A DNA stretch of 64,000 nt from Candidatus Latescibacterota bacterium (GCA_965242865.1 CBDETK010000013.1:2176001-2240000), one strand, 5' to 3'; positions 1-64,000 are shown, counted from the first letter of the stretch. The notes: generated from the sequence alone by a model not told the origin. A program made the numbers and translations.

Positions 1-618
1 CTGACCGCTGCCGAGCGCTTCGACGGCGCCAAGGGATACAAGTTTATCTCGTACGCCGTGTGGTGGATCCGGCAGTCCATCTTGCAGACCATTGCCGAGC
101 ACGCCCGCACCGTGCGCCTGCCCCTGAACAAGCTCAGCCTGCTCAAGGACATCTCGCGCGTCGTGCGCAAGCTGGGCCAAGGCCGCGAGAGCGAGCCGGA
201 TGTCGAGGAAATTGCCGCGGAGCTCGGCATGCCGAGCGAGGAGATTCTCGATACCATGCTCAGTGCCCGCTCGGTGCGGTCGCTCGACGAGTCCTTTGAG
301 GACGACGACGATCGCAGCTTGCTCAGCCTCCTCGCCGACGACAATCAGGAGACGCCCGACAGCGATGTCTTGCAGAGCTCGGCCCGCGCCCACTTAGAGG
401 AAGCCCTCGCCAGCCTCGAAGATCGCGAGTTGCGCATCATTCGCCTTTACTTCGGGCTCGATGGCAGCCAAGCTCTCACCTTGGAGCAGATCGGCGGGTT
501 GATGGGCCTGACGCGGGAGCGCGTGCGCCAGCTCAAGGAACGCGCCCTGAGCAAGCTCCGCCACCCGACTCGCTATCAGTCGCTTCTCGCGTTGGTGGAT
601 GAGACGGAGTTTTACTAG
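1..618 (+). CDS. RpoD/RpoS-family sigma-70 factor, 5'-truncated by window edge
   Basis: Frame is open from base 1 (LTAAERFDGAKGYKFISYAVWWIRQ, regions 2.3-2.4). Region 3 reads TVRLPLN and the region 4 HTH reads TLEQIGGLMGLTRERVRQLKERAL. Confidence 0.93.
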   Translation: MTAAERFDGAKGYKFISYAVWWIRQSILQTIAEHARTVRLPLNKLSLLKDISRVVRKLGQGRESEPDVEEIAAELGMPSEEILDTMLSARSVRSLDESFEDDDDRSLLSLLADDNQETPDSDVLQSSARAHLEEALASLEDRELRIIRLYFGLDGSQALTLEQIGGLMGLTRERVRQLKERALSKLRHPTRYQSLLALVDETEFY

Positions 619-630
619 GATTGCAAGCGA

Positions 631-658
631 GTCCGCTGCCCTAGCACGGGCAGCGGAC
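631..658. terminator. GC-rich hairpin between convergent genes (possible bidirectional terminator)
   Basis: gtccgctgccc-tagcac-gggcagcggac: perfect 11-bp stem but no clear U tract. Confidence 0.45.
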
Positions 659-692
659 CGCAGTGGTGGGATGGGCAGCGGCGGCCAGCGGC

Positions 693-1466
693 TCAGCCTT
701 CGCCTTCCCGCAACTTCTTGAGCTCGTCGCGCAAGCGCGCGGCTTTTTCAAACTCTTCGCTATCGACCGCCTCTTGTAGCCAGCGCTCTAGCTGCTCCTT
801 TTGGCTCAGCGGTCTCTTTTGCAAAATTTCCTGTTCCAGCTCTTCGAGCGCGGCTTCTGAACGCTCGCGCTCAATGTAGAACTCTTCGGCATCTACCTCG
901 GGCCAGGTGTCGATCCGGCTGCGGGTCCGCTGCACGATGGCCAACGCCCGGTCGTACTCTTGGTTGCCGATGGCGAGCATGGCCTGAGCTACGCCGTTGA
1001 TGCGCAAGACATAAGGCCACCATTTCTCCAGATTGTCGCGGTCTTCTTGGTCCTCGGCATAGCGATTGACAAACCGAAAGAGCACCATATTGCGCTCGGT
1101 ATCGCGCACGACCCGCCGGTAGTCGTGCAGTTGGATCAGAAAGGCGTAGCGCTTGTACAAGCGGCTCCCTTCGTCGAACAGCTCGCGGCAAGCCGCTTCG
1201 TCGAGTGCGAAGCGCTCATCGCTGCCCTCGTGCCGGCGGCGGTATTTTCTCAATTCGTCTTGGTAGTAATCGAGAGCAAAGTCGCGGCCGTGGGGCCGGC
1301 GGCCGTCGGGCCGGCCATCGAGATTTAGCTGCAAAATGCCCTGAAAGGCCCCTTGGTCCACCCGAATCTGGATCTTTGCAACCCCGTCCCTGCCCGATAC
1401 TTTCCGCACATTCGCCTCTGGATCGAAAGACCATTCATTTAATAGGTCGGTCATATCTCGACTCAT
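693..1466 (-). CDS. Conserved protein with C-terminal UvrB/UvrC (UVR) motif
   Basis: C-terminal LQEAVDSEEFEKAARLRDELKKL matches the UVR motif; N-terminal GILQLNLDGRPDGRRPHG. Confidence 0.8.
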   Translation of the reverse strand: MSRDMTDLLNEWSFDPEANVRKVSGRDGVAKIQIRVDQGAFQGILQLNLDGRPDGRRPHGRDFALDYYQDELRKYRRRHEGSDERFALDEAACRELFDEGSRLYKRYAFLIQLHDYRRVVRDTERNMVLFRFVNRYAEDQEDRDNLEKWWPYVLRINGVAQAMLAIGNQEYDRALAIVQRTRSRIDTWPEVDAEEFYIERERSEAALEELEQEILQKRPLSQKEQLERWLQEAVDSEEFEKAARLRDELKKLREGEG

Positions 1467-1609
1467 GCCAACCTCTCGCGACCCCTGTGTACTGACATTT
1501 CAGAAATCCTCATTGCAAAATAATAATCGGGTTGATGCGTTACGGCAATGACCGACCCGCGAACTTGGGCCGCGCCATGCCCGCCGCCCCGTTAGAGGCT
1601 AACCGGCGA

Positions 1610-1625
1610 TGGCATAGTTTTCGCT
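1610..1625 (+). promoter_or_regulatory. Possible sigma54 -24/-12 promoter for the NifA-like gene
   Basis: TGGCAT-AGTTT-TCGCT keeps GG-N10-GC, but the -12 element deviates from TTGC. Confidence 0.35.
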
Positions 1626-1686
1626 TTGCTATATTTACAAAAATGTTATTTTTATCCACACTAACGACAAAAAAGTCGTAGATAGG

Positions 1687-3234
1687 ATGCCTCCAATGTC
1701 CACCCCACCGACCACCCGAGCGCAACAACAGATCTCCATCCTGCACAGCATCGGACAAATACTGGGCTCAACGACCGAGTTTGAGGAGGCGTTCAACGCC
1801 ATTCTCAAGCTCATGTGCGACCAGCTCGACATGAGTTTGGGAACGGTCAGCCTCTTGACGGCGACCGAAGTCTCCATTGACGTGGCTTATGGCCTCTCGC
1901 AATCGGAAATCAAGCGAGGCCGCTACGACGTCGGCGAAGGCGTCACCGGCAAGGTCGTAGAATCGGGCAAGCCCGTGATCGTGCCGCGCATCAGCAGCGA
2001 GCCGCTCTTCCTCAACCGCACCGGCGCCCGCGGCAGCGCGGCCAAGAGCCAGACCTCGTTTATTTGCGTCCCCATCCTACAGCAGCAGCAGGTAGTGGGC
2101 ACCATTAGCGTCGATATTCCTTACAAGGACAACGAAAGCCTGCAAGATACCGTGCGCCTGCTGTCTATCATATCCGCCATGATCGGCCAATCGGTCGCCG
2201 CTCGACAACGCGCCCGCGCCGAGCAAACCGAGCTGCTCGACGAAAACTTGCGCCTACAAAAGGAGCTCCGCGCGCGCTTTCACCCCGCCAATCTCATCGG
2301 CAACTCTCGACCCATGCAGGAGGTGGGCCAGCTCATCGGCCAAGTGGCCTCCAGCGACGCCACGGTCCTGTTGCGCGGCGCGAGCGGCACGGGCAAGGAA
2401 CTTGCCGCAGATGCCATACATTACAACAGCTTACGCGCCGACAAGCCCTTTGTCAAAGTGCATGTTGCGGCCCTGCCGGAGACCTTGGTTGAAGCCGAAT
2501 TATTCGGCCACGAGCGCGGCGCGTACACCGGGGCCTCGACGAGCAAAGCCGGCCGGTTTGAGCGCGCCCGCGGCGGAACCATTTTCCTCGACGAAATCGG
2601 CGAACTCAGCCTCGGCGCGCAGGTAAAGCTGCTCCGCGTGTTGCAAAATCGCGAAGTCGAGCGCCTCGGCGGGCGCGGCCCCATAGCGATTGATGTCCGC
2701 GTCGTGGCGGCGACCCACATCGATCTGGAAAAAGCCATGGCCGAGGGGACCTTCCGCGAGGACCTCTTCTACCGCCTCAACGTCTTTCCCATCTTCATCC
2801 CGCCCTTGCGCGAGCGCAAACCCGACATCCTCCAACTCGCCGACCACTTCCTCGAAAAGTACTCCCGCCAGCACGGCGTGGAAATGCACCGCATTTCTAC
2901 GCCCGCCATTGACATGATGATGAGCTACCATTGGCCGGGCAATGTGCGCGAGCTGGAAAACTGCATTGAACGGGCGATCATTCTCAGCAACGACGGCGTC
3001 ATCCACGGCCACCACCTGCCCCCCTCCCTGCAAACGGCCGACGCGACCGGCACGCCGGTCGCCGGCTCGTTTTCGACGATGATGCGGGCCTATGAGCGAG
3101 AAATCGTCATCGAGGCCCTCAAAAACGCCCGCGGCAACATGGCCAAGGCCGCCCGCGCCCTCGGCACTACGCCCCGCATTTTCTCGTATCGCATCCAAAA
3201 ACTGGACATCTGCCCGAAAAACTACAAGAAATAG
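1687..3234 (+). CDS. NifA-like sigma54-dependent enhancer-binding protein (GAF-AAA+-Fis HTH)
   Basis: GAF domain (GEGVTGKVVESG...SFICVPI), Walker A GASGTGKE, GAYTGA loop, Walker B FLDEIGEL, FREDLFYRLNV, WPGNVRELEN, HTH NMAKAARALG. Confidence 0.92.
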   Translation: MPPMSTPPTTRAQQQISILHSIGQILGSTTEFEEAFNAILKLMCDQLDMSLGTVSLLTATEVSIDVAYGLSQSEIKRGRYDVGEGVTGKVVESGKPVIVPRISSEPLFLNRTGARGSAAKSQTSFICVPILQQQQVVGTISVDIPYKDNESLQDTVRLLSIISAMIGQSVAARQRARAEQTELLDENLRLQKELRARFHPANLIGNSRPMQEVGQLIGQVASSDATVLLRGASGTGKELAADAIHYNSLRADKPFVKVHVAALPETLVEAELFGHERGAYTGASTSKAGRFERARGGTIFLDEIGELSLGAQVKLLRVLQNREVERLGGRGPIAIDVRVVAATHIDLEKAMAEGTFREDLFYRLNVFPIFIPPLRERKPDILQLADHFLEKYSRQHGVEMHRISTPAIDMMMSYHWPGNVRELENCIERAIILSNDGVIHGHHLPPSLQTADATGTPVAGSFSTMMRAYEREIVIEALKNARGNMAKAARALGTTPRIFSYRIQKLDICPKNYKK

Positions 3235-3241
3235 CGATACA

Positions 3242-3286
3242 AGCTACAAAATTGTTATTTATTCCGGCTGGTTCAGTTTTGTAGCT
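3242..3286. promoter_or_regulatory. Candidate upstream activator site (10-bp inverted repeat)
   Basis: agctacaaaa (3242-3251), 25-nt spacer, ttttgtagct (3277-3286); lies about 75-115 bp upstream of the sigma54 promoter. Confidence 0.45.
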
Positions 3287-3358
3287 CATGCTGTAATTTT
3301 TTCTAACTGCCGAATTTACAATAAGCTACACTTCTGAAGTCCCCGCGCCCAATCCCCT

Positions 3359-3374
3359 TGGCACATTTCTTGCA
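3359..3374 (+). promoter_or_regulatory. sigma54 -24/-12 promoter of the amtB-PII operon
   Basis: TGGCAC-ATTTC-TTGCA is an exact match to TGGCAC-N5-TTGCW, directly downstream of a sigma54 activator gene. Confidence 0.88.
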
Positions 3375-3455
3375 TATAGCAATCCGTCGTTTGCATCCAC
3401 GAGGCGTCGCCCAGACGCCTCCTCATACCTCATTCGTTAAGGGAAGGGATTGCCC

Positions 3456-4802
3456 ATGCCTGTTTTTCGCAACCGTCCTTCGCTCCTGTGGATCTGTGCC
3501 GGGGTCCTCGGGGCGACCACTGGGGCTTCGGCGGGAGATTTCAACACCGTAGAAGCCTTCCAAGCCATGCCCTTGGCCTATCCCAAATTCATGATAGACA
3601 ACCTGTGGATTCTCATGGCCGCAGTCTTGGTCTTCATCATGCACCTGGGCTTTGCCACGCTCGAATCCGGCCTGACCCGGCAGAAGAACACGGTCAACAT
3701 CCTCTTTAAGAACCTCTTTATCATCTCGGCCGGCGTCCTCACCTACGCCTTGTGCGGCTTCAACATCATGTATCCGGGCGACGATTGGGTCATCGCCGAT
3801 GTGTTGGCCCTCAAGGGCTGGATCGGCTTTGACAGCGACGTGGCCAACCTGACCAATCAGTACGCAGATTACACCTACTGGTCGGACTTCATCTTCCAAG
3901 CCATGTTCGCCGCGACCGCCGCGACCATCGTCTCCGGTGCTGTGGCCGAGCGCGTCAAGCTGTCGGGCTTCATGCTCTACGCTGCGGTCTTGGTGGCCTT
4001 TGGCTACACCATAGCCGGCTCTTGGAAGTGGGGTGCCGGTTGGCTCGACGACCTCGGTTTCTACGATTTCGCCGGCTCGTCGGTCGTCCACGCCTTTGGC
4101 GGCTTTTCGGCCCTCGCCGCAGTCTTGGTGCTAGGGGCGCGCAAGGGCAAGTACGTCAACGGAGAGATCAGGCCCATCCTCGGGCACAGCATGCCCCTGT
4201 CAACCATCGGGGTCTTTCTGCTCTGGCTCGGCTGGTTTGGCTTCAACGGCGGCTCGGTGCTCAGCGCCGACCCGGCGGCCGTATCGCTGGTCTTCGTCAC
4301 CACCACTCTGGCCGCGGCGGCCGGGTGTATGGCCGCGATTTTCACGTCTTACATTTATCTCAAAAAGCCCGACATCACCATGGCGCTCAACGGCATCCTC
4401 GCCGGGCTGGTGGGCATCACGGCTGGGGCCGACGTGGTCACTTGGGGCGGGGCGGTCTGGATTGGGCTGATCGCCGGGCTCATCGTCGTTTTCGCCATTG
4501 TCTGTATCGACCGCATCAAAATTGACGATCCGGTGGGCGCTATCTCCGTCCACGGCGTCTGCGGCATTTGGGGCACGGTCGCGGTCGGGCTGTTCAGCAC
4601 CAACGCCGACCACAGCGTGGGCACTCAGCTGTTGGGCACCCTGTCGTACGCCCTCTTCGCCTTTGTCTTTTCCTGGGTCCTCGCGGTCGTCGTCAAGGCG
4701 CTACTCGGGTTCCGCGTCGATGAGGAGGAAGAGGACGAGGGGCTCGACCTCAGTGAGCACGGCCAGCCCGCGTACGCGGATTTCCAGCACATCAACAACT
4801 AA
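3456..4802 (+). CDS. amtB: Ammonium transporter Amt
   Basis: FQAMFAAT, DFAGSSVVH, WFGFNGGS, DDPVGAISVHG (twin His), C-terminal EEEDEGLDLSEHG. Confidence 0.97.
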   Translation: MPVFRNRPSLLWICAGVLGATTGASAGDFNTVEAFQAMPLAYPKFMIDNLWILMAAVLVFIMHLGFATLESGLTRQKNTVNILFKNLFIISAGVLTYALCGFNIMYPGDDWVIADVLALKGWIGFDSDVANLTNQYADYTYWSDFIFQAMFAATAATIVSGAVAERVKLSGFMLYAAVLVAFGYTIAGSWKWGAGWLDDLGFYDFAGSSVVHAFGGFSALAAVLVLGARKGKYVNGEIRPILGHSMPLSTIGVFLLWLGWFGFNGGSVLSADPAAVSLVFVTTTLAAAAGCMAAIFTSYIYLKKPDITMALNGILAGLVGITAGADVVTWGGAVWIGLIAGLIVVFAIVCIDRIKIDDPVGAISVHGVCGIWGTVAVGLFSTNADHSVGTQLLGTLSYALFAFVFSWVLAVVVKALLGFRVDEEEEDEGLDLSEHGQPAYADFQHINN

Positions 4803-4820
4803 GCGAGGGGAGAAACCACG

Positions 4821-5159
4821 ATGTACAAAATTGAAGCATTTCTCCGGCCATCGGTCCTTGAGGACGTGCAGAAGGCTCTCGGCGAACGAGGCATCGCCGG
4901 CATGTCCGTAACCGAAGTGCGGGGCTTTGGCCGCCAGCGCGGCCATCGCGAGGTCTATCGCGGCGCCGAGTACCGCATTGATTTCGTCCCCAAGATCAAA
5001 GTCGAGGTCGTCGTCAAGGACGCAGACCACGAGCAAGCGATTCACACCATCGTCGAGGCGGCCAAGTCTGGCAAAGTCGGCGACGGCAAGGTCTTTGCCT
5101 CGCCGATCCAAGAGGCCGTGCGCATCCGCACCGGCGAGACGGGCGAAAGCGCCCTCTGA
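4821..5159 (+). CDS. glnK: P-II nitrogen regulatory protein
   Basis: 112 aa with GFGRQRG, T-loop YRGAEY, GDGKVF and VRIRTGE; adjacent to amtB. Confidence 0.93.
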   Translation: MYKIEAFLRPSVLEDVQKALGERGIAGMSVTEVRGFGRQRGHREVYRGAEYRIDFVPKIKVEVVVKDADHEQAIHTIVEAAKSGKVGDGKVFASPIQEAVRIRTGETGESAL

Positions 5160-5261
5160 GAACGAGGGGCCGGCGCGCCCTTTGGTTGCTCTGGCCCCCT
5201 TTCTTACCTTACCTTACCATCACTCAACGCAGTACACCTCAATCCATTCAAGGAGACCTTG

Positions 5262-5948
5262 ATGAACCGCTTGCTCTTGCTTTTTGCCGCACCCCTGCTC
5301 TTCGCGCTGACGTTAGCCGCTGTTCCGGCCGATGCCGGGGTTGGCTTTGGGGCCGACGTAGTCAACCGCTACGTGTGGCGCGGCACGGATTTTGGCAACG
5401 CCGTCAGCATCCAGCCGGGCCTGTCCATCAGCCACGGCAACATCGAAGTCGGCGCTTGGTCGTCGTGGGCCGTCACCGACGGCGGTGCCAACGAGAACGA
5501 CCTCTACGTCAGCTTCTCTTCCGGCCCCGTCGGCATTACCCTGACCGACTACTACTTCCCGGGCCTGACCGACGACGACTCGTTCTTCAGCTATAACAAC
5601 TATAGCAAAGAAGAACTCGAAAGGGACGCAGAAAAATCCAATCCACACATCCTCGAAATCAGCGCGTCCCTCGCCCTCGACGGCATGCCCTTGAGCGCCC
5701 TAGCGGCCTTCAACTTCTCCGGCGACCCCGACGATTCGTTCTGGGTGGAAGCGACCTACGACTTGGGCGAGATGGAAGAGACCGCTGTCAGCGTCACCGC
5801 CGGCTTCGGCAACGGGGTGTACACCACCGATACCGACCCGGCCTTGGTCAGCGTCGGCCTCAACATGAGCAAGGGCGATTACTTCGCCTCGTACATCCTC
5901 AATCCCGACAAAGAAAGCTCCTTCCTCGTCTTTGGCAGGAGCTTCTAA
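5262..5948 (+). CDS. TorF-like putative outer-membrane porin
   Basis: Signal peptide, NRYVWRG and ENDLY motifs, alternating beta-strands, C-terminal Phe. Confidence 0.72.
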   Translation: MNRLLLLFAAPLLFALTLAAVPADAGVGFGADVVNRYVWRGTDFGNAVSIQPGLSISHGNIEVGAWSSWAVTDGGANENDLYVSFSSGPVGITLTDYYFPGLTDDDSFFSYNNYSKEELERDAEKSNPHILEISASLALDGMPLSALAAFNFSGDPDDSFWVEATYDLGEMEETAVSVTAGFGNGVYTTDTDPALVSVGLNMSKGDYFASYILNPDKESSFLVFGRSF

Positions 5949-5971
5949 ACCGGGTCTGTAGCAGCGGGACT

Positions 5972-6005
5972 AAAGGGGCGGTGCCAGCTTGGCATCGCCC
6001 CTTTT
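5972..6005 (+). terminator. Rho-independent terminator
   Basis: aaaggggcggtgcca-gct-tggcatcgcccctttt: hairpin followed by a T tract. Confidence 0.8.
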
Positions 6006-6069
6006 ACATTTTTATATTCAGCCCTCTAATATGAAGCGACTTTTGCCCTCTCTACCTATCGGATGACGC

Positions 6070-7521
6070 ATGAACCGCCCCAATCGCAAAGCCCGCGGTT
6101 CCTACTACACCCCCCCTGATGTCGCCGCCGCCCTAGTGCGCTGGGTGATCCGCACCGGGCGCGAACGCCTGCTAGACCCCTCGTGCGGCGATGGTCGGTT
6201 TCTCGCTCTCCATCCCTACAGTACTGGCGTGGATTGCGACGAGAACGCGGCCGCAGCGGCCGGACAGGCCGCAACCCATGCGCGAATCCACTGCGCGGAT
6301 TTCTTCGACTGGGCTGCCACCGCGTCCCCGCGCTTTGACTGCGCGGTCGGCAATCCGCCCTTCATTCGCTATCAGCGATTTAGCGGCCAGACGCGGCAAC
6401 GCGCGCTCGGGCTGTGCGCCGCGCTGGGCGTCCGGCTTTCGGGGCTTTCCTCGTCTTGGGTTCCGCACCTGATTGTAGCGGCTTCGCTCCTGCGTCCCGG
6501 CGGGCGCATGGCCTTTGTAGTGCCCGCTGAAATCGGCCATGCGCCCTATGCGGCTCCGCTGCTTACTTGGCTGGTACAACGCTTTGCCGATGTGCAAATC
6601 GTGGCGATTCGACGAAAGGTGTTTGCGGAGTTGTCCGAGGATGTATGGCTGTTGTATGCCGACGGTTTCGGCGGACGCACCCAACATCTCGGATTTACCG
6701 ACGTCGAGTCTTTCGGCTTCCAGCAAACTCCTCCGAAAGGGACGGTGCAGGTCTCTATGTCCGAGTGGCAAAACTGGCGTTGTCGGCTGCGACCTATGCT
6801 GTTGCCCGAGCGAATTCGCTCCGCGTACCGCTCGCTCCTACACGCGCACGACAGTTTGGTGCTCGGCGAATGCGCGGCCGTGGGCATCGGCTACGTCTCA
6901 GGGGCCAACGACTTCTTCCACCTGCGGCCGTCTCAGGTGCGGCAGCTCGGAGTACCGAATACCTGCCTCCGTCCCACGGTCCGCCGGGGGCGCGACCTCC
7001 AAGGCGCGGCCATTACCTCCGAGACGGTCGATCAATGGCGACAGCGCGACGCGCCGAACTTTCTTCTCGCGCTCAATGCCCGCGCCCCAATACCCGAATC
7101 CGTCCGCCACCACCTCAACTCGGCCGCCGGCCGCGCCGTGCGCAGCCGCTACAAGTGCCGCGTCCGCAAGCCGTGGTACGTCGTGCCGAACGTGATTGTG
7201 CCGGATCTTTTTTTAACGTATATGAGCAGCGCAATGCCTGTACTCGTGGCCAATCGCGCCAGCTGCACCTGTACGAACACCGTTCACGCCGTCCGTCTCC
7301 TCGACGGCATTTCCCCCGTCCGTCTCCAGTCCCTTTGGAACACGGCACTTACCGCGTTGAGCTGCGAAATTGAGGGGCATCCCCTCGGTGGCGGCGTACT
7401 CAAATTAGAGCCTCGGGAGGCCCTGCGCGTCGCCGTAAGTCGGACGGGACACCTATCGCCAACCACCGAAACCACGCTCCGCGAAGGCATTGATTTACTT
7501 CGCTCGTGGAGACATGTATGA
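6070..7521 (+). CDS. Type II N6-adenine DNA methyltransferase (gamma class, PaeR7I/TaqI-like)
   Basis: GSYYTP, motif I LLDPSCGDGRF, motif IV VGNPPF, C-terminal GGGVLKLEPREA. Confidence 0.9.
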   Translation: MNRPNRKARGSYYTPPDVAAALVRWVIRTGRERLLDPSCGDGRFLALHPYSTGVDCDENAAAAAGQAATHARIHCADFFDWAATASPRFDCAVGNPPFIRYQRFSGQTRQRALGLCAALGVRLSGLSSSWVPHLIVAASLLRPGGRMAFVVPAEIGHAPYAAPLLTWLVQRFADVQIVAIRRKVFAELSEDVWLLYADGFGGRTQHLGFTDVESFGFQQTPPKGTVQVSMSEWQNWRCRLRPMLLPERIRSAYRSLLHAHDSLVLGECAAVGIGYVSGANDFFHLRPSQVRQLGVPNTCLRPTVRRGRDLQGAAITSETVDQWRQRDAPNFLLALNARAPIPESVRHHLNSAAGRAVRSRYKCRVRKPWYVVPNVIVPDLFLTYMSSAMPVLVANRASCTCTNTVHAVRLLDGISPVRLQSLWNTALTALSCEIEGHPLGGGVLKLEPREALRVAVSRTGHLSPTTETTLREGIDLLRSWRHV

Positions 7522-8411
7522 CTAAGGACGCCAAGTGCTGTCGCTGGTTGACGCTCGCCGAGGCCCTCAAAGGCTTCGCTAGGCCTAGCGGACGAACGCA
7601 AAGCCAAGCCCACATCAGGCCCCTCCACTGGTACGTGGCGTGCCGGTTGGTTCTCGAGGGTGGGTTCCTCCCCGAAGAAGTCACCCCACGCCCGCCATTT
7701 GAGGTTCGGAAGCGAAGTCACCGCGATGAAAGGCTCGTCCTTACACACAAACCGAACGCGGGTGGTGCCGGTGAGTTGACGATCCTCGGCGGACTAAAGA
7801 CCAAAGATGTGGACGTCGCCGTGACCAAACCACAGATTGGTCCGTGTATTGCCGTCTCGGTCAAGGGTACGCTCAATGCCTTTCGCAATTTGACCAATCG
7901 CATGGAAGAGGCCATCGGCGACTGCACGAACCTCCATATCTCGTATCCCAATCTCGTCTATGGTTTTTTACACGTGCTGCGAGCCAATCGGGAAGGCCCA
8001 CGGGCGGCCTCGGATGCAGCCTTTCTGCACGCGGATCGCGAGGGCAAGGTCGCTGCCAATGACATCTCCCTGCGCCCCGATGGGCGGCCAACAGACTCCA
8101 TCGTCCGCTACCACGATGTGCTTCTCGGCCTAGCCGGTCGCAACGGGATCCGCGCAGACATCACGTGTTATGAGTCGCTTGCGGTGGCACTAGTCAGCCC
8201 TGACGCACTTTCGATCTTGGACGCATGGCCAGCAGGCGACAGCCCGCTGCGAATCGAGAGGTTTTTCGAGCGGCTCTACCGCGAGTACGACCAGCGCTAT
8301 GTATTTGTCGCGCCCAAACTTGAACGACGGACCGCCCGTGCGGTCTGGCATCCCGACTCGCCCGCTTTAGCTGAGCCGCTTGCCCGGGAATTTACCGCAC
8401 GATCTGGCTAG
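7518..8411 (+). CDS. Putative type II restriction endonuclease, PaeR7I/XhoI-like
   Basis: PD-(D/E)xK-like KDVDV...AVSVKG and NLTNRMEEAIGD; ATGA overlap with the methyltransferase stop. Confidence 0.68.
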   Translation: MTKDAKCCRWLTLAEALKGFARPSGRTQSQAHIRPLHWYVACRLVLEGGFLPEEVTPRPPFEVRKRSHRDERLVLTHKPNAGGAGELTILGGLKTKDVDVAVTKPQIGPCIAVSVKGTLNAFRNLTNRMEEAIGDCTNLHISYPNLVYGFLHVLRANREGPRAASDAAFLHADREGKVAANDISLRPDGRPTDSIVRYHDVLLGLAGRNGIRADITCYESLAVALVSPDALSILDAWPAGDSPLRIERFFERLYREYDQRYVFVAPKLERRTARAVWHPDSPALAEPLAREFTARSG

Positions 8412-8484
8412 GCGTCTTGATAAAATTTAAGGAGATAAGTATGCACTATGCTCGTAGCCTTGTGGCCTATTTGCGGAATGAGCC

Positions 8485-9072
8485 ATGGACAAGCGCTTAG
8501 CCCTCTGTCTTTTGCTCGCCCTGCCAGCGCGAGCCGTTGCCGACGTGGAAGGCATGGTGCGGATCGGCCCGGACTTCTACATCGACCAGTACGAGTACCC
8601 CAACCGGCGCGGCACCCTCCCCACCGTCGATGTCACTTGGGGCGAAGCGGAATCGCTCTGCGCGGCGCAGGGCAAGCGGCTGTGTACCGAACAGGAATGG
8701 CAAAAAGCCTGCACTGGGCCGCAGAACTTCGCGTACTCTTATGGCGCGGAATTCGAGCCGGGGCGCTGCAATACGCGCTTTGCCGTGGATGGGGTCTGGC
8801 AGCGCGGCCCGGGCCTCGCGCCCAGCGGCGCATTTACGCGCTGCGCCAACGACTACGGGGTCTATGACCTGATCGGCAACGCTTGGGAGTGGACCGCATC
8901 TTGGTATGCGCGCTCCAACCGCTGGCGGGTCGTGCGCGGCGGCTCCTTTTTCCACACCATCAATCTAGCCCGGGCCGACGCCCGCTACGGGCGGTTCCTC
9001 GGCCCGGATTACCACCTCGATTTAGTGGGCTTTCGTTGTTGCCGCTCGGCCGCGGCCCCCCAAGCACCATAA
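8485..9072 (+). CDS. FGE-sulfatase/SUMF1-domain secreted protein
   Basis: Signal peptide, KRLCTEQEW, GVYDLIGNAWEW, VRGGSF, GFRCC. Confidence 0.88.
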   Translation: MDKRLALCLLLALPARAVADVEGMVRIGPDFYIDQYEYPNRRGTLPTVDVTWGEAESLCAAQGKRLCTEQEWQKACTGPQNFAYSYGAEFEPGRCNTRFAVDGVWQRGPGLAPSGAFTRCANDYGVYDLIGNAWEWTASWYARSNRWRVVRGGSFFHTINLARADARYGRFLGPDYHLDLVGFRCCRSAAAPQAP

Positions 9073-9076
9073 CGCC

Positions 9077-9613
9077 ATGGCCATTCGCAAGGTGTCGCGG
9101 CTGGGGCATCCGGTGCTGCGCCAACGCGCCGCGGCCATTCCCCCTGCCCAGATGCAAAGCCCCCAGATGCAGGGCTTAATCGACGACATGATCGAGACCA
9201 TGATCGACTACGAGGGCATTGGCTTGGCCGCGCCGCAAGTCTTTGAACCCCTGCGGCTAATCGTCCTCGGCACGCCCCAAGCCGATCCCCAAGACGAGGC
9301 CGCCATCCCCCTGACCGTGCTCTTCAATCCGCAGTGTACCGCCCGGTCGCCAGAGTCCTTGGAGGGCTGGGAAGGCTGCTTGAGCATTCCCCAACTGCGC
9401 GGCGTCGTCCCGCGCGCCGCGGCCGTTGCGGTGCGGGGCTACGACCGCGAAGGCCGCGCGATCGCGCTCGAAGCAGAGGGGTTTTTCGCCCGGGTCCTCC
9501 AACACGAAATCGACCACCTCGACGGCGTGCTCTTCCCCGATCGCATGGCCGACCTACAGACCCTTACCTTCTTGGAGGAATACCAACGCTACTGGCTCGA
9601 CGCCCAAGCGTGA
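9077..9613 (+). CDS. def: Peptide deformylase
   Basis: GIGLAAPQV, EGCLS and QHEIDHLDG motifs. Confidence 0.97.
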   Translation: MAIRKVSRLGHPVLRQRAAAIPPAQMQSPQMQGLIDDMIETMIDYEGIGLAAPQVFEPLRLIVLGTPQADPQDEAAIPLTVLFNPQCTARSPESLEGWEGCLSIPQLRGVVPRAAAVAVRGYDREGRAIALEAEGFFARVLQHEIDHLDGVLFPDRMADLQTLTFLEEYQRYWLDAQA

Positions 9614-9678
9614 ACTTGACAGCCGCCCCAGACCTCGTACTATGTTGCACGCATTCCCCAACCCGCTCAGATAGGTCC

Positions 9679-12600
9679 ATGGATCCCCGCTTCTCACTCG
9701 AACAAGGCACGGGCATTTACACCGGCAACGAACTGATCGTCAAGGGGGCCCTAGAAAGCCAAGTCGGCGTCATTACCGGATACCCCGGCTCGCCCTTGGC
9801 CGAGCTTTTCGAGACCGTCGAAAACAACAAGGCCCTCTTTAACGAGCACGGTATCGTCGCTCAGATCGCCAACAACGAAGCCCTCGCCGCGGCCCGCCTC
9901 AACGGCTCGCAGATGGAGGGGATTCGCGCCTTAGCCGTGATGAAGAGCGTCGGCCTGCACGTGGCGGCAGACGGGTTGGCCCTCGGCAACATGGTCGGAG
10001 CTTCGCCCAGCGGAGGCGCCTTGGTCGCCGTGGGCGACGACACTTGGTCCGAGGGGACCCAAGTGCCGGCCGACTCGCGCTTTCTGTCCCAGCATCTCTA
10101 CATGCCGGTCCTCGAACCCGCGACCTTTCAGGAGATCAAAGACTGGGTCGGGCAAGGCTTTGAGCTGTCGCGGCGGTCGCGCCTCTATCTGACCTATTTG
10201 GTCACCTCCAACCAAGCCGACGGCGGCGGCAGCGTCACCGTCTATCCCAATCGCTTTGCGTCCCTCAACCGCAAGCAGCGCACCGCGCTGGACACCAGTG
10301 CCATCTGCTCGGACGACCGCGTCATCATCCCGCCGGCCACGGCGCACAAAGAGCGCGAAGTCGTCCACCAGCGCTACCCCCACCTGTGGCAGCTCGCGCG
10401 GGAGGCAGGCATCAACCAAATCCTCTATCCGCCCAGCGCGACGACCGCGCCGCTGGGCTTTATCACCTCTGGTTTGGCTTATACCTATCTCGAACACGCC
10501 CTGCACCTCCTCGGGCTAAGCGGGCATTTCCCCATCCTCAAGCTGGGCCTTACTTATCCGGTCGATCCCCACGCGATCGCGCGCTTTGCCGATTGCGTGC
10601 AGACCTTCTGCGTGGTCGAGGAGAAGCGGCCCTTTATCGAGCCGCAGATCGCCGCCCAGCTAGCGCGGCAACCCGACCTCGGCCCCGCGCTGTGGGGCAA
10701 GCACTTTCCGGGCGAGGTCCCGGGTTTTCCCGATGTCCAAGGCCTGCACCCTTCGCTCATCGTCCAAACCCTATCCCGCCTCTTCGCGGCCCTCGACGCC
10801 GACCTGCCCGTCAGCCGCGAGCACCTACAGGCCGAGCTCAACGCCTTGACGGCCGGGGCGGCCACCCCGGCCGTTCCACCGCGAGCGCCCTCTTTTTGCC
10901 CGGGGTGCCCACACCGCGACTCAGCTAGCGTGCTCAAGAAAGTGGCGGCCGATCTAGCGGCCCCGGCTGAGGGCCAAGCTCCGGTCGACTTGGTCTTTCA
11001 CGGCGACATCGGCTGCTATTCCATGCTCAAGTACGCGCCGTTTTCCGAGCTGATGCACAATCTTTCCGGCATGGGCTTGGGCGGCGGCACGGGCGCGGGC
11101 ATCGACCCCTTTATCGACAACAAGCAGCTCGTCTTTATGGGGGATTCGACCTTTTTCCACACCGGCATGATCGCCATTTCCGACTCCATCAAAAACGGCC
11201 AAGACATCACGTACATCATCCTCGACAACAAGACCACGGCCATGACCGGGCATCAGCCTACCCCGGGCGTGGATGTCGATGTGTTGGGCCAACCGACCTT
11301 TGCCCAAGACATTGAAAAGACCGTCGTCGGCCTAGCCGGCGATTCCTCGACCTTTATCGCCCGCATGGACCCCTCCCAACGCCAAAATTACGACGCCCTC
11401 GTGCGCGAAACCTTGCTCCGCGACGGGGTCAAAATCATCATCGCCGACAAGGAGTGCGGCATCACCTATCACCGCCGCGAGCGGGCGCACCAGAGCGCGA
11501 TCGCACGCGAGCGGGGCTTTCTGCCGGTCGAAAAGCACATCAACATCAGCGAAGACGTCTGCGAGTACTGCCTCGAATGCACTCGGGCCACCGGGTGCAG
11601 CGGCCTGACGGTCGCGCCCGCCACCGACTACGGCCCCAAGATCGCGATCGACCCTTCGGCCTGCGTTGCCGACGGCGCCTGCACCCGAGTCGAAGTGGGC
11701 GATCGCGACAAAACCTGTCCCTCCTTTGAGGAGATCACCATCCACCGCCAAGCCCCTCCCACCGTCTCGACCCCGCCCATTGACGTCGGCCAGTTGCCCG
11801 CGCCCCCCCACCGCGCCCTCGCCGACCTCTGGTACACTTACATCGCCGGCGTCGGCGGCATGGGCGTCAACGTGGTGGCCTCGGTGCTGGCCCAAGCCGG
11901 CGTACGGCAGGGGTACGAGGTGCGGCTGACCAACAAAAAGGGGCTGGCCATCCGCAACGGCTCGGTGTATTCGCACTTGAGCTACGCGCCCAAGGGCACC
12001 CCGGTGTCTCCCCTGATTCCCTGTGGCAAGGCCGACTTGCTGCTCGGGCTCGACGTCCTCGAAGCGGCGCGGGGGCTCGACCCCCAAGGCCGCTACCGCA
12101 TCGCCCACCCGCAGCGCACCGCCGCCGTCGTCAACACGGCCAAGACCCCCACGATCGACACCCTCATCGGCCAAGAGGACTTTTCGGCCGCAGCCCAAGC
12201 CGACCTAATCCGCCAGCACACCCGCTCAGACGCGTACTTCGGCGCGGATCTCTTCCGCATCTGCGAGCACTACTTGGGCAACAAGCTCTACGCCAACATC
12301 ATGATGCTCGGGGTAGCCTTCCAGCGCGGGTTGCTCGCCCTAGAGCTCGACACCTTGCTCTGGGCCATTGAGCAGGCCGTGCGCCGCGATCTAGACACCA
12401 ACCTAAAAGCCTTTAACATGGGGCGCTGCCTCGCGCTCGACCCGAACCATTTTCCGGTTGCAGAAAAGCCCCTGAGCTACGCCGAGCTCGTGGCGGACAA
12501 GGCCGCCCTGCTGGCCCAGACCCGGGGTAAGCGCGTGGCCGAGGCTTACCGCCAGCGCATCCGCGAGACGCCCATTGCCACGGCGCGTCGGCACTTCGCG

Positions 12601-13233
12601 CTGCGGGTGTACGACCTGATCCAATACGAAGACCTCGCGTACGCCGACCGCTATATCCGCCAAGTGCTGGCCGTGCAGGCCAAAGACGGCCCCGAGCGCG
12701 ATTTTGCGGCCACTCGCGCGGTGATCTACCAACTCGCCAAAGTGCTCGCCATCAAGGACGAAATCTACGTGGCTTACCTGCTCACCTGCGAAGAGAAGTA
12801 CCGCCGCGACCGCCGCCGCTACAACATCGATCCGAGCCGCGGCGACCGCATCCGCTACCGCCACCTAAACCGGCCGCATCTGCGCCTGTTTGGCCGCGAC
12901 TTCCGCCCGGATCTAACGCTGGGCGACCGGCCCCTCAAGCTGATGGCCCGCATGCGCTTCCTCCGCCGGCTCTGCGCTTCGTGGTGGCACCGCGAAGAGC
13001 GCGACTTTGCCGCTTGGTACGAAAGCCTGATCGCCGATTTTTCTCCGCGCTCCTCAGCCGAGTACCACACCTGGGTACAAGTCCTGTCCCTGCCCGAGGA
13101 GGTGCGCGGCTACCGCGGCGTCCGCCAGCCCAAAATGGAGGCGGCCCAGCAGCGAGCCGCCGAGCTGCTCGCCGGGCGCGAGACCGCCCCGGACCCAGCG
13201 TTGTTGCAGGTCTCCGCATCCACCGGAAGCTAA
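9679..13233 (+). CDS. Fused indolepyruvate ferredoxin oxidoreductase (alpha+beta) family protein
   Basis: TGYPGSP, FCPGCPHR, GDIGCY, TPP motif GDSTFFH...DN..TAMTG, Cys ferredoxin segment, AGVGGMGV. ATG at 9679 chosen because the upstream extension overlaps def. Confidence 0.9.
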   Translation: MDPRFSLEQGTGIYTGNELIVKGALESQVGVITGYPGSPLAELFETVENNKALFNEHGIVAQIANNEALAAARLNGSQMEGIRALAVMKSVGLHVAADGLALGNMVGASPSGGALVAVGDDTWSEGTQVPADSRFLSQHLYMPVLEPATFQEIKDWVGQGFELSRRSRLYLTYLVTSNQADGGGSVTVYPNRFASLNRKQRTALDTSAICSDDRVIIPPATAHKEREVVHQRYPHLWQLAREAGINQILYPPSATTAPLGFITSGLAYTYLEHALHLLGLSGHFPILKLGLTYPVDPHAIARFADCVQTFCVVEEKRPFIEPQIAAQLARQPDLGPALWGKHFPGEVPGFPDVQGLHPSLIVQTLSRLFAALDADLPVSREHLQAELNALTAGAATPAVPPRAPSFCPGCPHRDSASVLKKVAADLAAPAEGQAPVDLVFHGDIGCYSMLKYAPFSELMHNLSGMGLGGGTGAGIDPFIDNKQLVFMGDSTFFHTGMIAISDSIKNGQDITYIILDNKTTAMTGHQPTPGVDVDVLGQPTFAQDIEKTVVGLAGDSSTFIARMDPSQRQNYDALVRETLLRDGVKIIIADKECGITYHRRERAHQSAIARERGFLPVEKHINISEDVCEYCLECTRATGCSGLTVAPATDYGPKIAIDPSACVADGACTRVEVGDRDKTCPSFEEITIHRQAPPTVSTPPIDVGQLPAPPHRALADLWYTYIAGVGGMGVNVVASVLAQAGVRQGYEVRLTNKKGLAIRNGSVYSHLSYAPKGTPVSPLIPCGKADLLLGLDVLEAARGLDPQGRYRIAHPQRTAAVVNTAKTPTIDTLIGQEDFSAAAQADLIRQHTRSDAYFGADLFRICEHYLGNKLYANIMMLGVAFQRGLLALELDTLLWAIEQAVRRDLDTNLKAFNMGRCLALDPNHFPVAEKPLSYAELVADKAALLAQTRGKRVAEAYRQRIRETPIATARRHFALRVYDLIQYEDLAYADRYIRQVLAVQAKDGPERDFAATRAVIYQLAKVLAIKDEIYVAYLLTCEEKYRRDRRRYNIDPSRGDRIRYRHLNRPHLRLFGRDFRPDLTLGDRPLKLMARMRFLRRLCASWWHREERDFAAWYESLIADFSPRSSAEYHTWVQVLSLPEEVRGYRGVRQPKMEAAQQRAAELLAGRETAPDPALLQVSASTGS

Positions 13234-13238
13234 TCCCC

Positions 13239-13706
13239 GTGATTCGCCCCTATCGCCCAGCGGACTTGCCCGCCCTCAAGCACATTACGGCTGTTTGCTT
13301 CGCCGGGGTAGCCATCGACCAAAACATCGAGCAGTGCTTTGGCCTCATTGGCGGCCGCGACTGGCAATTTCGCAAGCTGCGCCACATCGACGACGACGTA
13401 GCCGGCGAGCGGGCCAGCGGGGTCTTTGTGTGGGAGGAAGACGGCGAAGTAGTCGGCTACATTACCACGCGCATCGACCGCGAGAGCAAAATCGGCGGGA
13501 TTCCCAACATCTCCATCCTGCCGCAGCACCAAGGCAAGGGTATGGGCCGCCAACTTATAGAACACGCCTTGGCGCACCTGCGCGCCGCGGGCATGGAGTG
13601 TGCCCGAATCGAGACGCTGGAGCAAAACCCCATTGGCTCGCACTTGTATCCCAGCCTCGGCTTTGAGGAAGTCGCCCGCCAGATCCACTATTGTACGCGC
13701 CTGTGA
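13239..13706 (+). CDS. GNAT N-acetyltransferase
   Basis: IRPYRPAD, acetyl-CoA motif QHQGKGMG, LYPSLGF. Confidence 0.85.
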   Translation: MIRPYRPADLPALKHITAVCFAGVAIDQNIEQCFGLIGGRDWQFRKLRHIDDDVAGERASGVFVWEEDGEVVGYITTRIDRESKIGGIPNISILPQHQGKGMGRQLIEHALAHLRAAGMECARIETLEQNPIGSHLYPSLGFEEVARQIHYCTRL

Positions 13707-13717
13707 ATGGATCGCCG

Positions 13718-14407
13718 ATGACGCCAAAAGAAGCGGCCGGCCGCCGCGCCGCCGAGTACATTGAACCCGGGATGATCGTGGGCTTGGGCACGGGCTCGAC
13801 CGCCGAATGGGCCGTGCGCGCCCTCGGGGAGCGCGTCGCCACCGGGCTGGCGGTGAAGGCCATTCCCACCTCAGCCGCCACGGCCGCCTTGGCCCGCTCC
13901 CTCGGCATTGAGCTGACGACGCTCGCCGAGGTGACCCGCGTCGATTTGACCATTGACGGGGCCGACGAAGTCGATCCCAGCCTCAACTTAATCAAGGGCC
14001 TAGGCGGTGCGCTCCTGCGCGAGAAAATCGTCGCCTCCATCACCGGGCGGCAAATCATCGTCGCCGACCCATCCAAGCTCGTCGATCGGCTCGGCACCAA
14101 AGCTCCGCTGCCGGTTGAAGTGGTCCCTTGGTCCCAGCCCCTCATCGCCCGGAACCTCAAAGAGCGGGGCCTCACCCCGGCCTTGCGCTGGCACGCCCCG
14201 CACACCCCTTACGTCACCGACAACGGCAACTACGTCATCGACGCGCGCTTTCCGGCTGGCATCGACGACGCCCGCGCTACCGAGCGCTGGCTCAACGCCT
14301 TGCCCGGGGTCGTAGAAAACGGGCTTTTTGTCGGCCTGACCCAGCTCGTGATCGTCGGCCAAGACGACGGCTCCTGCCACCTGCTCAACAAAAGCGAAAA
14401 AAGCTGA
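13718..14407 (+). CDS. rpiA: Ribose-5-phosphate isomerase A
   Basis: GLGTGST, DGADEVD, IKGLGGALLREK, VTDNGNY, GVVENGLF. Confidence 0.97.
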   Translation: MTPKEAAGRRAAEYIEPGMIVGLGTGSTAEWAVRALGERVATGLAVKAIPTSAATAALARSLGIELTTLAEVTRVDLTIDGADEVDPSLNLIKGLGGALLREKIVASITGRQIIVADPSKLVDRLGTKAPLPVEVVPWSQPLIARNLKERGLTPALRWHAPHTPYVTDNGNYVIDARFPAGIDDARATERWLNALPGVVENGLFVGLTQLVIVGQDDGSCHLLNKSEKS

Positions 14408-14415
14408 GACTTATT

Positions 14416-15543
14416 ATGGACGATTCTGCACCCCGCTCGCGCCGCTCCTTTTTGCACCGCGCCCCGCTGCTGGCGGCCGGCGGCTTGGCCGCCTGTGCCC
14501 AGAGCTCCCAACAGCCAGCGGCCCCGGCTGTCCAATCCCAACGGCATTTCAAGTGGAAGATGGTCACCACGTGGCCCAAGGACTTTCCGGCCTTGGGCAC
14601 TGGGGCCAACCGGCTCGCCCACAGCCTAGCGGCCCTGTCTGGGGGCCGCCTGCAAGTCAAGGTGTACGGCGCCGGCGAGCTGGTGCCGGCCTCGGGCGTC
14701 TTCGACGCGGTTTCCGGCGGCACCGCCGAGCTGGGCCATGCAGCCGCTTACTACTGGAAGGGCAAGCACGAGGCGACCCAGTTTTTCTCGGCCGTCCCCT
14801 TTGGGCTAAACGCGGCCGAGATCAACGGCTGGCTGCGCTACGGCGGCGGCCAGAGCCTGTGGGACGAGCTCTACGCGCCCTTCAACCTGCGGGCCTTTCC
14901 CATCGGCAACACCGGCGTGCAGATGGGCGGTTGGTTCAACCGGGAAATCAACACCTTGACCGACTTTTCCGGCTTGGTCATGCGGATGCCGGGTTTGGGC
15001 GGCGAGGTCCTGCGCCGCCTCGCAGTCACGGTCAAAGCGCTGCCCGGCGGCGAGATCTTCCAAGCCCTCAAGACCGGGGCCATCGACGCCACCGAATGGG
15101 TCGGCCCGTACAACGATCTGGCCTTTGGGCTGCACCAAGCCGCCCAATACTACTACTGGCCGGGCTGGCACGAGCCGGGGACGGTGCTGGAGTGCATGGT
15201 CAACCAAAAAGCCTTGGCCGCCCTTCCCGCCGAGCTGCAAGACGTCGTCGCCTACGCCTGCCAAGCGGCCAACGACGACATGCTCAGCGAGTTCACCGCC
15301 CGCAACAGCCACGCCCTCAAGACCTTGGTGGACGACCACGGCGTTCAGCTCCGGCGCTTTCCCGACGCGCTCTTGGCGCAAATCGGCCAGGTGTCGGCCG
15401 AAGTCGTCGCCGAGATCGCCGGCCAAGACCCCTTTTCCAGCCGGGTCTATCGCTCGTTTGACGCCTTCCGCAAAAACTCCATCGCGTACACGCGCATCTC
15501 CGAGCAAGCCTATACCCAAGCGCGCGCCCTGACCTTTGGCTAA
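14416..15543 (+). CDS. dctP: TRAP transporter substrate-binding protein (TakP-like, Tat signal)
   Basis: SRRSFL twin-arginine signal; WKMVTTWPK, GNTGVQMGGWF, IDATEWVGPYND, YYWPGWHEP. Confidence 0.92.
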   Translation: MDDSAPRSRRSFLHRAPLLAAGGLAACAQSSQQPAAPAVQSQRHFKWKMVTTWPKDFPALGTGANRLAHSLAALSGGRLQVKVYGAGELVPASGVFDAVSGGTAELGHAAAYYWKGKHEATQFFSAVPFGLNAAEINGWLRYGGGQSLWDELYAPFNLRAFPIGNTGVQMGGWFNREINTLTDFSGLVMRMPGLGGEVLRRLAVTVKALPGGEIFQALKTGAIDATEWVGPYNDLAFGLHQAAQYYYWPGWHEPGTVLECMVNQKALAALPAELQDVVAYACQAANDDMLSEFTARNSHALKTLVDDHGVQLRRFPDALLAQIGQVSAEVVAEIAGQDPFSSRVYRSFDAFRKNSIAYTRISEQAYTQARALTFG

Positions 15544-15556
15544 CGCCCACCCCTGC

Positions 15557-16033
15557 ATGGAACGCCTCAACCGCTTCATCGCCCACACCGTGCCTTGGCT
15601 GACGCTGGGCATGGTCTTGGTGACGTTTGTCATCGTGGTCTTGCGCTACCTCTTTGGCCGCGGCTGGGTCTGGATGCAGGAAATCGCCCTGTACATGCAC
15701 GCCTTTACCTTCCTCCTCGCGGCCGGGTACACCCTCGCCCGCGACGAGCACGTTCGCGTCGATATCCTCTACCGGCCCTTGGGCGTCCGGCGCAAAGCCC
15801 TAGTCAATCTCCTCGGCAGCGTGCTGCTGCTGATTCCCTGCTGCTCGGTGCTGTTCTACCAGTCGCTGCCCTTTGTCGCGGACTCGTGGGCCGTGCTCGA
15901 AGGCTCCCAAGACGGCGGCGGCTTGGAGGCGGTCTATCTGCTCAAAACCGCCATTCCCCTGTGCTTCTTGCTGCTGTTTTTGCAAGCCCTATCCATTGCG
16001 TACCGCAGCGTGCGAACCCTCCGCGCCCCATGA
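15557..16033 (+). CDS. dctQ: TRAP small permease
   Basis: Four TM segments, HVRVDILY, operon context. Confidence 0.9.
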   Translation: MERLNRFIAHTVPWLTLGMVLVTFVIVVLRYLFGRGWVWMQEIALYMHAFTFLLAAGYTLARDEHVRVDILYRPLGVRRKALVNLLGSVLLLIPCCSVLFYQSLPFVADSWAVLEGSQDGGGLEAVYLLKTAIPLCFLLLFLQALSIAYRSVRTLRAP

Positions 16034-17412
16034 GCGAGCTCGCGCCGCTGGTCATGGTTCTCTGCACCTTCGCGGTGCTGCTATCGGGCTTCCCGGTGGC
16101 CTTTTGCCTCGCGGGGACGGCCCTCGGCTTTGCCGGTCTCGGCGTCTTCACCGGCCACTTTGACGCGGCCTTTCTCTCGGCGTTGCCGGCCCGCATCTAC
16201 GGCATCATGGCCAACGAGACCCTGATGGCCGTGCCGCTCTTCGTCTTTATGGGGGTCGTGCTGGAACGCTCGAAAATCGCCGAGAACTTGCTCGAAACCA
16301 TGGCCCAACTCTGCGGCCGCTTGTGCGGGGGGCTGGGGATTTCGGTCTGCCTCGTCGGGGGGTTGTTGGCAGCCTCCACCGGCATCGTCGGCGCGACCGT
16401 GGTCACCATGGGCCTCATTTCGCTGCCGGCCATGCTCAAGCGCGCGTACTCGCCAGCGGTTGCCACCGGCATCATCTGCGCCTCGGGGACGCTCGGCCAG
16501 ATCATCCCGCCCAGCATTGTGCTCGTCATCCTCGGCGATGTCGTCTCCTCCGCTCACCAGCAGGCCCAGATCAAAATGGGCAATTTCGCTCCGGTGTCGG
16601 TGTCGGTCGGCGACCTCTTTATGGGCGCGCTCTTGCCCGGTCTCGTGCTAATGAGTCTCTATATCCTCTACATAATCGGCCTCGGCCTCCTCAAGCCATC
16701 CGCCGTGCCAGCCGAGGAGCGCATGCCTCTCAGCGCGGCCTTTCTCCGACACCTCGGCGCGGCCCTCGTGCCGCCCTTAGTCCTCATCGGCGGGGTGCTC
16801 GGCTCCATCCTCTTCGGGGTGGCCACGCCGACCGAGGCCGCTTCGGTCGGCGCGGTGGGGGCCATGGTCTTGGCCATGGCCAAGGGGCACTTCAACCGCA
16901 CCGCCCTCAAAGAAGCCATGCGCACCACCACCGAGATCAACGCCATGGTCTTTATCATCCTCATCGGCGCGAGCGTGTTTTCTTTAGTCTTTCGCGGCTA
17001 CGGGGGCGACGAAGCTGTCGAGCGCTTTCTGACCCATGAGGCCACCGGCGGCGTCCTCGGTTCTTTCGCGCTGGTGATGGCCGTGATGTTTTTGCTCGGC
17101 TTTTTTCTCGACTTCTTTGAAATAATTTTCGTCGTCGTCCCCATCGTCGGCCCGATCCTCTTGGCGATGGGCTTGGATCCCGTGTGGTTGGGCGTGATGA
17201 TCGCCCTAAATTTGCAGACCTCTTTTCTCACGCCTCCATTTGGCTTCTCGCTCTTTTACTTGCGAGGCGTCGCCCCCCCGGAGATCAGTACGCCGCAGAT
17301 CTACCGGGGGGTCGTGCCCTTTATCGCGCTTCAGGTGCTGCTGTTGGTGGGGCTGTGGTTCGTGCCGGAGCTGGCTACGTATCTGCCGGCGAAGGTGTTT
17401 GGGCGGGGGTAG
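16030..17412 (+). CDS. dctM: TRAP large permease
   Basis: AVPLFVFMG, SGTLGQIIPPS, ATPTEAA, SFLTPPFG. Confidence 0.94.
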   Translation: MSELAPLVMVLCTFAVLLSGFPVAFCLAGTALGFAGLGVFTGHFDAAFLSALPARIYGIMANETLMAVPLFVFMGVVLERSKIAENLLETMAQLCGRLCGGLGISVCLVGGLLAASTGIVGATVVTMGLISLPAMLKRAYSPAVATGIICASGTLGQIIPPSIVLVILGDVVSSAHQQAQIKMGNFAPVSVSVGDLFMGALLPGLVLMSLYILYIIGLGLLKPSAVPAEERMPLSAAFLRHLGAALVPPLVLIGGVLGSILFGVATPTEAASVGAVGAMVLAMAKGHFNRTALKEAMRTTTEINAMVFIILIGASVFSLVFRGYGGDEAVERFLTHEATGGVLGSFALVMAVMFLLGFFLDFFEIIFVVVPIVGPILLAMGLDPVWLGVMIALNLQTSFLTPPFGFSLFYLRGVAPPEISTPQIYRGVVPFIALQVLLLVGLWFVPELATYLPAKVFGRG

Positions 17413-17425
17413 GGCCGGGGAGAAA

Positions 17426-17815
17426 TTACTTGGGGACGATGGTAATGTCGTAGGAGCGAATGAGGTATCCGAGAATTAGCAAGACGCCCAAGGCAATCCA
17501 AACGATGCGTTGAAGGGTCTGCACCCTCTTATCTATTTTGGGGATTGAGGCAATTTTTTCTTCGACTCGGGCACCCTGTGCCTTCAAATCGCTGATGTCC
17601 TTTGCAAGGTCGTCCATTTTGTTGAGGATTTGCGGAATTAGGGCTACTCTTTCTTCAATACGCGCGACCTGCACCTTCAACTCGACGACATCTTTCGCCA
17701 AGTCGTTTGCATCCAAAGCCGTTTGCTCCGACGACGAGCCTGGCACTTTCTCAGGCGGCTGGGAGGCGTTTTCTTCGCGTCTCGGGCCTTTTTTACTATC
17801 GTTCTGATCAGCCAT
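17426..17815 (-). CDS. Small coiled-coil protein with 31-aa internal repeat and C-terminal TM anchor
   Basis: DLAKDVVELKVQVARIEERVALIPQI / DLAKDISDLKAQGARVEEKIASIPKI, followed by a hydrophobic tail. Confidence 0.6.
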   Translation of the reverse strand: MADQNDSKKGPRREENASQPPEKVPGSSSEQTALDANDLAKDVVELKVQVARIEERVALIPQILNKMDDLAKDISDLKAQGARVEEKIASIPKIDKRVQTLQRIVWIALGVLLILGYLIRSYDITIVPK

Positions 17816-18071
17816 CTTTTTCGTAGATTCTCAGCCACTCCCAAAGATGTTTGGAAGCGTAGCCAAAGTAGTTGGGGACGGGTATGACGATTCCGGTGCC
17901 TACGCTGCTAGGCTCGTTGTACCCGATGGCTTCGGCTAGTTCGCGCGTCGTCCCCCTATAAGACACGAAGTACGCTTTAGGTGCTTCGTCGTCATAGACG
18001 GAAGTGCCGAGCTCCTCAATTTTGCGACGCAATTCTTCTTCTTCCTCAAAAGGAATGATTGCGTAGATCAT
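17808..18071 (-). CDS. Hypothetical protein (about 87 aa)
   Basis: ORF from MIYAIIPF to LWEWLRIYEKDG; its stop overlaps the next start. Confidence 0.55.
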   Translation of the reverse strand: MIYAIIPFEEEEELRRKIEELGTSVYDDEAPKAYFVSYRGTTRELAEAIGYNEPSSVGTGIVIPVPNYFGYASKHLWEWLRIYEKDG

Positions 18072-18169
18072 CGCGGCGGTTCTTCCATGGGCATTGGGAG
18101 TTGAATAAATGCCTTTTGTCAATAGATAAATGGGTATTGACGACAATGTCAAGGCATTGGTGGAGCTTC

Positions 18170-19822
18170 CTATTCAGCGCACAGTGTGGTCACCCGATCC
18201 AGCTTTTCCACTACTTCGGGGTGGATTTCGTCGGGCCGCATCTGGGCGGCCAGCAGATACAAGTCCCGCTTGGGGGTGGGCCGGCCCATCTCGGCGAGTA
18301 GTGGCACGAGGAATTCGTCGCTTGCCTTGACGCGCACCAGCGAGACGTGATCCCCAAATAGGTCCGTCCCGCGCGGGACCTGTCGCCAAAACGCCTCTTC
18401 GACCAATGGGAAGTTGGCGAACCGCTTGATCGCCTCGGGCTGCAACAGGTAGTTCTCAATCTCGTAGCGACGCCAGCGCAAGACGACCAAGCCGGTATGG
18501 GTCGTCTCCTCGTCCGGCTCGTCGCGGTTGTCGCCATCGAGCAGGCACAGGCCCGGCAGCCCGGGAAAGGCGGCCTGCATGGCGAAGAAGTGCTCCCGGG
18601 CTTCGCGCAGACTGCGACCGCCGAGCGACCGCACAAACGGCCGCTCAAAGAAGCTCTGCGCCGGATGATCGAGCATGCGCGCCCACTCGCCCAAGATCCG
18701 CTCGTCGGTCTCACTCTCGACGTACAGCACCGCGCCGACCTCGCGGCCCAACAGAAGATCCGTGGTGGTCAAGCGTTTGAGGGCTTCGCGGAGCTGGTCG
18801 CGCTGGACTTCGCTGACCAGTGGACGGGGCGATTCGCCAAAAAATCCGAGCACCCGCGTCGGCTCGGTCGCGTCGAGGACCACCTCGGAATGCGTGGCAA
18901 TGAGCACTTGCCCGCCGCGTTCGCGGGCCACCTTGCGAATCAGGTCGTACACCTGTCTTTGCAGGATGACGTGTTGATGGGCGTCCGGCTCGTCGAGCAA
19001 GATCACGGCCGCCGGGCGGGCGTAGAGGAAGGCCAGCAGCAGGAGCACTTGGAGCGTACCGCTGCCGGCGTTGGACAAATCGAGGGGCCTATCGCGGCCC
19101 GGCTCGCGGTATTCGCAGACGATGTACGGTTGGGCCGGGGCATACGACGGCGCGAGCACTTCGATTTGAAAGAGTATGCGGATGTGTTCGGCGAGCCGCC
19201 GCCAGTCTGCCTCGCTGTTCTCGGAAATTTCCCACAACAGGTTCCGCAAAATCTCGCCCGGTCGCCCCTGACCCACGAGCAGATCTTGCATCCCCCGGTC
19301 GCGCCGGGGCTCGTCGCGCTCAATACCGGCGAGCGGCGGGACGTGGACGATGTCGAGGGCCCGGGCCGCCGGGGGCGGGAACGCCCGGATGGCCGCCGGG
19401 TCGAGCTCTTTGGCCCGTAGCGGCCGCACGTGTACGACTTCGGGATTGGAGTACTGGAATTCGATCCCACACGTCCACTCCTCCCCGCCTGCTCCGCCCT
19501 CCACGACGATTTCGATCAGCCGCCGCGCCCCCGACATACCGCACGGGCCGGTGACCTTCCGCCCCTCCCACAATAGATTCATCTCGCGCAACGGCACAGC
19601 CGTAAAATCGGCCCGGGTTATTGCCACGCCGGACCGCCGGACCGCTCGGCCCCCCTCGCGCTGGACTAACCAGCGGTCGAGCCCGAGTTTCCACGTCGCA
19701 ATCGCCTGTAGCAGCGTGGATTTCCCGGCATTGTTGGGACCGGCGAGCACCACCGACTCGGCCAACTCGAATGTCTGCGCGCGAAAACGCTTGAATTTTC
19801 TAATGGTAACGCGCTGGATCAT
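18170..19822 (-). CDS. ABC-type (AAA_15/OLD-like) ATPase with C-terminal TOPRIM-like domain
   Basis: IRKFKRF, Walker A GPNNAGKS, GSGTLQ signature, LLDEPDAH, IATHS; TOPRIM-like YVESETD...LLDGD...YEIENY. Confidence 0.82.
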   Translation of the reverse strand: MIQRVTIRKFKRFRAQTFELAESVVLAGPNNAGKSTLLQAIATWKLGLDRWLVQREGGRAVRRSGVAITRADFTAVPLREMNLLWEGRKVTGPCGMSGARRLIEIVVEGGAGGEEWTCGIEFQYSNPEVVHVRPLRAKELDPAAIRAFPPPAARALDIVHVPPLAGIERDEPRRDRGMQDLLVGQGRPGEILRNLLWEISENSEADWRRLAEHIRILFQIEVLAPSYAPAQPYIVCEYREPGRDRPLDLSNAGSGTLQVLLLLAFLYARPAAVILLDEPDAHQHVILQRQVYDLIRKVARERGGQVLIATHSEVVLDATEPTRVLGFFGESPRPLVSEVQRDQLREALKRLTTTDLLLGREVGAVLYVESETDERILGEWARMLDHPAQSFFERPFVRSLGGRSLREAREHFFAMQAAFPGLPGLCLLDGDNRDEPDEETTHTGLVVLRWRRYEIENYLLQPEAIKRFANFPLVEEAFWRQVPRGTDLFGDHVSLVRVKASDEFLVPLLAEMGRPTPKRDLYLLAAQMRPDEIHPEVVEKLDRVTTLCAE

Positions 19823-21947
19823 GATTGCTCTGGCTGGCCGACCCCATAGTCAGCACCCCGACGTAAGCGTCGTAGAAACTCTGAACATTGCTCACGTAAT
19901 GCACGGGTTGACCGCCGCGACAAAAACCGTAGCGCGCTCGTTGGTAGTACGCCGGCTTGGCCAGCAGCTTCATCGCCCGTTCCACGTGGCCAAACCACTG
20001 GTCGGGATTCCAGCCATTTTCGCGGGCCAAGCGGCGGGCGTCGAGCACGTGCCCGTACCCGACATTGTACGAGGCCAACGCAAAGCGCATCCGCTCGTCG
20101 AGGGGGATTTTCGGATCAAAGCGATCGACTAATTGGGCCATGTACTTTACCCCGGCGTGGATATTCTCTTCGGGATCGTGCAGATCGGTAAATCCCAACT
20201 CGCGCCCGGTAACGGGCATGATCTGCATCAGCCCCCGCGCGCCGACCCAGCTCGTGGCCTGTGGGTTGAACTTGGATTCTTGGTACATCTGCGCGGTAAT
20301 CAAGCGCCAATCTTGGCCGTACTGGCGGGCGTATTTTTTCACCAACTCATCGTAGGGCGACAGGCGACCGCTCAAATCGACCCGCAGCGAGTCCTTGGCC
20401 TTGGCGATGGTGCGCTTGTTTTTGAAGTACCGCTGCTTGATCACGTTAAAAAACAAGCCCCCTTTTTCCTCTTGGACGTACTGGTTGAGCGCGGCCAGCA
20501 AGGCCGGATTGTCCGGGCGCACCGCCCAGCCCAAAGCGGTCGGCTTGATGCTAAAGGCCGCCTTGAGTTGACGGCCGTAGGCGAGTTCCACGTCGAGCAG
20601 GTTGGAGTCGCACAGGGTAATGTCGTAGTGCCCCTCCTCGACGCTGGCGAGAATGTCTTCGGTTTCGAGGGAGTCGGGCAGGGGCGCGATTTGCAACCCT
20701 TCTATGGAGTCAGCGAGGGCCATCAGGGTGGTGTAAAAGGAAGAGCTGGGACGCACGTGGACCGTGCGCCCGGCCAAGTCCGCTAGGCTGGCAATCGAAT
20801 CCTCATCTGCGCGCACTACCACCAGCTCTTCTACCTCGTTGTACGGCCGGGTAAACGCGGCCTGCGCTCGTCGCTCCGCCGTGATGGTCATGGCCGCGGC
20901 CACCACGTCGCCCTTGCCCTCGTTCAAATACGCCAGCAGCCCGGCGTGGCTGTCTGGAATGACGATGTCGAGCCGCAGATCGTGCCGGTCGGCAAATTCC
21001 TTGATCAGCTCGTATTCAAAGCCCACCTGCCGGCCGCGATGAATGAAATAGGTCATGGCGTTGTTGCGCGTGATCATGCGCAGCCGCCGACGCTCTTTTA
21101 AGCCGGGCAGATCGTCGGTGAAGGCATGCTGGGGTTGGTGCGTAAAATGCCGGGCGAGCACGTATTCATCGACCTTGGTCTTGAGCTGGACATCGCCGGG
21201 CCGCATCATCAGGGCAATCGGGCGGTTTTCGGCCAGCACCAAGGGCGTGGCCATGCTATCGTAGTAGCTTGCCACCGCCCGCCACAAGTGCTCGTCGGCG
21301 ACCGTGGCGGCGTAGTCGCCGCGGACGATGCCTTCGACCAGCGGTTCGAGGCCGAGCGTTTCCGGCGCGGCGTGAATGCTCAACGACGGCACTTGACGCT
21401 GAATATCCACCAGGGTCTGGTAGTGCGAGCTGGAGCGCCGGACGCCGATTTTCATGCCGGCCAAATCCTCAATCGCGGCCGGTAGGCTGTCGCTGGCCGC
21501 GGTGATCAGGTATTCATCTACATAGAGATACGGCACGGAAAACGCCGCTTGCTCCTGCCGCGCCGGCGTAATCGTCAGACTCGCCGCGACGATGTCGCCG
21601 TGGCCGCCGAGGAGTTTCTGGACCATCTGGGCATAGCTTTCGACCTGTACCAGCACCAGTTCTAGCTTGAGGGCCTCGGCCAAGCCGCGGGCGAGGTCGT
21701 AGTCGATGGTCACCGGTTCGGCCGACTTGGGGAGGTGGGCAATCGGCGTTGCGGGAACGATGACCCGCAACTTGCCGTGCTGCTGCAATACCGGCAGATC
21801 GCCAGTGTATTGGGGAGGCGGTGGAGCTGGGGGAGTTGCCGGTTGGCTGCATGGCGCCAAGGTCGCCAAGGCAACGAGCCCTGCGGGCAGCAGCAGGCGC
21901 AATCGGTTGGGAAAACCGCGTCTCATGGGTGTCAGTGCATTGGGCAT
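19800..21947 (-). CDS. mltF: MltF-like lytic transglycosylase with two substrate-binding domains
   Basis: Two SBP-3 repeats (GDIVAASLTIT, GDVVAAAMTIT); SLT domain YQESKF, GARGLMQIMP, ASYNVGYGHVLDAR. Confidence 0.85.
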   Translation of the reverse strand: MPNALTPMRRGFPNRLRLLLPAGLVALATLAPCSQPATPPAPPPPQYTGDLPVLQQHGKLRVIVPATPIAHLPKSAEPVTIDYDLARGLAEALKLELVLVQVESYAQMVQKLLGGHGDIVAASLTITPARQEQAAFSVPYLYVDEYLITAASDSLPAAIEDLAGMKIGVRRSSSHYQTLVDIQRQVPSLSIHAAPETLGLEPLVEGIVRGDYAATVADEHLWRAVASYYDSMATPLVLAENRPIALMMRPGDVQLKTKVDEYVLARHFTHQPQHAFTDDLPGLKERRRLRMITRNNAMTYFIHRGRQVGFEYELIKEFADRHDLRLDIVIPDSHAGLLAYLNEGKGDVVAAAMTITAERRAQAAFTRPYNEVEELVVVRADEDSIASLADLAGRTVHVRPSSSFYTTLMALADSIEGLQIAPLPDSLETEDILASVEEGHYDITLCDSNLLDVELAYGRQLKAAFSIKPTALGWAVRPDNPALLAALNQYVQEEKGGLFFNVIKQRYFKNKRTIAKAKDSLRVDLSGRLSPYDELVKKYARQYGQDWRLITAQMYQESKFNPQATSWVGARGLMQIMPVTGRELGFTDLHDPEENIHAGVKYMAQLVDRFDPKIPLDERMRFALASYNVGYGHVLDARRLARENGWNPDQWFGHVERAMKLLAKPAYYQRARYGFCRGGQPVHYVSNVQSFYDAYVGVLTMGSASQSNHDPARYH

Positions 21948-22096
21948 TTAGCGCAAACTTTGCTTTGGGGCATCACAACGAATGATAGAAAAGGGCGGCG
22001 TTCTTCGTCAAGCCGTTTTGCCCCGGCCGCCCGGGTTGACGCTGCTTCCGCAAAGGCCCTTTATTTCCGCACTTGCTCTGAGGAGGATTGACCGCC

Positions 22097-23116
22097 ATGC
22101 GAACCCGTGGACTCACCGTCGTCGAGCCGGGGCGGATCGAGGTCGCAGAAACCGATCTCGACGACCGCCTGCACTCTCACGAAGTACTAATAGCAACCGA
22201 ATACTCCATCGTCAGTGCCGGCACCGAGGGCGCGGGCTTTACCGGCCTCGTCCAGCAGATGCCCTTTGGCGACGCCGGCCAGTATCCCCGCCACACCGGC
22301 TACGGCAACCTCGGCCAAGTGCTGCGGGTCGGCGACGCCGTCGCCGGCGTGCAACCGGGCGACCGCGTGCTGTCCTTTGCCCGCCACGCTTCCATCGTCA
22401 AGGCCGATGCCCGGCGCATGGTGCTGCCGGTCGCGCACGAGGCCCCCGGCCAGCACCTCGTGTTTGCGCGCATGGCCGGCGTCAGCATCGCGGCCTTGCG
22501 CTCGGCCAGCGTCCAGCCCGGCGACACCGTGCTGGTGGTCGGCGGCGGCCTCGTGGGCAACTTTGCCGCCCAGCTCTTCTGCCTAGCGGGCACTGACGTC
22601 ATGCTCGCGGATTTGTCCGAGCTGCGCCTGCGCCAAGCGCGGGCCTGCGGCATTGAACGCACCGTCAATCCCAGCCGCGCCGATCTAGCAGAAGCGGTGC
22701 GCGACTGGACCGGCGGCGCTGGTGCCCGCGTCGGCGTCGAGGCCATCGGCATCAGCGAAGTGATCGCCCAAACCGCCATGTGCGTCGCCCGCCACGGCGA
22801 GCTCATCCTCCTCGGCAGTCCGCGCGCCCCGGCCCACTTCGACGTGACGCCCATGCTGCTCCGCATCCACCTAGAGGCGATCCGCGTGATCGGGGCCCTC
22901 GAATGGCGCTGGCCCCAGCACGCCACCGAGCGCACCCGCGATCTCGACGCCAATTACCGCCAGATCGCCGGGTGGATCGCCGCCGGCCAACTCGCGGTCG
23001 AGCCGCTGCTCACCCACCTAGCCTCGCCGGCCGACTGTCAGCCCATGTACGACGGACTTACCGCCAACCAAGAGGAATACCTCGGCGTGGTCTTCGACTG
23101 GTCGCGCCTGAGCTAA
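22097..23116 (+). CDS. Zinc-binding alcohol dehydrogenase family (MDR) oxidoreductase
   Basis: SIVSAGTE, GY..LG.V..VG, Rossmann GGGLVG; AGGAGG RBS upstream. Confidence 0.85.
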   Translation: MRTRGLTVVEPGRIEVAETDLDDRLHSHEVLIATEYSIVSAGTEGAGFTGLVQQMPFGDAGQYPRHTGYGNLGQVLRVGDAVAGVQPGDRVLSFARHASIVKADARRMVLPVAHEAPGQHLVFARMAGVSIAALRSASVQPGDTVLVVGGGLVGNFAAQLFCLAGTDVMLADLSELRLRQARACGIERTVNPSRADLAEAVRDWTGGAGARVGVEAIGISEVIAQTAMCVARHGELILLGSPRAPAHFDVTPMLLRIHLEAIRVIGALEWRWPQHATERTRDLDANYRQIAGWIAAGQLAVEPLLTHLASPADCQPMYDGLTANQEEYLGVVFDWSRLS

Positions 23117-23135
23117 TCGTGTCAACGCACTACCC

Positions 23136-23402
23136 ATGAAACATATCGAAATTGTCGATGGGGCATTGAACAGCCGCTTTGAACTATACGCTGTGACCGA
23201 TCAGGTCTTTGATTTGCTATTTCCGACAAAAAAAGACGAAATATACCTCGAAGACCTGAGCAAAGAACTGCAAGAGAATGCAGCCTTCTGGGACCAAGTG
23301 TACGCCCGAGAGGTGGACCGACGCACCGTTCAGGGAATTCACGGCATCCTTCACACGCATCCCAAAGCGAAAATTTCCATTCTAGAACAAACCGCTGGTT
23401 AA
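23136..23402 (+). CDS. Hypothetical protein
   Basis: Compact 88-aa ORF (IVDGALN...GIHGIL) co-oriented with its neighbours. Confidence 0.6.
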   Translation: MKHIEIVDGALNSRFELYAVTDQVFDLLFPTKKDEIYLEDLSKELQENAAFWDQVYAREVDRRTVQGIHGILHTHPKAKISILEQTAG

Positions 23403-23464
23403 ATAAATCGGCTAGTGACCAATCAAAATCATTTCCACACTTCCATCATTTAGGATGCTCCCTC

Positions 23465-25900
23465 TTGCAAGCACCTCCAAACAATACCGTGGCGGTTCTC
23501 GTCGCCACGGCCCATCGGGCGAACCTGCTGCTTCCCTCGATTGAGCACCAGTCTCGGCAGCCGGTGCGCGTGGTCGTCGTTGATGACTCGGGCGACGATG
23601 CCGCCGCAGAACGGACCGAACGACTGGTTCGGGATTGGCAACCGGCCGGCATTGACGCGGACTTTCTTCGCAATCAGCGCACGAAGGGCGCAGCCGGCAC
23701 GTGGAACTCCGGCCTAGATCACCTGTTGCGGATGTGTAGCGACCCCGAGCGGCTCTACGTCGCGATCTTGGCTGATGACGATCAATGGGATCCACACCAC
23801 TTGGAGAGATGTCTGGCGACCGCCGAGAGTTTCGGTCTCGATATGATCGCGGCGCAGTTCTGGAGAATTGAGGAGAACGCCGAACCGCGTCTGGTGGTTC
23901 CGCCCCGGTCGCTCGACATGGCGAACTTCTTAGCGGGAAACCCGGGGATTCAGGGCAGCAACTTGGTTTGCCGGCTGAACGTACTGCTCGAAGCCGGCCT
24001 GTTTGACGAATCGCTGCGGAGCTGTATGGACCACGACCTGTGCATCCGCATTGCGGAGTTGCCCGGGGTGCGCTACGGCATCACTTCCGAGCCAACCGTT
24101 TATCATTTCGCTTGTAGCTCCACGCCGGGGTCGACCGCCAAGACTGACGGCCTCGATCGATTCTTCCGCAAGTACTGCGGCCGCATGTCTGGTGCCGAAC
24201 GGACGGAGTTTCGGAGGCGGGCCAACAGGCTTTTCGGGTGGCAGGAATCGGCACTCGAGTCTGCGGTCACCAGTGCGGGGCACCATGGCACGCCCCGGCC
24301 GCTGACATCGGCCCCGCCCCGGCCGCACCTAATCGTCGGCATGATCGCCGACACGGAGCAACTCGAAAACGCCGGCAATCTACTCGCCGATCTTCGCGAA
24401 CTCGCCGAGGATTCGGGTTTATCGGGCCACGATGTCCTGATTCTGGAAAACGGTTGCGGCAGGACGCCCAATGTGGCGCTGCGGTACCTTGTCGAAAGCG
24501 AGCGCAAGCACGGTCTACGGGTGCATCTCGTCGATCGCGCACGGCATATACGAGACGCCGCGAACGGGCTGGTTATCGACAGCGGCGCAAGCCGAGGCCG
24601 CAAACTGCCCATCGCCCCTGCCCGGACGGTATTGCAGTCCTATTTGTACGCGTTCGCCAAGGGCCAAGCCGGCGCGATAGTATGGATCGTTGATGACGAC
24701 ATGCGGCTAGATCCGCTCGTCATTGAAGAAGACGGACGGCTACAGCGGCGATCGTGGGCACTCGCGCCGGTGCTGCGGGAACTTCGCCGGCTTCGCGCTG
24801 GCGGCACTATCGATATCGCCATCGGGATATGTACCGGTGCTCCGCCAGTCCCGTTTGCAGCTACCGTGCGGGTTCAACTTGTTGATCTGGTCGCGTCGTT
24901 GTGGTGGTTGTCGTCTCAGGACCCGCAGGCGGCCTTACCGGACCGCGGTGTGGAGAACGCGGAACAGCGGTCCGGCCGGCGCGATTACTATTACGATTTA
25001 TCGCACGACGAAACGGATCGGTTGGAAACTCCGTTCTGGATCACTCCAACGTTTCCCGGCGAGCGTGTCGGCGAGGCGTTCGAGCGCGTGGTCGGTGCGG
25101 CTGAGCGAATTTTAGCTGGAGAACAGCTTTTCCGCCCCCTCGCCGTTGCTGCCGGCATTGACCCACTGGAATCCATCGACGATGGACTTCAGCGCGGCGG
25201 CAATACCTTCGTTCTCGATGTCGAGACACTGAGGTTAGCCCCCAATCCTTCACCGATCATTGACGGCCGGCCGAGCCGACGCTCCGACATGGTTTGGGCG
25301 TTGATGCAAAAACAATACTTTGGCAAGCGCGTCGTCACCGTGCCGATTGCCTTGTATCACGATAGATCCCGCGTCCCTGCCGGCAAGCTGGATGTCGAAC
25401 GTATTGTGGACGACATTCGCGGCTATGCGATGTTCTCGGCACTGAAGGACATTCCCGAAGTGTTCACGGTCGCTGATGGCTATCGCATCGCTCTGGCAGA
25501 AGGAAAAATTGACCACTTTGCCGGTCGCGTCCACAAGTACCTCGAAGAACGGCTGGCGGTGTTTCACCTATCGTTCTACCGCATCCGCGGTCTGACGTGC
25601 GTTCTGCGGCAACTTGTGGACGCCGAAGCGATCTGGTGGCAAGGAGAGGAGTTCCAAGCATCTAGAGAACGGCTCAGAAGGTTTTGTGATCTTTTAGATC
25701 ACTCTTACGAGGACGGGGTTTTGGACCATATCAAAAGCAAGGCGGGCGTTCGGGATGCTCGCCAAATCCGAGAATTTCTCGAACAACTGCCGGTAGAAAT
25801 CGAGCTCCATCGAAATCGGACCTTGAAATTTTCCGCATCGGCGCATAACTTAGTTGAGTACTTGGGCCAACCGACCGTCCCTCGGGATAGACAGTTATGA
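23465..25900 (+). CDS. Large glycosyltransferase: N-terminal GT2 plus a second GT-A-like domain
   Basis: VVVVDDS, GAAGTWNSGL, LADDDQW, GLFDESL...DHDLCIR; second domain WIVDDDMRL...GGNTF...RRSD; no TM helices. Confidence 0.8.
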   Translation: MQAPPNNTVAVLVATAHRANLLLPSIEHQSRQPVRVVVVDDSGDDAAAERTERLVRDWQPAGIDADFLRNQRTKGAAGTWNSGLDHLLRMCSDPERLYVAILADDDQWDPHHLERCLATAESFGLDMIAAQFWRIEENAEPRLVVPPRSLDMANFLAGNPGIQGSNLVCRLNVLLEAGLFDESLRSCMDHDLCIRIAELPGVRYGITSEPTVYHFACSSTPGSTAKTDGLDRFFRKYCGRMSGAERTEFRRRANRLFGWQESALESAVTSAGHHGTPRPLTSAPPRPHLIVGMIADTEQLENAGNLLADLRELAEDSGLSGHDVLILENGCGRTPNVALRYLVESERKHGLRVHLVDRARHIRDAANGLVIDSGASRGRKLPIAPARTVLQSYLYAFAKGQAGAIVWIVDDDMRLDPLVIEEDGRLQRRSWALAPVLRELRRLRAGGTIDIAIGICTGAPPVPFAATVRVQLVDLVASLWWLSSQDPQAALPDRGVENAEQRSGRRDYYYDLSHDETDRLETPFWITPTFPGERVGEAFERVVGAAERILAGEQLFRPLAVAAGIDPLESIDDGLQRGGNTFVLDVETLRLAPNPSPIIDGRPSRRSDMVWALMQKQYFGKRVVTVPIALYHDRSRVPAGKLDVERIVDDIRGYAMFSALKDIPEVFTVADGYRIALAEGKIDHFAGRVHKYLEERLAVFHLSFYRIRGLTCVLRQLVDAEAIWWQGEEFQASRERLRRFCDLLDHSYEDGVLDHIKSKAGVRDARQIREFLEQLPVEIELHRNRTLKFSASAHNLVEYLGQPTVPRDRQL

Positions 25901-26667
25901 AATCGCTTCCATATCAAAAATTTGTGATTGTTTGCACTGCCCGAACAGGATCGACGATGCTCTACTCTTATCTTAATTCACATCCTGAAATTCTTTGTTT
26001 AAGCAGCGTTTATGATCGAAGTGATAGAATTAACTTTGGGAAATTCTACGGATGTTTACCTAATGTCTGTTGGGACAGGCAACTTGTGGAAGCAAGAGAC
26101 AAAAATCCAGTTGATTTTCTTGCAACCTATATCTTCAAAACATTTTCAATACGGTACAAGGCTGTTGGCTTCAAATACTTTTACTACAATGACAGATTCC
26201 TCCATAGTAAAAGTGACCTCGTTGACTACTTCAAAATCAACACAGATATAAAATTTTTACACATAAAGAGAAAAAATCTTTTAGCATCTTTATTTTCGTA
26301 TAAAAGAGCATTAAGCCAAGATAAGTGGATAAATGCAGATATTGAATTCAAAACTGAAATTTGTATTTCGGAATGTGAGCGGTATTTCAAGACTACCATT
26401 GATCAGCAAAAACGCTTTGACCATTTTTTTGGAAAGAGAATTTTTCAAATCACGTACGAAGATTTTGAATTGTGCCCTCACCCTCAAAAAACACTTATCG
26501 ATCTACAAAAATTTATTGGAGTTTCACCCATCAGATTGAAAACAGAGATAATTAAAAACAAAAACAAGAAACTTTCTGAAGCAATCACGAACTTTGCTGA
26601 ACTGAAATCGCATTTTAAGAAGACGGAGTATTCTGCCTACTTCAACCAACACGGAGGAGACCGATGA
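25897..26667 (+). CDS. PAPS-dependent sulfotransferase (Stf0/NodH-like)
   Basis: 5'-PSB loop TARTGSTML...LNSHP, GFK, 3'-PB RKNLLASLFS, ITYED; strongly AT-rich. Confidence 0.85.
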   Translation: MKSLPYQKFVIVCTARTGSTMLYSYLNSHPEILCLSSVYDRSDRINFGKFYGCLPNVCWDRQLVEARDKNPVDFLATYIFKTFSIRYKAVGFKYFYYNDRFLHSKSDLVDYFKINTDIKFLHIKRKNLLASLFSYKRALSQDKWINADIEFKTEICISECERYFKTTIDQQKRFDHFFGKRIFQITYEDFELCPHPQKTLIDLQKFIGVSPIRLKTEIIKNKNKKLSEAITNFAELKSHFKKTEYSAYFNQHGGDR

Positions 26668-27503
26668 TGTTCAATAAGCACTGGACCGAGAAAGAACACG
26701 CAGAGTGCAAAGCCATAGTGGCCAGATGGGTGTCTTTGCAGGCGACGGAGAATAATCCGACTGGTATGGATGCCATTTCAAATCAAGTGGTGAACCACTT
26801 GAAGGATTCCGATTTTCAAGTCGAGAGAATCGAAAATCCGAATGCTTTATACCGGCCTCTCATCGTTGCCAAACGAGAAAGCAATCCCAGCGGACCGTGG
26901 TTGGGCTTCTTCGGTCATTACGACGTAGAACCTGCAGACGCAAGTGAGTGGTCGTATAATCCTTGGGAACTGACGGATGTCGATGGACGCTGGGGAGGTA
27001 GAGGCGTCGGCGATAACCTAGTTCCGCTGGCGCAACGTCTCGTGTTGTTCAAGAGCTTGGATCGCCGTGTCAATCTCGCCTGCTACCTACAGGGCGAGGA
27101 GGAGATCGGAAGTCCGTTCGCCAGGGAGATGTACGCTACCCTTGACGTCTCGAATATCGCATTGTGGATTGAGGAGACGGGATATTTCTACAATGACGGA
27201 AGGCAACGATTTCTGATTCAGAACGACAATAGCCTTCTTCGTAGGGTACTCGACGAATTGCAGAAAACCCTTATTGAGGATGGACGAGCATGGACTATCC
27301 TCAATCGGCCCTTGAACAAAGCGCAGGGAAACGACCGATGTCCCTGTCTCAATCATCTTCTGGGTGAAATCCCATACTTGGCAATCGGCCCCAATGATGA
27401 TCGCTTCGCCGTTCACGGAAGTGATGAATCTATCGATCCCGAATTGCTGCCGCTCTGCGCTCTTCAGCTCCACAAAATAGCAGAGGTGCTTATCCGTGGC
27501 TGA
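26664..27503 (+). CDS. M20/M25/M40 metallo-amidohydrolase (short form)
   Basis: FFGHYDVEP, GRGVGDN, GEEEIGS, VHGSDE. Confidence 0.82.
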   Translation: MMFNKHWTEKEHAECKAIVARWVSLQATENNPTGMDAISNQVVNHLKDSDFQVERIENPNALYRPLIVAKRESNPSGPWLGFFGHYDVEPADASEWSYNPWELTDVDGRWGGRGVGDNLVPLAQRLVLFKSLDRRVNLACYLQGEEEIGSPFAREMYATLDVSNIALWIEETGYFYNDGRQRFLIQNDNSLLRRVLDELQKTLIEDGRAWTILNRPLNKAQGNDRCPCLNHLLGEIPYLAIGPNDDRFAVHGSDESIDPELLPLCALQLHKIAEVLIRG

Positions 27504-28251
27504 TCATCCGTCCGATTTGAATGGATTTATCGAGTCCGGTTACGCTGTGATTCGGGATGTCGTCCCCGCTGAATTGCGGAGCGGCATACAGGATGCCGTC
27601 GCAGCTCTGCAAGACGGTGCCAAGGGAATGAGCCAACAGGTCCTCTACACACACGCTGCCGTACCCAATGGCTCTCCCCCGTTAACCAACCTGATCGACC
27701 AGTGGCTCAATCCATTTCGCTTGCGAGGAGACGGTTCTACCGTTGACGCAGTAAATCAACTGCGTGGCATCGCCAAGGAGTTTTTTGGCGAGGAGATGCA
27801 GATTTTCCAAGATCTGATTTTTCGTAGGACACAGGCCCATGGACATTTTCCATGGCATCAAGACGCATCCTACTGGCCTGTCCAGTTCCGTCGGGGCGCG
27901 ACATTTTGGACGCCTCTCCGAAAAGTGAATGGAAGCGACGGAGGGCTTTATGTCGATCATGGCCATCGGATTGGACGGGCCGCCGCCGTCGATCTCCACA
28001 CCGGAGAAAAGCAGGATGGAAGTGGTCAACTTGAACCTTCAAGACCTGTCGCGCCTGAGCTTTCACCTGGAGATATTCTGATAATCGGCCCGACGACACT
28101 CCACCGTTCTGGCAACGAGATCGGCCCGGTCGAGCGGATCGTCCACGCATCAATCTGGCTCGATATGGATGCGCGATGGGACCATGAAGTTGCACCGAAT
28201 CACCCGATGTGTGCCCTCACGAAGCACGGGGAGCTACTTCGCCTAAGATGA
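27496..28251 (+). CDS. PhyH-family Fe(II)/2OG dioxygenase
   Basis: GYAVIRDV, PWHQDASYW (HxD), TFWTPL, PGD...LHRS. Confidence 0.85.
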   Translation: MADHPSDLNGFIESGYAVIRDVVPAELRSGIQDAVAALQDGAKGMSQQVLYTHAAVPNGSPPLTNLIDQWLNPFRLRGDGSTVDAVNQLRGIAKEFFGEEMQIFQDLIFRRTQAHGHFPWHQDASYWPVQFRRGATFWTPLRKVNGSDGGLYVDHGHRIGRAAAVDLHTGEKQDGSGQLEPSRPVAPELSPGDILIIGPTTLHRSGNEIGPVERIVHASIWLDMDARWDHEVAPNHPMCALTKHGELLRLR

Positions 28252-28255
28252 GATA

Positions 28256-29050
28256 ATGGAGGAGTACACGATAGATGTCGAAGCACTTGATGCCTTTCGG
28301 AGAGCCGTCCAGATCGACGGCATGGAACCCTCCGTCGCCTCTCTGCGGCGTATTACGGAGTTAGTTTTAAGCCATGTTCCCTTCACCAACATCATGATGT
28401 TGGTTCGACCGAGGAGATCGCCTCGATTCGATGAAATCACGGACGACATGCTCTCCCTGCGCGGAGGGCCGTGTGGACATTTCAACCCGTTCATGAATCT
28501 CCTTCTCAAACAAATCGGCTTCGACAGTTCACTCGTTCCGGCCAAGATGTACGGAAAGTTGTCTCACATGGCGATCGTCAGCCGTATCGAGGGCGATTCA
28601 TGGTGGAATGACTTCGGCAATGGTCATCCATACCTGTCGCCTGTCCGACTCGGGTCACCGGAGGAAGTCACTCATGCAGGTCTTACTTATGTAATCACCC
28701 GTGATCAGGATGGCGGTTTTGCAGTCAGACATCGGTATCTTGGAGATAATGGTTTCACAGTGGATTACTCATTCGAGAATAAGCCCGTCGAGTTTAGCTA
28801 CTTCAAGGAAATGATCGAGAAACACTATACCAACGAGAAGTTCGGGCCATTCCTCACGGGTCTCCGATTCATTCGCTTCCCCGAAGGCGAGATGGTAGCC
28901 ATCCGCGATCGCGAATTGTTGCTCACGAAAGATGGCGTACTTGAGAAGCACCAGTTCATCAATTCTTTGGAACTCATTGATGCCGTGAAAGAACATTTTG
29001 CTCAGGCAGACTATCCAATTGAGGACGGATTGCGATGCCTTGGGTGGTAG
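28256..29050 (+). CDS. Arylamine N-acetyltransferase-fold acyltransferase
   Basis: VPFTN, RGGPC (Cys), SHM (His), NDFGNG (Asp): catalytic triad intact. Confidence 0.85.
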   Translation: MEEYTIDVEALDAFRRAVQIDGMEPSVASLRRITELVLSHVPFTNIMMLVRPRRSPRFDEITDDMLSLRGGPCGHFNPFMNLLLKQIGFDSSLVPAKMYGKLSHMAIVSRIEGDSWWNDFGNGHPYLSPVRLGSPEEVTHAGLTYVITRDQDGGFAVRHRYLGDNGFTVDYSFENKPVEFSYFKEMIEKHYTNEKFGPFLTGLRFIRFPEGEMVAIRDRELLLTKDGVLEKHQFINSLELIDAVKEHFAQADYPIEDGLRCLGW

Positions 29051-29051
29051 C

Positions 29052-30266
29052 ATGGGGAGTAAATTCATGACCGATTACAGTGTAAACGAGATGCTGTTCG
29101 ATGCAGCGAATAGTAGGGCCTTGCAGTTTTTTGGCAAACACGGTTACGTCGTATTAGCCAACGTGTTCGCCCTGGAGGAGACCGGGACAGCAAATACAGC
29201 ATTCGATCAGATGAGGCATAGATTCGCCGGGCAAATGCGCCTCTCGATTGAGAAATACGATGAGCGGATCTGCCAGTGGCGCGACCTTTGGATGACGGAG
29301 CCGTATTTTAATGATCTGCTCAACGACGCGAGGCTTCACGGTGCGGCGCAAGCGTTTATGCAGGAAGATGGCGTCCAACTTCTGCACGATCATATAATCA
29401 GGAAACCATACGACGCATTGAACGATACTGTGCCGTGGCATCAGGATTTTCCATTCTGGCCGGTCGACACGCCCAATTCACTTTCCTGCTGGGTTCCCTT
29501 TGAAGATGTGAGTGAGTGCGGTGGGTGTCTCGAAGTGATTGACGGTTCCCATCTCTGGGGTATCTCCCCGCCGGTAGATTTCATTATGGACGCCAAGGAG
29601 TTTGGTTCTCGCGACGACATTATCAGAATACCCGTGTCGGCGGGATCAATCGTCATTCTAAATAGCCTTACTTGGCACCGGACCAATCCGAACGAAGATG
29701 CCGGCACCAATCGCCCCGCTTATATCACACTTTGGATTCCGGCACATGCGCGATACCGCCCTGATTTAGCGGGGTGGCACCCGGTTAATGAGCACGTCAC
29801 GGTCGAATCTGGACAGCATCTAAACACCGACAAATTCCCTCGATTCGGTGAGTTCAATAGAAAACCTAGCGATGCAGACTCGAACACGCCGCTCCATGAA
29901 GGGCCTCTTATCTCCTCGGGGGACACGTTCAATATGTTCAATGCGACTGCATACATTGCGTCCCACATTCACCGTATCACCGGAGATTGGGAAGCGGGCA
30001 TTCCGCGGAAAAATCTGGGTGAATACTTGATTGATGAAAAGGTCCGGGAGCGGATCGTTTGCCGGTCCTTTGAGCAGGGCATCATCGATGCGGAAAAATG
30101 TGAGTGGATGAAGACCCTGTTTGACCAATTGCTCGTGAATTCCTCAGCCTTTCAGATGCACAGAGCCCGCAACATCTACAATGATGCCTATGTGGAGTGG
30201 TGGCTTCACGTTGGTTCAAAATGGGTCGAGCTTTGGGAAGAGACGGACGGGATGGGCCGACGATGA
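29052..30266 (+). CDS. PhyH-family Fe(II)/2OG dioxygenase with C-terminal extension
   Basis: HGYVVL, PWHQDFPFWP, GCLEVIDGSH, TWHRT; about 130 extra C-terminal residues. Confidence 0.85.
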   Translation: MGSKFMTDYSVNEMLFDAANSRALQFFGKHGYVVLANVFALEETGTANTAFDQMRHRFAGQMRLSIEKYDERICQWRDLWMTEPYFNDLLNDARLHGAAQAFMQEDGVQLLHDHIIRKPYDALNDTVPWHQDFPFWPVDTPNSLSCWVPFEDVSECGGCLEVIDGSHLWGISPPVDFIMDAKEFGSRDDIIRIPVSAGSIVILNSLTWHRTNPNEDAGTNRPAYITLWIPAHARYRPDLAGWHPVNEHVTVESGQHLNTDKFPRFGEFNRKPSDADSNTPLHEGPLISSGDTFNMFNATAYIASHIHRITGDWEAGIPRKNLGEYLIDEKVRERIVCRSFEQGIIDAEKCEWMKTLFDQLLVNSSAFQMHRARNIYNDAYVEWWLHVGSKWVELWEETDGMGRR

Positions 30267-31573
30267 GGCGGAATGTCGTCGCGATCATCGGGTCTGCCGG
30301 CATCATACCGTGCGAGCTCCGACGCACGATAGAGGCACTAGCCCGGGCCTTGGGCGACGCCGGCTTCGATCTAGTGACCGGGGGCATGGATGGCGTCATG
30401 CGCGCCGTGGCGCGGGGTCACGGCAGATCAACCGGCCACACAAACCTCGTCCACCTTGAGCCCGGCTGGGGACGCGCTTGGGAACGGAACCCGCACCCGG
30501 CGAGCGTCGTTCGGTCGGACTTGGGCTCAATGAGGAACCATCTGGTGATCCGTTCCGCGGACCTCGTCGTCGCCGTGTCCGGCGGCGCGGGTACGTTGAG
30601 CGAACTGGCGATCGCTTGGCAGGAGGGAAAGCCAATTGCCGCGATGCGCGCCTCGGGCGGCTGGAGCGAGAAACTGGCCGGCACGGCTCTGGACCGCCGG
30701 CGTGGGGAATCAATCGTGATGCCCTGCGATTCCGTAGACGATGTCGTGGCGTGGGCGGTGCGCCTCCGGCCCGAGGGCGTGTACGGGGGGCGGGTGAACC
30801 GAGGTTTCTATCCCCTTGAGGCCCCCGCACTGCATCGCATGCACGAGGGTACGCCCACCGAGGTGCATCAGGTGCATCTTCGATACGGCATGTCGATTGA
30901 GAAGTCCGAGCTCGTGCAGCGTCTAACGGGATTGAACCGAAGGGTTGAGGAGTGGAACCGAGAGCACGATGCCGCGACCGTCGCCTTAGTCACATTTGAC
31001 GATGGCTGGAAAGACGTGACGCTCCTCGCCGGCATCTTTGAGCAGTTCCCCTGCCTCTGCCCGGTCCTGTTCGTGGGCGAGAACCACTTTGCAAAGCCGG
31101 TGCGCCCCCTGCCATTGCAAAGGCTCTACCACCATTGCGCGGAGCGAGGCCTGGACCCAGAAGATAAGGCCGCGCTCGGTGGCGTAACTAGGACCGGGTT
31201 GAAGTCGTTGCCCGAGGTGGACCAGTGCGCTGCCTTAGACAGCCTCGGCATCAATCCTATGCTCGACCCAGAATGGCTGCTGAACGCGGAGGACATCGCA
31301 CACCTGAAGTCCGCTGGCTGGGTCGTCGCAACGCACGGCCACTGTCACGAAAATCTGGGGAAGCGGGACGGCCTCGAGAAGGAATTCGAGAGTCTCGCCG
31401 AAGCGGTTGAGGCCCGAGGGCATACGCCTTGGCTGGCATGGCCCGAAGGCCAATGGTCGCCCACGGCGTGGGAAGAGGCCCGCACAGCCGGGTTCCGCCT
31501 TCAGTTCGGTTTGCTCGCGCAACCGTGCGAGTCGTCATACGAGGGCATGGTGATGAGGGCGATCTGGCAATGA
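30263..31573 (+). CDS. LOG/SLOG (TIGR00725-like) domain fused to NodB-type polysaccharide deacetylase
   Basis: N-terminal VAIIGS, TGGMDGVM, MRN...SGGAGTLSE; C-terminal VTFDDG, THGHCH, AWPEG. Confidence 0.8.
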   Translation: MRRNVVAIIGSAGIIPCELRRTIEALARALGDAGFDLVTGGMDGVMRAVARGHGRSTGHTNLVHLEPGWGRAWERNPHPASVVRSDLGSMRNHLVIRSADLVVAVSGGAGTLSELAIAWQEGKPIAAMRASGGWSEKLAGTALDRRRGESIVMPCDSVDDVVAWAVRLRPEGVYGGRVNRGFYPLEAPALHRMHEGTPTEVHQVHLRYGMSIEKSELVQRLTGLNRRVEEWNREHDAATVALVTFDDGWKDVTLLAGIFEQFPCLCPVLFVGENHFAKPVRPLPLQRLYHHCAERGLDPEDKAALGGVTRTGLKSLPEVDQCAALDSLGINPMLDPEWLLNAEDIAHLKSAGWVVATHGHCHENLGKRDGLEKEFESLAEAVEARGHTPWLAWPEGQWSPTAWEEARTAGFRLQFGLLAQPCESSYEGMVMRAIWQ

Positions 31574-31641
31574 TCGCGGCGGTCTCGGTGCCCTTACTGG
31601 CTACACCGGTACAAGATAGACATTAGAACAAAGAGGAAACC

Positions 31642-32631
31642 ATGAAAATTCTCGTTACTGGAGCCGCGGGTTTCATCGGTTATCACCTGTTGCGCCACCT
31701 GCTGGAAACCGGCCATGACGTGGTTGCCATAGACAAGGTCCACTCAAACGAAAGGCTGGACATCTTGGCCCAGTATGAGAATTTCGACTTTCGGCATGGC
31801 AACATCGCAGACGGTTCCTTGGCTCAGGATGTCGGACAGGTCGATTATATCGTTCACCTAGCCGCTTTGGCGGATGTTCGGAAATCGATTGGACGGCCAT
31901 ATATCCAAGTACAACAGGATGTCCTTGGATATGTCAATCTGCTTGAATACGCAAAAACGTTGGCAGCGCTGAAGCGGATGGTCTTCATCAGTTCTAGTTC
32001 AGTGTACGGGATCGGCGGCGGATTTTCCGAAACATCCCCTACCATGCCGATTTCGCCATACGGGGTGTCCAAACTAAACAACGAAAACATGAACACCTGT
32101 TACAGTCACCTATACGGATTCCCGATCACCAGCCTCCGGTTATTCACGGTATACGGCACTTATGGTAGGAACAACATGGCGATCTGGAAATTTACCAAAA
32201 ACATCGCTCTTGGCCGGCCGATCACCCTATTCAATAACGGGCTGAACAAAAGAGACTTCACCTATGTCAGCGACGTCGTGGATGCCATACTACGGGCCAT
32301 GTTCGACGAGAAATCGACCGGGCACAACGTTTACAATGTCGGCACGGGAACCAGCATTTCGGTATTAGAGGTCGTGCGTATTATTGAAAATATACTCGGC
32401 AAAACTGCGACGATAGAGACTACACCAGCACAGCCCGGGGACATCGCGGCAGCTTGTGCGGATATCACAAAGATCAAACGGGATTTGGGCTATGCCCCAA
32501 CGATCAATTTCACCAACGGCTTGCGGATGTTTTCCGACTGGTTGATTGACAAATCTCAACGCCCACTTACCCCTCGCCGCGCCCGCCATACAAATCCCGC
32601 ACTCGGCTCACCACCACGGCCAACAGAATGA
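31642..32631 (+). CDS. NAD-dependent nucleotide-sugar epimerase (UDP-glucuronate 4-epimerase-like)
   Basis: TGAAGFIG, HLAA, SSSSVYG, YGVSK, FTVYG, RDFTYV. Confidence 0.92.
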   Translation: MKILVTGAAGFIGYHLLRHLLETGHDVVAIDKVHSNERLDILAQYENFDFRHGNIADGSLAQDVGQVDYIVHLAALADVRKSIGRPYIQVQQDVLGYVNLLEYAKTLAALKRMVFISSSSVYGIGGGFSETSPTMPISPYGVSKLNNENMNTCYSHLYGFPITSLRLFTVYGTYGRNNMAIWKFTKNIALGRPITLFNNGLNKRDFTYVSDVVDAILRAMFDEKSTGHNVYNVGTGTSISVLEVVRIIENILGKTATIETTPAQPGDIAAACADITKIKRDLGYAPTINFTNGLRMFSDWLIDKSQRPLTPRRARHTNPALGSPPRPTE

Positions 32632-33526
32632 TCGACCCCAAAAACGCCTGTTCGTAATAGACATTGGCTTCCAGCATCACCAAGCCGTTCTTGATGAGGA
32701 CGATGATGACCGCCCCCAGCAGCAGGCCCAGCGCTGAGATGCGCCCGCCCGACAGGCCGGTTCCGCCGACAATGGCCACCGCAAAGCTGGTTATCAGCCA
32801 GTCCTTGCCCGTCGCCGGTTGCGCCGAACCCATCCGCGACACCCACAACACCGCGGCCAGCGCACCCACTCCGCCCGACAGCACGTGCGACCACAGGACC
32901 AGCCGCTCGGTGTGGATCCCGGCCAGCCTAGCCGCTTCCCGATTGCCCCCGGTTGCCAACAGCCGCCGGCCAAAGACCGTGTGCCGGAATGCGTAGTGCG
33001 TCGCCAGCAGCACCAACCCCATCGTCCAGAACAAATTCGACAGCCCCAAAAACCTCTGCCGTCCCACAAACGTGAACGCCCGCGGGATGTCCGTGTAGGC
33101 GTAGCCTTCGGAAAACCCATGCACGAGGCCGGTAAAGACAAAAAGCGTCGCCAGCGTGGCGATAAAGGAATTGATCTGCAGCCGCGTGATGATGATCCCG
33201 TTGACCCACCCGGCCGCGCTGCCGATTCCCAACGCCACCAGCGCTGCGAACCACCCGGGCAACCCCAACACCTGAATGCAGTACCCGGTGGCGATGGTGG
33301 CCAAGCCGCCGATGGCCCCGACGGATAGGTTCATCCCCCCGCCGACCAGCACCACGGCCTGCGCCAACGCCACCAACGCGGAGAACGCGACGATCCGCGA
33401 GATATTGAAGAGGTTGTACGCGGACAGAAAGCTCTCCGAGCTGAGCGCACAGCCCACAAACAGCAACCCGGCCGACAAGGCGATTCCCGCGTCGTTGTGC
33501 CGCATGAGTCGGCGTAGGCGTTTCAT
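32567..33526 (-). CDS. Sugar ABC transporter permease (RbsC-like)
   Basis: GGMNLSVG, FIATL, GRRLLATGGNREAARLAGI, AVAIVGGT. Confidence 0.92.
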   Translation of the reverse strand: MKRLRRLMRHNDAGIALSAGLLFVGCALSSESFLSAYNLFNISRIVAFSALVALAQAVVLVGGGMNLSVGAIGGLATIATGYCIQVLGLPGWFAALVALGIGSAAGWVNGIIITRLQINSFIATLATLFVFTGLVHGFSEGYAYTDIPRAFTFVGRQRFLGLSNLFWTMGLVLLATHYAFRHTVFGRRLLATGGNREAARLAGIHTERLVLWSHVLSGGVGALAAVLWVSRMGSAQPATGKDWLITSFAVAIVGGTGLSGGRISALGLLLGAVIIVLIKNGLVMLEANVYYEQAFLGSIILLAVVVSRVRDLYGGRGEG

Positions 33527-33538
33527 CGTCGCAGCGAT

Positions 33539-34726
33539 CTACTCCTCGCGTCGCCGGCGTTGGGATTCCATCCAGAAGTACAGCGCGTGCAGAAGGTTGG
33601 GGAAGCGGTAGCCCCCGCTGACTTCGGGATCTTTTTCCAACGCTCCCAATTTTGTCATGCGGCGGAGAAAACTGTCCAAGCCCTTTTTCTCCTCAGCCGT
33701 CAGGAGTTTTTGCAGCTCCGCCCGCCGGAAGTGGGTTCTAGGCTCATCCGCCATTTTGCGGAGGATCGAGTGGTATCTCTCGCTGCGGATGGCACTAAAT
33801 ATCTGCGGGGTCAGCAGTTTCCGCCCGATGACTTCAGCGGCTGTGGAAATACCTTCCCATACCTCGTTCTTCTCGATGGTCGGGCCCCGAGCGGTCCGCC
33901 AAACCGCGTCCCCAATTTCGTGCGCCAAGACCGGCAAGCCGCCGGTAAACTGGGCCAGCCCCTTCAGCGACTCTTCGGATATCTTCGCCCCGCCAGCGTC
34001 AAACGATTGTCGGTAGAATTGCGAGACCTCGTCATCCGACCAAGGAGCGATGTCGATCAACTCGAAGACGCGAGCCAGCGACGGTTGCTTCCCCGCCAGT
34101 TCCCGCCGCCTCTCCTCAAGCCCTACCACGACAATGCAGAGGCGAATTTCCTCTCGAGCAGTCGCGATCGCATCTACGGTGCTCTTGAGCCAGTTGGCGA
34201 AACTCTCCGAGTTGGCCAGTCCATTGATGTCGTCGAGGATCAGAAAGAGCGACTTCTTGTGCTCCTTGATGCTCTCCAATAGCTGCCTCACCGATGGCAC
34301 AAAGTCGCGTTCCATGGCGGACAGGTCCTGCTCCGCGAGATTCAACTCAAGCGTTACGCCAAAGAGCCCCACCTTGCTGACGCGATTGCCGAATAGGTTT
34401 ATGAGTTGTTGATGCCAAGACTTGTCGATGCTCTCTTTCAGGATGCGGTCAAAGGTCCGGCGCAGCATCTCCCGGAGCTCCTGAACGCCTCCGAGGAAGA
34501 CGTGACACCCGGCCACGTCGTGGTCGCTTTCGACCAAGTGGCGAACAAAAGCAACGAGGGAGCTTTTGCCGATACCCCGCTCGCCGCTGACAAAGCCGAT
34601 CTTGAAGCGGCCTTGCGCACTGGCGTTGACCATGCCGCGCAGCCGCTCTATTTCGGGGCGGCGTCCGACAAAGAACTCAATCGGCACGGGTTGTCCGGGT
34701 CTGAACGGACTAGATTCAGGAGTCAT
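33539..34726 (-). CDS. AAA_16/archaeal-type P-loop ATPase with probable C-terminal wHTH
   Basis: SPFRPG..FVGR..E, Walker A GERGIGKS, Walker B LILDD, TGGLP. Confidence 0.8.
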   Translation of the reverse strand: MTPESSPFRPGQPVPIEFFVGRRPEIERLRGMVNASAQGRFKIGFVSGERGIGKSSLVAFVRHLVESDHDVAGCHVFLGGVQELREMLRRTFDRILKESIDKSWHQQLINLFGNRVSKVGLFGVTLELNLAEQDLSAMERDFVPSVRQLLESIKEHKKSLFLILDDINGLANSESFANWLKSTVDAIATAREEIRLCIVVVGLEERRRELAGKQPSLARVFELIDIAPWSDDEVSQFYRQSFDAGGAKISEESLKGLAQFTGGLPVLAHEIGDAVWRTARGPTIEKNEVWEGISTAAEVIGRKLLTPQIFSAIRSERYHSILRKMADEPRTHFRRAELQKLLTAEEKKGLDSFLRRMTKLGALEKDPEVSGGYRFPNLLHALYFWMESQRRRREE

Positions 34727-34775
34727 GTTACTTTTTCCTTTTTGGTGATTAGGCGGCACTAGCCGCCAGCCATCG

Positions 34776-36284
34776 TCAGTTTAGGTGGCGGCCGATGCGG
34801 CGGCTTATCGCGTCGTAGCTCAACCCCCGCTCGTGGATCTCGGCGACCTCGTGGACGATCTGCTTTTCCTTAAAGACGAGTATCCGCCCGGCCAAGCCGA
34901 TGAGCTCGGGCATGTCCGACGAGATCAAAACGATGGCCTTGCCTTCTTGGGCCGCCAAGTCCCAGAGCAAGCGGTGAATCTGGGCCTTGGCTTGGATATC
35001 CACCCCAACGGTCGGCTCATCGACGATTAGGATGTCGCAGCCGGCCGCCAGCCACTTGCCCAAGCTGACCTTTTGCTGATTGCCGCCGCTGAGGTGGCTG
35101 ACCGCCTGGTCCAAGCCGGGCGTGCGAATATCCAGCGCGGCGACCATGGCCTGCGCGGCTTGTGCCTCGGCTCGGTCGTCGATCCGGCGGGTGAACGTGC
35201 CGACGATCCGCTCCCATATCGTAAGGCCGAGATTGGTCCGAACGGCTGCGTCCAGCAGCAGGCCCTCTTCTTTGCGGTTTTCGGTTACGTAGGCCATCCT
35301 GTATTTGTACAGGCTGTCGGCCACTGAGCGGATCCGCGCTTTGACGCCGTGGATATAGACGGCCCCCCGCTCGGCCGGCTCGGCCCCGACCAGCAGCCGC
35401 GCCAGCTCGGTGCGCCCGGCCCCCACCAAGCCGTACCAGCCCAAAATCTCGCCGGCGTAGAGCGAAAAACTCGCGTCGTGCGCCCGGCCCCGCGCGTACA
35501 GCCCTTCGGCCCGGAGCACCTCCCGCGCCCGGTCCACCACGGGCCGACCAAACGACGCGGTCGCGGCCGACCGACCGATCATCATCTCGATCAACTCGGC
35601 GCGCGGCAGCCCGGCCAGTGCCCTCGTACCCACGTGGCGGCCGTCCCGCAACACGCTGACTTGGTCGCCGATTTGATAGACCTCGTCGAACTTGTGCGAG
35701 ACAAAGACGATGGCTACCCCCGCCTCCTGTAGCTGGCGCAAGATGCCAAAGAGCCGGGCCGCTTCGTGCTCGGTAAGCGACGACGTGGGCTCGTCTAAGA
35801 GCAGGACGCGCGCTTGGGCCGACAGCACCCGCGCAATCTGCACGAGTTGCTTGTGCGCCGCGCTCAAACCGCCAATCGGAGCGTGCGGGTCGAGGTCGAG
35901 GCCGACCCGGGCCATTGCCGCCCGCGCTTGGTCGTCGAGGCGCGGCCAGTCGAGGCGGCCCCATCGGCTGAAGGCGTCTAACTTGTCGAGCATGATGTTC
36001 TCGGCCACGCTGGCCTCGGGCACGACCGCGATCTCTTGGGGGACGAGGCCAATGCCGCGGTCGAGGCAGTTGCGACGGTTGCGGACGCGCAGCCGTGCAC
36101 CGCCCAAGCGCAGCTGCCCGGCGTCGGGCTGGTATATCCCGGTGACAATTTTGAGTAGGGTGCTCTTGCCCGCGCCGTTTTCGCCGACCAAGGCGTGAAT
36201 TTGGCCCGCCTGAAACGAGAGCGACACGTCGTCGAGTGCTTGGACGCCGGGGAAGTGCTTGCTGATGGATTGGAGTTGTAACAC
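34776..36284 (-). CDS. Sugar ABC transporter ATP-binding protein (RbsA-like, tandem NBD)
   Basis: GENGAGKST, LLDEPT, LSGGNQQK, DEPTVGVD. Confidence 0.94.
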   Translation of the reverse strand: MLQLQSISKHFPGVQALDDVSLSFQAGQIHALVGENGAGKSTLLKIVTGIYQPDAGQLRLGGARLRVRNRRNCLDRGIGLVPQEIAVVPEASVAENIMLDKLDAFSRWGRLDWPRLDDQARAAMARVGLDLDPHAPIGGLSAAHKQLVQIARVLSAQARVLLLDEPTSSLTEHEAARLFGILRQLQEAGVAIVFVSHKFDEVYQIGDQVSVLRDGRHVGTRALAGLPRAELIEMMIGRSAATASFGRPVVDRAREVLRAEGLYARGRAHDASFSLYAGEILGWYGLVGAGRTELARLLVGAEPAERGAVYIHGVKARIRSVADSLYKYRMAYVTENRKEEGLLLDAAVRTNLGLTIWERIVGTFTRRIDDRAEAQAAQAMVAALDIRTPGLDQAVSHLSGGNQQKVSLGKWLAAGCDILIVDEPTVGVDIQAKAQIHRLLWDLAAQEGKAIVLISSDMPELIGLAGRILVFKEKQIVHEVAEIHERGLSYDAISRRIGRHLN

Positions 36285-36300
36285 GACGATTCAGCCCGCG

Positions 36301-37596
36301 TCAACAAGCGGTCATTAGGCCCGCCTGATACCCGCGCCGTACTTCTCGGCAGAACCTTTCGTAGTCGTTTAGGGCTATGGGCCGGTAATGGGCTAAATCG
36401 TTGCGGATCTGCCGCGACCAACGCGCTAGACGGATCCACCGCCGTTCCCGCTCGAGCTTCGGACAGTACCGCAGCAGTGCTTCGAGATGCCCCCACTGAC
36501 AGGCAAAGGGCGTATCTCGCACGGCCTGCTGTTCGGCGTCGAGCTCTGGTTCTTCCCACCGATAGGGCCAATCCGGGCCATACCGCTGGTTGAGGTGGGC
36601 ACACAACGCCAAGCGCGCTTCGTCGATTTGGGGCAGTAGCAGCCCAGCCTGACCGCGCCATAAGCGGTGGTCTAAGGCTTCTTGGCGGTCGAGTTGGGCC
36701 AAGACCGCGCTGTGGCGTTCTAGACCGCGTTCTAGCGTCCAATGCACCATTCCCCGGGCCCAGCTTTGATACAAAGGAGCGGGCAAGGGCCAGCCCTCTG
36801 GCCGCGTCCCTTCTCGGGGAAAACCTTCCATCGACGACGCTTCCAACTCGGCCTTGGTCCAGCCGCGTTCCTCGGCAAAGACCCGCAGCACGTCCGTCAA
36901 CTCGGCACCCGTGCTATACTCTTGAACCCACAAGTAATCGCCCAAGCATAGATCCGATCCGGCAAGGGCTGGAATCACAGACTCTTTCCAGCGGCTCAGG
37001 GGCGTGGAATCCTGCGCCGCGGCCAGTTGACACAACAGCCGCATTTCCAAGGTCGTGGGGATGCCCCACCAGACGTGGACCGCCAACAACACATTGGTCG
37101 AAGGCGGCGGAGGCGGCACCTTTGACGCTTGGGCGAGCAGACACAGGGCCGGCAGGATTTTGCCGCCCTCTTCGTCGGTCGAGTGCCGGCCTTGGCACAC
37201 TTCAGCCCACTGCACCATAAACCGCAGCCAACGCCTTCGGTCCTCTTCAGCCAATTCGTCAAACCCATCGAGCAACAGGATTTCGGGCAGGTCCGCTTGG
37301 CTGAGGAGATTCGCTAGGGTGCGCGGCGCGGTGGAAGTGCCCCAGTCTATGCCCAGCGTGTGGGCCAACGCGGCCGCGGGCATTTGCGCGTCTAATTGGG
37401 GGACGAACACCTCGTGGAGGTGCAAATCCCAGCGTTCCAAACCATTCAATACATCCAACCGCAGCGGATTGGAATCCACGCCTTCGGGCAGCAAGCCCAA
37501 TACACTGCGCCCCGCCCGCAAGTCGTCCAACATCCGACCGAGCAACTGCCGCACCGTGGGCATCTGAATGAGGGAGGTCGCCAGTCCCAAGCTCAT
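36301..37596 (-). CDS. Hypothetical protein, possibly a degenerate P-loop; partner of the large ATPase
   Basis: ATG at 37596 overlaps the upstream stop (ATGA); LRAGRSVLGLLP, ILLLDGF, IRNDLAH. Confidence 0.7.
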   Translation of the reverse strand: MSLGLATSLIQMPTVRQLLGRMLDDLRAGRSVLGLLPEGVDSNPLRLDVLNGLERWDLHLHEVFVPQLDAQMPAAALAHTLGIDWGTSTAPRTLANLLSQADLPEILLLDGFDELAEEDRRRWLRFMVQWAEVCQGRHSTDEEGGKILPALCLLAQASKVPPPPPSTNVLLAVHVWWGIPTTLEMRLLCQLAAAQDSTPLSRWKESVIPALAGSDLCLGDYLWVQEYSTGAELTDVLRVFAEERGWTKAELEASSMEGFPREGTRPEGWPLPAPLYQSWARGMVHWTLERGLERHSAVLAQLDRQEALDHRLWRGQAGLLLPQIDEARLALCAHLNQRYGPDWPYRWEEPELDAEQQAVRDTPFACQWGHLEALLRYCPKLERERRWIRLARWSRQIRNDLAHYRPIALNDYERFCREVRRGYQAGLMTAC

Positions 37597-40500
37597 GGCG
37601 TGCCAACCACCCGCCCCAAAACGGCCTCGACTTGGTACGCCCCGTCCCTTTTTTCGAGGCATCCGAGGCGGTACAAAAGCTCCACAGCCGCTTGGCAGTC
37701 CTCCAGCGAGAGCGGCCCTTTGACGAAATCTACCAGATCCGCTAAGTCCTCTTCTGATACCTTGGATTTGTACTCCACTAGCGTCTGTAGGACCCGGAAC
37801 GGCTCCACTGGGGTAGAGAAGCCGAGCTGCTGTACCAGCTTGGAACCTAACGCGGACCCCGGCAGCTCCATCTTCGCGCAATCCCTCGGGTCGTTGAGGT
37901 TGCCGCACCGGCGCAACAGCTCGTCGAGCAATGAAGACCATCCCCCGGTCGCTTGCAGGACCGCCGCGCAACACTCGGGCAAATCGAGCTTCCCGGCTTG
38001 GTCCAGCCGCTGCCGAATTCCTTCTGCATCCCAGCGCCGCAAAAAAATCAGGTTTGCTTGGTCTTCCAAGGCAGTGCGTTTAGGGGACTTCAGCCAAGCC
38101 CAAGAAGCGGCCGGATCAAACATAAAGACCACCTGTCGAGGCCGTTGACGTTTTTTGTTGCGGCTGTTGTGGCTACTCAGGACATCCCAAACAAATTGGG
38201 CCATATTGCCCCCAGTGCCTCGGATCGGGCGATAGAACAACGATTGCTGCTTGTGGGTGTGCGAATCCAACCACTCGACGGTCTGATTCGGCCATTCAAT
38301 GCCCCCCACGCGCTTTAAGGCTTGTATTAAGACATCCAACCCTAGGGCGGCGGAGCCAAAAATTAGGCTCACCCCCGATTGTTCGGGTTGCAGCAACCGG
38401 CCTTCCTGCACCAGCGTCAAGGGGCTGTACAGGAGCTTTGAGGCATCTAATAGTCTATGCTGACTTTCGGGTATCGATGGGCGCGGCGGATGAATATCGA
38501 GCTCCAGCAGGCGATTTTCGATGTCCTCTTCAGTGCCCATCAGACGAACCAAGTTGGGACTACGCAGCGAGTACTTGTTTTCTACGTTGCACAGCAGGAT
38601 GCCTAACCCGACCATTTCGCCGAGCAACCCCCGCAAGGCTTCGAGGTCGAGGTCGTTGAAGCCTTGCGGGGACCACTCCCGGGCCAATTTTTGCAGCTCG
38701 GCCACGCTGAACGACCGAGCATAGCTGTCCGGGGTCTCCTTTTGTTCGTGAATCATGGCCCAAGCAATGCACTGATAGCGGGAATCGAGCGCGAGCGTCC
38801 AATCGAGCCGCTCGCGGATGACCGCCCGCGTTTGCGGCAGGCGATATACCGCATCTACATCGTCGAGTTGCACCTTGTAGGGAGGGCTTGCCGAGCGTCT
38901 TTGGGTTTGGAGGCGATGGAGCAGTTCGCGGCAAAAATACTGGATCAAACCCGGATGGTAGTTGGTGTACGACAGGACCTTGAGCACCGTGGTTTCATCG
39001 GCGAAGCGATAGCCCAGCGTCTTCAGGGGCTCGCGCACCAACTCCCGCGCCGGACGAGCTTCGAGGGGACCGACCAATAGGTTTTGGCCGAAATGGGCGA
39101 GGGGCTGATTGGCGATGTTCTTGAACCGCTGGACATCGTGCAGCCCGGCAAACACCACCCTGAAGCGCGACCCGGTGTCTTGGATCAAGGTTCGCAAGCG
39201 GTCCACTTCGGGGAAGCCCCTTTTGGCATCGGCGTCGAGAAAGCGATCGGCTTCGTCAAACAGGACCAGAACCTGCCGTTGCGGCGCTTCCGCCAGCGAC
39301 CGCTCGATGCGTTTGATGATGTTGTCGGGCTGGTTGGCCGTTACGCTGCCTTTTATGAGCTGGTGTTTCTTAAAGCCCTCGCGCAACTTGATCCACAAAG
39401 AAGCGGGCTGTTCGCCGGCAAGGGGGTCGTCGCCCACGAGCTTGATGTCCTCGACCCACGCGAATTGATCGCGGTCGGGCTGGTGAAACTCGCGCTCTAC
39501 TTGGCGCAGCAAGGCGGATTTGCCCAACTGACGCCCCCCGAATACGATAGAGCCTTCCGCGTCTTGCAACTGGCGGACCATGTCGCCGCGGCCATAAAAC
39601 ATCTCGGGCGGGACATTGCCCGCTTGGAACGGCGTGTAGGGATTGAGGGCCGCGTAGGGCAGGCTACAGCGCAGGAAGGCGGGAAGGCGCGTGTCGTCGA
39701 AGCGGGTCAAAAACGCGAGCAGGACTTCGTCGAGCACGACCAACGCTAGGCCGCGTTCGCGCGCCCGCCGCGCTAAGGAGTGCCGGCGATGCGCGGTCAA
39801 GCGCCCTAAGAAGAAAATCAGGACCGTCTTGGCGTCTAGCCCCAACTCGCGCAGGAAAGCGCCGATGGTGTCGGCGCCGGGCCGCTCCCACAGACACACC
39901 ACGTTATACCGGCCATGCGCTTGCGAGCCCAGCTGCGGAATGGGTCGGGCCAAGTCGCTGGCCGAGGCTTCTACTGTGCAATAGAGCCCGTCTTGGCCGT
40001 GCTTTTCGACCCGCACCGCCGCCTCTTCCCGCGATACGTGGAACCCCAAGAACTCCAACAAGACTCGGATGGGCCGATGGATTTTTTTCGGGTCTCCCGG
40101 TTGGCGCTTGAGCCGGTGCCAAACGCGCAGGGCGGCGACGGCCTCGCTCCGCCGCACTTGCGGCAATTCGCCAAACTTCACGCCGGCCCAAGTTTGGCCT
40201 TGCTCGATCCATTCGGACAGTTGATCGACGTTCTTGTCGCGCAGCCCGGATTCGATGCCGCGACAAGCGTCTTGAAACTCCTCAAAGACATCGCGCTTGT
40301 CGGTCGGGGTAAACCACTCGCTCTTCCATTCGCTTTCGCCTTGAGCAACGCCCCGCAAGAGGGCCAAACTCTCTTCCACGACCCGGGTATCGCACTGCCG
40401 GATCGCCCGCCGAATAAACGCGTCGGTAGCTTCGAGGCGCTCGGGTTGGATGCGCTGGGCTAGACTGCGCCGCATTTTTCGCCATTGAGCCGCTAACTCT

Positions 40501-42707
40501 TGCAAGCGGTCGCTGAGCTTTGCCTCCAAGTTCCGTTCAATCTGCTCCAATCGCTGGAACAGCGGTTGGATGTGGATGGAGTGTTCGACGTCGGGCAGTT
40601 CGGCATTGAGGCGGTCGCGTTCTTCTTCCGAAAGCAGCCCATCCACGATGCCCTGCTCAATGGCCCCTTGCACTTTGGCGACTTGATCCGCCAGCGCCGC
40701 CCGGGCCCCTTTGAGATTCTCGTCGATCCGATTTTCATATTCTCGGCGGGCCTCGTCGCCCTCCAACGCATTTAGCAAGGCGTCGGTGAAGCGAAAATCC
40801 AAGCCTTCTATTCGCAGCGTACAGGCCGTGTGTAGCGAGCGTTCCTCGGCGAGCGATTGGCACAACGCCTTCGCCATATCGGCTTCGTGGCCCGCTTCGG
40901 GATAGCCCTCTGGGGTGAGGGGAACTTCGGGGAGCCACAACAAGCGATGGGCTAATGCTTCCTCGAGCGAATCGCTGTCCCGTTTCATCCAAGCGTCCGG
41001 GGCTGCAATATCGGGTTGTTCCTCGATACCGAGCATCCCCAGCACTCGGCCTACGGCTTGGCGCAAGACAGCTCCCAAAGCGGCTACTTCTTGGCGTGGG
41101 TCGGCCTGCATGCGGTCGAGTTCCGCCCGGACTCCGGGCCCGGTCTCGCGGACGCGGTCGAGCAGTGCTTTCACGTGCTCGGACCACCAATTCCCCTTGC
41201 TGTCGCTGGCCTGCTCAATGAGGGAACACCAGCGACCGGCCAACCCCACGGCCTCTTCGACGCTGCGAACCAACTGATCAATGGGCCGGCCGATGATGGG
41301 TTTTGGCCGGCTCTGTACCAGATCTTGATCGATCTGGTGGATCAGAGCCACAATCCGCTTGCGCTCCTTGAAATCGCGCAGGTGCTGCCGGACCAGCTTG
41401 ACTTCGGCGGCCTTGTTTTCAACTACCGGAGCAAGTAAGAGGTGCAATGCCCCGTTCTGGCTGACCAAGTGGTGCAACACATGGGTCGCTCGCTTGTACT
41501 TCAATCGGCTGTCCTTACTGGTCGCCAAGAAGCGACGGGCCTGCCCCACGGTACTTTCAATGAACTTTTGGTGATTGCTCTCTCCTTCTACCTCCCGCAG
41601 ATCGGCGTCCTGCAACGCATGGCCCGCGGACGCAAAGGTGCGGACCGCATCGGCTAGCGCACCGAGCGCGGGATCGATTTCGTCCCGTTGCGGGAGCCAG
41701 CCGCTCAACCCCGTGGTCTGCGGAGCGATCAAGCTGGGACGCAGGGCCGCAGACAACCCCAGCAACTGCTCGAAAGGGGTGTTTTGAGGCTCCCACTCTG
41801 AGGCAATTTCCAGCATATCAAAGACGAATTTATCGGTATCGCTTTCCAACCAGTGCGCGCCTTGAAGAACGGCGAGCAGTTGGGGAGCAACGGGCACGTC
41901 GCGGCCTGCGGCCTGCAAGGAGCGCACCAGCCAGTACGCCCCGGCCCAATCCCCTGCGGCCAAGAGGCTCCATCCCAATGATGCCCAGTGTTCATCGTCG
42001 TCCTCGCCTTGCAACAGGGCCGCGGCCACCTGTTGGACCGGGCGCAAAGGCCGCGGCTTTTCCTCGGGGGGCGGGGGCGGAGGTTCGGGGTCTTCAGGCG
42101 GTGCTTTTTCCTCGGGGAGACTGGACTCTTGCTCTTGGGGTGGATCGATGGCTTCTGCGGAATCCGGGGCCTCTTGGACGGGACTAGGCGGTTCTGGGGG
42201 CGGCTCCTCTGGAGGCTCGGGGGTTGGCGCGGAAAAGCCTTGGTTGAGTTGGTCCAACCCAGCGCTAATCCGGTCTTCCACGGCCTCCATAGCCGCTCGG
42301 TGCTGGCGGGCTTGTTGGATGTTTTGGGGGACGTGCTGGTCTAAGGTGCGGCGTTGGGCCAAGTGCTCCAGCAGGGCCTGCACCCGCTCGGTCTGTTCGG
42401 GAAGGTGCTCACTCGGACAATGATTTGCTTGCCAGTGGGCTAGGTCTGAATCGCTGAAATTGAAAAACGCGAGATCGCTCTCGTGGTTTTGCCGCAGTTG
42501 CGCCAGTGCCTGTTCGAGCCGCTGGATCCGCCCGGCCTCATCCCGTTCTCGGCCTTTCTGCGCGGCCACCTGTTGGACTTGGTCGATAAACGCTTGGGCT
42601 ACTTCCCATTCTGACGCCTCGGCCGGCCATTGACGCATCTCTGCAATTAGATTGGCCCACTGAGTTTTCTGAAGGGGCTCTGCGGTGTGCGCTTTTTCAG
42701 CGGGCAT
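37593..42707 (-). CDS. 1704-aa STAND-like P-loop ATPase with long helical N-terminus
   Basis: NPYTP...MFYGR, Walker A GGRQLGKS, Walker B VLFDEAD, TNYHPGLIQ; Pro/Glu-rich linker near the N-terminus. Confidence 0.8.
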   Translation of the reverse strand: MPAEKAHTAEPLQKTQWANLIAEMRQWPAEASEWEVAQAFIDQVQQVAAQKGRERDEAGRIQRLEQALAQLRQNHESDLAFFNFSDSDLAHWQANHCPSEHLPEQTERVQALLEHLAQRRTLDQHVPQNIQQARQHRAAMEAVEDRISAGLDQLNQGFSAPTPEPPEEPPPEPPSPVQEAPDSAEAIDPPQEQESSLPEEKAPPEDPEPPPPPPEEKPRPLRPVQQVAAALLQGEDDDEHWASLGWSLLAAGDWAGAYWLVRSLQAAGRDVPVAPQLLAVLQGAHWLESDTDKFVFDMLEIASEWEPQNTPFEQLLGLSAALRPSLIAPQTTGLSGWLPQRDEIDPALGALADAVRTFASAGHALQDADLREVEGESNHQKFIESTVGQARRFLATSKDSRLKYKRATHVLHHLVSQNGALHLLLAPVVENKAAEVKLVRQHLRDFKERKRIVALIHQIDQDLVQSRPKPIIGRPIDQLVRSVEEAVGLAGRWCSLIEQASDSKGNWWSEHVKALLDRVRETGPGVRAELDRMQADPRQEVAALGAVLRQAVGRVLGMLGIEEQPDIAAPDAWMKRDSDSLEEALAHRLLWLPEVPLTPEGYPEAGHEADMAKALCQSLAEERSLHTACTLRIEGLDFRFTDALLNALEGDEARREYENRIDENLKGARAALADQVAKVQGAIEQGIVDGLLSEEERDRLNAELPDVEHSIHIQPLFQRLEQIERNLEAKLSDRLQELAAQWRKMRRSLAQRIQPERLEATDAFIRRAIRQCDTRVVEESLALLRGVAQGESEWKSEWFTPTDKRDVFEEFQDACRGIESGLRDKNVDQLSEWIEQGQTWAGVKFGELPQVRRSEAVAALRVWHRLKRQPGDPKKIHRPIRVLLEFLGFHVSREEAAVRVEKHGQDGLYCTVEASASDLARPIPQLGSQAHGRYNVVCLWERPGADTIGAFLRELGLDAKTVLIFFLGRLTAHRRHSLARRARERGLALVVLDEVLLAFLTRFDDTRLPAFLRCSLPYAALNPYTPFQAGNVPPEMFYGRGDMVRQLQDAEGSIVFGGRQLGKSALLRQVEREFHQPDRDQFAWVEDIKLVGDDPLAGEQPASLWIKLREGFKKHQLIKGSVTANQPDNIIKRIERSLAEAPQRQVLVLFDEADRFLDADAKRGFPEVDRLRTLIQDTGSRFRVVFAGLHDVQRFKNIANQPLAHFGQNLLVGPLEARPARELVREPLKTLGYRFADETTVLKVLSYTNYHPGLIQYFCRELLHRLQTQRRSASPPYKVQLDDVDAVYRLPQTRAVIRERLDWTLALDSRYQCIAWAMIHEQKETPDSYARSFSVAELQKLAREWSPQGFNDLDLEALRGLLGEMVGLGILLCNVENKYSLRSPNLVRLMGTEEDIENRLLELDIHPPRPSIPESQHRLLDASKLLYSPLTLVQEGRLLQPEQSGVSLIFGSAALGLDVLIQALKRVGGIEWPNQTVEWLDSHTHKQQSLFYRPIRGTGGNMAQFVWDVLSSHNSRNKKRQRPRQVVFMFDPAASWAWLKSPKRTALEDQANLIFLRRWDAEGIRQRLDQAGKLDLPECCAAVLQATGGWSSLLDELLRRCGNLNDPRDCAKMELPGSALGSKLVQQLGFSTPVEPFRVLQTLVEYKSKVSEEDLADLVDFVKGPLSLEDCQAAVELLYRLGCLEKRDGAYQVEAVLGRVVGTP

Positions 42708-42809
42708 ATCGCCTCCTCGATTCTACGTCGGGTTTACTACACGACACCAACTCCAGCGGCACATAAAGAAGGACGCCAAACTATCCACGGTCAAACCATT
42801 CCATCGCTG

Positions 42810-43844
42810 CTATTCGGCGGGTGAGCGCAAGTACTTGGTCTCCAGCTCGCCCATAATCCGTGCGGTGATGGCCCGGACTTCGTCCTCAAAGGTATCGACG
42901 TTGGCTTGGGTCACCAGCACCGTGCCCGAGTTGACGAAGTAGTGCTCGGGATGGGCTTGCCAGCCGTCGAGCAGGTAGCGCAAGAGGGCGCAAGAGATGT
43001 AGCCGTGGCCGTAGGGGTTTTGCGAGAGGGTCGCGTCGATGGCCCCTTGGCGGATCGCGTCGAGCACCACCGCGTCCGTGTCGATGCCGACGAAGTGGAT
43101 GCGCTCGTTGCCCGGGGTCTGGTTCCATTCGGACAGAATCGTCGCCGCGGCCACGGTCGGGGTGTACCCCGTGCAAATCACGCCATCGATCTCCGCGATC
43201 CGCGCTGAGAGCGCGTCTTGGATTTTGGCCGTGCTGGTCTCAATCGACTCCATGCCGGCGATTTCTTGGACGATCTGGACCGCGGGGTATTTGGCCACGG
43301 CCGCCTCAACGCCTTCTTTGCGCAGGATGGTGTTGGGGTCTTCGACCAGCTCTAGCACGTTGAGGATGTGGCCCTCGCCGCCCATAAAGCCGATCAGGGC
43401 CTCGGTCGCCTCCATCGCTGCCTGCCGGACGTCGGTCGCCACGCAAAACGAAGCTGGCGTCGGCCGCGTCGTCGGCGCTCCATAGCTGACGACGTACGCT
43501 CCGTTTTGCACCAATTCCTCGTAGAGGCCGTTGGCCGCGCTGGCGTCGGCCGGATAAAGCGAGAAGCCCTTGTAGCCTTGGGCCGCCAGCGGCTCGACGT
43601 TGGCGTTTTCGTTGTCTTGGGTCCAGTTTTGGCCGATCTGACGCTTGATCTCGACTCCGGTGTCGCGCTCATAGCCGATCACCCCTTTTTGCACCTCTTC
43701 GACGTAAGGATGGACCATCAAGGCGTACCAGACGATTTTTTTCGCCGCGGGCGCGTCGCCCGATTGGCCGGACCCGCCGCACCCGGCGACGAGTGCGGTG
43801 AAAAGGAAAGCTGCGAGGAGAAATGGGAGAAAAGTTTTGTACAT
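42810..43844 (-). CDS. Sugar ABC transporter substrate-binding lipoprotein
   Basis: Lipobox LVAGC; periplasmic binding fold motifs VGIDTD, ATLSQNPYGHGY. Confidence 0.9.
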   Translation of the reverse strand: MYKTFLPFLLAAFLFTALVAGCGGSGQSGDAPAAKKIVWYALMVHPYVEEVQKGVIGYERDTGVEIKRQIGQNWTQDNENANVEPLAAQGYKGFSLYPADASAANGLYEELVQNGAYVVSYGAPTTRPTPASFCVATDVRQAAMEATEALIGFMGGEGHILNVLELVEDPNTILRKEGVEAAVAKYPAVQIVQEIAGMESIETSTAKIQDALSARIAEIDGVICTGYTPTVAAATILSEWNQTPGNERIHFVGIDTDAVVLDAIRQGAIDATLSQNPYGHGYISCALLRYLLDGWQAHPEHYFVNSGTVLVTQANVDTFEDEVRAITARIMGELETKYLRSPAE

Positions 43845-43900
43845 AATTATCCTCTTGATTTGGAGCGTCGGGAGGGTGAATGATTATGCTACGTTTGCGA

Positions 43901-44034
43901 AGAAGCGTCCTTAAAAATCACGTTGCTTTTGGCCTAGTCTTTCACGCCTCTAGATGTCATTCCCGCGAACGCGGGAATCCAAAAAAGCACCAAGCCGAAT
44001 CGGAGACTGAAAACCTAGTTTTAAGAACGCTTCT
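43901..44034. mobile_element. MITE-like element (family B) with internal GTCATTCCCG REP palindrome
   Basis: TIRs agaagcgtccttaaaa / ttttaagaacgcttct (1 mismatch); internal gtcattcccgcgaacgcgggaatcc; partial inverted copy at about 52741-52845. Confidence 0.75.
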
Positions 44035-44068
44035 AATACAAAATCAAAGCTAGCGTGAATGCTCCGAG

Positions 44069-45403
44069 CTAAACCATGTCTTGGCCAATGAACTCAGGTT
44101 TCTCTCGGACGGGGGGTGGTTCGATATCGTCAATTTCGCTCGGTCGTTCGTACTTGCCGATATTAAAACTGGCTTGACTCAATCCCCAAGCAACCGCGAG
44201 TCGATGATATGACTTGTCGTCAATCTCTGCATCGAGAGAATTGGGCTTTGGTAGCTGAATCTGTATAATACCGTCTGAACTCCTAATCCACCTCTGAAGC
44301 CATTCCCCAGCATCAGATACTACATCCTGATACGCTCGCATGACACTCCCGCCCCCACAAAGAAATACGGGAAGTGTACTGTTCCAACAACGAGACAAAG
44401 GATCGCGTTTACTCCGTAAGTCCCCAATTGTTCTGGTGAGAACTTTCTTGCAATCATTTCTGAATCTTCTTTCTGCTCCGGCTCCCCTTCTCTGACGTAG
44501 TATTTCTACTCCGAGAAGCTCGAGGTGGGCGGTGAGTATGGGTACTCGGTCATCTCCTTCATGTTGTCTTGGTCCTAGATTGAATGAACAGACATCCAGC
44601 GTACTCGCTCCAATATCCACCAAAAGGTGAAGCCCTTCGTTTCGGCGCGGCGAGTTGGCATATCCTGCTACTTCCGCGATAACTTCCGGTCTCAATTCAG
44701 AGTCAATAGGCATCTCCTCAGATTCATACCTTGCGAACATGACATCATCAATTGCCTCTTGAGCATCGTCAACCGTTATTGGTCCGGGCCGTCTTGAGGC
44801 GAGCCAAGCAGCCTTGTGCGATATGCAAAAGGCATCTCGTAGTTTTTCATTGTCATCAACATCAGCAGGTAAGCCGAGATTGCATGACCACTCAAGATAA
44901 TACTCGCCGAAGACATTTCTCTTATTCGCGATAAACCAGCGGCGGACATATCGGAGTACTAAGGCAAGATAGGCGACCGCTACCGTGATTGAAGATGCGT
45001 CACAAGGTGGGCCGGACGCGGAGTTTATTCCCTTGTTTGGCTCATTCATCAAGCCAAGTTTTATATCCTTAAGGAACGAAGCTCCTGGCGTATAGGCGAG
45101 TGAACACCGTCGGTCCTCGTCGATAAACAATTGGGTGGGAATCAAGTACTTCAGGCTTTCATCAGCGAGTTTACCGAAAGGAACGGCAAATGCGGGCTCG
45201 CCAGCGTAGAATGGAACATTTACTACGACCTTGGTGAATGACGTTCCAATATCCACTCCCACTATAACATCGAGGGGTTGCGAGCGGTCATTATGCTGGA
45301 ACTGGTGTTCGTTTTCAGAAATCATGCTTACTCTCCATAGGTTAGAAGAAGGGGGGAACGTTGTCATGTAGGAATCGGAAGCTGGTATAAAAAACCCCAT
45401 CAT
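44069..45403 (-). CDS. ASKHA (actin/Hsp70/FtsA-fold) ATPase-like protein
   Basis: Phosphate-1 VGVDIGTSFTK, connect PEVIAE, phosphate-2 LVDIGASTLD, adenosine LCGGGS, AVAWGL. Confidence 0.75.
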   Translation of the reverse strand: MMGFFIPASDSYMTTFPPSSNLWRVSMISENEHQFQHNDRSQPLDVIVGVDIGTSFTKVVVNVPFYAGEPAFAVPFGKLADESLKYLIPTQLFIDEDRRCSLAYTPGASFLKDIKLGLMNEPNKGINSASGPPCDASSITVAVAYLALVLRYVRRWFIANKRNVFGEYYLEWSCNLGLPADVDDNEKLRDAFCISHKAAWLASRRPGPITVDDAQEAIDDVMFARYESEEMPIDSELRPEVIAEVAGYANSPRRNEGLHLLVDIGASTLDVCSFNLGPRQHEGDDRVPILTAHLELLGVEILRQRRGAGAERRFRNDCKKVLTRTIGDLRSKRDPLSRCWNSTLPVFLCGGGSVMRAYQDVVSDAGEWLQRWIRSSDGIIQIQLPKPNSLDAEIDDKSYHRLAVAWGLSQASFNIGKYERPSEIDDIEPPPVREKPEFIGQDMV

Positions 45404-48400
45404 TCAATTAGAACTACAGCTACGAAAATCTCTTCGGACTCAGGAGTTATCTTTCGACGCGATTCAATCTCCCGTCGCCTTCTTTCACCCCAATCATCAA
45501 GGCTCCTCAAACGTCCCTTGGTTGCAGGTATCATTCTATTTCTCCCTGTCTCCCTAAAGTTTCTGAGTGTACGTTCGATTCCTTCCCTTTGCTTTGAAAA
45601 GTGTCGATGGCGATGTCTCTCTTGGATGTCTGCCCGGTCTTCGTTTTGATTCCTTTCTTCTTCGGTATAGCTTTCAAAGTGGCCATCAAGAGTTCTGAAC
45701 AGAACCTCGTCGGCGATGTAATGGACTTGCTGTAGTTCACACTGATGTCCGACTTCCAGCCAATGCCTCCCTTTCGCAGCGCAGGTGATGGCAAGACGTT
45801 CAGCCTTGTCTTCGCGGAGGAGTGTTTCTGGCCGATCCAGCGGGACGGCCGCGTAAACGAGTTTCTCTACATCTCGAAGTCCCTTGATGCGCCAAAGGGA
45901 AGCCGCCAAAACGTAAACGCCTAGCCCGAGGGATATATCAAGATCGCACCTTGAAACTTTTACGGACACAGCCGGGCGGAGCTGAGGGACTGTTTTTGAG
46001 ATTCGATCACTGATGAAACGAACCAGAGGGTGAAATTGGGAAATAGTCTCCTTTCTCTCGGGCTTTCCAGCTAATACGCGGTTTTTGAACCGACAGATAA
46101 TCGGTTTGGCCGAGTACTGGTCCAATTGCGTTTGACCGCTCAAATTGTTCAATCGGATAAACTCCGATAGAGCATGCCTCGCTTCGCTATTCAGAGATAG
46201 TTCGTATTCGTGGTTCTGTCCATCTGTTTCCTTAAGCACATAACCGGGGTAATTAGCACTTAGGAAATCGGTCACATAAGCGAGCAGGTCGGTTCCGTTG
46301 ATCCAACGATTCATATCGTGTGCAGCCTTAACCTGCTGGAGAATGTAGTCGCCGTATGCCACCAGATGTGCTGCATTTGCTTCCAAGCGCTCCTCTTCCT
46401 GTTTCCGCGTCGCTAGGGCTTGGGCGGTTTGGTTGATGCGCTCTTCTTGTTGTTTGGGCGATAAATGACCCAGAACTAGATCGCGTGTGAGTTTTTCGAT
46501 CTCCTCGCCGAGAATGGCCTCAAAATCGCCCAACGCATTTCGGCACAAATCGAGCTTGTCGTAGAGGCATTCATAGATACGCGCATCTATCGTATTGGCA
46601 TAAAAAAGGTTCCAGATCAGCACCTTCTCGGATTTTTGGCCGAGGCGATCAACGCGGCCGATTCTCTGTTCGACGCGCATGGGGTTCCAAGGAAGATCGT
46701 AGTTGATCACGACCCATGAAAATTGGAGATCAACGCCCTCTCCCCCCACTTCTGAAGACAGCATAACGCTCGGTCCCTTGGGCGACCTGAATTCTTGGAT
46801 AATGTCGTACTTGGGCCGGCTGCCGCCGCCGCGAAGGACAATGCTCGAAATACCGTCGTCGTCGAGCCGTTCTTTCAAGTAATCAAGTGTACCCAAGAAT
46901 GTGGAAAAGACGATGACTTTGTCTTTTGGATATTTCTCGAAGAACTCCTGCAACATTTTACGTAACCGCGTATATTTGCTGTCGCTACCTGCGAGGTCAT
47001 CGAAAGCAACGAATTCACCTGAGTTATTCACTAGTTCTTCTGTTAGTGGTCCCAATTTTTGCCGTTGTCGGGCATCCTGATCTGTCCCTGAAAGCTGGTC
47101 TTCGGGAATCTCAATACGCCGTTCCTGCCAAGATTTCAGGGCAGCCGGCATACAGCTAGCCATCTGGCGCTGAGGCTGAGCGAGCAGAAAGGCTTCGTTA
47201 ATGTCGTTTTCTTGGGCGTATGAGCCGACGATATTCGTTACGGTATCGTAGAATTCGCGCTCTATCTCCGTCATCGGAATGAACTTGGGAATTGGCTGGC
47301 GAACGACGCGCCACTCCTTGACGTCTCTTTTCCGGGTCCGGGTTATGGTATGGCCCAATAGGTTAATGGTTTCGAGACGATAGGCGATACGGCTTCGTTT
47401 TGTAGGTGAATCGAGGGACCCATCCTCGATCTGGTCTAATAGGGTTTTAAGTTGCCGGTTGCCCTGCAAAAGGCGGTTGTTTCTATCTTCCGAAAGCACT
47501 GAAACCAACTCGTCAGGCGAGCTCTTCCCCTTCAACACACGGTCTAATAGGGTTTTAAGTTGCCGGTTGCTCTGCAAAAGGCGGTTTTTTCTAGCTTCCA
47601 AAAGTACTGAAACCAACTCGTCAGGCGAGCTCTTTCCCTTCAACACTAAGTCCCGCGCACGGACCAATGGCTCGTTGGCCCTGAGGATTTCGTCAAAATT
47701 ATCTTCCCGCTCAAAGGTGTCGGGATCAAGGAGATGAAGCAGGGAGAAGAGATCGCGGTTGTAGTTATGGATCGGAGTCGCGGTCAGTAGGACGAGATAG
47801 TCAGAAACACCGCGCATCAGCTGGCCCAAGCGATTGGTTTGGGTGGCGGGATTACGCATGTAGTGTGCCTCGTCAACCACAAGCAGGTCGATAAGATGTT
47901 CTTCGTGTTCCTTCCCCTTGAGAAGCCGAGCCAACTTACCGACATCGTTAGCATCGTCCTCAGCATCTTCCCAACCGCGGCGAGGACGCAGACCCTGGAT
48001 GCTTGCGATGATGGCAAATCCCCGCACGTGTGCTTGCCGGTCCTGCAAAATTCTCAGGGTATCCCTCGCGGTGCAAATCTCTGGGGACACGCCGATCTTG
48101 TTGACGAGTTCGTCCCGCCATTTTTCACGCAGAGCAGCAGGACATAAGACGACCAGCCTTTTCAAATTGAATCGGCTTCTTAGCTCAGTCCAAATCAGTC
48201 CTGCTTCAATGGTCTTGCCCATACCAACCTCATCAGCGATTAGCAGGCTGTTCGTCGGAGTCTGAAGGAGCTTGAGGACGGGCTTGAACTGGTAGGCATA
48301 GAAGTCCGTATCGGTGGCTTCCATGCTATAAATGATGTCGGCCAATCGCCCCGTGAGACGAACATGGATCAGTGTCCGCCGAAGAGCCTCGGGCGTTCCG

Positions 48401-48630
48401 AGTTTCCCCGTGTACAGCAAATCGAGAGGGTGCATCGGCTCATCAGGAAGCGGTTCAAGTTGCTCCTTCGGTATGAAGTCGGGTGCTGGCCTGTCATTGA
48501 ATCGAACCCGATATACCTGACGACCTCTTCTTAGGACACAGACTCCGTCTGTCAGCGTACCGACCCGCTGCGGATCGTGAATCAGTCGCACCTGCTTTCC
48601 AGCTTGCCATTTTTCCTCGCCGCTCTGCAT
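45400..48630 (-). CDS. SNF2/RapA-like SF2 helicase
   Basis: IADEVGMGKT, VDEAH, LTATP, GEGVDLQ, NYDLPWNP, EQRIGRVDRLGQ. Confidence 0.92.
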   Translation of the reverse strand: MQSGEEKWQAGKQVRLIHDPQRVGTLTDGVCVLRRGRQVYRVRFNDRPAPDFIPKEQLEPLPDEPMHPLDLLYTGKLGTPEALRRTLIHVRLTGRLADIIYSMEATDTDFYAYQFKPVLKLLQTPTNSLLIADEVGMGKTIEAGLIWTELRSRFNLKRLVVLCPAALREKWRDELVNKIGVSPEICTARDTLRILQDRQAHVRGFAIIASIQGLRPRRGWEDAEDDANDVGKLARLLKGKEHEEHLIDLLVVDEAHYMRNPATQTNRLGQLMRGVSDYLVLLTATPIHNYNRDLFSLLHLLDPDTFEREDNFDEILRANEPLVRARDLVLKGKSSPDELVSVLLEARKNRLLQSNRQLKTLLDRVLKGKSSPDELVSVLSEDRNNRLLQGNRQLKTLLDQIEDGSLDSPTKRSRIAYRLETINLLGHTITRTRKRDVKEWRVVRQPIPKFIPMTEIEREFYDTVTNIVGSYAQENDINEAFLLAQPQRQMASCMPAALKSWQERRIEIPEDQLSGTDQDARQRQKLGPLTEELVNNSGEFVAFDDLAGSDSKYTRLRKMLQEFFEKYPKDKVIVFSTFLGTLDYLKERLDDDGISSIVLRGGGSRPKYDIIQEFRSPKGPSVMLSSEVGGEGVDLQFSWVVINYDLPWNPMRVEQRIGRVDRLGQKSEKVLIWNLFYANTIDARIYECLYDKLDLCRNALGDFEAILGEEIEKLTRDLVLGHLSPKQQEERINQTAQALATRKQEEERLEANAAHLVAYGDYILQQVKAAHDMNRWINGTDLLAYVTDFLSANYPGYVLKETDGQNHEYELSLNSEARHALSEFIRLNNLSGQTQLDQYSAKPIICRFKNRVLAGKPERKETISQFHPLVRFISDRISKTVPQLRPAVSVKVSRCDLDISLGLGVYVLAASLWRIKGLRDVEKLVYAAVPLDRPETLLREDKAERLAITCAAKGRHWLEVGHQCELQQVHYIADEVLFRTLDGHFESYTEEERNQNEDRADIQERHRHRHFSKQREGIERTLRNFRETGRNRMIPATKGRLRSLDDWGERRRREIESRRKITPESEEIFVAVVLIE
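47433..47646. repeat. In-frame 108-bp tandem duplication inside the helicase
   Basis: Copies start at 47433 and 47541; the protein repeats VLKGKSSPDELVSVL..NRLLQ.NRQLKTLLD twice. Confidence 0.93.
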
Positions 48631-48648
48631 TCCTTTTGTTTCCCCCCT

Positions 48649-48783
48649 AGAAGCTGTCTGAAAACTCTGGTGGTCGTCTCTTGGGTCTAAAAGATCCCGG
48701 CTGGATTCCCGCTTTCGCGGGAAGGACGGAAGCTGTTTCTACGGCTTGTTCAACACCCCAAAGTGGGTTTTCAGACAGCTTCT
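48649..48783. mobile_element. MITE-like element (family A) with internal REP palindrome
   Basis: Perfect 17-bp TIR agaagctgtctgaaaac / gttttcagacagcttct; internal ggattcccgctttcgcgggaa; inverted homolog at 52529-52739. Confidence 0.82.
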
Positions 48784-48922
48784 TAACGGATCACGTTGAA
48801 GTAGCTAAGTATTATAGGTAAGAGTAGGCTCTTTTAACAACTAACCCAGCCTAGGAAACCACCCCCCTTGAGCCAATCTCCGCTTTGGCCTACTTTGCCG
48901 TCCCACTCAAAAGGAGCTTGTC

Positions 48923-49801
48923 ATGTATCGGATTGCGACTCTCGGCGTTTTGCTGCTGGCCCTGCCGGCCCTCGCCCACTACCCCGAAGACACCACCTTC
49001 AAGGTCTTCCAATTTCCCGACGACCGCGTCCCGCAGATGGACGGCAATGCGGCCGACTGGGCCAACGTGCCCGCCGAGTACTTCTACGACTATACCCAAT
49101 ACGCGGAACTGCACCGCGAGCGCGGCGCGCCCGACACCACGGATTTTTACGTGCGCCGCTCGGCCGTCGGCTGGAACAAAACCCACAACCGCCTGTACTT
49201 CATGGCCGAGGTGTATGACGACATCTGGCGGTTCCACAAGGACCGCACCGACTCGCTCGACACCCCCCATAGCCGCCTGACCGGAGCCCACGTCCACGGC
49301 GCAGATATATGGGAGATCGTCATTGACGCCGATCACGGCGGCGATAAGGTCATCCACTTCGCGGACTCAGCAGAAGCGCCCCACGTGGAATTGCGCCACC
49401 GCAGCGCGTACACGCAAAACTACCACCTCTACATCCCGCCGCTCAACGACCACTACTGGCACTGGCTGTGGGGCAAGGCCCTGTGGACCAAGGAGGAACG
49501 CTATTCAGCGGTGGGATGGCAGGGCGCGGTCGAGCACTTGTCCGGGGGGACCGTGATCTACGAATGCTATCTAACGCCCTTTGACGACCTGCACCCGGAA
49601 GGACCGCACCTGAGCCGCCGCCACGCGCTGCAAGAAGGCGCGATCATCGGCCTCGGCTGGGCCTTTCTCGACGCGGACAGCAAAGAAGACGACTTCGATG
49701 GCTTTTGGGCGCTGACGCAACACCCGAAAATGTATTGCAGCGGAGAATTTATCGGCGACTTTGAGTTGATGCCGCTCGAGGAAGGGGTGTTTGGAGAATA
49801 A
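48923..49801 (+). CDS. Secreted CBM9/DOMON-like protein
   Basis: Signal peptide; PQMDGNAADW, VGWN...RLYF, EIVIDADH; paralog of 58811-59779. Confidence 0.65.
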   Translation: MYRIATLGVLLLALPALAHYPEDTTFKVFQFPDDRVPQMDGNAADWANVPAEYFYDYTQYAELHRERGAPDTTDFYVRRSAVGWNKTHNRLYFMAEVYDDIWRFHKDRTDSLDTPHSRLTGAHVHGADIWEIVIDADHGGDKVIHFADSAEAPHVELRHRSAYTQNYHLYIPPLNDHYWHWLWGKALWTKEERYSAVGWQGAVEHLSGGTVIYECYLTPFDDLHPEGPHLSRRHALQEGAIIGLGWAFLDADSKEDDFDGFWALTQHPKMYCSGEFIGDFELMPLEEGVFGE

Positions 49802-49924
49802 GGGCTCTTACTACACGACACCTGCCTCCCGCCGGCCAAGGATCGAGGGCGGATGCAGCGGGAACAGCAGAAGAGGCGTCCGCAAAGTAAGGGCGGCGTA
49901 CTGAGCTATAATTTTCGCCCGCGC

Positions 49925-52504
49925 TCAGTACGCCACCGCGACCGTCCTGAGAACATAAGCGTCTTTGACCTGCGCTCCCTCGATGTCGGTATCCACGCTC
50001 AGTTGCACCACATACAGCCCCGGCGGCACCATGCGCCCGCTGGCGTCGCGGCCATCCCACTCGATCGCATAGGGGCCGGTGCTAAAGGGGCGCGCTTGCG
50101 CCAGACGCCGCAGTAGGCGGCCTCCCAAATCGTAGATCGCCGCGGCCACCGGGCTATCGTCGCCGACCCGCACGACGTTGAAGGCAAAGACCGTGCGGTC
50201 GTTGACCCCATCGCCGTTGGGCGAAAAGGCCGCCGGCCGCACGGCCACATCCATGAGCAGGGCGTTTTGCTCGACCGCGGCGACAATCGTCGTGGTGTTG
50301 CCGACGACCTGCGGTAGGGCCTCCCCGGGATCGATCCGCTGCCAAGCACCGCTGTCTGCGCCGCTATCGCTGTTGCGCAGGGCGGCCTGCAACACCGCGC
50401 CGGTGACGAAAAGGGCCGTCTCAAAATCCAGCCTCAGCACTTCGGTCGAGCCATTGGGCTGTATCGCGTCAAAGCGCACGTGCAGGGAGTCGCGGCCCGT
50501 AGGCAGGACTTCGACCCCGGGCAGCGCGTCCGGGCCGGTCTCGCCGTTGAAATCCGCCGCTCGACCGCCGTACAGGCCCGCCATATTTAGCTCCATGTTC
50601 GACGGCGCGAACAACAACAACTCGTCAAACCCCGAATCGCTGCGGTCAAACTCCGGCCGCACGTACAGGGAAAACGGCCGTTGAACCCCGAGTTCTTCGA
50701 CCTCAGACGGGCCGATCTCGCCCAACAGCCGCTGGGCCACGGGATTGGCAAAGTTGAGATGGACCGAGCGCAGCGTGGGGCTGACGGCCGGGTCTTCCGA
50801 CAGCAAGGTCGCCTGCACGGTCAGGAACTCCCGCGGCGACGGCGAGGAAATCGGGCTGCCCGCTAAGTTCTCGTAGGGCGCGCTCCAATTGCCCCAATCG
50901 CTGCCGGGCACTTGCTCGGCGACGATGTCGCCCCGGAACAGGGACAGCAGCTTGTTGTACTCGCTCTCGGTCACTTCGGTGCCGTCTTTTTTGAAATAGT
51001 GCAGGATCTCGCCCAATTCACTGCCCGTGCGCGTCTGAACCAACACTTGGGTCCCGGGGGGAGTGTCCGCATCCCACTCAATCGACAGCAAGTTGCGGCT
51101 GCCGCCCAAGCGAATTAGGTCGGACCGCAGCGAAACCTCCGGTTGGAAGCCAGCGCCGTAGAATTGCAGCTCGGCTATATCGGCGGTGCGGGCGCCAATG
51201 GCGTTTAAGGTCCACTGAAAGCGACCAAACCGCGCCTTGATCGGCTCGAACTCCTCGCCTTCAAACCGCGAGGTGGGGCGCGCCCCTAGCGACGCCTTAG
51301 TGGTCCACTGGAGGCTGCCGTCCGGCGCGAGGGTGCCGTCGGAAAAATCCATTCGGTAGCTGGGGAACAAGCCGCCGTTGTAAATCAGGCGGAAGGTATC
51401 GACCCAATAAAAGGAACCCAAGTCGAAAACCAGCTCCAGCTCGGGATCCGCCACGGCCGAGGAGACTCCGTAAAAGATGCGATTGAAGGTCGCCAAGTCG
51501 CCATCGACGAACTTGGTCAGGGCCAGCGGCTGCTTGGCATTGGTGGAGATGACGCCGCCGCGCGCGAGGATGCCGGCCGTGAGCTCATCCCCTTCGTTCC
51601 ACACCTCCAACTCGGCCAAGCGGGGCAATTCGCGGCGAAAGTAGCGGACGCTGCCCCGGCGATCCGCGTCCAAGATGTCGTACAGGTCTTGGTCAACGGG
51701 CACTTCGCGGCCATCGGGCTGGCGCTTGAAGTACTGGATCGCCCCGCGCATCTCTTCGCTGAGAGCGTCGTATTCGTCGGCCGAGACTTCTGTGCCGAGC
51801 ATCCCGTCAGTATCCGTGACTAAAATTTGCACAAAGCGCACGGCCGCAGCTTGGACGTTGGGCTGTTCGTTGGTCAGATCGACCGTAAAGACCCGCTGGC
51901 TCTTGTTTTTGCTCAAGGTCCGCAACACGGTCTTAAAGGCCGGGTTTTCGCTGTTTTGCAGGCGCGCCGGCTTGAGGCCATCGGAGATGAGCACCTCAAA
52001 GAGGAGAAAGGGATCGCCCATGCCCTCCTCGACAAAGCGCACCACCAGTTCCTTGGCAAAAACCACGCGGCCCAAGTCGATCACAAACCACCACTGGGAA
52101 GCCAAGTCTCGGTCGCCGGCTGGCGGATCGGGTTGCCAATAGGTGGAGAGGTCGCCGTCGAGCAGCTTGACCACATCGGCGACATTGGAGCCGCCCTTGA
52201 CCGCATCGGCGAGGACGATTTCGGCCGGCTCTTTGTCGCCGAGGGACGCCGGCGGGTTAAAGCGCAGGTAATCGACAATGTCGAACACGGCGTTGGTATT
52301 TTTTGCAATGCGCCGAGCGCGCACGGCGCCGTCTGGAGAAATGGTCAAGGTCCCTGGGGCAAATTCCCAGTTTTGCCAATGGTTGCGACCATTGATTACG
52401 ACCTGATTGCCGCTAACTCGGTGGCCGGCCTGCTGGGCATCCACGGCGGCCCCGGCCAATGAGACCGCCAGCCCAATGCAAAAAGCGCGTCCTAAGATAG
52501 TCAT
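49925..52504 (-). CDS. Secreted protein with discoidin-like domains and C-terminal FlgD-Ig/CHU_C-like domain
   Basis: Signal peptide; DGDLSTYW...IDLG occurs twice; FSPNGDGVND...IYDLGGR...WDGRD...PPGLY. Confidence 0.8.
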   Translation of the reverse strand: MTILGRAFCIGLAVSLAGAAVDAQQAGHRVSGNQVVINGRNHWQNWEFAPGTLTISPDGAVRARRIAKNTNAVFDIVDYLRFNPPASLGDKEPAEIVLADAVKGGSNVADVVKLLDGDLSTYWQPDPPAGDRDLASQWWFVIDLGRVVFAKELVVRFVEEGMGDPFLLFEVLISDGLKPARLQNSENPAFKTVLRTLSKNKSQRVFTVDLTNEQPNVQAAAVRFVQILVTDTDGMLGTEVSADEYDALSEEMRGAIQYFKRQPDGREVPVDQDLYDILDADRRGSVRYFRRELPRLAELEVWNEGDELTAGILARGGVISTNAKQPLALTKFVDGDLATFNRIFYGVSSAVADPELELVFDLGSFYWVDTFRLIYNGGLFPSYRMDFSDGTLAPDGSLQWTTKASLGARPTSRFEGEEFEPIKARFGRFQWTLNAIGARTADIAELQFYGAGFQPEVSLRSDLIRLGGSRNLLSIEWDADTPPGTQVLVQTRTGSELGEILHYFKKDGTEVTESEYNKLLSLFRGDIVAEQVPGSDWGNWSAPYENLAGSPISSPSPREFLTVQATLLSEDPAVSPTLRSVHLNFANPVAQRLLGEIGPSEVEELGVQRPFSLYVRPEFDRSDSGFDELLLFAPSNMELNMAGLYGGRAADFNGETGPDALPGVEVLPTGRDSLHVRFDAIQPNGSTEVLRLDFETALFVTGAVLQAALRNSDSGADSGAWQRIDPGEALPQVVGNTTTIVAAVEQNALLMDVAVRPAAFSPNGDGVNDRTVFAFNVVRVGDDSPVAAAIYDLGGRLLRRLAQARPFSTGPYAIEWDGRDASGRMVPPGLYVVQLSVDTDIEGAQVKDAYVLRTVAVAY

Positions 52505-52528
52505 AGCATTTCGTTTCCCGTTGTTCTT

Positions 52529-52739
52529 AGAGGCGGTCTGAAAATCCCCCTTGGGTCGTGTTGAACAAGCCGTAACCGTAGGGGGCCGGCCCCCGTGCCG
52601 GCCCCCGTGCCGGCCCCCGTCATTCCCGTGCCAGCCCCCGTCATTCCCGTGCCAGCCCCCGTCATTCCCGTGAAAACGGGAATCCAGCCGGGACCGTTTG
52701 GACGCAAGGAACGACCACCAGAGTTTGCAGACCGCTTCT
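52529..52739. mobile_element. MITE family A, inverted copy with expanded internal repeats
   Basis: Ends agaggcggtctgaaaa / tttgcagaccgcttct; the reverse complement matches 48649-48783 (ctctggtggtcgt, ccggctggattcccg, acggcttgttcaacac). Confidence 0.8.
52585..52672. repeat. Short tandem repeats: 3 x 12 bp then about 2.8 x 21 bp
   Basis: gccggcccccgt x3 (52585-52620); cccccgtcattcccgtgccag at 52614, 52635 and partial at 52656. Confidence 0.9.
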
Positions 52740-52740
52740 A

Positions 52741-52845
52741 AGAGCGTTCTTAAAGTTAGGGTTTCAGTTTCTGATTCGGCTTGGTCCTTTTCTGGATTCC
52801 CGCCCCGTGTCGGAGCACGGGGTGACGTTCTTTCGCGGGAATGAC
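52741..52845. mobile_element. Partial inverted copy of MITE family B
   Basis: agagcgttcttaaagttagggtttcagtttctgattcggcttggt...gcgggaatgac matches the reverse complement of 43956-44034, with a hairpin inserted in the REP loop. Confidence 0.75.
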
Positions 52846-52925
52846 CAGAGTCGTCAAGGGCGGGTCGCTGGGGTCGCGTAGTAAGCGTTCAGGGTACGGA
52901 AATTGTGCATCGTCCGCCATTCTTT

Positions 52926-54170
52926 TCAATATACTAGGGCGGCCACGGCCTGCCGCTGAGTGGTTCCCTGATCGGTCTCGACGCGCAAGCCGACCACGTA
53001 CAACCCCGGCGGCACCAACGCGCCCTGCTCGTCCCGACCATCCCACACCCCCACATACCGACCGCGACCCAACCAAGACGACGCTACCACCCCCACCTGA
53101 CGACCCGACACGTCATACACCCAACAGGCCACCGACGACACCTCCGAAACGTTCAGCACATCGCAGCCGATTTCCACCGCATCGTTGACCCCGTCGCCGT
53201 TGGGACTAAACACTCCCGGCACCACCGACAATGCTCCCAATGGACCCGTGCCTAACCCCGTCAAATCCACCCGCAGCCGCTCGCTTGAAGGCGTCCCATC
53301 GGCATCGCCGACCGCCAACGCCTGCGGCACCTCGTGAGGATGGGCGCTGTTGAAGATGCGCCCGCTGAACACCGTGCCAAACTGGAACACCGACGCATGG
53401 AAATCCACTTCGAGGACCTCGTCGGTGCGCTGGGCATCCATCGGGGGCACGGCCAGCACCACGCCCGTGTCATCGCGCTGGAGGACCTCAAAGGGCACCG
53501 GCTGCCCGGACAGGCGCACCGCATCCACCTGCTGCACCCGCGCCGGCGTGTCGATAGCCAACCGATCAAAGCCCAAGTCGCCGCTGGCCATGGACGCCTT
53601 GACCTTATAAGTGAACGCGGCCACCGCGCCCGGCGCTACAGCCGAGGGCACGATCTCGGCGATGGCTTGGTGTGCCACCGGCGGGATCGACACGGCCAGC
53701 ATCAGCCAGTCGAGCCGCCCGCTGGCGCGCTGCTCGGAGGTGAAGTCCGCACGCACCTGCACGAACTGGCGCGGACCCGCCCCGGCGATGGCTCCCTCGC
53801 TGGCAGTAAACTCTTCGGCCGTGTTCCAGAACGCCCAATTCTCCGTGTCGTGGGTGATGCCGGCCTGCGCTCCTCGCGCCAGCTTGTTGTAGGACGCCAA
53901 GGTCAAGGGACGCCCCCGCTCGTCAAAGCGGGTGCGCTCGCCGCCGCGAAAGGTGTAGCGCCAGTACGTGTTGGGATCGGCGTCGTGGCCGCTGCGCGTG
54001 CTCAACGCGAGGAGGGCGCCGTCGTCCTGCTGGCCTGCCCACGTCAAGCGGCCGAGGCTGGCGGGCGCACCCAAGTCGATCACATTCGACACATAGCGGG
54101 CAAACGGCGCAAAGCCGCGCCCGTAAATCTCCAACTCCGCGATCTCCCAAATGTTGCGCGTGTTCTCCTT
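52926..54170. repeat. About 1.25-kb near-identical direct repeat, copy 1
   Basis: Aligns with 56775-58019 at an offset of 3849 bp with only scattered substitutions. Confidence 0.92.
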
Positions 54171-54851
54171 GGCGTAAAACAAAACGTAGCGGATGGGCTG
54201 CTGCGGGAATTTCAGGTCGATGACGGGCTGGGTATTTTCCACCACGTCATGCACGATGTCAAAATCAAAATAAAATCCCGCGGCCCCCAAATTCACTTCC
54301 CGCGTCCCATCCTTGAGGGGATTGCCGTCGTTGATGCCGATTCTGAACTGCTGCACAAAGCGATCGGTGCGGTGCTGGTCGCGGGGAAAAAAGCGGATGC
54401 GGTCGAGGAGCAGCGGCGCGCCCAAGTCAAACGTCAGGGCCTTGATATAGGGCCAATGCGCGGCAAAACGGCCGTCGCCGAGAAAGGCGGTCTTTAAGTC
54501 GCCGTCAAACATCAACGCATCGGTCGCCGTGTGGGACAGCCAGCCATTCCAAGCGAACCGGAGCACTTCGCCCCCGCGGGCCTCAATCAGCGGGGTCAGG
54601 TTGGTGTCCGGGCTGAACGACTGCGGGCGCATCGAATCTGGGCCGAGCTGCATTAGGGTTGCACGACCGTGTTGGGCCGCGTCAATTTCGCTCCAGCCGA
54701 TTTGCACGAATTCGTAGGGAATGTCCAGTGCTGGCCGCGGCAGGCTCTCCCCGCCGAGCCGATAGATCGTCAGCCCGCTCGCCGGCGGCACGTGGAGTAG
54801 GGACGCGGCGAAAACCAGCGAGCCGGCCCAGTGTTTTGTCGGACAAAACAA
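52926..54851 (-). CDS. Secreted discoidin-like/FlgD-Ig paralog
   Basis: LTIYRLGGE, MFDGD, FDLG...RIRFFPR, WEIAELEIYG, FSPNGDGVND. TTG start is inferred. Confidence 0.78.
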   Translation of the reverse strand: MFCPTKHWAGSLVFAASLLHVPPASGLTIYRLGGESLPRPALDIPYEFVQIGWSEIDAAQHGRATLMQLGPDSMRPQSFSPDTNLTPLIEARGGEVLRFAWNGWLSHTATDALMFDGDLKTAFLGDGRFAAHWPYIKALTFDLGAPLLLDRIRFFPRDQHRTDRFVQQFRIGINDGNPLKDGTREVNLGAAGFYFDFDIVHDVVENTQPVIDLKFPQQPIRYVLFYAKENTRNIWEIAELEIYGRGFAPFARYVSNVIDLGAPASLGRLTWAGQQDDGALLALSTRSGHDADPNTYWRYTFRGGERTRFDERGRPLTLASYNKLARGAQAGITHDTENWAFWNTAEEFTASEGAIAGAGPRQFVQVRADFTSEQRASGRLDWLMLAVSIPPVAHQAIAEIVPSAVAPGAVAAFTYKVKASMASGDLGFDRLAIDTPARVQQVDAVRLSGQPVPFEVLQRDDTGVVLAVPPMDAQRTDEVLEVDFHASVFQFGTVFSGRIFNSAHPHEVPQALAVGDADGTPSSERLRVDLTGLGTGPLGALSVVPGVFSPNGDGVNDAVEIGCDVLNVSEVSSVACWVYDVSGRQVGVVASSWLGRGRYVGVWDGRDEQGALVPPGLYVVGLRVETDQGTTQRQAVAALVY

Positions 54852-54861
54852 TGTAGCGCGC

Positions 54862-56763
54862 TTAGTACGCGAGCGAGATGACGGCTTGCCGCGAGGCTGG
54901 CCCCTTGTCGGTCTCGACGCGCACGCGCAGAATGTACAACCCCGGCGGCACCAGCTCGCCGCGCTCATCCCGCCCGTCCCACTCTCCTGCGTACCGGCCG
55001 CTGGACGTCCAATCCGACCCCACCACGCTCAATAACCGGCCCGACAAATCGTACACCGCGGACTCCACCTGCACCGGCCCCACCAAGTTTAGCACGTTGC
55101 ACTCAATGCGCACCGCGTCGTTGATGCCGTCGCCGTTGGGGCTGAACGCCGATGGCCGCAGCACTAAGTCGCCGATGGTCTGCGCCCCCAAGCGGGTCAA
55201 CCCCACGCTCAACCCGTTGCTCTCGGAGCGCACATCTATATCCCCAGCCTCTAGGCTTTGCGGCACTTCTTGCGGCTGCTCGCTGTTGGAAATCCGGCCG
55301 GAAAACACCGTGCCGAACTTAAAGATCGCGGCCTGAAAATCCACCTCGATGAGCTCCTCGGTGCGCTGTGCGTCGATCTTCGGCAACTGCATTGCAAAGC
55401 CGGTCTCGTCTAGCCGCACCACTTCAAAGGCCACGGGCTCGCCCGAAATTCGCACCGCATCCACGCTCTGGGCTTGGACCGGCGTGTCAATGTCGAGCCG
55501 GTCAAAGCCCAAATCGCCGCTGGCCAAGGCCGCCCGCAGCTTGTAGGTGAAGGCCGTAACCTCCCCCGGCGGCACGGCCGCGGGCGTTATTTCGGCGATG
55601 GCTTGTTGCGCCACCGGCGGGATCGACACGGCAAACTGCACCCAATCCAACTGCCCACTGGTCTCTCGGCTCGAGGAGAAGTCCGCACGCACCTGCACGT
55701 AGCGTTGGGGGCCATCCCCGATCAACGCCCCCTGCCCGGCTGCGAAGTCGTACCCCCCCCAAAACGCCCAATTCTCGGTGTCGTGGGTGATGCCGGCCTG
55801 CTCGCCGCGGGCCAGCTTATTGTACGATGCCAGCGTCAGCGGGCGGCCTTGGGCGTCAAAGCGGGTGCGCTCGCCGCCGCGAAAGGTGGTGCGCCAATAG
55901 ATATTCGGGTCCGCGTCCAGCCCGCTGCGCATGCTTAGGGCCACGTTGGCCTCCTCGCTCTCGCGTCCGGCCCACGTCAGCTCTCCCAAGCTGGCCAAGG
56001 CTCCTAAGTCGATCACATTGGACACGTAGCCGGCAAACGGGGCAAAGCCATTGCCGTAGATTTCCAACTCGGCGATCTCCCAGATACCGCGCGTGTTTTC
56101 CGCGGCCGAGAAGAGCAAGCGCCGCACGGGTTCGGCTGGCAGGGGCAAGTCGATGACGGCTTCGGTGTTTTCGGTTATGTCGTAGATGATGTCGAAGTCC
56201 AACTCGCTGTTTCGCCGCCCAATGAGGAACTCGCGGGAGCCGTCCTTGAGGGGATCGCCGTCGTTGATGCCGATCTTGAAGGTCTCTACAAAGCGGTCCG
56301 TCAGGTGTTTGGTGCGCGGGAAAAAGCGAATCCGCTCCAACAGGAGGGGCGCGCCAAAATCAAAGGCGAGGTACTTCTCCGGCGGCCCGTGCGAGGCAAA
56401 GTGCCCGTCGCCGAGGTAAATGGTGCTCGGGTCTTGGTCGAACATGAAGAGATCGTCGGCCTGCGGCGGCCCCCAGCCAATCCACACCAAGTTCAGCACT
56501 TGGCCGCCTTGCTCTTCGATGATCGGCACTAAATTGACCGACGAATCAAACCGTTGGGGGCGCGTAAAATCGGGATCAAACTCCAGCAACTCCGCGCGGC
56601 CGTGCTGCGCCGCGTCGAGATCGCTCCAACTGATTTGCACGAATTCGTCCGCTCGCTCTGGGGGCGGCAGGCTCTCGCCGCCGATTCGATAGATCGTCAG
56701 CCCAAGCGCCGGACCGACCGCGCCGCTCCACAGGACCGCCCATAGACACGCGATCAAACGCAT
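54862..56763 (-). CDS. Secreted discoidin-like/FlgD-Ig paralog
   Basis: Signal peptide MRLIACLWAVL; same motif series; FSPNGDGIND. Confidence 0.8.
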   Translation of the reverse strand: MRLIACLWAVLWSGAVGPALGLTIYRIGGESLPPPERADEFVQISWSDLDAAQHGRAELLEFDPDFTRPQRFDSSVNLVPIIEEQGGQVLNLVWIGWGPPQADDLFMFDQDPSTIYLGDGHFASHGPPEKYLAFDFGAPLLLERIRFFPRTKHLTDRFVETFKIGINDGDPLKDGSREFLIGRRNSELDFDIIYDITENTEAVIDLPLPAEPVRRLLFSAAENTRGIWEIAELEIYGNGFAPFAGYVSNVIDLGALASLGELTWAGRESEEANVALSMRSGLDADPNIYWRTTFRGGERTRFDAQGRPLTLASYNKLARGEQAGITHDTENWAFWGGYDFAAGQGALIGDGPQRYVQVRADFSSSRETSGQLDWVQFAVSIPPVAQQAIAEITPAAVPPGEVTAFTYKLRAALASGDLGFDRLDIDTPVQAQSVDAVRISGEPVAFEVVRLDETGFAMQLPKIDAQRTEELIEVDFQAAIFKFGTVFSGRISNSEQPQEVPQSLEAGDIDVRSESNGLSVGLTRLGAQTIGDLVLRPSAFSPNGDGINDAVRIECNVLNLVGPVQVESAVYDLSGRLLSVVGSDWTSSGRYAGEWDGRDERGELVPPGLYILRVRVETDKGPASRQAVISLAY

Positions 56764-56774
56764 ACTCGGCTCCT

Positions 56775-58019
56775 TCAATATACTAGGGCGGCCACGGCCT
56801 GCCGCTGAGTGGTTCCCTGATCGGTCTCGACGCGCAAGCCGACCACGTACAACCCCGGCGGCACCAACGCGCCCTGCTCGTCCCGACCATCCCACACCCC
56901 CACGTACCGACCGCGCCCCAACCAAGACGACGCTACCGCCCCCACCCGACGACCCGACACGTCATACACCCAACAGGCCACCGACGACACCTCCGAAACA
57001 TTTAGCACGTCGCAGCCGATCTCCACCGCATCGTTGACCCCGTCGCCGTTGGGACTAAACACTCCCGGCACCACCGACAATGCTCCCAATGGACCCGTGC
57101 CCAACCCCGTCAAATCCACCCTAAGCCGCTCGCTCGAAGGCGTCCCATCGGCATCGCCGACCGCCAACGCCTGCGGCACCTCGTGAGGGTGTGCGCTGTT
57201 GAAGATGCGCCCGCTAAACACCGTGCCAAACTGGAACACCGACGCATGAAAATCCACTTCGAGGACCTCGTCGGTGCGCTGGGCGTCCATCGGGGGCACG
57301 GCCAGCACCACGCCGGCCGCGTCGCGCTGGAGGACCTCAAAGGGCACGGGCTGCCCGGACAGGCGCACCGCATCCACCTGCTGCACCCGCGCCGGCGTGT
57401 CAATGGCCAGCCGGTCAAAGCCCAAGTCGCCGCTGGCCATGGACGCCTTAACCTTGTAAGTGAACGCGGCAGCCGCGCCCGGCGCCACGGCCGAGGGCAC
57501 GATCTCGGCGACGGCTTGGTGCGCCACCGGCGGGATCGACACCGCCAGCATCAGCCAATCGAGCCGCCCGCTGGCGCGCTGCTCGGAGGTGAAGTCCGCA
57601 CGCACCTGCACGAACTGGCGCGGACCGGCCCCGGCGATGGCCCCCTCGCTCGCGGCAAACTCCTCGGCCGTGCTCCAGAACGTCCACGCGGCCGTGTCGT
57701 GGGTAATGCCGGCCTGCGCTCCCCGCGCCAGCTTGTTGTAGGACGCCAAGGTCAAGGGACGCCCTCGCTCGTCGAAGCGGGTGCGCTCGCCGCCGCGAAA
57801 GGTGTAGCGCCAGTACGTGTTGGGATCGGCGTCGTGGCCGCTGCGCGTGCTCAACGCGAGGAGGGCGCCGTCGTCCTGCTGACCTGCCCACGTCAAGCGG
57901 CCGAGGCTGGCGGGCGCACCCAAGTCGATCACATTGGACACATAGCGGGCAAACGGCGCAAAGCCCCGCCCGTAAATTTCCAACTCCGCGATCTCCCAAA
58001 TGCCGCGCGTGTTTTCGGG
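56775..58019. repeat. About 1.25-kb near-identical direct repeat, copy 2
   Basis: Aligns with 52926-54170 at an offset of 3849 bp. Confidence 0.92.
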
Positions 58020-58700
58020 GGCTTCAAATAGCAACTGCTGCACCGGCACGGCTGGCAAGGGCATATCAATGACGGACTCGACGTTCTCAACGACATCGTA
58101 CGAAAGGTCAAAGTCAAAGAAGCTCCCCCGGATGCCCTGCGTAAATTCCCGAGTGCCCTTCTTGAGCGGGTCGCCGTCACTGATGCCGACGATGAAGCGC
58201 TGCACAAAGCGGTCGGCCAAAAATCGCTCGCGGGGGAAGAAGCGAATGCGCTCGAGGAAAAAGCGGCCGCCAAAGTCGAAAATCAGGGATTTTTGGCGGA
58301 TGACGCCGTAATCGCCGCCCCAATCGCCATCGCCCAACAGCGCGGTCGTGGCGTCGCCATCGAACATGGCCAAGTCGTTGCCGCTAGCCGGCCCCCAGCC
58401 GATCCAACTCAGGGACAGCACTTGGCCGCCGCGTTCTTCGAGCATTGGCACCAGATTGACCGTCGGATCCAAGTGCAGCGGCTCGACAAAGCCAGTATCT
58501 ATTGTTACGAGTTCGGCCAAGCCGTGCCTTTTGGGGTCCACCTCGGCCCATGCCAACTGCACAAATTCGTAGGGGACCTCCAAGTCGGGCGGCGGCAGGT
58601 CCGCCCCGCCGAGGCGAATTACGGTCAGGGCGGCAACCCAAGTTGGCCCGCCCCAAAAACACCATCCCAATGCGAGGAGAATTCCAATGCGTCGTGGCAT
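56775..58700 (-). CDS. Secreted discoidin-like/FlgD-Ig paralog
   Basis: Signal peptide MPRRIGILLAL; same motif series. Confidence 0.8.
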   Translation of the reverse strand: MPRRIGILLALGWCFWGGPTWVAALTVIRLGGADLPPPDLEVPYEFVQLAWAEVDPKRHGLAELVTIDTGFVEPLHLDPTVNLVPMLEERGGQVLSLSWIGWGPASGNDLAMFDGDATTALLGDGDWGGDYGVIRQKSLIFDFGGRFFLERIRFFPRERFLADRFVQRFIVGISDGDPLKKGTREFTQGIRGSFFDFDLSYDVVENVESVIDMPLPAVPVQQLLFEAPENTRGIWEIAELEIYGRGFAPFARYVSNVIDLGAPASLGRLTWAGQQDDGALLALSTRSGHDADPNTYWRYTFRGGERTRFDERGRPLTLASYNKLARGAQAGITHDTAAWTFWSTAEEFAASEGAIAGAGPRQFVQVRADFTSEQRASGRLDWLMLAVSIPPVAHQAVAEIVPSAVAPGAAAAFTYKVKASMASGDLGFDRLAIDTPARVQQVDAVRLSGQPVPFEVLQRDAAGVVLAVPPMDAQRTDEVLEVDFHASVFQFGTVFSGRIFNSAHPHEVPQALAVGDADGTPSSERLRVDLTGLGTGPLGALSVVPGVFSPNGDGVNDAVEIGCDVLNVSEVSSVACWVYDVSGRRVGAVASSWLGRGRYVGVWDGRDEQGALVPPGLYVVGLRVETDQGTTQRQAVAALVY

Positions 58701-58740
58701 AACGGCCTTGTGATTGGACTGAGGGGACAAAACGTATAGC

Positions 58741-58778
58741 AAAAAAGGACGGGCAGATCAACGAAGACCTACCCGTCC
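58741..58778 (-). terminator. Rho-independent terminator after the 58811-59779 gene
   Basis: Minus-strand RNA GGACGGGUAGGUC-UUCGUU-GAUCUGCCCGUCC-UUUUUU. Confidence 0.8.
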
Positions 58779-58810
58779 CAACTACGGATTTGCTGCTTTA
58801 AGCGGGTGGC

Positions 58811-59779
58811 TTACCGTGCGACCGAAGCCTTGATATGGCCCCAGCTATCGTGCTCAACCGAAGACTCGGGCGCGTAATTTGCGAGCGCGTCTTCGTCGAG
58901 CGGCAGCAAGACAAAGTCGGAAAACGAACTGGCGTTGCCAAAGATGTCGGACTGGCCGCCCAACGTCCATTTGGCTGTCCACGGGTTCCGGTCTTCGGCG
59001 TCTTCCGGGCCGTTGTCGTTATCGACGACCTGCAAACCCGCGCCGACGATTTCCAACTCGACGAAGTCGTGCTGCTCGCTCAGCTCGGGGCCCTGCCAGT
59101 TGAAGTCGTCCCAGCCAATGGTGTACCACTCGGCTTGGAAATTGGCCTCAGCACCGTGGACGCCGTCGAGGTTGAAGGAGTCGCTGCAGCACTGATACGG
59201 CTCGTCGCCGTGCCAAGTTGAGCTAGACATCCAAAACCAGCTCCAGCCATTGGGATCGCTGCCAGAGGTGATGGGCGGCCAGCGGTAGTGCGAGGTCTGG
59301 GTCTGGCCGCCGGTGAAGAGCTTGCTCTCTTCTTCGGTCAAGTCGCCAGAAATGCCAGCACCGCCAGCGTGGAACCAGCCACCGGAGTGGTCGGAGTCCA
59401 AACCGATCTCAATGGAATCGTCTTGGCCGCAGCAGCCAATGCCGCCGGCATCGCGATCCCAAACGTTGTCAAAGCGGTCGAAGACATAGTAGATGCGATC
59501 CAGCTCGTCGTTCCAGCCCATGGCAAAGCGGAAGAACAGATTGGAGCGGTCTTTTTCGCGCCCGACGTCGCCTTCACCGACGATGATGTCGGGATCATCG
59601 CTGTCGAGCCACACCTCGGCCGGCAAAATATCCCACTCGGAGATGTCGCCGTCGAGGACGGGCAGTTTGTCGGTCGGCCACTGGAAGGCGCCAAAGACCC
59701 TCCCTTCGGGAATGTGGGCGAAGGCAGACGAACTGACCAAACCCATAATAGCAGCCAACGCCGCAATTTTCTTGCTCAT
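58811..59779 (-). CDS. Secreted acidic CBM9/DOMON-like protein with C-terminal SWGHIK motif
   Basis: Signal peptide; PVLDGDISEW, MGWN...RIYY, EIGLDSDHSGG; ends VEHDSWGHIKASVAR. Confidence 0.7.
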   Translation of the reverse strand: MSKKIAALAAIMGLVSSSAFAHIPEGRVFGAFQWPTDKLPVLDGDISEWDILPAEVWLDSDDPDIIVGEGDVGREKDRSNLFFRFAMGWNDELDRIYYVFDRFDNVWDRDAGGIGCCGQDDSIEIGLDSDHSGGWFHAGGAGISGDLTEEESKLFTGGQTQTSHYRWPPITSGSDPNGWSWFWMSSSTWHGDEPYQCCSDSFNLDGVHGAEANFQAEWYTIGWDDFNWQGPELSEQHDFVELEIVGAGLQVVDNDNGPEDAEDRNPWTAKWTLGGQSDIFGNASSFSDFVLLPLDEDALANYAPESSVEHDSWGHIKASVAR

Positions 59780-59857
59780 GCTACAACCCCCTATGTTGGT
59801 TGAATGAGTGATAAAAAACGCCCCGTATTGCAGGACGCATGAGGCGGAAGTGTCTCA

Positions 59858-59886
59858 ATTCAATAGTGAAATACCTTTTTTGTCAA
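59858..59886 (-). promoter_or_regulatory. Possible sigma70 promoter
   Basis: Minus strand TTGACA-N17-TTGAAT in an AT-rich intergenic region. Confidence 0.4.
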
Positions 59887-59908
59887 GTATTTTCTCTTGC
59901 TCACTTGC

Positions 59909-61651
59909 TCAGGAATCCCCCTTGAGCGGCGTCCCGGTGGCCCAAGGCATGGCACTCAGGCTCAAATCCTTCCGCTGGGCCGCGGCCTGCAAGTGGCGCG
60001 CCCGATTCCAGTGCCTTTTTGCGAGGGGCTGATTGCCCATTTTTTGGTAGGTCTGCGCGAGGGCCAAGTGGGCGCGGTCGTAGCCCGCGTCTAGGGCCAC
60101 CGCGCTCTCAAACGCGCCAATGGCCTCCCCGAGCCGGTCCATTTTTGCGTATTCCACCCCCAGATTGAAATGGGCTTGCGCCAATTCGGGATCGAGCGCG
60201 ATGGCCCGTTGGTGCAGGCCGATGGCCGCCTTCAAATCGCCTTGGCGCGAATGGGCGATCCCCAAGTGCGTATAGGCTTGAGCGTAGGTAGAATCCGCGC
60301 CAATGGCCTGTTGGTGGGCGGCGATGCCGCGGTCGAAATCCCCTCGGCGGCTATAGGCTATTCCCAAGTCGTCGTGGGCTTTGGCCACGCTCGGCGCCAG
60401 CCGGGACAAGTATTCCTTGGCGCGGACATCCGACAGCGAATACCGAGCGTCGCTCCAAGCCAAGAAGAGGATGGGGACCCCAAAGTACAGCACCTGCTTG
60501 CCGGTCTCGAACCCGTATAGGAGCACCGGCCACCGCGCCCGCGCATTCTGCCAGCGCGTCGCCAGCGCGGCCCAACTGCGGCGCGGCAGCACTTCCTCAG
60601 CGGAATCGTCGGGTATCAAATTCCGCCGGATCTCTTTCTTGCCGACCTTCCACATGAAGCCGTCGTAGTAGTAGTGCATAAAGGCCGAGGTGGCGATGAG
60701 CACCTTGACTATATCGTAGATCAGGAAATTTTGGGTCGCCCGCGCCAGAGCCTCGATGCCGCCGTATGCCAGTATCAGCACTAGGTAAAACAGGACGATC
60801 CGCAAGCGCCCGTCGGCGAACAGGAAGCGAAAGAAGGACCGCCCCAAGTCGCGCGACCGCCGGAGCACCCCGTGATTGTAGATCCACACGATGGCAAAGT
60901 ACTGAATGTCGTGGGCCAGCGCGGTGATCGCGTAGCCCAAGATGACGTCTTCGAGCACGATGTACGCGTAATAGACCGTGGCAAACGTCGTGGCCGAAAT
61001 CGCCAGCTTGGGCCAGACGATGGGCGCCCCGCGCCGCCTTTCGACGACCATGTTGACCACGTAAATCGCCGACAAGGCCAAGGCCAAGTACAACAGGGCA
61101 TCCCGCAGTGAGAACACGTATTCGGGTTTGATATAGGTGTACAGCCCAAAGCCGTAGCGGTGGCAGCGCTCTAAAAAATTGATCAGATAGTGGGGGCTCG
61201 CCGCGATCACATAGCCGAACCAGACGGCCGTCAGCCACCAGTCCAGCCGTGCACTCAACGGCGAGGGCCGACGTCGCTTGACCTCGTAGATCCGCATGAA
61301 GCCGTAGTGCTGCATGAAGAAGTGCCACATGTCCCACAGGGCCAAGAAGATGAAAAACCCGAGGTGGCCGTTGAACACGCTCCAACTGACAAAGGAGGCG
61401 ATGACCAGCGGAGCGACGATGAAGCGGGCCTTGTAGCGACCAAACAGCTCGCGCTCGCCATAGGCGCGCAGCAGCCCGGGCAGGTGGTGCCCCACCGCAA
61501 AAAAGGCCAGCACAAAGAGGGCAATGTCCGCTGAGGTGAAGTAGTTGGCGGCGAGCAGCAGCGCCGCGAGTGAGAGCAGGGGGGTGCCGATGAAAAACAA
61601 AAAATCCCAGCGGCGGCTAATGATCCAGCCCTGCGGTGCAGCCGTCGTCAT
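59909..61651 (-). CDS. His-rich polytopic membrane protein with C-terminal TPR repeats
   Basis: GHH, WHFFMQHYG, AHDIQY, HYYYDG; TPRs AHDDLG.AY, AYTHLG.AH, AHFNLG. Confidence 0.78.
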   Translation of the reverse strand: MTTAAPQGWIISRRWDFLFFIGTPLLSLAALLLAANYFTSADIALFVLAFFAVGHHLPGLLRAYGERELFGRYKARFIVAPLVIASFVSWSVFNGHLGFFIFLALWDMWHFFMQHYGFMRIYEVKRRRPSPLSARLDWWLTAVWFGYVIAASPHYLINFLERCHRYGFGLYTYIKPEYVFSLRDALLYLALALSAIYVVNMVVERRRGAPIVWPKLAISATTFATVYYAYIVLEDVILGYAITALAHDIQYFAIVWIYNHGVLRRSRDLGRSFFRFLFADGRLRIVLFYLVLILAYGGIEALARATQNFLIYDIVKVLIATSAFMHYYYDGFMWKVGKKEIRRNLIPDDSAEEVLPRRSWAALATRWQNARARWPVLLYGFETGKQVLYFGVPILFLAWSDARYSLSDVRAKEYLSRLAPSVAKAHDDLGIAYSRRGDFDRGIAAHQQAIGADSTYAQAYTHLGIAHSRQGDLKAAIGLHQRAIALDPELAQAHFNLGVEYAKMDRLGEAIGAFESAVALDAGYDRAHLALAQTYQKMGNQPLAKRHWNRARHLQAAAQRKDLSLSAMPWATGTPLKGDS

Positions 61652-61663
61652 CGATCCCCGCTC

Positions 61664-64000
61664 CTACAATCCGGCAAATACCGAAAGGAACACGAGGCCC
61701 GAGGTCTTCCGCTCTGCATCCCCGCCTTTAATCTCCAGCGACCGCCGATCAAACCGCACCCCGAGCTGAGTGGTCAGGTCGTACCCGGCATAGGCGCGCG
61801 TGCTCGTCAGTTGGCAGGCCAAAACCGTGCCGCGAAAGTCGCCGGTCCGCTCTTGGGCCGCCAGAGGGCCTTCGTCGGTTTCGAGGTCGTAGAAGTAGCG
61901 TCCTTCAATTCCGAGCTGGACGTGCGAGCTGTGGAGAATCGGGAAATTCGCCAGCACCATGTAGAGCACATCGTAGCTGCGTTCCCGTTGCGCGCTGCGG
62001 CTGAAGGGCACGCGGCGCAGAAATTCGCTCTTAATGCGCGGGGAAATGGCGATTGACTTCCAAGAGAACGCATAGGAGACCTTGTCGATCAACCCGACAA
62101 AACTCGACGTCTCGCGCCCGTTGCGGCCTTCGGGACCCAAGGGATCGAAAGCCACCACGGACGCCCCGGCGTCGTCCCGGGCCCATATCACCTCGGCCCC
62201 TCGCTGCTTCCACACCTCCAATTTGAAGCGGTGGCGGGTGCTCCAGCCCCTCGGGCTGTCGTACTCCCAGTCCGAGTACAAGGTGTTGATCCACGTATTC
62301 TCGGCCGCCAGCAGGTCGGGCACGGGCACGTTGCTGCCAGCCGTCTCGCTGAATTGGCCGAACTCGGCGCGCGGCACGATCCACTGCACGAGGGGATCCT
62401 CAATGTTGTCTTCGGCCCGCCGCACCATGTCGAACAGCCGCCAGCGACCGAGGGTGGGGTGGGTCTTGGCAAAGGCAATGATTCCGTAGAAGGTATCGTT
62501 GTCGCGCGCGGCTTGGTGCATGGCTTGGCGCAGGCGGCCCACCGTGAGGCGGATTGCGGGGTTGACTTGGACGCTGGTGTAAAAATTGTAGCCCCAGTGG
62601 TCTTTCTTGTAGGGATAATCCGGCTCGTCGTCGTTTTCAAAGCGATCGACCCAGCCGTTGTTGTTCAAATCAATGCCAAAGAGAAACTCGGGCCGGTCCA
62701 CCTCGTAGCGGAGAAAAGGCTCTTCGTAGTCTGGAAAGAAGTTTTGCCGCTCGCCGTTGCTGTTTTGGTTGAAGTCGGAAATAAAGTCTCCGTTTTCGTC
62801 GTACCCGGGAAAAACCGCTGGATCGGCCACGCCATTGGCCCGCACCCGGAAAGTCTGCCCCGGAATGGGGATCAAACTGCCCTGAAAGCGGCGCAACTGA
62901 TCGGGGTGCCGGTCGTTGTCGTCGTTGTCATCGACAAAGTCGTAGGACTGGATGATGGCTTCGGGCGAATAGTCAACCAAGCCGCGGCCATCCACGGGCC
63001 GCACGTTGGTGCTGTACCCGTCGTCCATGCCAAACCCTTCGAGAAAAAATTGCCACGGGCCAATCGCCCGCGCCACGTTGACCATGTACGCCATGTCGTG
63101 CCGGTCGCCGACAATGCCGGCAATGGCCGCGTGTTTCTTTAGAGTCGTCGTGGGGTACTTGCGATACTGGGTGCTGATGTTGAGCTCGCCGTAGAAGTCG
63201 AACCCGTACCAATCGCGCATTTCAGCGGTGACGCCGTAGAGCTGACTCGCGGTGGGCAGCCCGTAGTCAAAGGCCACCTCTTGCTGGTTGAGGCGGTTTT
63301 TGATGTTGCCGGCCGCGCGCGCAACCGGCAGAAATTGCGGCTGATCCACCGGATTGGTCTGCCGGTCGGACGCGACCTCTACCCGGTAATCGTTGGCCAG
63401 CACCAGCCGGAAGCGCACCTTCTTGATCGCGGTCACCGCATCTTCGGCCTCGGCCGAGCTCAGCCCCAAGCTCTGCTGCAATAGCAGGCGCAACGTCCCG
63501 ACCTCGTCTTCCCCATCTTCGGCCGCCAGCGGGTATTTGAGCGTTATGCGCTCCGGACCATCGGCGGTGAGGAAGCCGTCGCGCACCTTGCCTCCTTCGC
63601 GCAACGGGCGGTAGCCGATGCTGCTGCCGGTGATGACCGTGTCCCGCGGCACCAAAGCCACGCTATCGCCCGCAGCCACCGCGCGCATCAAGGTCGTCGT
63701 GATCTCCACGTCGTCGCTGAAGAGCACGGCCCCGCCCTCGCCGTCTTCGGGCGAATCGTCGGACAGGCGCACCACGAGCAATTCGAGACGCCGGTCTAGC
63801 TGGCCCGAGGTCAGCAACCCGGTAAAGGGGCTTTCCTGAAAGCTCTCCAAGGCCCCGTTGTTGCTGTGGGAATTGACAAAGGTCGCGCCCAAGGTCAGAT
63901 GATCGCCGACATCGGCCTCAAGGCGCAGGGCCGATAGATTGGTCGCGTTTTCTAGCTGCCGGGTGGGAAAATCCGCGCTGATGTCGATGATCGGCGACGA
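61664..64000 (-). CDS. Large probable outer-membrane beta-barrel protein, 5'-truncated by window edge
   Basis: Frame is open to base 64000; Dx[DN]xDG-like loops (DENGD, DLNNNG); alternating strands ending LVFLSVFAGL. Confidence 0.65.
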   Translation of the reverse strand, partial: SSPIIDISADFPTRQLENATNLSALRLEADVGDHLTLGATFVNSHSNNGALESFQESPFTGLLTSGQLDRRLELLVVRLSDDSPEDGEGGAVLFSDDVEITTTLMRAVAAGDSVALVPRDTVITGSSIGYRPLREGGKVRDGFLTADGPERITLKYPLAAEDGEDEVGTLRLLLQQSLGLSSAEAEDAVTAIKKVRFRLVLANDYRVEVASDRQTNPVDQPQFLPVARAAGNIKNRLNQQEVAFDYGLPTASQLYGVTAEMRDWYGFDFYGELNISTQYRKYPTTTLKKHAAIAGIVGDRHDMAYMVNVARAIGPWQFFLEGFGMDDGYSTNVRPVDGRGLVDYSPEAIIQSYDFVDDNDDNDRHPDQLRRFQGSLIPIPGQTFRVRANGVADPAVFPGYDENGDFISDFNQNSNGERQNFFPDYEEPFLRYEVDRPEFLFGIDLNNNGWVDRFENDDEPDYPYKKDHWGYNFYTSVQVNPAIRLTVGRLRQAMHQAARDNDTFYGIIAFAKTHPTLGRWRLFDMVRRAEDNIEDPLVQWIVPRAEFGQFSETAGSNVPVPDLLAAENTWINTLYSDWEYDSPRGWSTRHRFKLEVWKQRGAEVIWARDDAGASVVAFDPLGPEGRNGRETSSFVGLIDKVSYAFSWKSIAISPRIKSEFLRRVPFSRSAQRERSYDVLYMVLANFPILHSSHVQLGIEGRYFYDLETDEGPLAAQERTGDFRGTVLACQLTSTRAYAGYDLTTQLGVRFDRRSLEIKGGDAERKTSGLVFLSVFAGL

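Follow-up and report, generated by a model that had tools for sequence, protein, structure and literature searches.

Two adjacent genes on the minus strand of the window, the 64,000-nucleotide stretch of a Candidatus Latescibacterota genome that was analysed, encode a giant STAND NTPase and a smaller partner, and we lean towards reading the pair as a conflict (defence-type) cassette, self-contained and exchanged horizontally, that combines an active STAND protein with an inactive STAND-effector. This reading is favoured because of the pairing of the genes, the Walker motifs of the giant, the Rx4H motif of the partner, the mobility and modularity of the cassette, the defence-type genes among its neighbours and its match to the nSTAND2 design. 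In the window, the cassette lies between the genes for an ABC substrate-binding protein and an ABC ATPase, and the features, from 5' to 3' on the minus strand, are as follows.

42810..43844, minus strand: flanking gene for the ABC substrate-binding protein (Peripla_BP_4, 1.9e-38), adjoining the ATPase gene in 4 pair-less relatives
42708..42750, minus strand: conserved 5' leader of the cassette, AAACC..GAC.TAGAAT.GAGGA..GAT ahead of the ATG
37593..42707, minus strand: gene of the giant protein, 1704 aa plus stop, one stop-free frame (full-length relatives, 1700-2100 aa)
42228..42707, minus strand: A/Q/E-rich helical head, giant residues 1-160, its least conserved part
42033..42227, minus strand: Pro/Glu-rich linker, giant residues 161-225, 40% P and 22% E
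40071..42032, minus strand: conserved region, probably helical, giant residues 226-879, conserved in the consensus and without a family match
39687..40070, minus strand: alpha/beta domain, giant residues 880-1007, LGF...PIPQFGSQ...YxVVCLWERPG...VLDE, strongly conserved
38508..39686, minus strand: active STAND NTPase (NOD1) with helical lid and winged helix, giant residues 1008-1400
39516..39539, minus strand: Walker A, GGRQLGKS, giant residues 1057-1064
39246..39257, minus strand: Walker B, DEAD, giant residues 1151-1154
37596..38507, minus strand: second, degenerate AAA+/STAND-like module (NOD2), giant residues 1401-1704, without GK[ST], TGGWP kept
36301..37596, minus strand: partner gene, 431 aa plus stop, in ATGA overlap with the giant gene
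36688..37596, minus strand: P-loop-less AAA+/STAND-like module with lid and winged helix, partner residues 1-303
36304..36687, minus strand: helical HEPN-like domain, partner residues 304-431, HRLWRGQ ... RNDLAH
36388..36405, minus strand: Rx4H motif RNDLAH, partner R398-H403
34776..36284, minus strand: flanking gene for the ABC ATPase (ABC_tran, 3.6e-53)

Both open frames and their ATGA coupling, first read from the DNA in the initial annotation, were confirmed by translation of the window (...CCATGAGC..., the final base of the partner's ATG being the first base of the giant's TGA), and every motif quoted there, from the Pro/Glu linker to RNDLAH, was located in one protein or the other. By our own ORF calls, 19 of 29 related loci have a 4-nt overlap between giant and partner. 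A 557-aa reading of the partner with a GTG start was rejected; relatives measure ~420-435 aa and share the start point of the 431-aa form. The partner profile retrieved 1517 cluster representatives at E<=1e-3, with clusters defined at 50% identity, and the giant's C-terminal 825 aa as query retrieved at least 1288 clusters, so that chance ORFs are excluded for both genes. The two genes are strictly paired. Genome loci found through the partner have the giant directly upstream in 29/32 cases, and metagenome loci for which giant motifs alone were the query, several of them near-duplicates, have the partner directly downstream in 75/79, the remaining 4 comprising 3 that stop at a contig edge and 1 without a partner. 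No third conserved gene accompanies the pair in the genome or metagenome loci.

The giant has the arrangement that defines STAND proteins: after the P-loop NTPase come a helical domain, which bears a GxP-type motif, and a winged helix. Among giants of at least 1300 aa, Walker A (GxxxxGK[ST]) is present in 92/92 and Walker B (hhDE[AVC]D) in 89/92. When NOD1 was aligned by HHalign with 25 members of PF20702 (nSTAND2), the whole module was covered (probability 97.9%, E 4e-13), compared with 80.9% and E 1.2e-5 for nSTAND1; on these profiles the giant's NTPase is closer to nSTAND2 than to nSTAND1, the two families compared. By HMMER, the Pfam nSTAND2 model (PF20702) matches neither the giant nor the partner (22 partner members searched). 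Foldseek aligns ~700 columns of the giant to tandem AAA+ proteins such as p97/Cdc48, in agreement with the earlier proposal of a STAND-type NTPase followed by a second, degenerate one. NOD2 and NOD1 align by HHalign with P 0.008 over 97 columns, and a winged-helix-like hairpin closes the C-terminus after NOD2. Individual motifs map to residues 934 (YNVVCLWERP), 989 (LVVLDE), 1022 (NPYTPF), 1150 (FDEAD) and 1250 (YHPGL), and in NOD2 to residues 1446 (VSLIFGS), 1527 (VFMFD) and 1586 (ATGGW). The head is only 25-29% identical in distant loci, whereas the core is ~40% identical, and residues 226-879 gave zero Pfam matches among 22 relatives. The alpha/beta domain, which AF2 orders as beta-beta-beta-alpha-beta-alpha-beta, is one of the giant's best conserved parts; against 28 Mrr_cat domains it scored at the level of the negative control (HHalign, P 0.034, 9 columns). 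By eye only, its order of secondary-structure elements looks like that of PD-(D/E)xK (Mrr-type) nucleases.

In the partner, the degenerate P-loop suspected in the initial annotation proved to be a P-loop-less AAA+/STAND-like module, with GRSVLGLLPEG and no GK[ST]. Profile comparison of this module with those of the giant and with nSTAND1/2 found no similarity (P 0.04-0.19), and HHalign of the partner with nSTAND2 members gave P 0.07-0.14. Residue R186, a candidate arginine finger, is Q in several relatives. From residue 305 on, AF2 predicts helices only, in a C-terminal domain that the fold search barely covered. The HEPN-like Rx4H motif that had been noticed near the C-terminus is conserved and lies in a Swt1-HEPN-like sequence context: it is kept in 90/93 partner-like ORFs of at least 300 aa, including distant ones (25-31% giant identity), and across 75 sequences there is little or no variation at H310, R311, W313, R314, R398 and H403. 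Aligned by HHalign with 30 Swt1-HEPN domains, the C-terminus gave P 0.0032 at a probability of 10%, centred on RNxxAH. Pfam HEPN_Swt1 matched 6/22 partner members weakly, all below the cut-off (best 0.043), and did not match the partner at E<=1e-3 in a whole-genome scan. In the Atlas, a partner-neighbour cluster is auto-named Swt1-like HEPN (score 0.97). The domain bears a weak resemblance to Swt1-type HEPN RNases. As in the 30 Swt1-like HEPN (PF18731) domains of this phylum, RNxxAH ends a helix, with a short loop and another helix after it; unlike the bona fide members of the phylum, which are ~1115-aa proteins of other architecture, the partner has an additional invariant HRLWRGQ motif.

The closest known design is the predicted nSTAND2 two-gene operon, and the cassette is a variant of that predicted design. 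Kaur et al. (eLife 2021; PMC8195603, section 15, Fig. 6C and fig6-data1) describe a mobile counter-invader system of an active STAND and an inactive STAND-effector, for which a hetero-multimer was proposed: the first protein has an N-terminus of unknown type, a STAND module and a wHTH, the second joins a wHTH and an effector, most often HEPN or GT4, to a STAND module whose NTP-binding motifs are eroded, and both have a conserved arginine finger. The pair shares with that description two adjacent co-directional genes, an AAA+/STAND fold in both proteins and one active module (giant) beside one eroded module (partner), in a comparison made through PF20702 members and the published description. 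It differs in that the partner has 431 aa and no TPRs, whereas the second proteins of the examples listed by those authors have 530-640 aa with TPRs ahead of HEPN, or ~750 aa with GT4, and in that the giant adds a dead AAA+ module, the alpha/beta domain and ~880 aa of helical N-terminus. The examples listed there (about 50 rows) come from Gamma-, Alpha-, Beta- and Deltaproteobacteria, and genome G172 has this pair as well as a separate, bona fide nSTAND2 protein. Avs proteins, as described in 10.64898/2026.01.04.697583, combine an N-terminal effector and a C-terminal TPR-like sensor in one polypeptide; here a different protein, which has a dead STAND module of its own, carries the candidate effector, and only a second dead module follows the giant's NTPase. 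ORC/Cdc6 and clamp-loader AAA+ assemblies also mix active and inactive subunits, but their relationship to the pair is one of fold only, and the pair is accessory, mobile and without a replication context.

PADLOC and NCBIfam matched neither the giant nor the partner, and Pfam matched the giant to nothing but generic AAA models and gave no match for the partner. The layout is not that of Avs, as the initial annotation had held: the architecture differs, and the PADLOC Avs models gave no match, the only signal being a chance-level LmuB at E 0.0077. The annotation had also named what would speak against it, and for these three points we found no PADLOC match, a conserved pair and a conserved RxxxxH. 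Its suggestion of an undescribed system stands as regards absence from PADLOC but not as regards the design, which had already been predicted in the nSTAND2 section of PMC8195603.

Relatives of the giant's core differ at both ends. Their heads are pPIWI_RE or sigma-70 (in plasmid relatives, for example, the alignment starts only at about residue 105-347 and such heads stand instead), and their second gene encodes a partner homologue, a partner-like protein with AAA_33, a PLD-SNF2 helicase or a DrmE_C protein. Such swapping of heads and second genes is typical of the modularity of conflict systems. Neighbours at other loci include type I RM, BrxL, SIR2/HerA, Type ISP and NACHT-FGE, although many are housekeeping genes, and a DrmD-like helicase is among the neighbours in the window.

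If the pair is such a conflict cassette, the giant would act as an ATP-dependent switch, with its variable head and helical region as the likely sensing or targeting part and its nSTAND2-like NTPase powering a nucleotide-dependent assembly step in response to a putative trigger. Two dead AAA+ modules, the second one of the giant and that of the partner, would be likely structural subunits of a mixed assembly, in which the partner, presumably binding the giant, would supply a HEPN-type RNase domain. HEPN RNase domains generally require two Rx4H motifs side by side, and assembly would therefore gather partner copies, switching on RNA cleavage. The partner probably cuts RNA, and such cleavage would halt the cell or the invader, presumably in defence. 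It is unlikely, in our estimate, that a conflict system of the same build uses the HEPN-like domain instead as an RNA- or nucleotide-binding sensor or regulator, with the killing done elsewhere, for example by the alpha/beta domain or the helical region of the giant. Kaur et al. propose that inactive STAND modules serve as nucleic-acid receptors (PMC8195603). Such a division of labour would also suit the high conservation of an alpha/beta domain to which no function is attached, the weakly supported HEPN family membership of the partner and the relatives that keep the giant core while a PLD-SNF2 helicase or DrmE_C protein replaces the second gene; against it stand the catalytic signature, Rx4H with N after R (90/93 partners; R398 and H403 invariant in 75 sequences), and an alpha/beta domain without a nuclease-family match, Mrr_cat included. 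Purely binding HEPN domains often lack the Rx4H motif, so its conservation counts against this alternative.

The cassette is known from about ten phyla of bacteria and a single archaeon and is accessory and patchy in its own phylum, where the partner is found in 13/168 genomes (8/31 in the genus). Relatives of the giant core are carried by 29 plasmid records, and 50,697 phage records gave no match. In 4 genomes of the genus that lack the pair, the ABC operon is unbroken. The pair sits at the junction of the substrate-binding protein and ATPase genes in the window, L001 and L002 and at the junction of the ATPase and permease genes in L003, L004, L006 and L008. Across these loci, flanking genes are 87-94% identical and giants 57-85%, and the 5' leader is common to cassettes at the two distinct junctions. 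In another phylum the pair is lodged between def and fmt, and in other phyla generally the context is unrelated, with no ABC gene conserved beside it. Within its own phylum the pair seems confined to one operon, and long residence there is therefore possible; its GC (~0.60-0.62) equals that of its genome. We count both points against the conflict-cassette reading, and likewise the lack of a phage match, the many housekeeping neighbours, the weak family-level HEPN assignment and the missing profile similarity of the partner's AAA+ module to those of the giant and to nSTAND1/2.

Selfish, addiction-type (toxin-antitoxin-like) cargo, or another non-defence accessory function, kept by transfer and by harm on loss, would account for the patchy distribution with hotspot exchange, the plasmid carriage and the tightly coupled two-gene layout, and HEPN toxins are known in toxin-antitoxin pairs (PMC7641770). 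We nevertheless consider it improbable: a 1704-aa protein with an intact ATPase and swappable, sensor-like heads fits regulated STAND switches rather than a simple toxin-antitoxin pair, and no small, labile antitoxin-like gene is conserved. A housekeeping or regulatory role for the surrounding sugar ABC transporter, or ORC/Cdc6-like DNA handling, is very improbable; it draws on the co-orientation of the pair within the ABC operon in 7 related genomes, folds that resemble ORC/Cdc6 and clamp loaders, and the matching GC, but is largely refuted by the 4 same-genus genomes with an intact operon and no pair, by presence in only 13/168 genomes of the phylum and by the unrelated contexts elsewhere. 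It is also very improbable that the giant belongs to machinery by which the cassette itself moves, as an AAA+ target selector of the TniB/TnsC/MuB type. Its Pfam matches (AAA_22 and, weakly, TniB) might suggest this, as might the exact placement of cassettes at gene junctions together with their conserved leader, but the pair has no conserved transposase or recombinase beside it, the 16 nt between the partner's stop and the next gene leave no room for a terminal repeat, and ORC, NLR and archaeal STAND matches score equal or higher.

Beyond the conflict-cassette reading of the pair itself, we tentatively suggest a possibility in which we place limited confidence, namely that hetero-oligomeric STAND immune machines make up a large superfamily, so far unrecognised, of which the pair is the commonest form. 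Such machines would have one live and two dead AAA+ modules divided between two proteins, an ORC-like assembly, and swappable sensor heads and second-gene effectors. The heads would be coiled coil, sigma-70 domains or pPIWI-RE Argonaute-like modules, and the effectors HEPN, HEPN with a kinase-like P-loop, PLD-SNF2 or DrmE-like. With a pPIWI-RE head, the STAND switch would be coupled directly to guide-directed recognition of nucleic acids.

If the conflict-cassette reading is right, the cassette would be among the larger candidate immune systems outside the libraries searched, and it would offer an experimental handle on the active-plus-dead STAND design, which has so far been predicted only and which parallels the helper/sensor NLR pairs of plants and animals. 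The Argonaute-like or sigma-factor heads in relatives suggest that one switch chassis may be re-aimed at differing invader signals, and the operon hotspot indicates that variable defence-type cargo can reside inside a working transporter operon.

The two genes of the pair are encoded on the same strand and overlap by four nucleotides. The motifs reported in the initial annotation were all found in the giant, a STAND ATPase, and in its HEPN-like partner, in the order in which they had been listed.

37593-42707, minus strand: giant gene, 1704-aa open frame
36301-37596, minus strand: partner gene, 431-aa frame, its ATG overlapping the giant's TGA stop
Giant residues 161-225: Pro/Glu linker
Giant residues 880-1007: beta-beta-beta-alpha-beta-alpha-beta domain (AlphaFold2 model)
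Giant residues about 1022-1392: complete AAA+ module with lid and winged helix (AlphaFold2 model), the active STAND NTPase, here NOD1
Giant residues 1401-1704: second alpha/beta module, which also has helices and ends in a hairpin (AlphaFold2 model), the degenerate AAA+-like module, here NOD2
Partner residues 398-403: RNDLAH, an Rx4H motif of the kind typical of HEPN RNases

YNVVCLWERP and LVVLDE fall in the giant's alpha/beta segment, NPY..FYGR, GGRQLGKS, DEAD and HPGL in its NTPase, and VSLIFGS, VFMFD and ATGGW in its C-terminal region. The ATGA coupling described for the window recurs as the same 4-nt overlap in 19 of 29 related loci, by our own ORF calls. An alternative 557-aa partner frame from an upstream GTG was rejected because relatives are 420-435 aa long and begin at the ATGA start. 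The GC content of the pair is that of its surroundings.

The two genes travel together. Species-representative genomes scanned with partner motifs yielded 32 loci from Latescibacterota, Binatia, Acidobacteriota, Chloroflexota, Entotheonella, Armatimonadota, Myxococcota, Methylomirabilota, Syntrophobacterales and a Methanospirillum metagenome-assembled genome (MAG), and in 29 of them the gene immediately upstream, on the same strand, encodes a giant. Of these 29 pairs, one has decayed and two are split by inserted genes. The inserted genes, both without a Pfam match, lie between giant and partner (L008:8763-9881; L-numbers denote related loci and genomes compared with the window) and inside the giant (L019:6414-7307), so some copies are decaying. 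Conversely, in metagenome loci retrieved with giant motifs only, the partner is directly downstream in 75/79, a figure that overstates independence because several loci are near-duplicates; of the remaining four, three contigs end too soon and one has no partner. Clustering of all neighbours of the pair loci revealed no third conserved gene. A partner profile matched 1517 representatives of a library clustered at 50% identity at E<=1e-3 (967 at 1e-10 and 420 at 1e-30), and the best 150 matches are almost all 400-445 aa long. A 616-aa ORF in a Roseiflexaceae MAG (L025:8723-10573), comprising the giant's first 160 residues followed by the partner's last 170, looks like a deletion derivative joining the head to the HEPN-like tail.

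Library searches of the giant recognise little beyond its NTPase. Pfam returned AAA_22 (2.3e-6) and a sub-threshold AAA_16, and 22 full-length relatives matched P-loop models only (AAA_22, AAA_16, ATPase_2 and TniB, with nSTAND1 above its cut-off once and nSTAND6 weakly) and had no family match outside the NTPase. PADLOC 2.0.0 gave only a chance-level LmuB match in the coiled coil, NCBIfam matched neither giant nor partner, and a PDB sequence search with the giant found nothing. That chance match aside, neither protein corresponds to a catalogued system in PADLOC 2.0.0 or NCBIfam, in agreement with the initial annotation.

Structure supports the reading of the giant as a STAND-type NTPase followed by a second, degenerate module. 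Giant residues 880-1704 were modelled with AlphaFold2 from a 40-row alignment (pLDDT 78.5), and fold searches of this 825-aa model were dominated by the AAA+ module, with the alpha/beta domain and NOD2 barely covered. Several solved structures match NOD1: the archaeal STAND-like ATPase PAB2304 (2qen; VIA-align 17.6, 316 residues aligned, rmsd 4.8), SSO1545 (16.7), ORC/Cdc6 (about 15), plant NLR resistosomes (13-15), MuB and TnsC (13-14), BrxC (12.6) and Avs3 (11.4). Of the 92 giants with 1300 aa or more from the fetched loci, all have an intact Walker A and 89 an intact Walker B. By HHalign, NOD1 is closer to 25 Pfam nSTAND2 members from Acidobacteriota (97.9%, E 4e-13, in an alignment of 315 columns that starts at the NPY..FFGR motif and includes the winged helix) than to 7 Pfam nSTAND1 members (80.9%, E 1.2e-5); HMMER with the nSTAND2 model PF20702 did not reach the giant's NTPase. 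NOD2 has no GK[ST] loop, keeps a conserved TGGWP motif and shows faint profile similarity to NOD1 (P 0.008, 97 columns). In Foldseek about 700 columns align to tandem AAA+ proteins such as p97/Cdc48, which fits a second AAA+-like module. The alpha/beta domain (880-1007) is very conserved among giants, and the least conserved part is the first about 225 residues. By eye, the order of elements in the alpha/beta domain resembles Mrr-type nucleases; HHalign against 28 Mrr_cat domains stayed at the level of negative controls (P 0.034, 9 columns), and the domain is left unassigned.

The partner combines a dead AAA+ module with a helical tail. Pfam and PADLOC 2.0.0 gave no match, PDB sequence searches with the protein alone or as a profile gave chance-level matches only, and BLASTP and HHalign comparisons of its AAA+ module with NOD1 and NOD2 were not significant. 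The degenerate P-loop noted earlier is clear from the Walker A position, which reads GRSVLGLLPEG, so the module would be unable to bind nucleotide in the usual way. From residue 305 onwards the protein is all helical, a part that fold searches hardly covered. Across 75 partner sequences, down to 29% identity, R311, W313, R314, R328, C332, R398 and H403 are invariant, and H310, A402, Y404, R405 and P406 nearly so. Of the 93 partner-like ORFs with 300 aa or more across all fetched loci, 90 keep the Rx4H motif first noted in the window, nearly always as RNxxAH, and the three ORFs lacking it are truncated or decayed copies. There is real, though modest, sequence evidence for a HEPN domain at the C-terminus: the Atlas clusters nearest the partner include one auto-named Swt1-like HEPN (0.97), Pfam HEPN_Swt1 is detected in 6/22 family members (best E 0.043), and an HHalign comparison with 30 bona fide Swt1-HEPN domains of this phylum placed 37 aligned columns exactly over the motif (P 0.0032, probability 10%). 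A genome scan with PF18731 did not find the partner.

The pair is accessory and mobile. Counting the window's genome, the partner is present in 13/168 genomes of the phylum and 8/31 of the genus. In the window the pair sits between the substrate-binding (SBP) and ATPase genes of a sugar ABC operon, and in four same-genus genomes without the pair the three ABC genes are 5-10 nt apart. The SBP-ATPase junction is occupied in the window, L001 and L002, and the ATPase-permease junction in L003, L004, L006 and L008. Compared with the window, the flanking ABC genes are 87-94% identical whereas the giants are only 57-85% identical, which points to a hotspot with different alleles rather than one inherited insertion. 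Cassettes at both junctions share a leader of about 40 nt ahead of the giant start. Relatives of the core, the giant's conserved part, were identified in 29 plasmid records. A tblastn search of plasmids with the partner was negative, as was a search of 50,697 phage records with the giant core, and distant forms of the core are found on 5 candidate viral contigs in IMG/VR.

The sugar ABC operon of the window (32567-49801) carries three separate accessory insertions, all co-oriented with it. In one, a DrmD-like helicase gene and a 444-aa gene separate the SBP gene from a 292-aa gene that is its direct neighbour in L001, L002 and L006. Another is the pair itself, at the SBP-ATPase junction, and the third is a lone 406-aa STAND gene (33539-34759) at the ATPase-permease junction. 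The product of this last gene matches AAA_16/ATPase_2/nSTAND1 and has a weak AbiEi-like C-terminus; L001 and L004 have the gene as well, and four relatives lack it. In L150, a genome of the same genus without the pair, the ATPase-permease junction holds a different 4.2-kb insert (L150:9505-13774) that encodes a DDE transposase and contains three unknown ORFs. On both sides of this insert lies a direct repeat, about 60 nt long, composed of the 3' end of the ATPase gene and the 5' start of the permease gene. In L008 and L004 the permease 5' end is duplicated upstream of the cassette. In an Entotheonella MAG the pair is inserted between def (peptide deformylase) and fmt (methionyl-tRNA formyltransferase) (L012:3558-12269), genes usually side by side in bacteria.

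Flanking genes were scanned in 36 loci and the L150 insert. Defence-type neighbours include type I RM HsdM/HsdS (L005), BrxL with SIR2 and HerA (L017), Type ISP with NACHT-FGE (L027), a helicase-MZB protein (L022), CHAT (L042) and ARPP-1 (L044), and the window itself has a DrmD-like SNF2 helicase two genes from the pair. These are raw occurrences, and many other neighbours are housekeeping genes. The window's helicase (PADLOC DrmD 1.7e-257; NCBIfam DISARM_DrmD 385 bits, below the cut-off of 610) overlaps the 444-aa protein, which has no family match, in a segment (44069-48630) with a GC content of 0.49-0.51 versus about 0.61 around it, and no other DISARM genes lie beside it. A low-GC stretch (0.47-0.52 at 26-30 kb) has two genes at its edge (28998-31573), one for a PhyH dioxygenase and one for a SLOG (LDcluster4) plus polysaccharide-deacetylase protein.

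Plasmid relatives of the giant core are 26-36% identical to it and differ in their heads and second genes.

Relatives of the giant in the wider superfamily on plasmids
Thiodictyon: giant; second gene a partner homologue (profile E 1e-23) with RNALAH
Salinibacter: giant; second gene a partner homologue (profile E 1e-27) with RNRIAH
Azospirillum oryzae plasmid, L185:2-9598: >3200 aa, a complete pPIWI_RE head (X, MID, RNaseH) fused to the giant core; second gene a partner-like protein plus AAA_33
Agrobacterium pTi: giant beside a WYL gene; second gene partner-like (RNNLAH) with an extra P-loop
Brasilonema plasmid, L184:2708-9577: 2289-aa relative with a head of sigma-70 regions 1.2, 2, 3 and 4; second gene a PLD-SNF2 helicase in place of the partner
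Burkholderia: giant; second gene a DrmE_C protein

The annotation of the Azospirillum record is repeated in plasmid records from Bradyrhizobium and Microvirga. A DUF6035/CoiA-like nuclease gene also follows the Azospirillum pPIWI_RE giant. As read from these sequences, the modularity of the plasmid relatives is that expected of conflict systems.

The closest precedent is the nSTAND2 operon. Kaur et al. 2021 (PMC8195603) predicted a mobile two-gene operon in which both proteins carry modules of the new nSTAND2 family, one with eroded NTP-binding motifs and fused to HEPN or GT4, and proposed that the two proteins form a hetero-multimer; about 50 proteobacterial examples of 530-640 aa are described, with GT4 forms of about 750 aa. 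The pair was initially called a candidate undescribed system, a description that is only partly supported, as its logic had already been predicted by Kaur et al. A search of the available literature returned no paper on its own family; PADLOC 2.0.0 dates from 2023, and a later catalogue may name it. The present pair shares this logic, and the giant's active NTPase is nSTAND2-like. Unlike in the predicted operon, the partner here is short and lacks TPRs, the giant has a second dead module, an alpha/beta domain and a long helical N-terminus, and the pair occurs in different taxa; PF20702 does not recognise the pair, and in one Blastocatellia genome the pair coexists with a separate nSTAND2-kinase protein. 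The pair is filed as working like the nSTAND2 operon and as a probable distant relative rather than a demonstrated member. The Burkholderia relative was considered as a GT4 form of this operon and rejected, as its second gene carries DrmE_C, not GT4. We note that the Pfam nSTAND2 members in Acidobacteriota (L192-L216) combine an active NTPase (GERRIGKS, DEFD) with a Ser/Thr kinase in one protein of 640-720 aa. They occur in 28/401 genomes sampled, and their architecture differs from the two-gene operon for which nSTAND2 was named.

The most likely mechanism of the pair is sensing, then switching, then co-assembly and RNA cutting. What has been shown are the folds, motifs, pairing, mobility and modularity; a defence role, RNase activity, the trigger and binding between the two proteins are inferred. 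The variable head and helical region of the giant would sense an invader cue as the trigger, and its live NTPase would switch in a nucleotide-dependent manner. The giant and partner would then bind and co-assemble via their dead AAA+ modules, bringing together partner HEPN domains with predicted RNase activity to cut RNA, presumably in a defence role.
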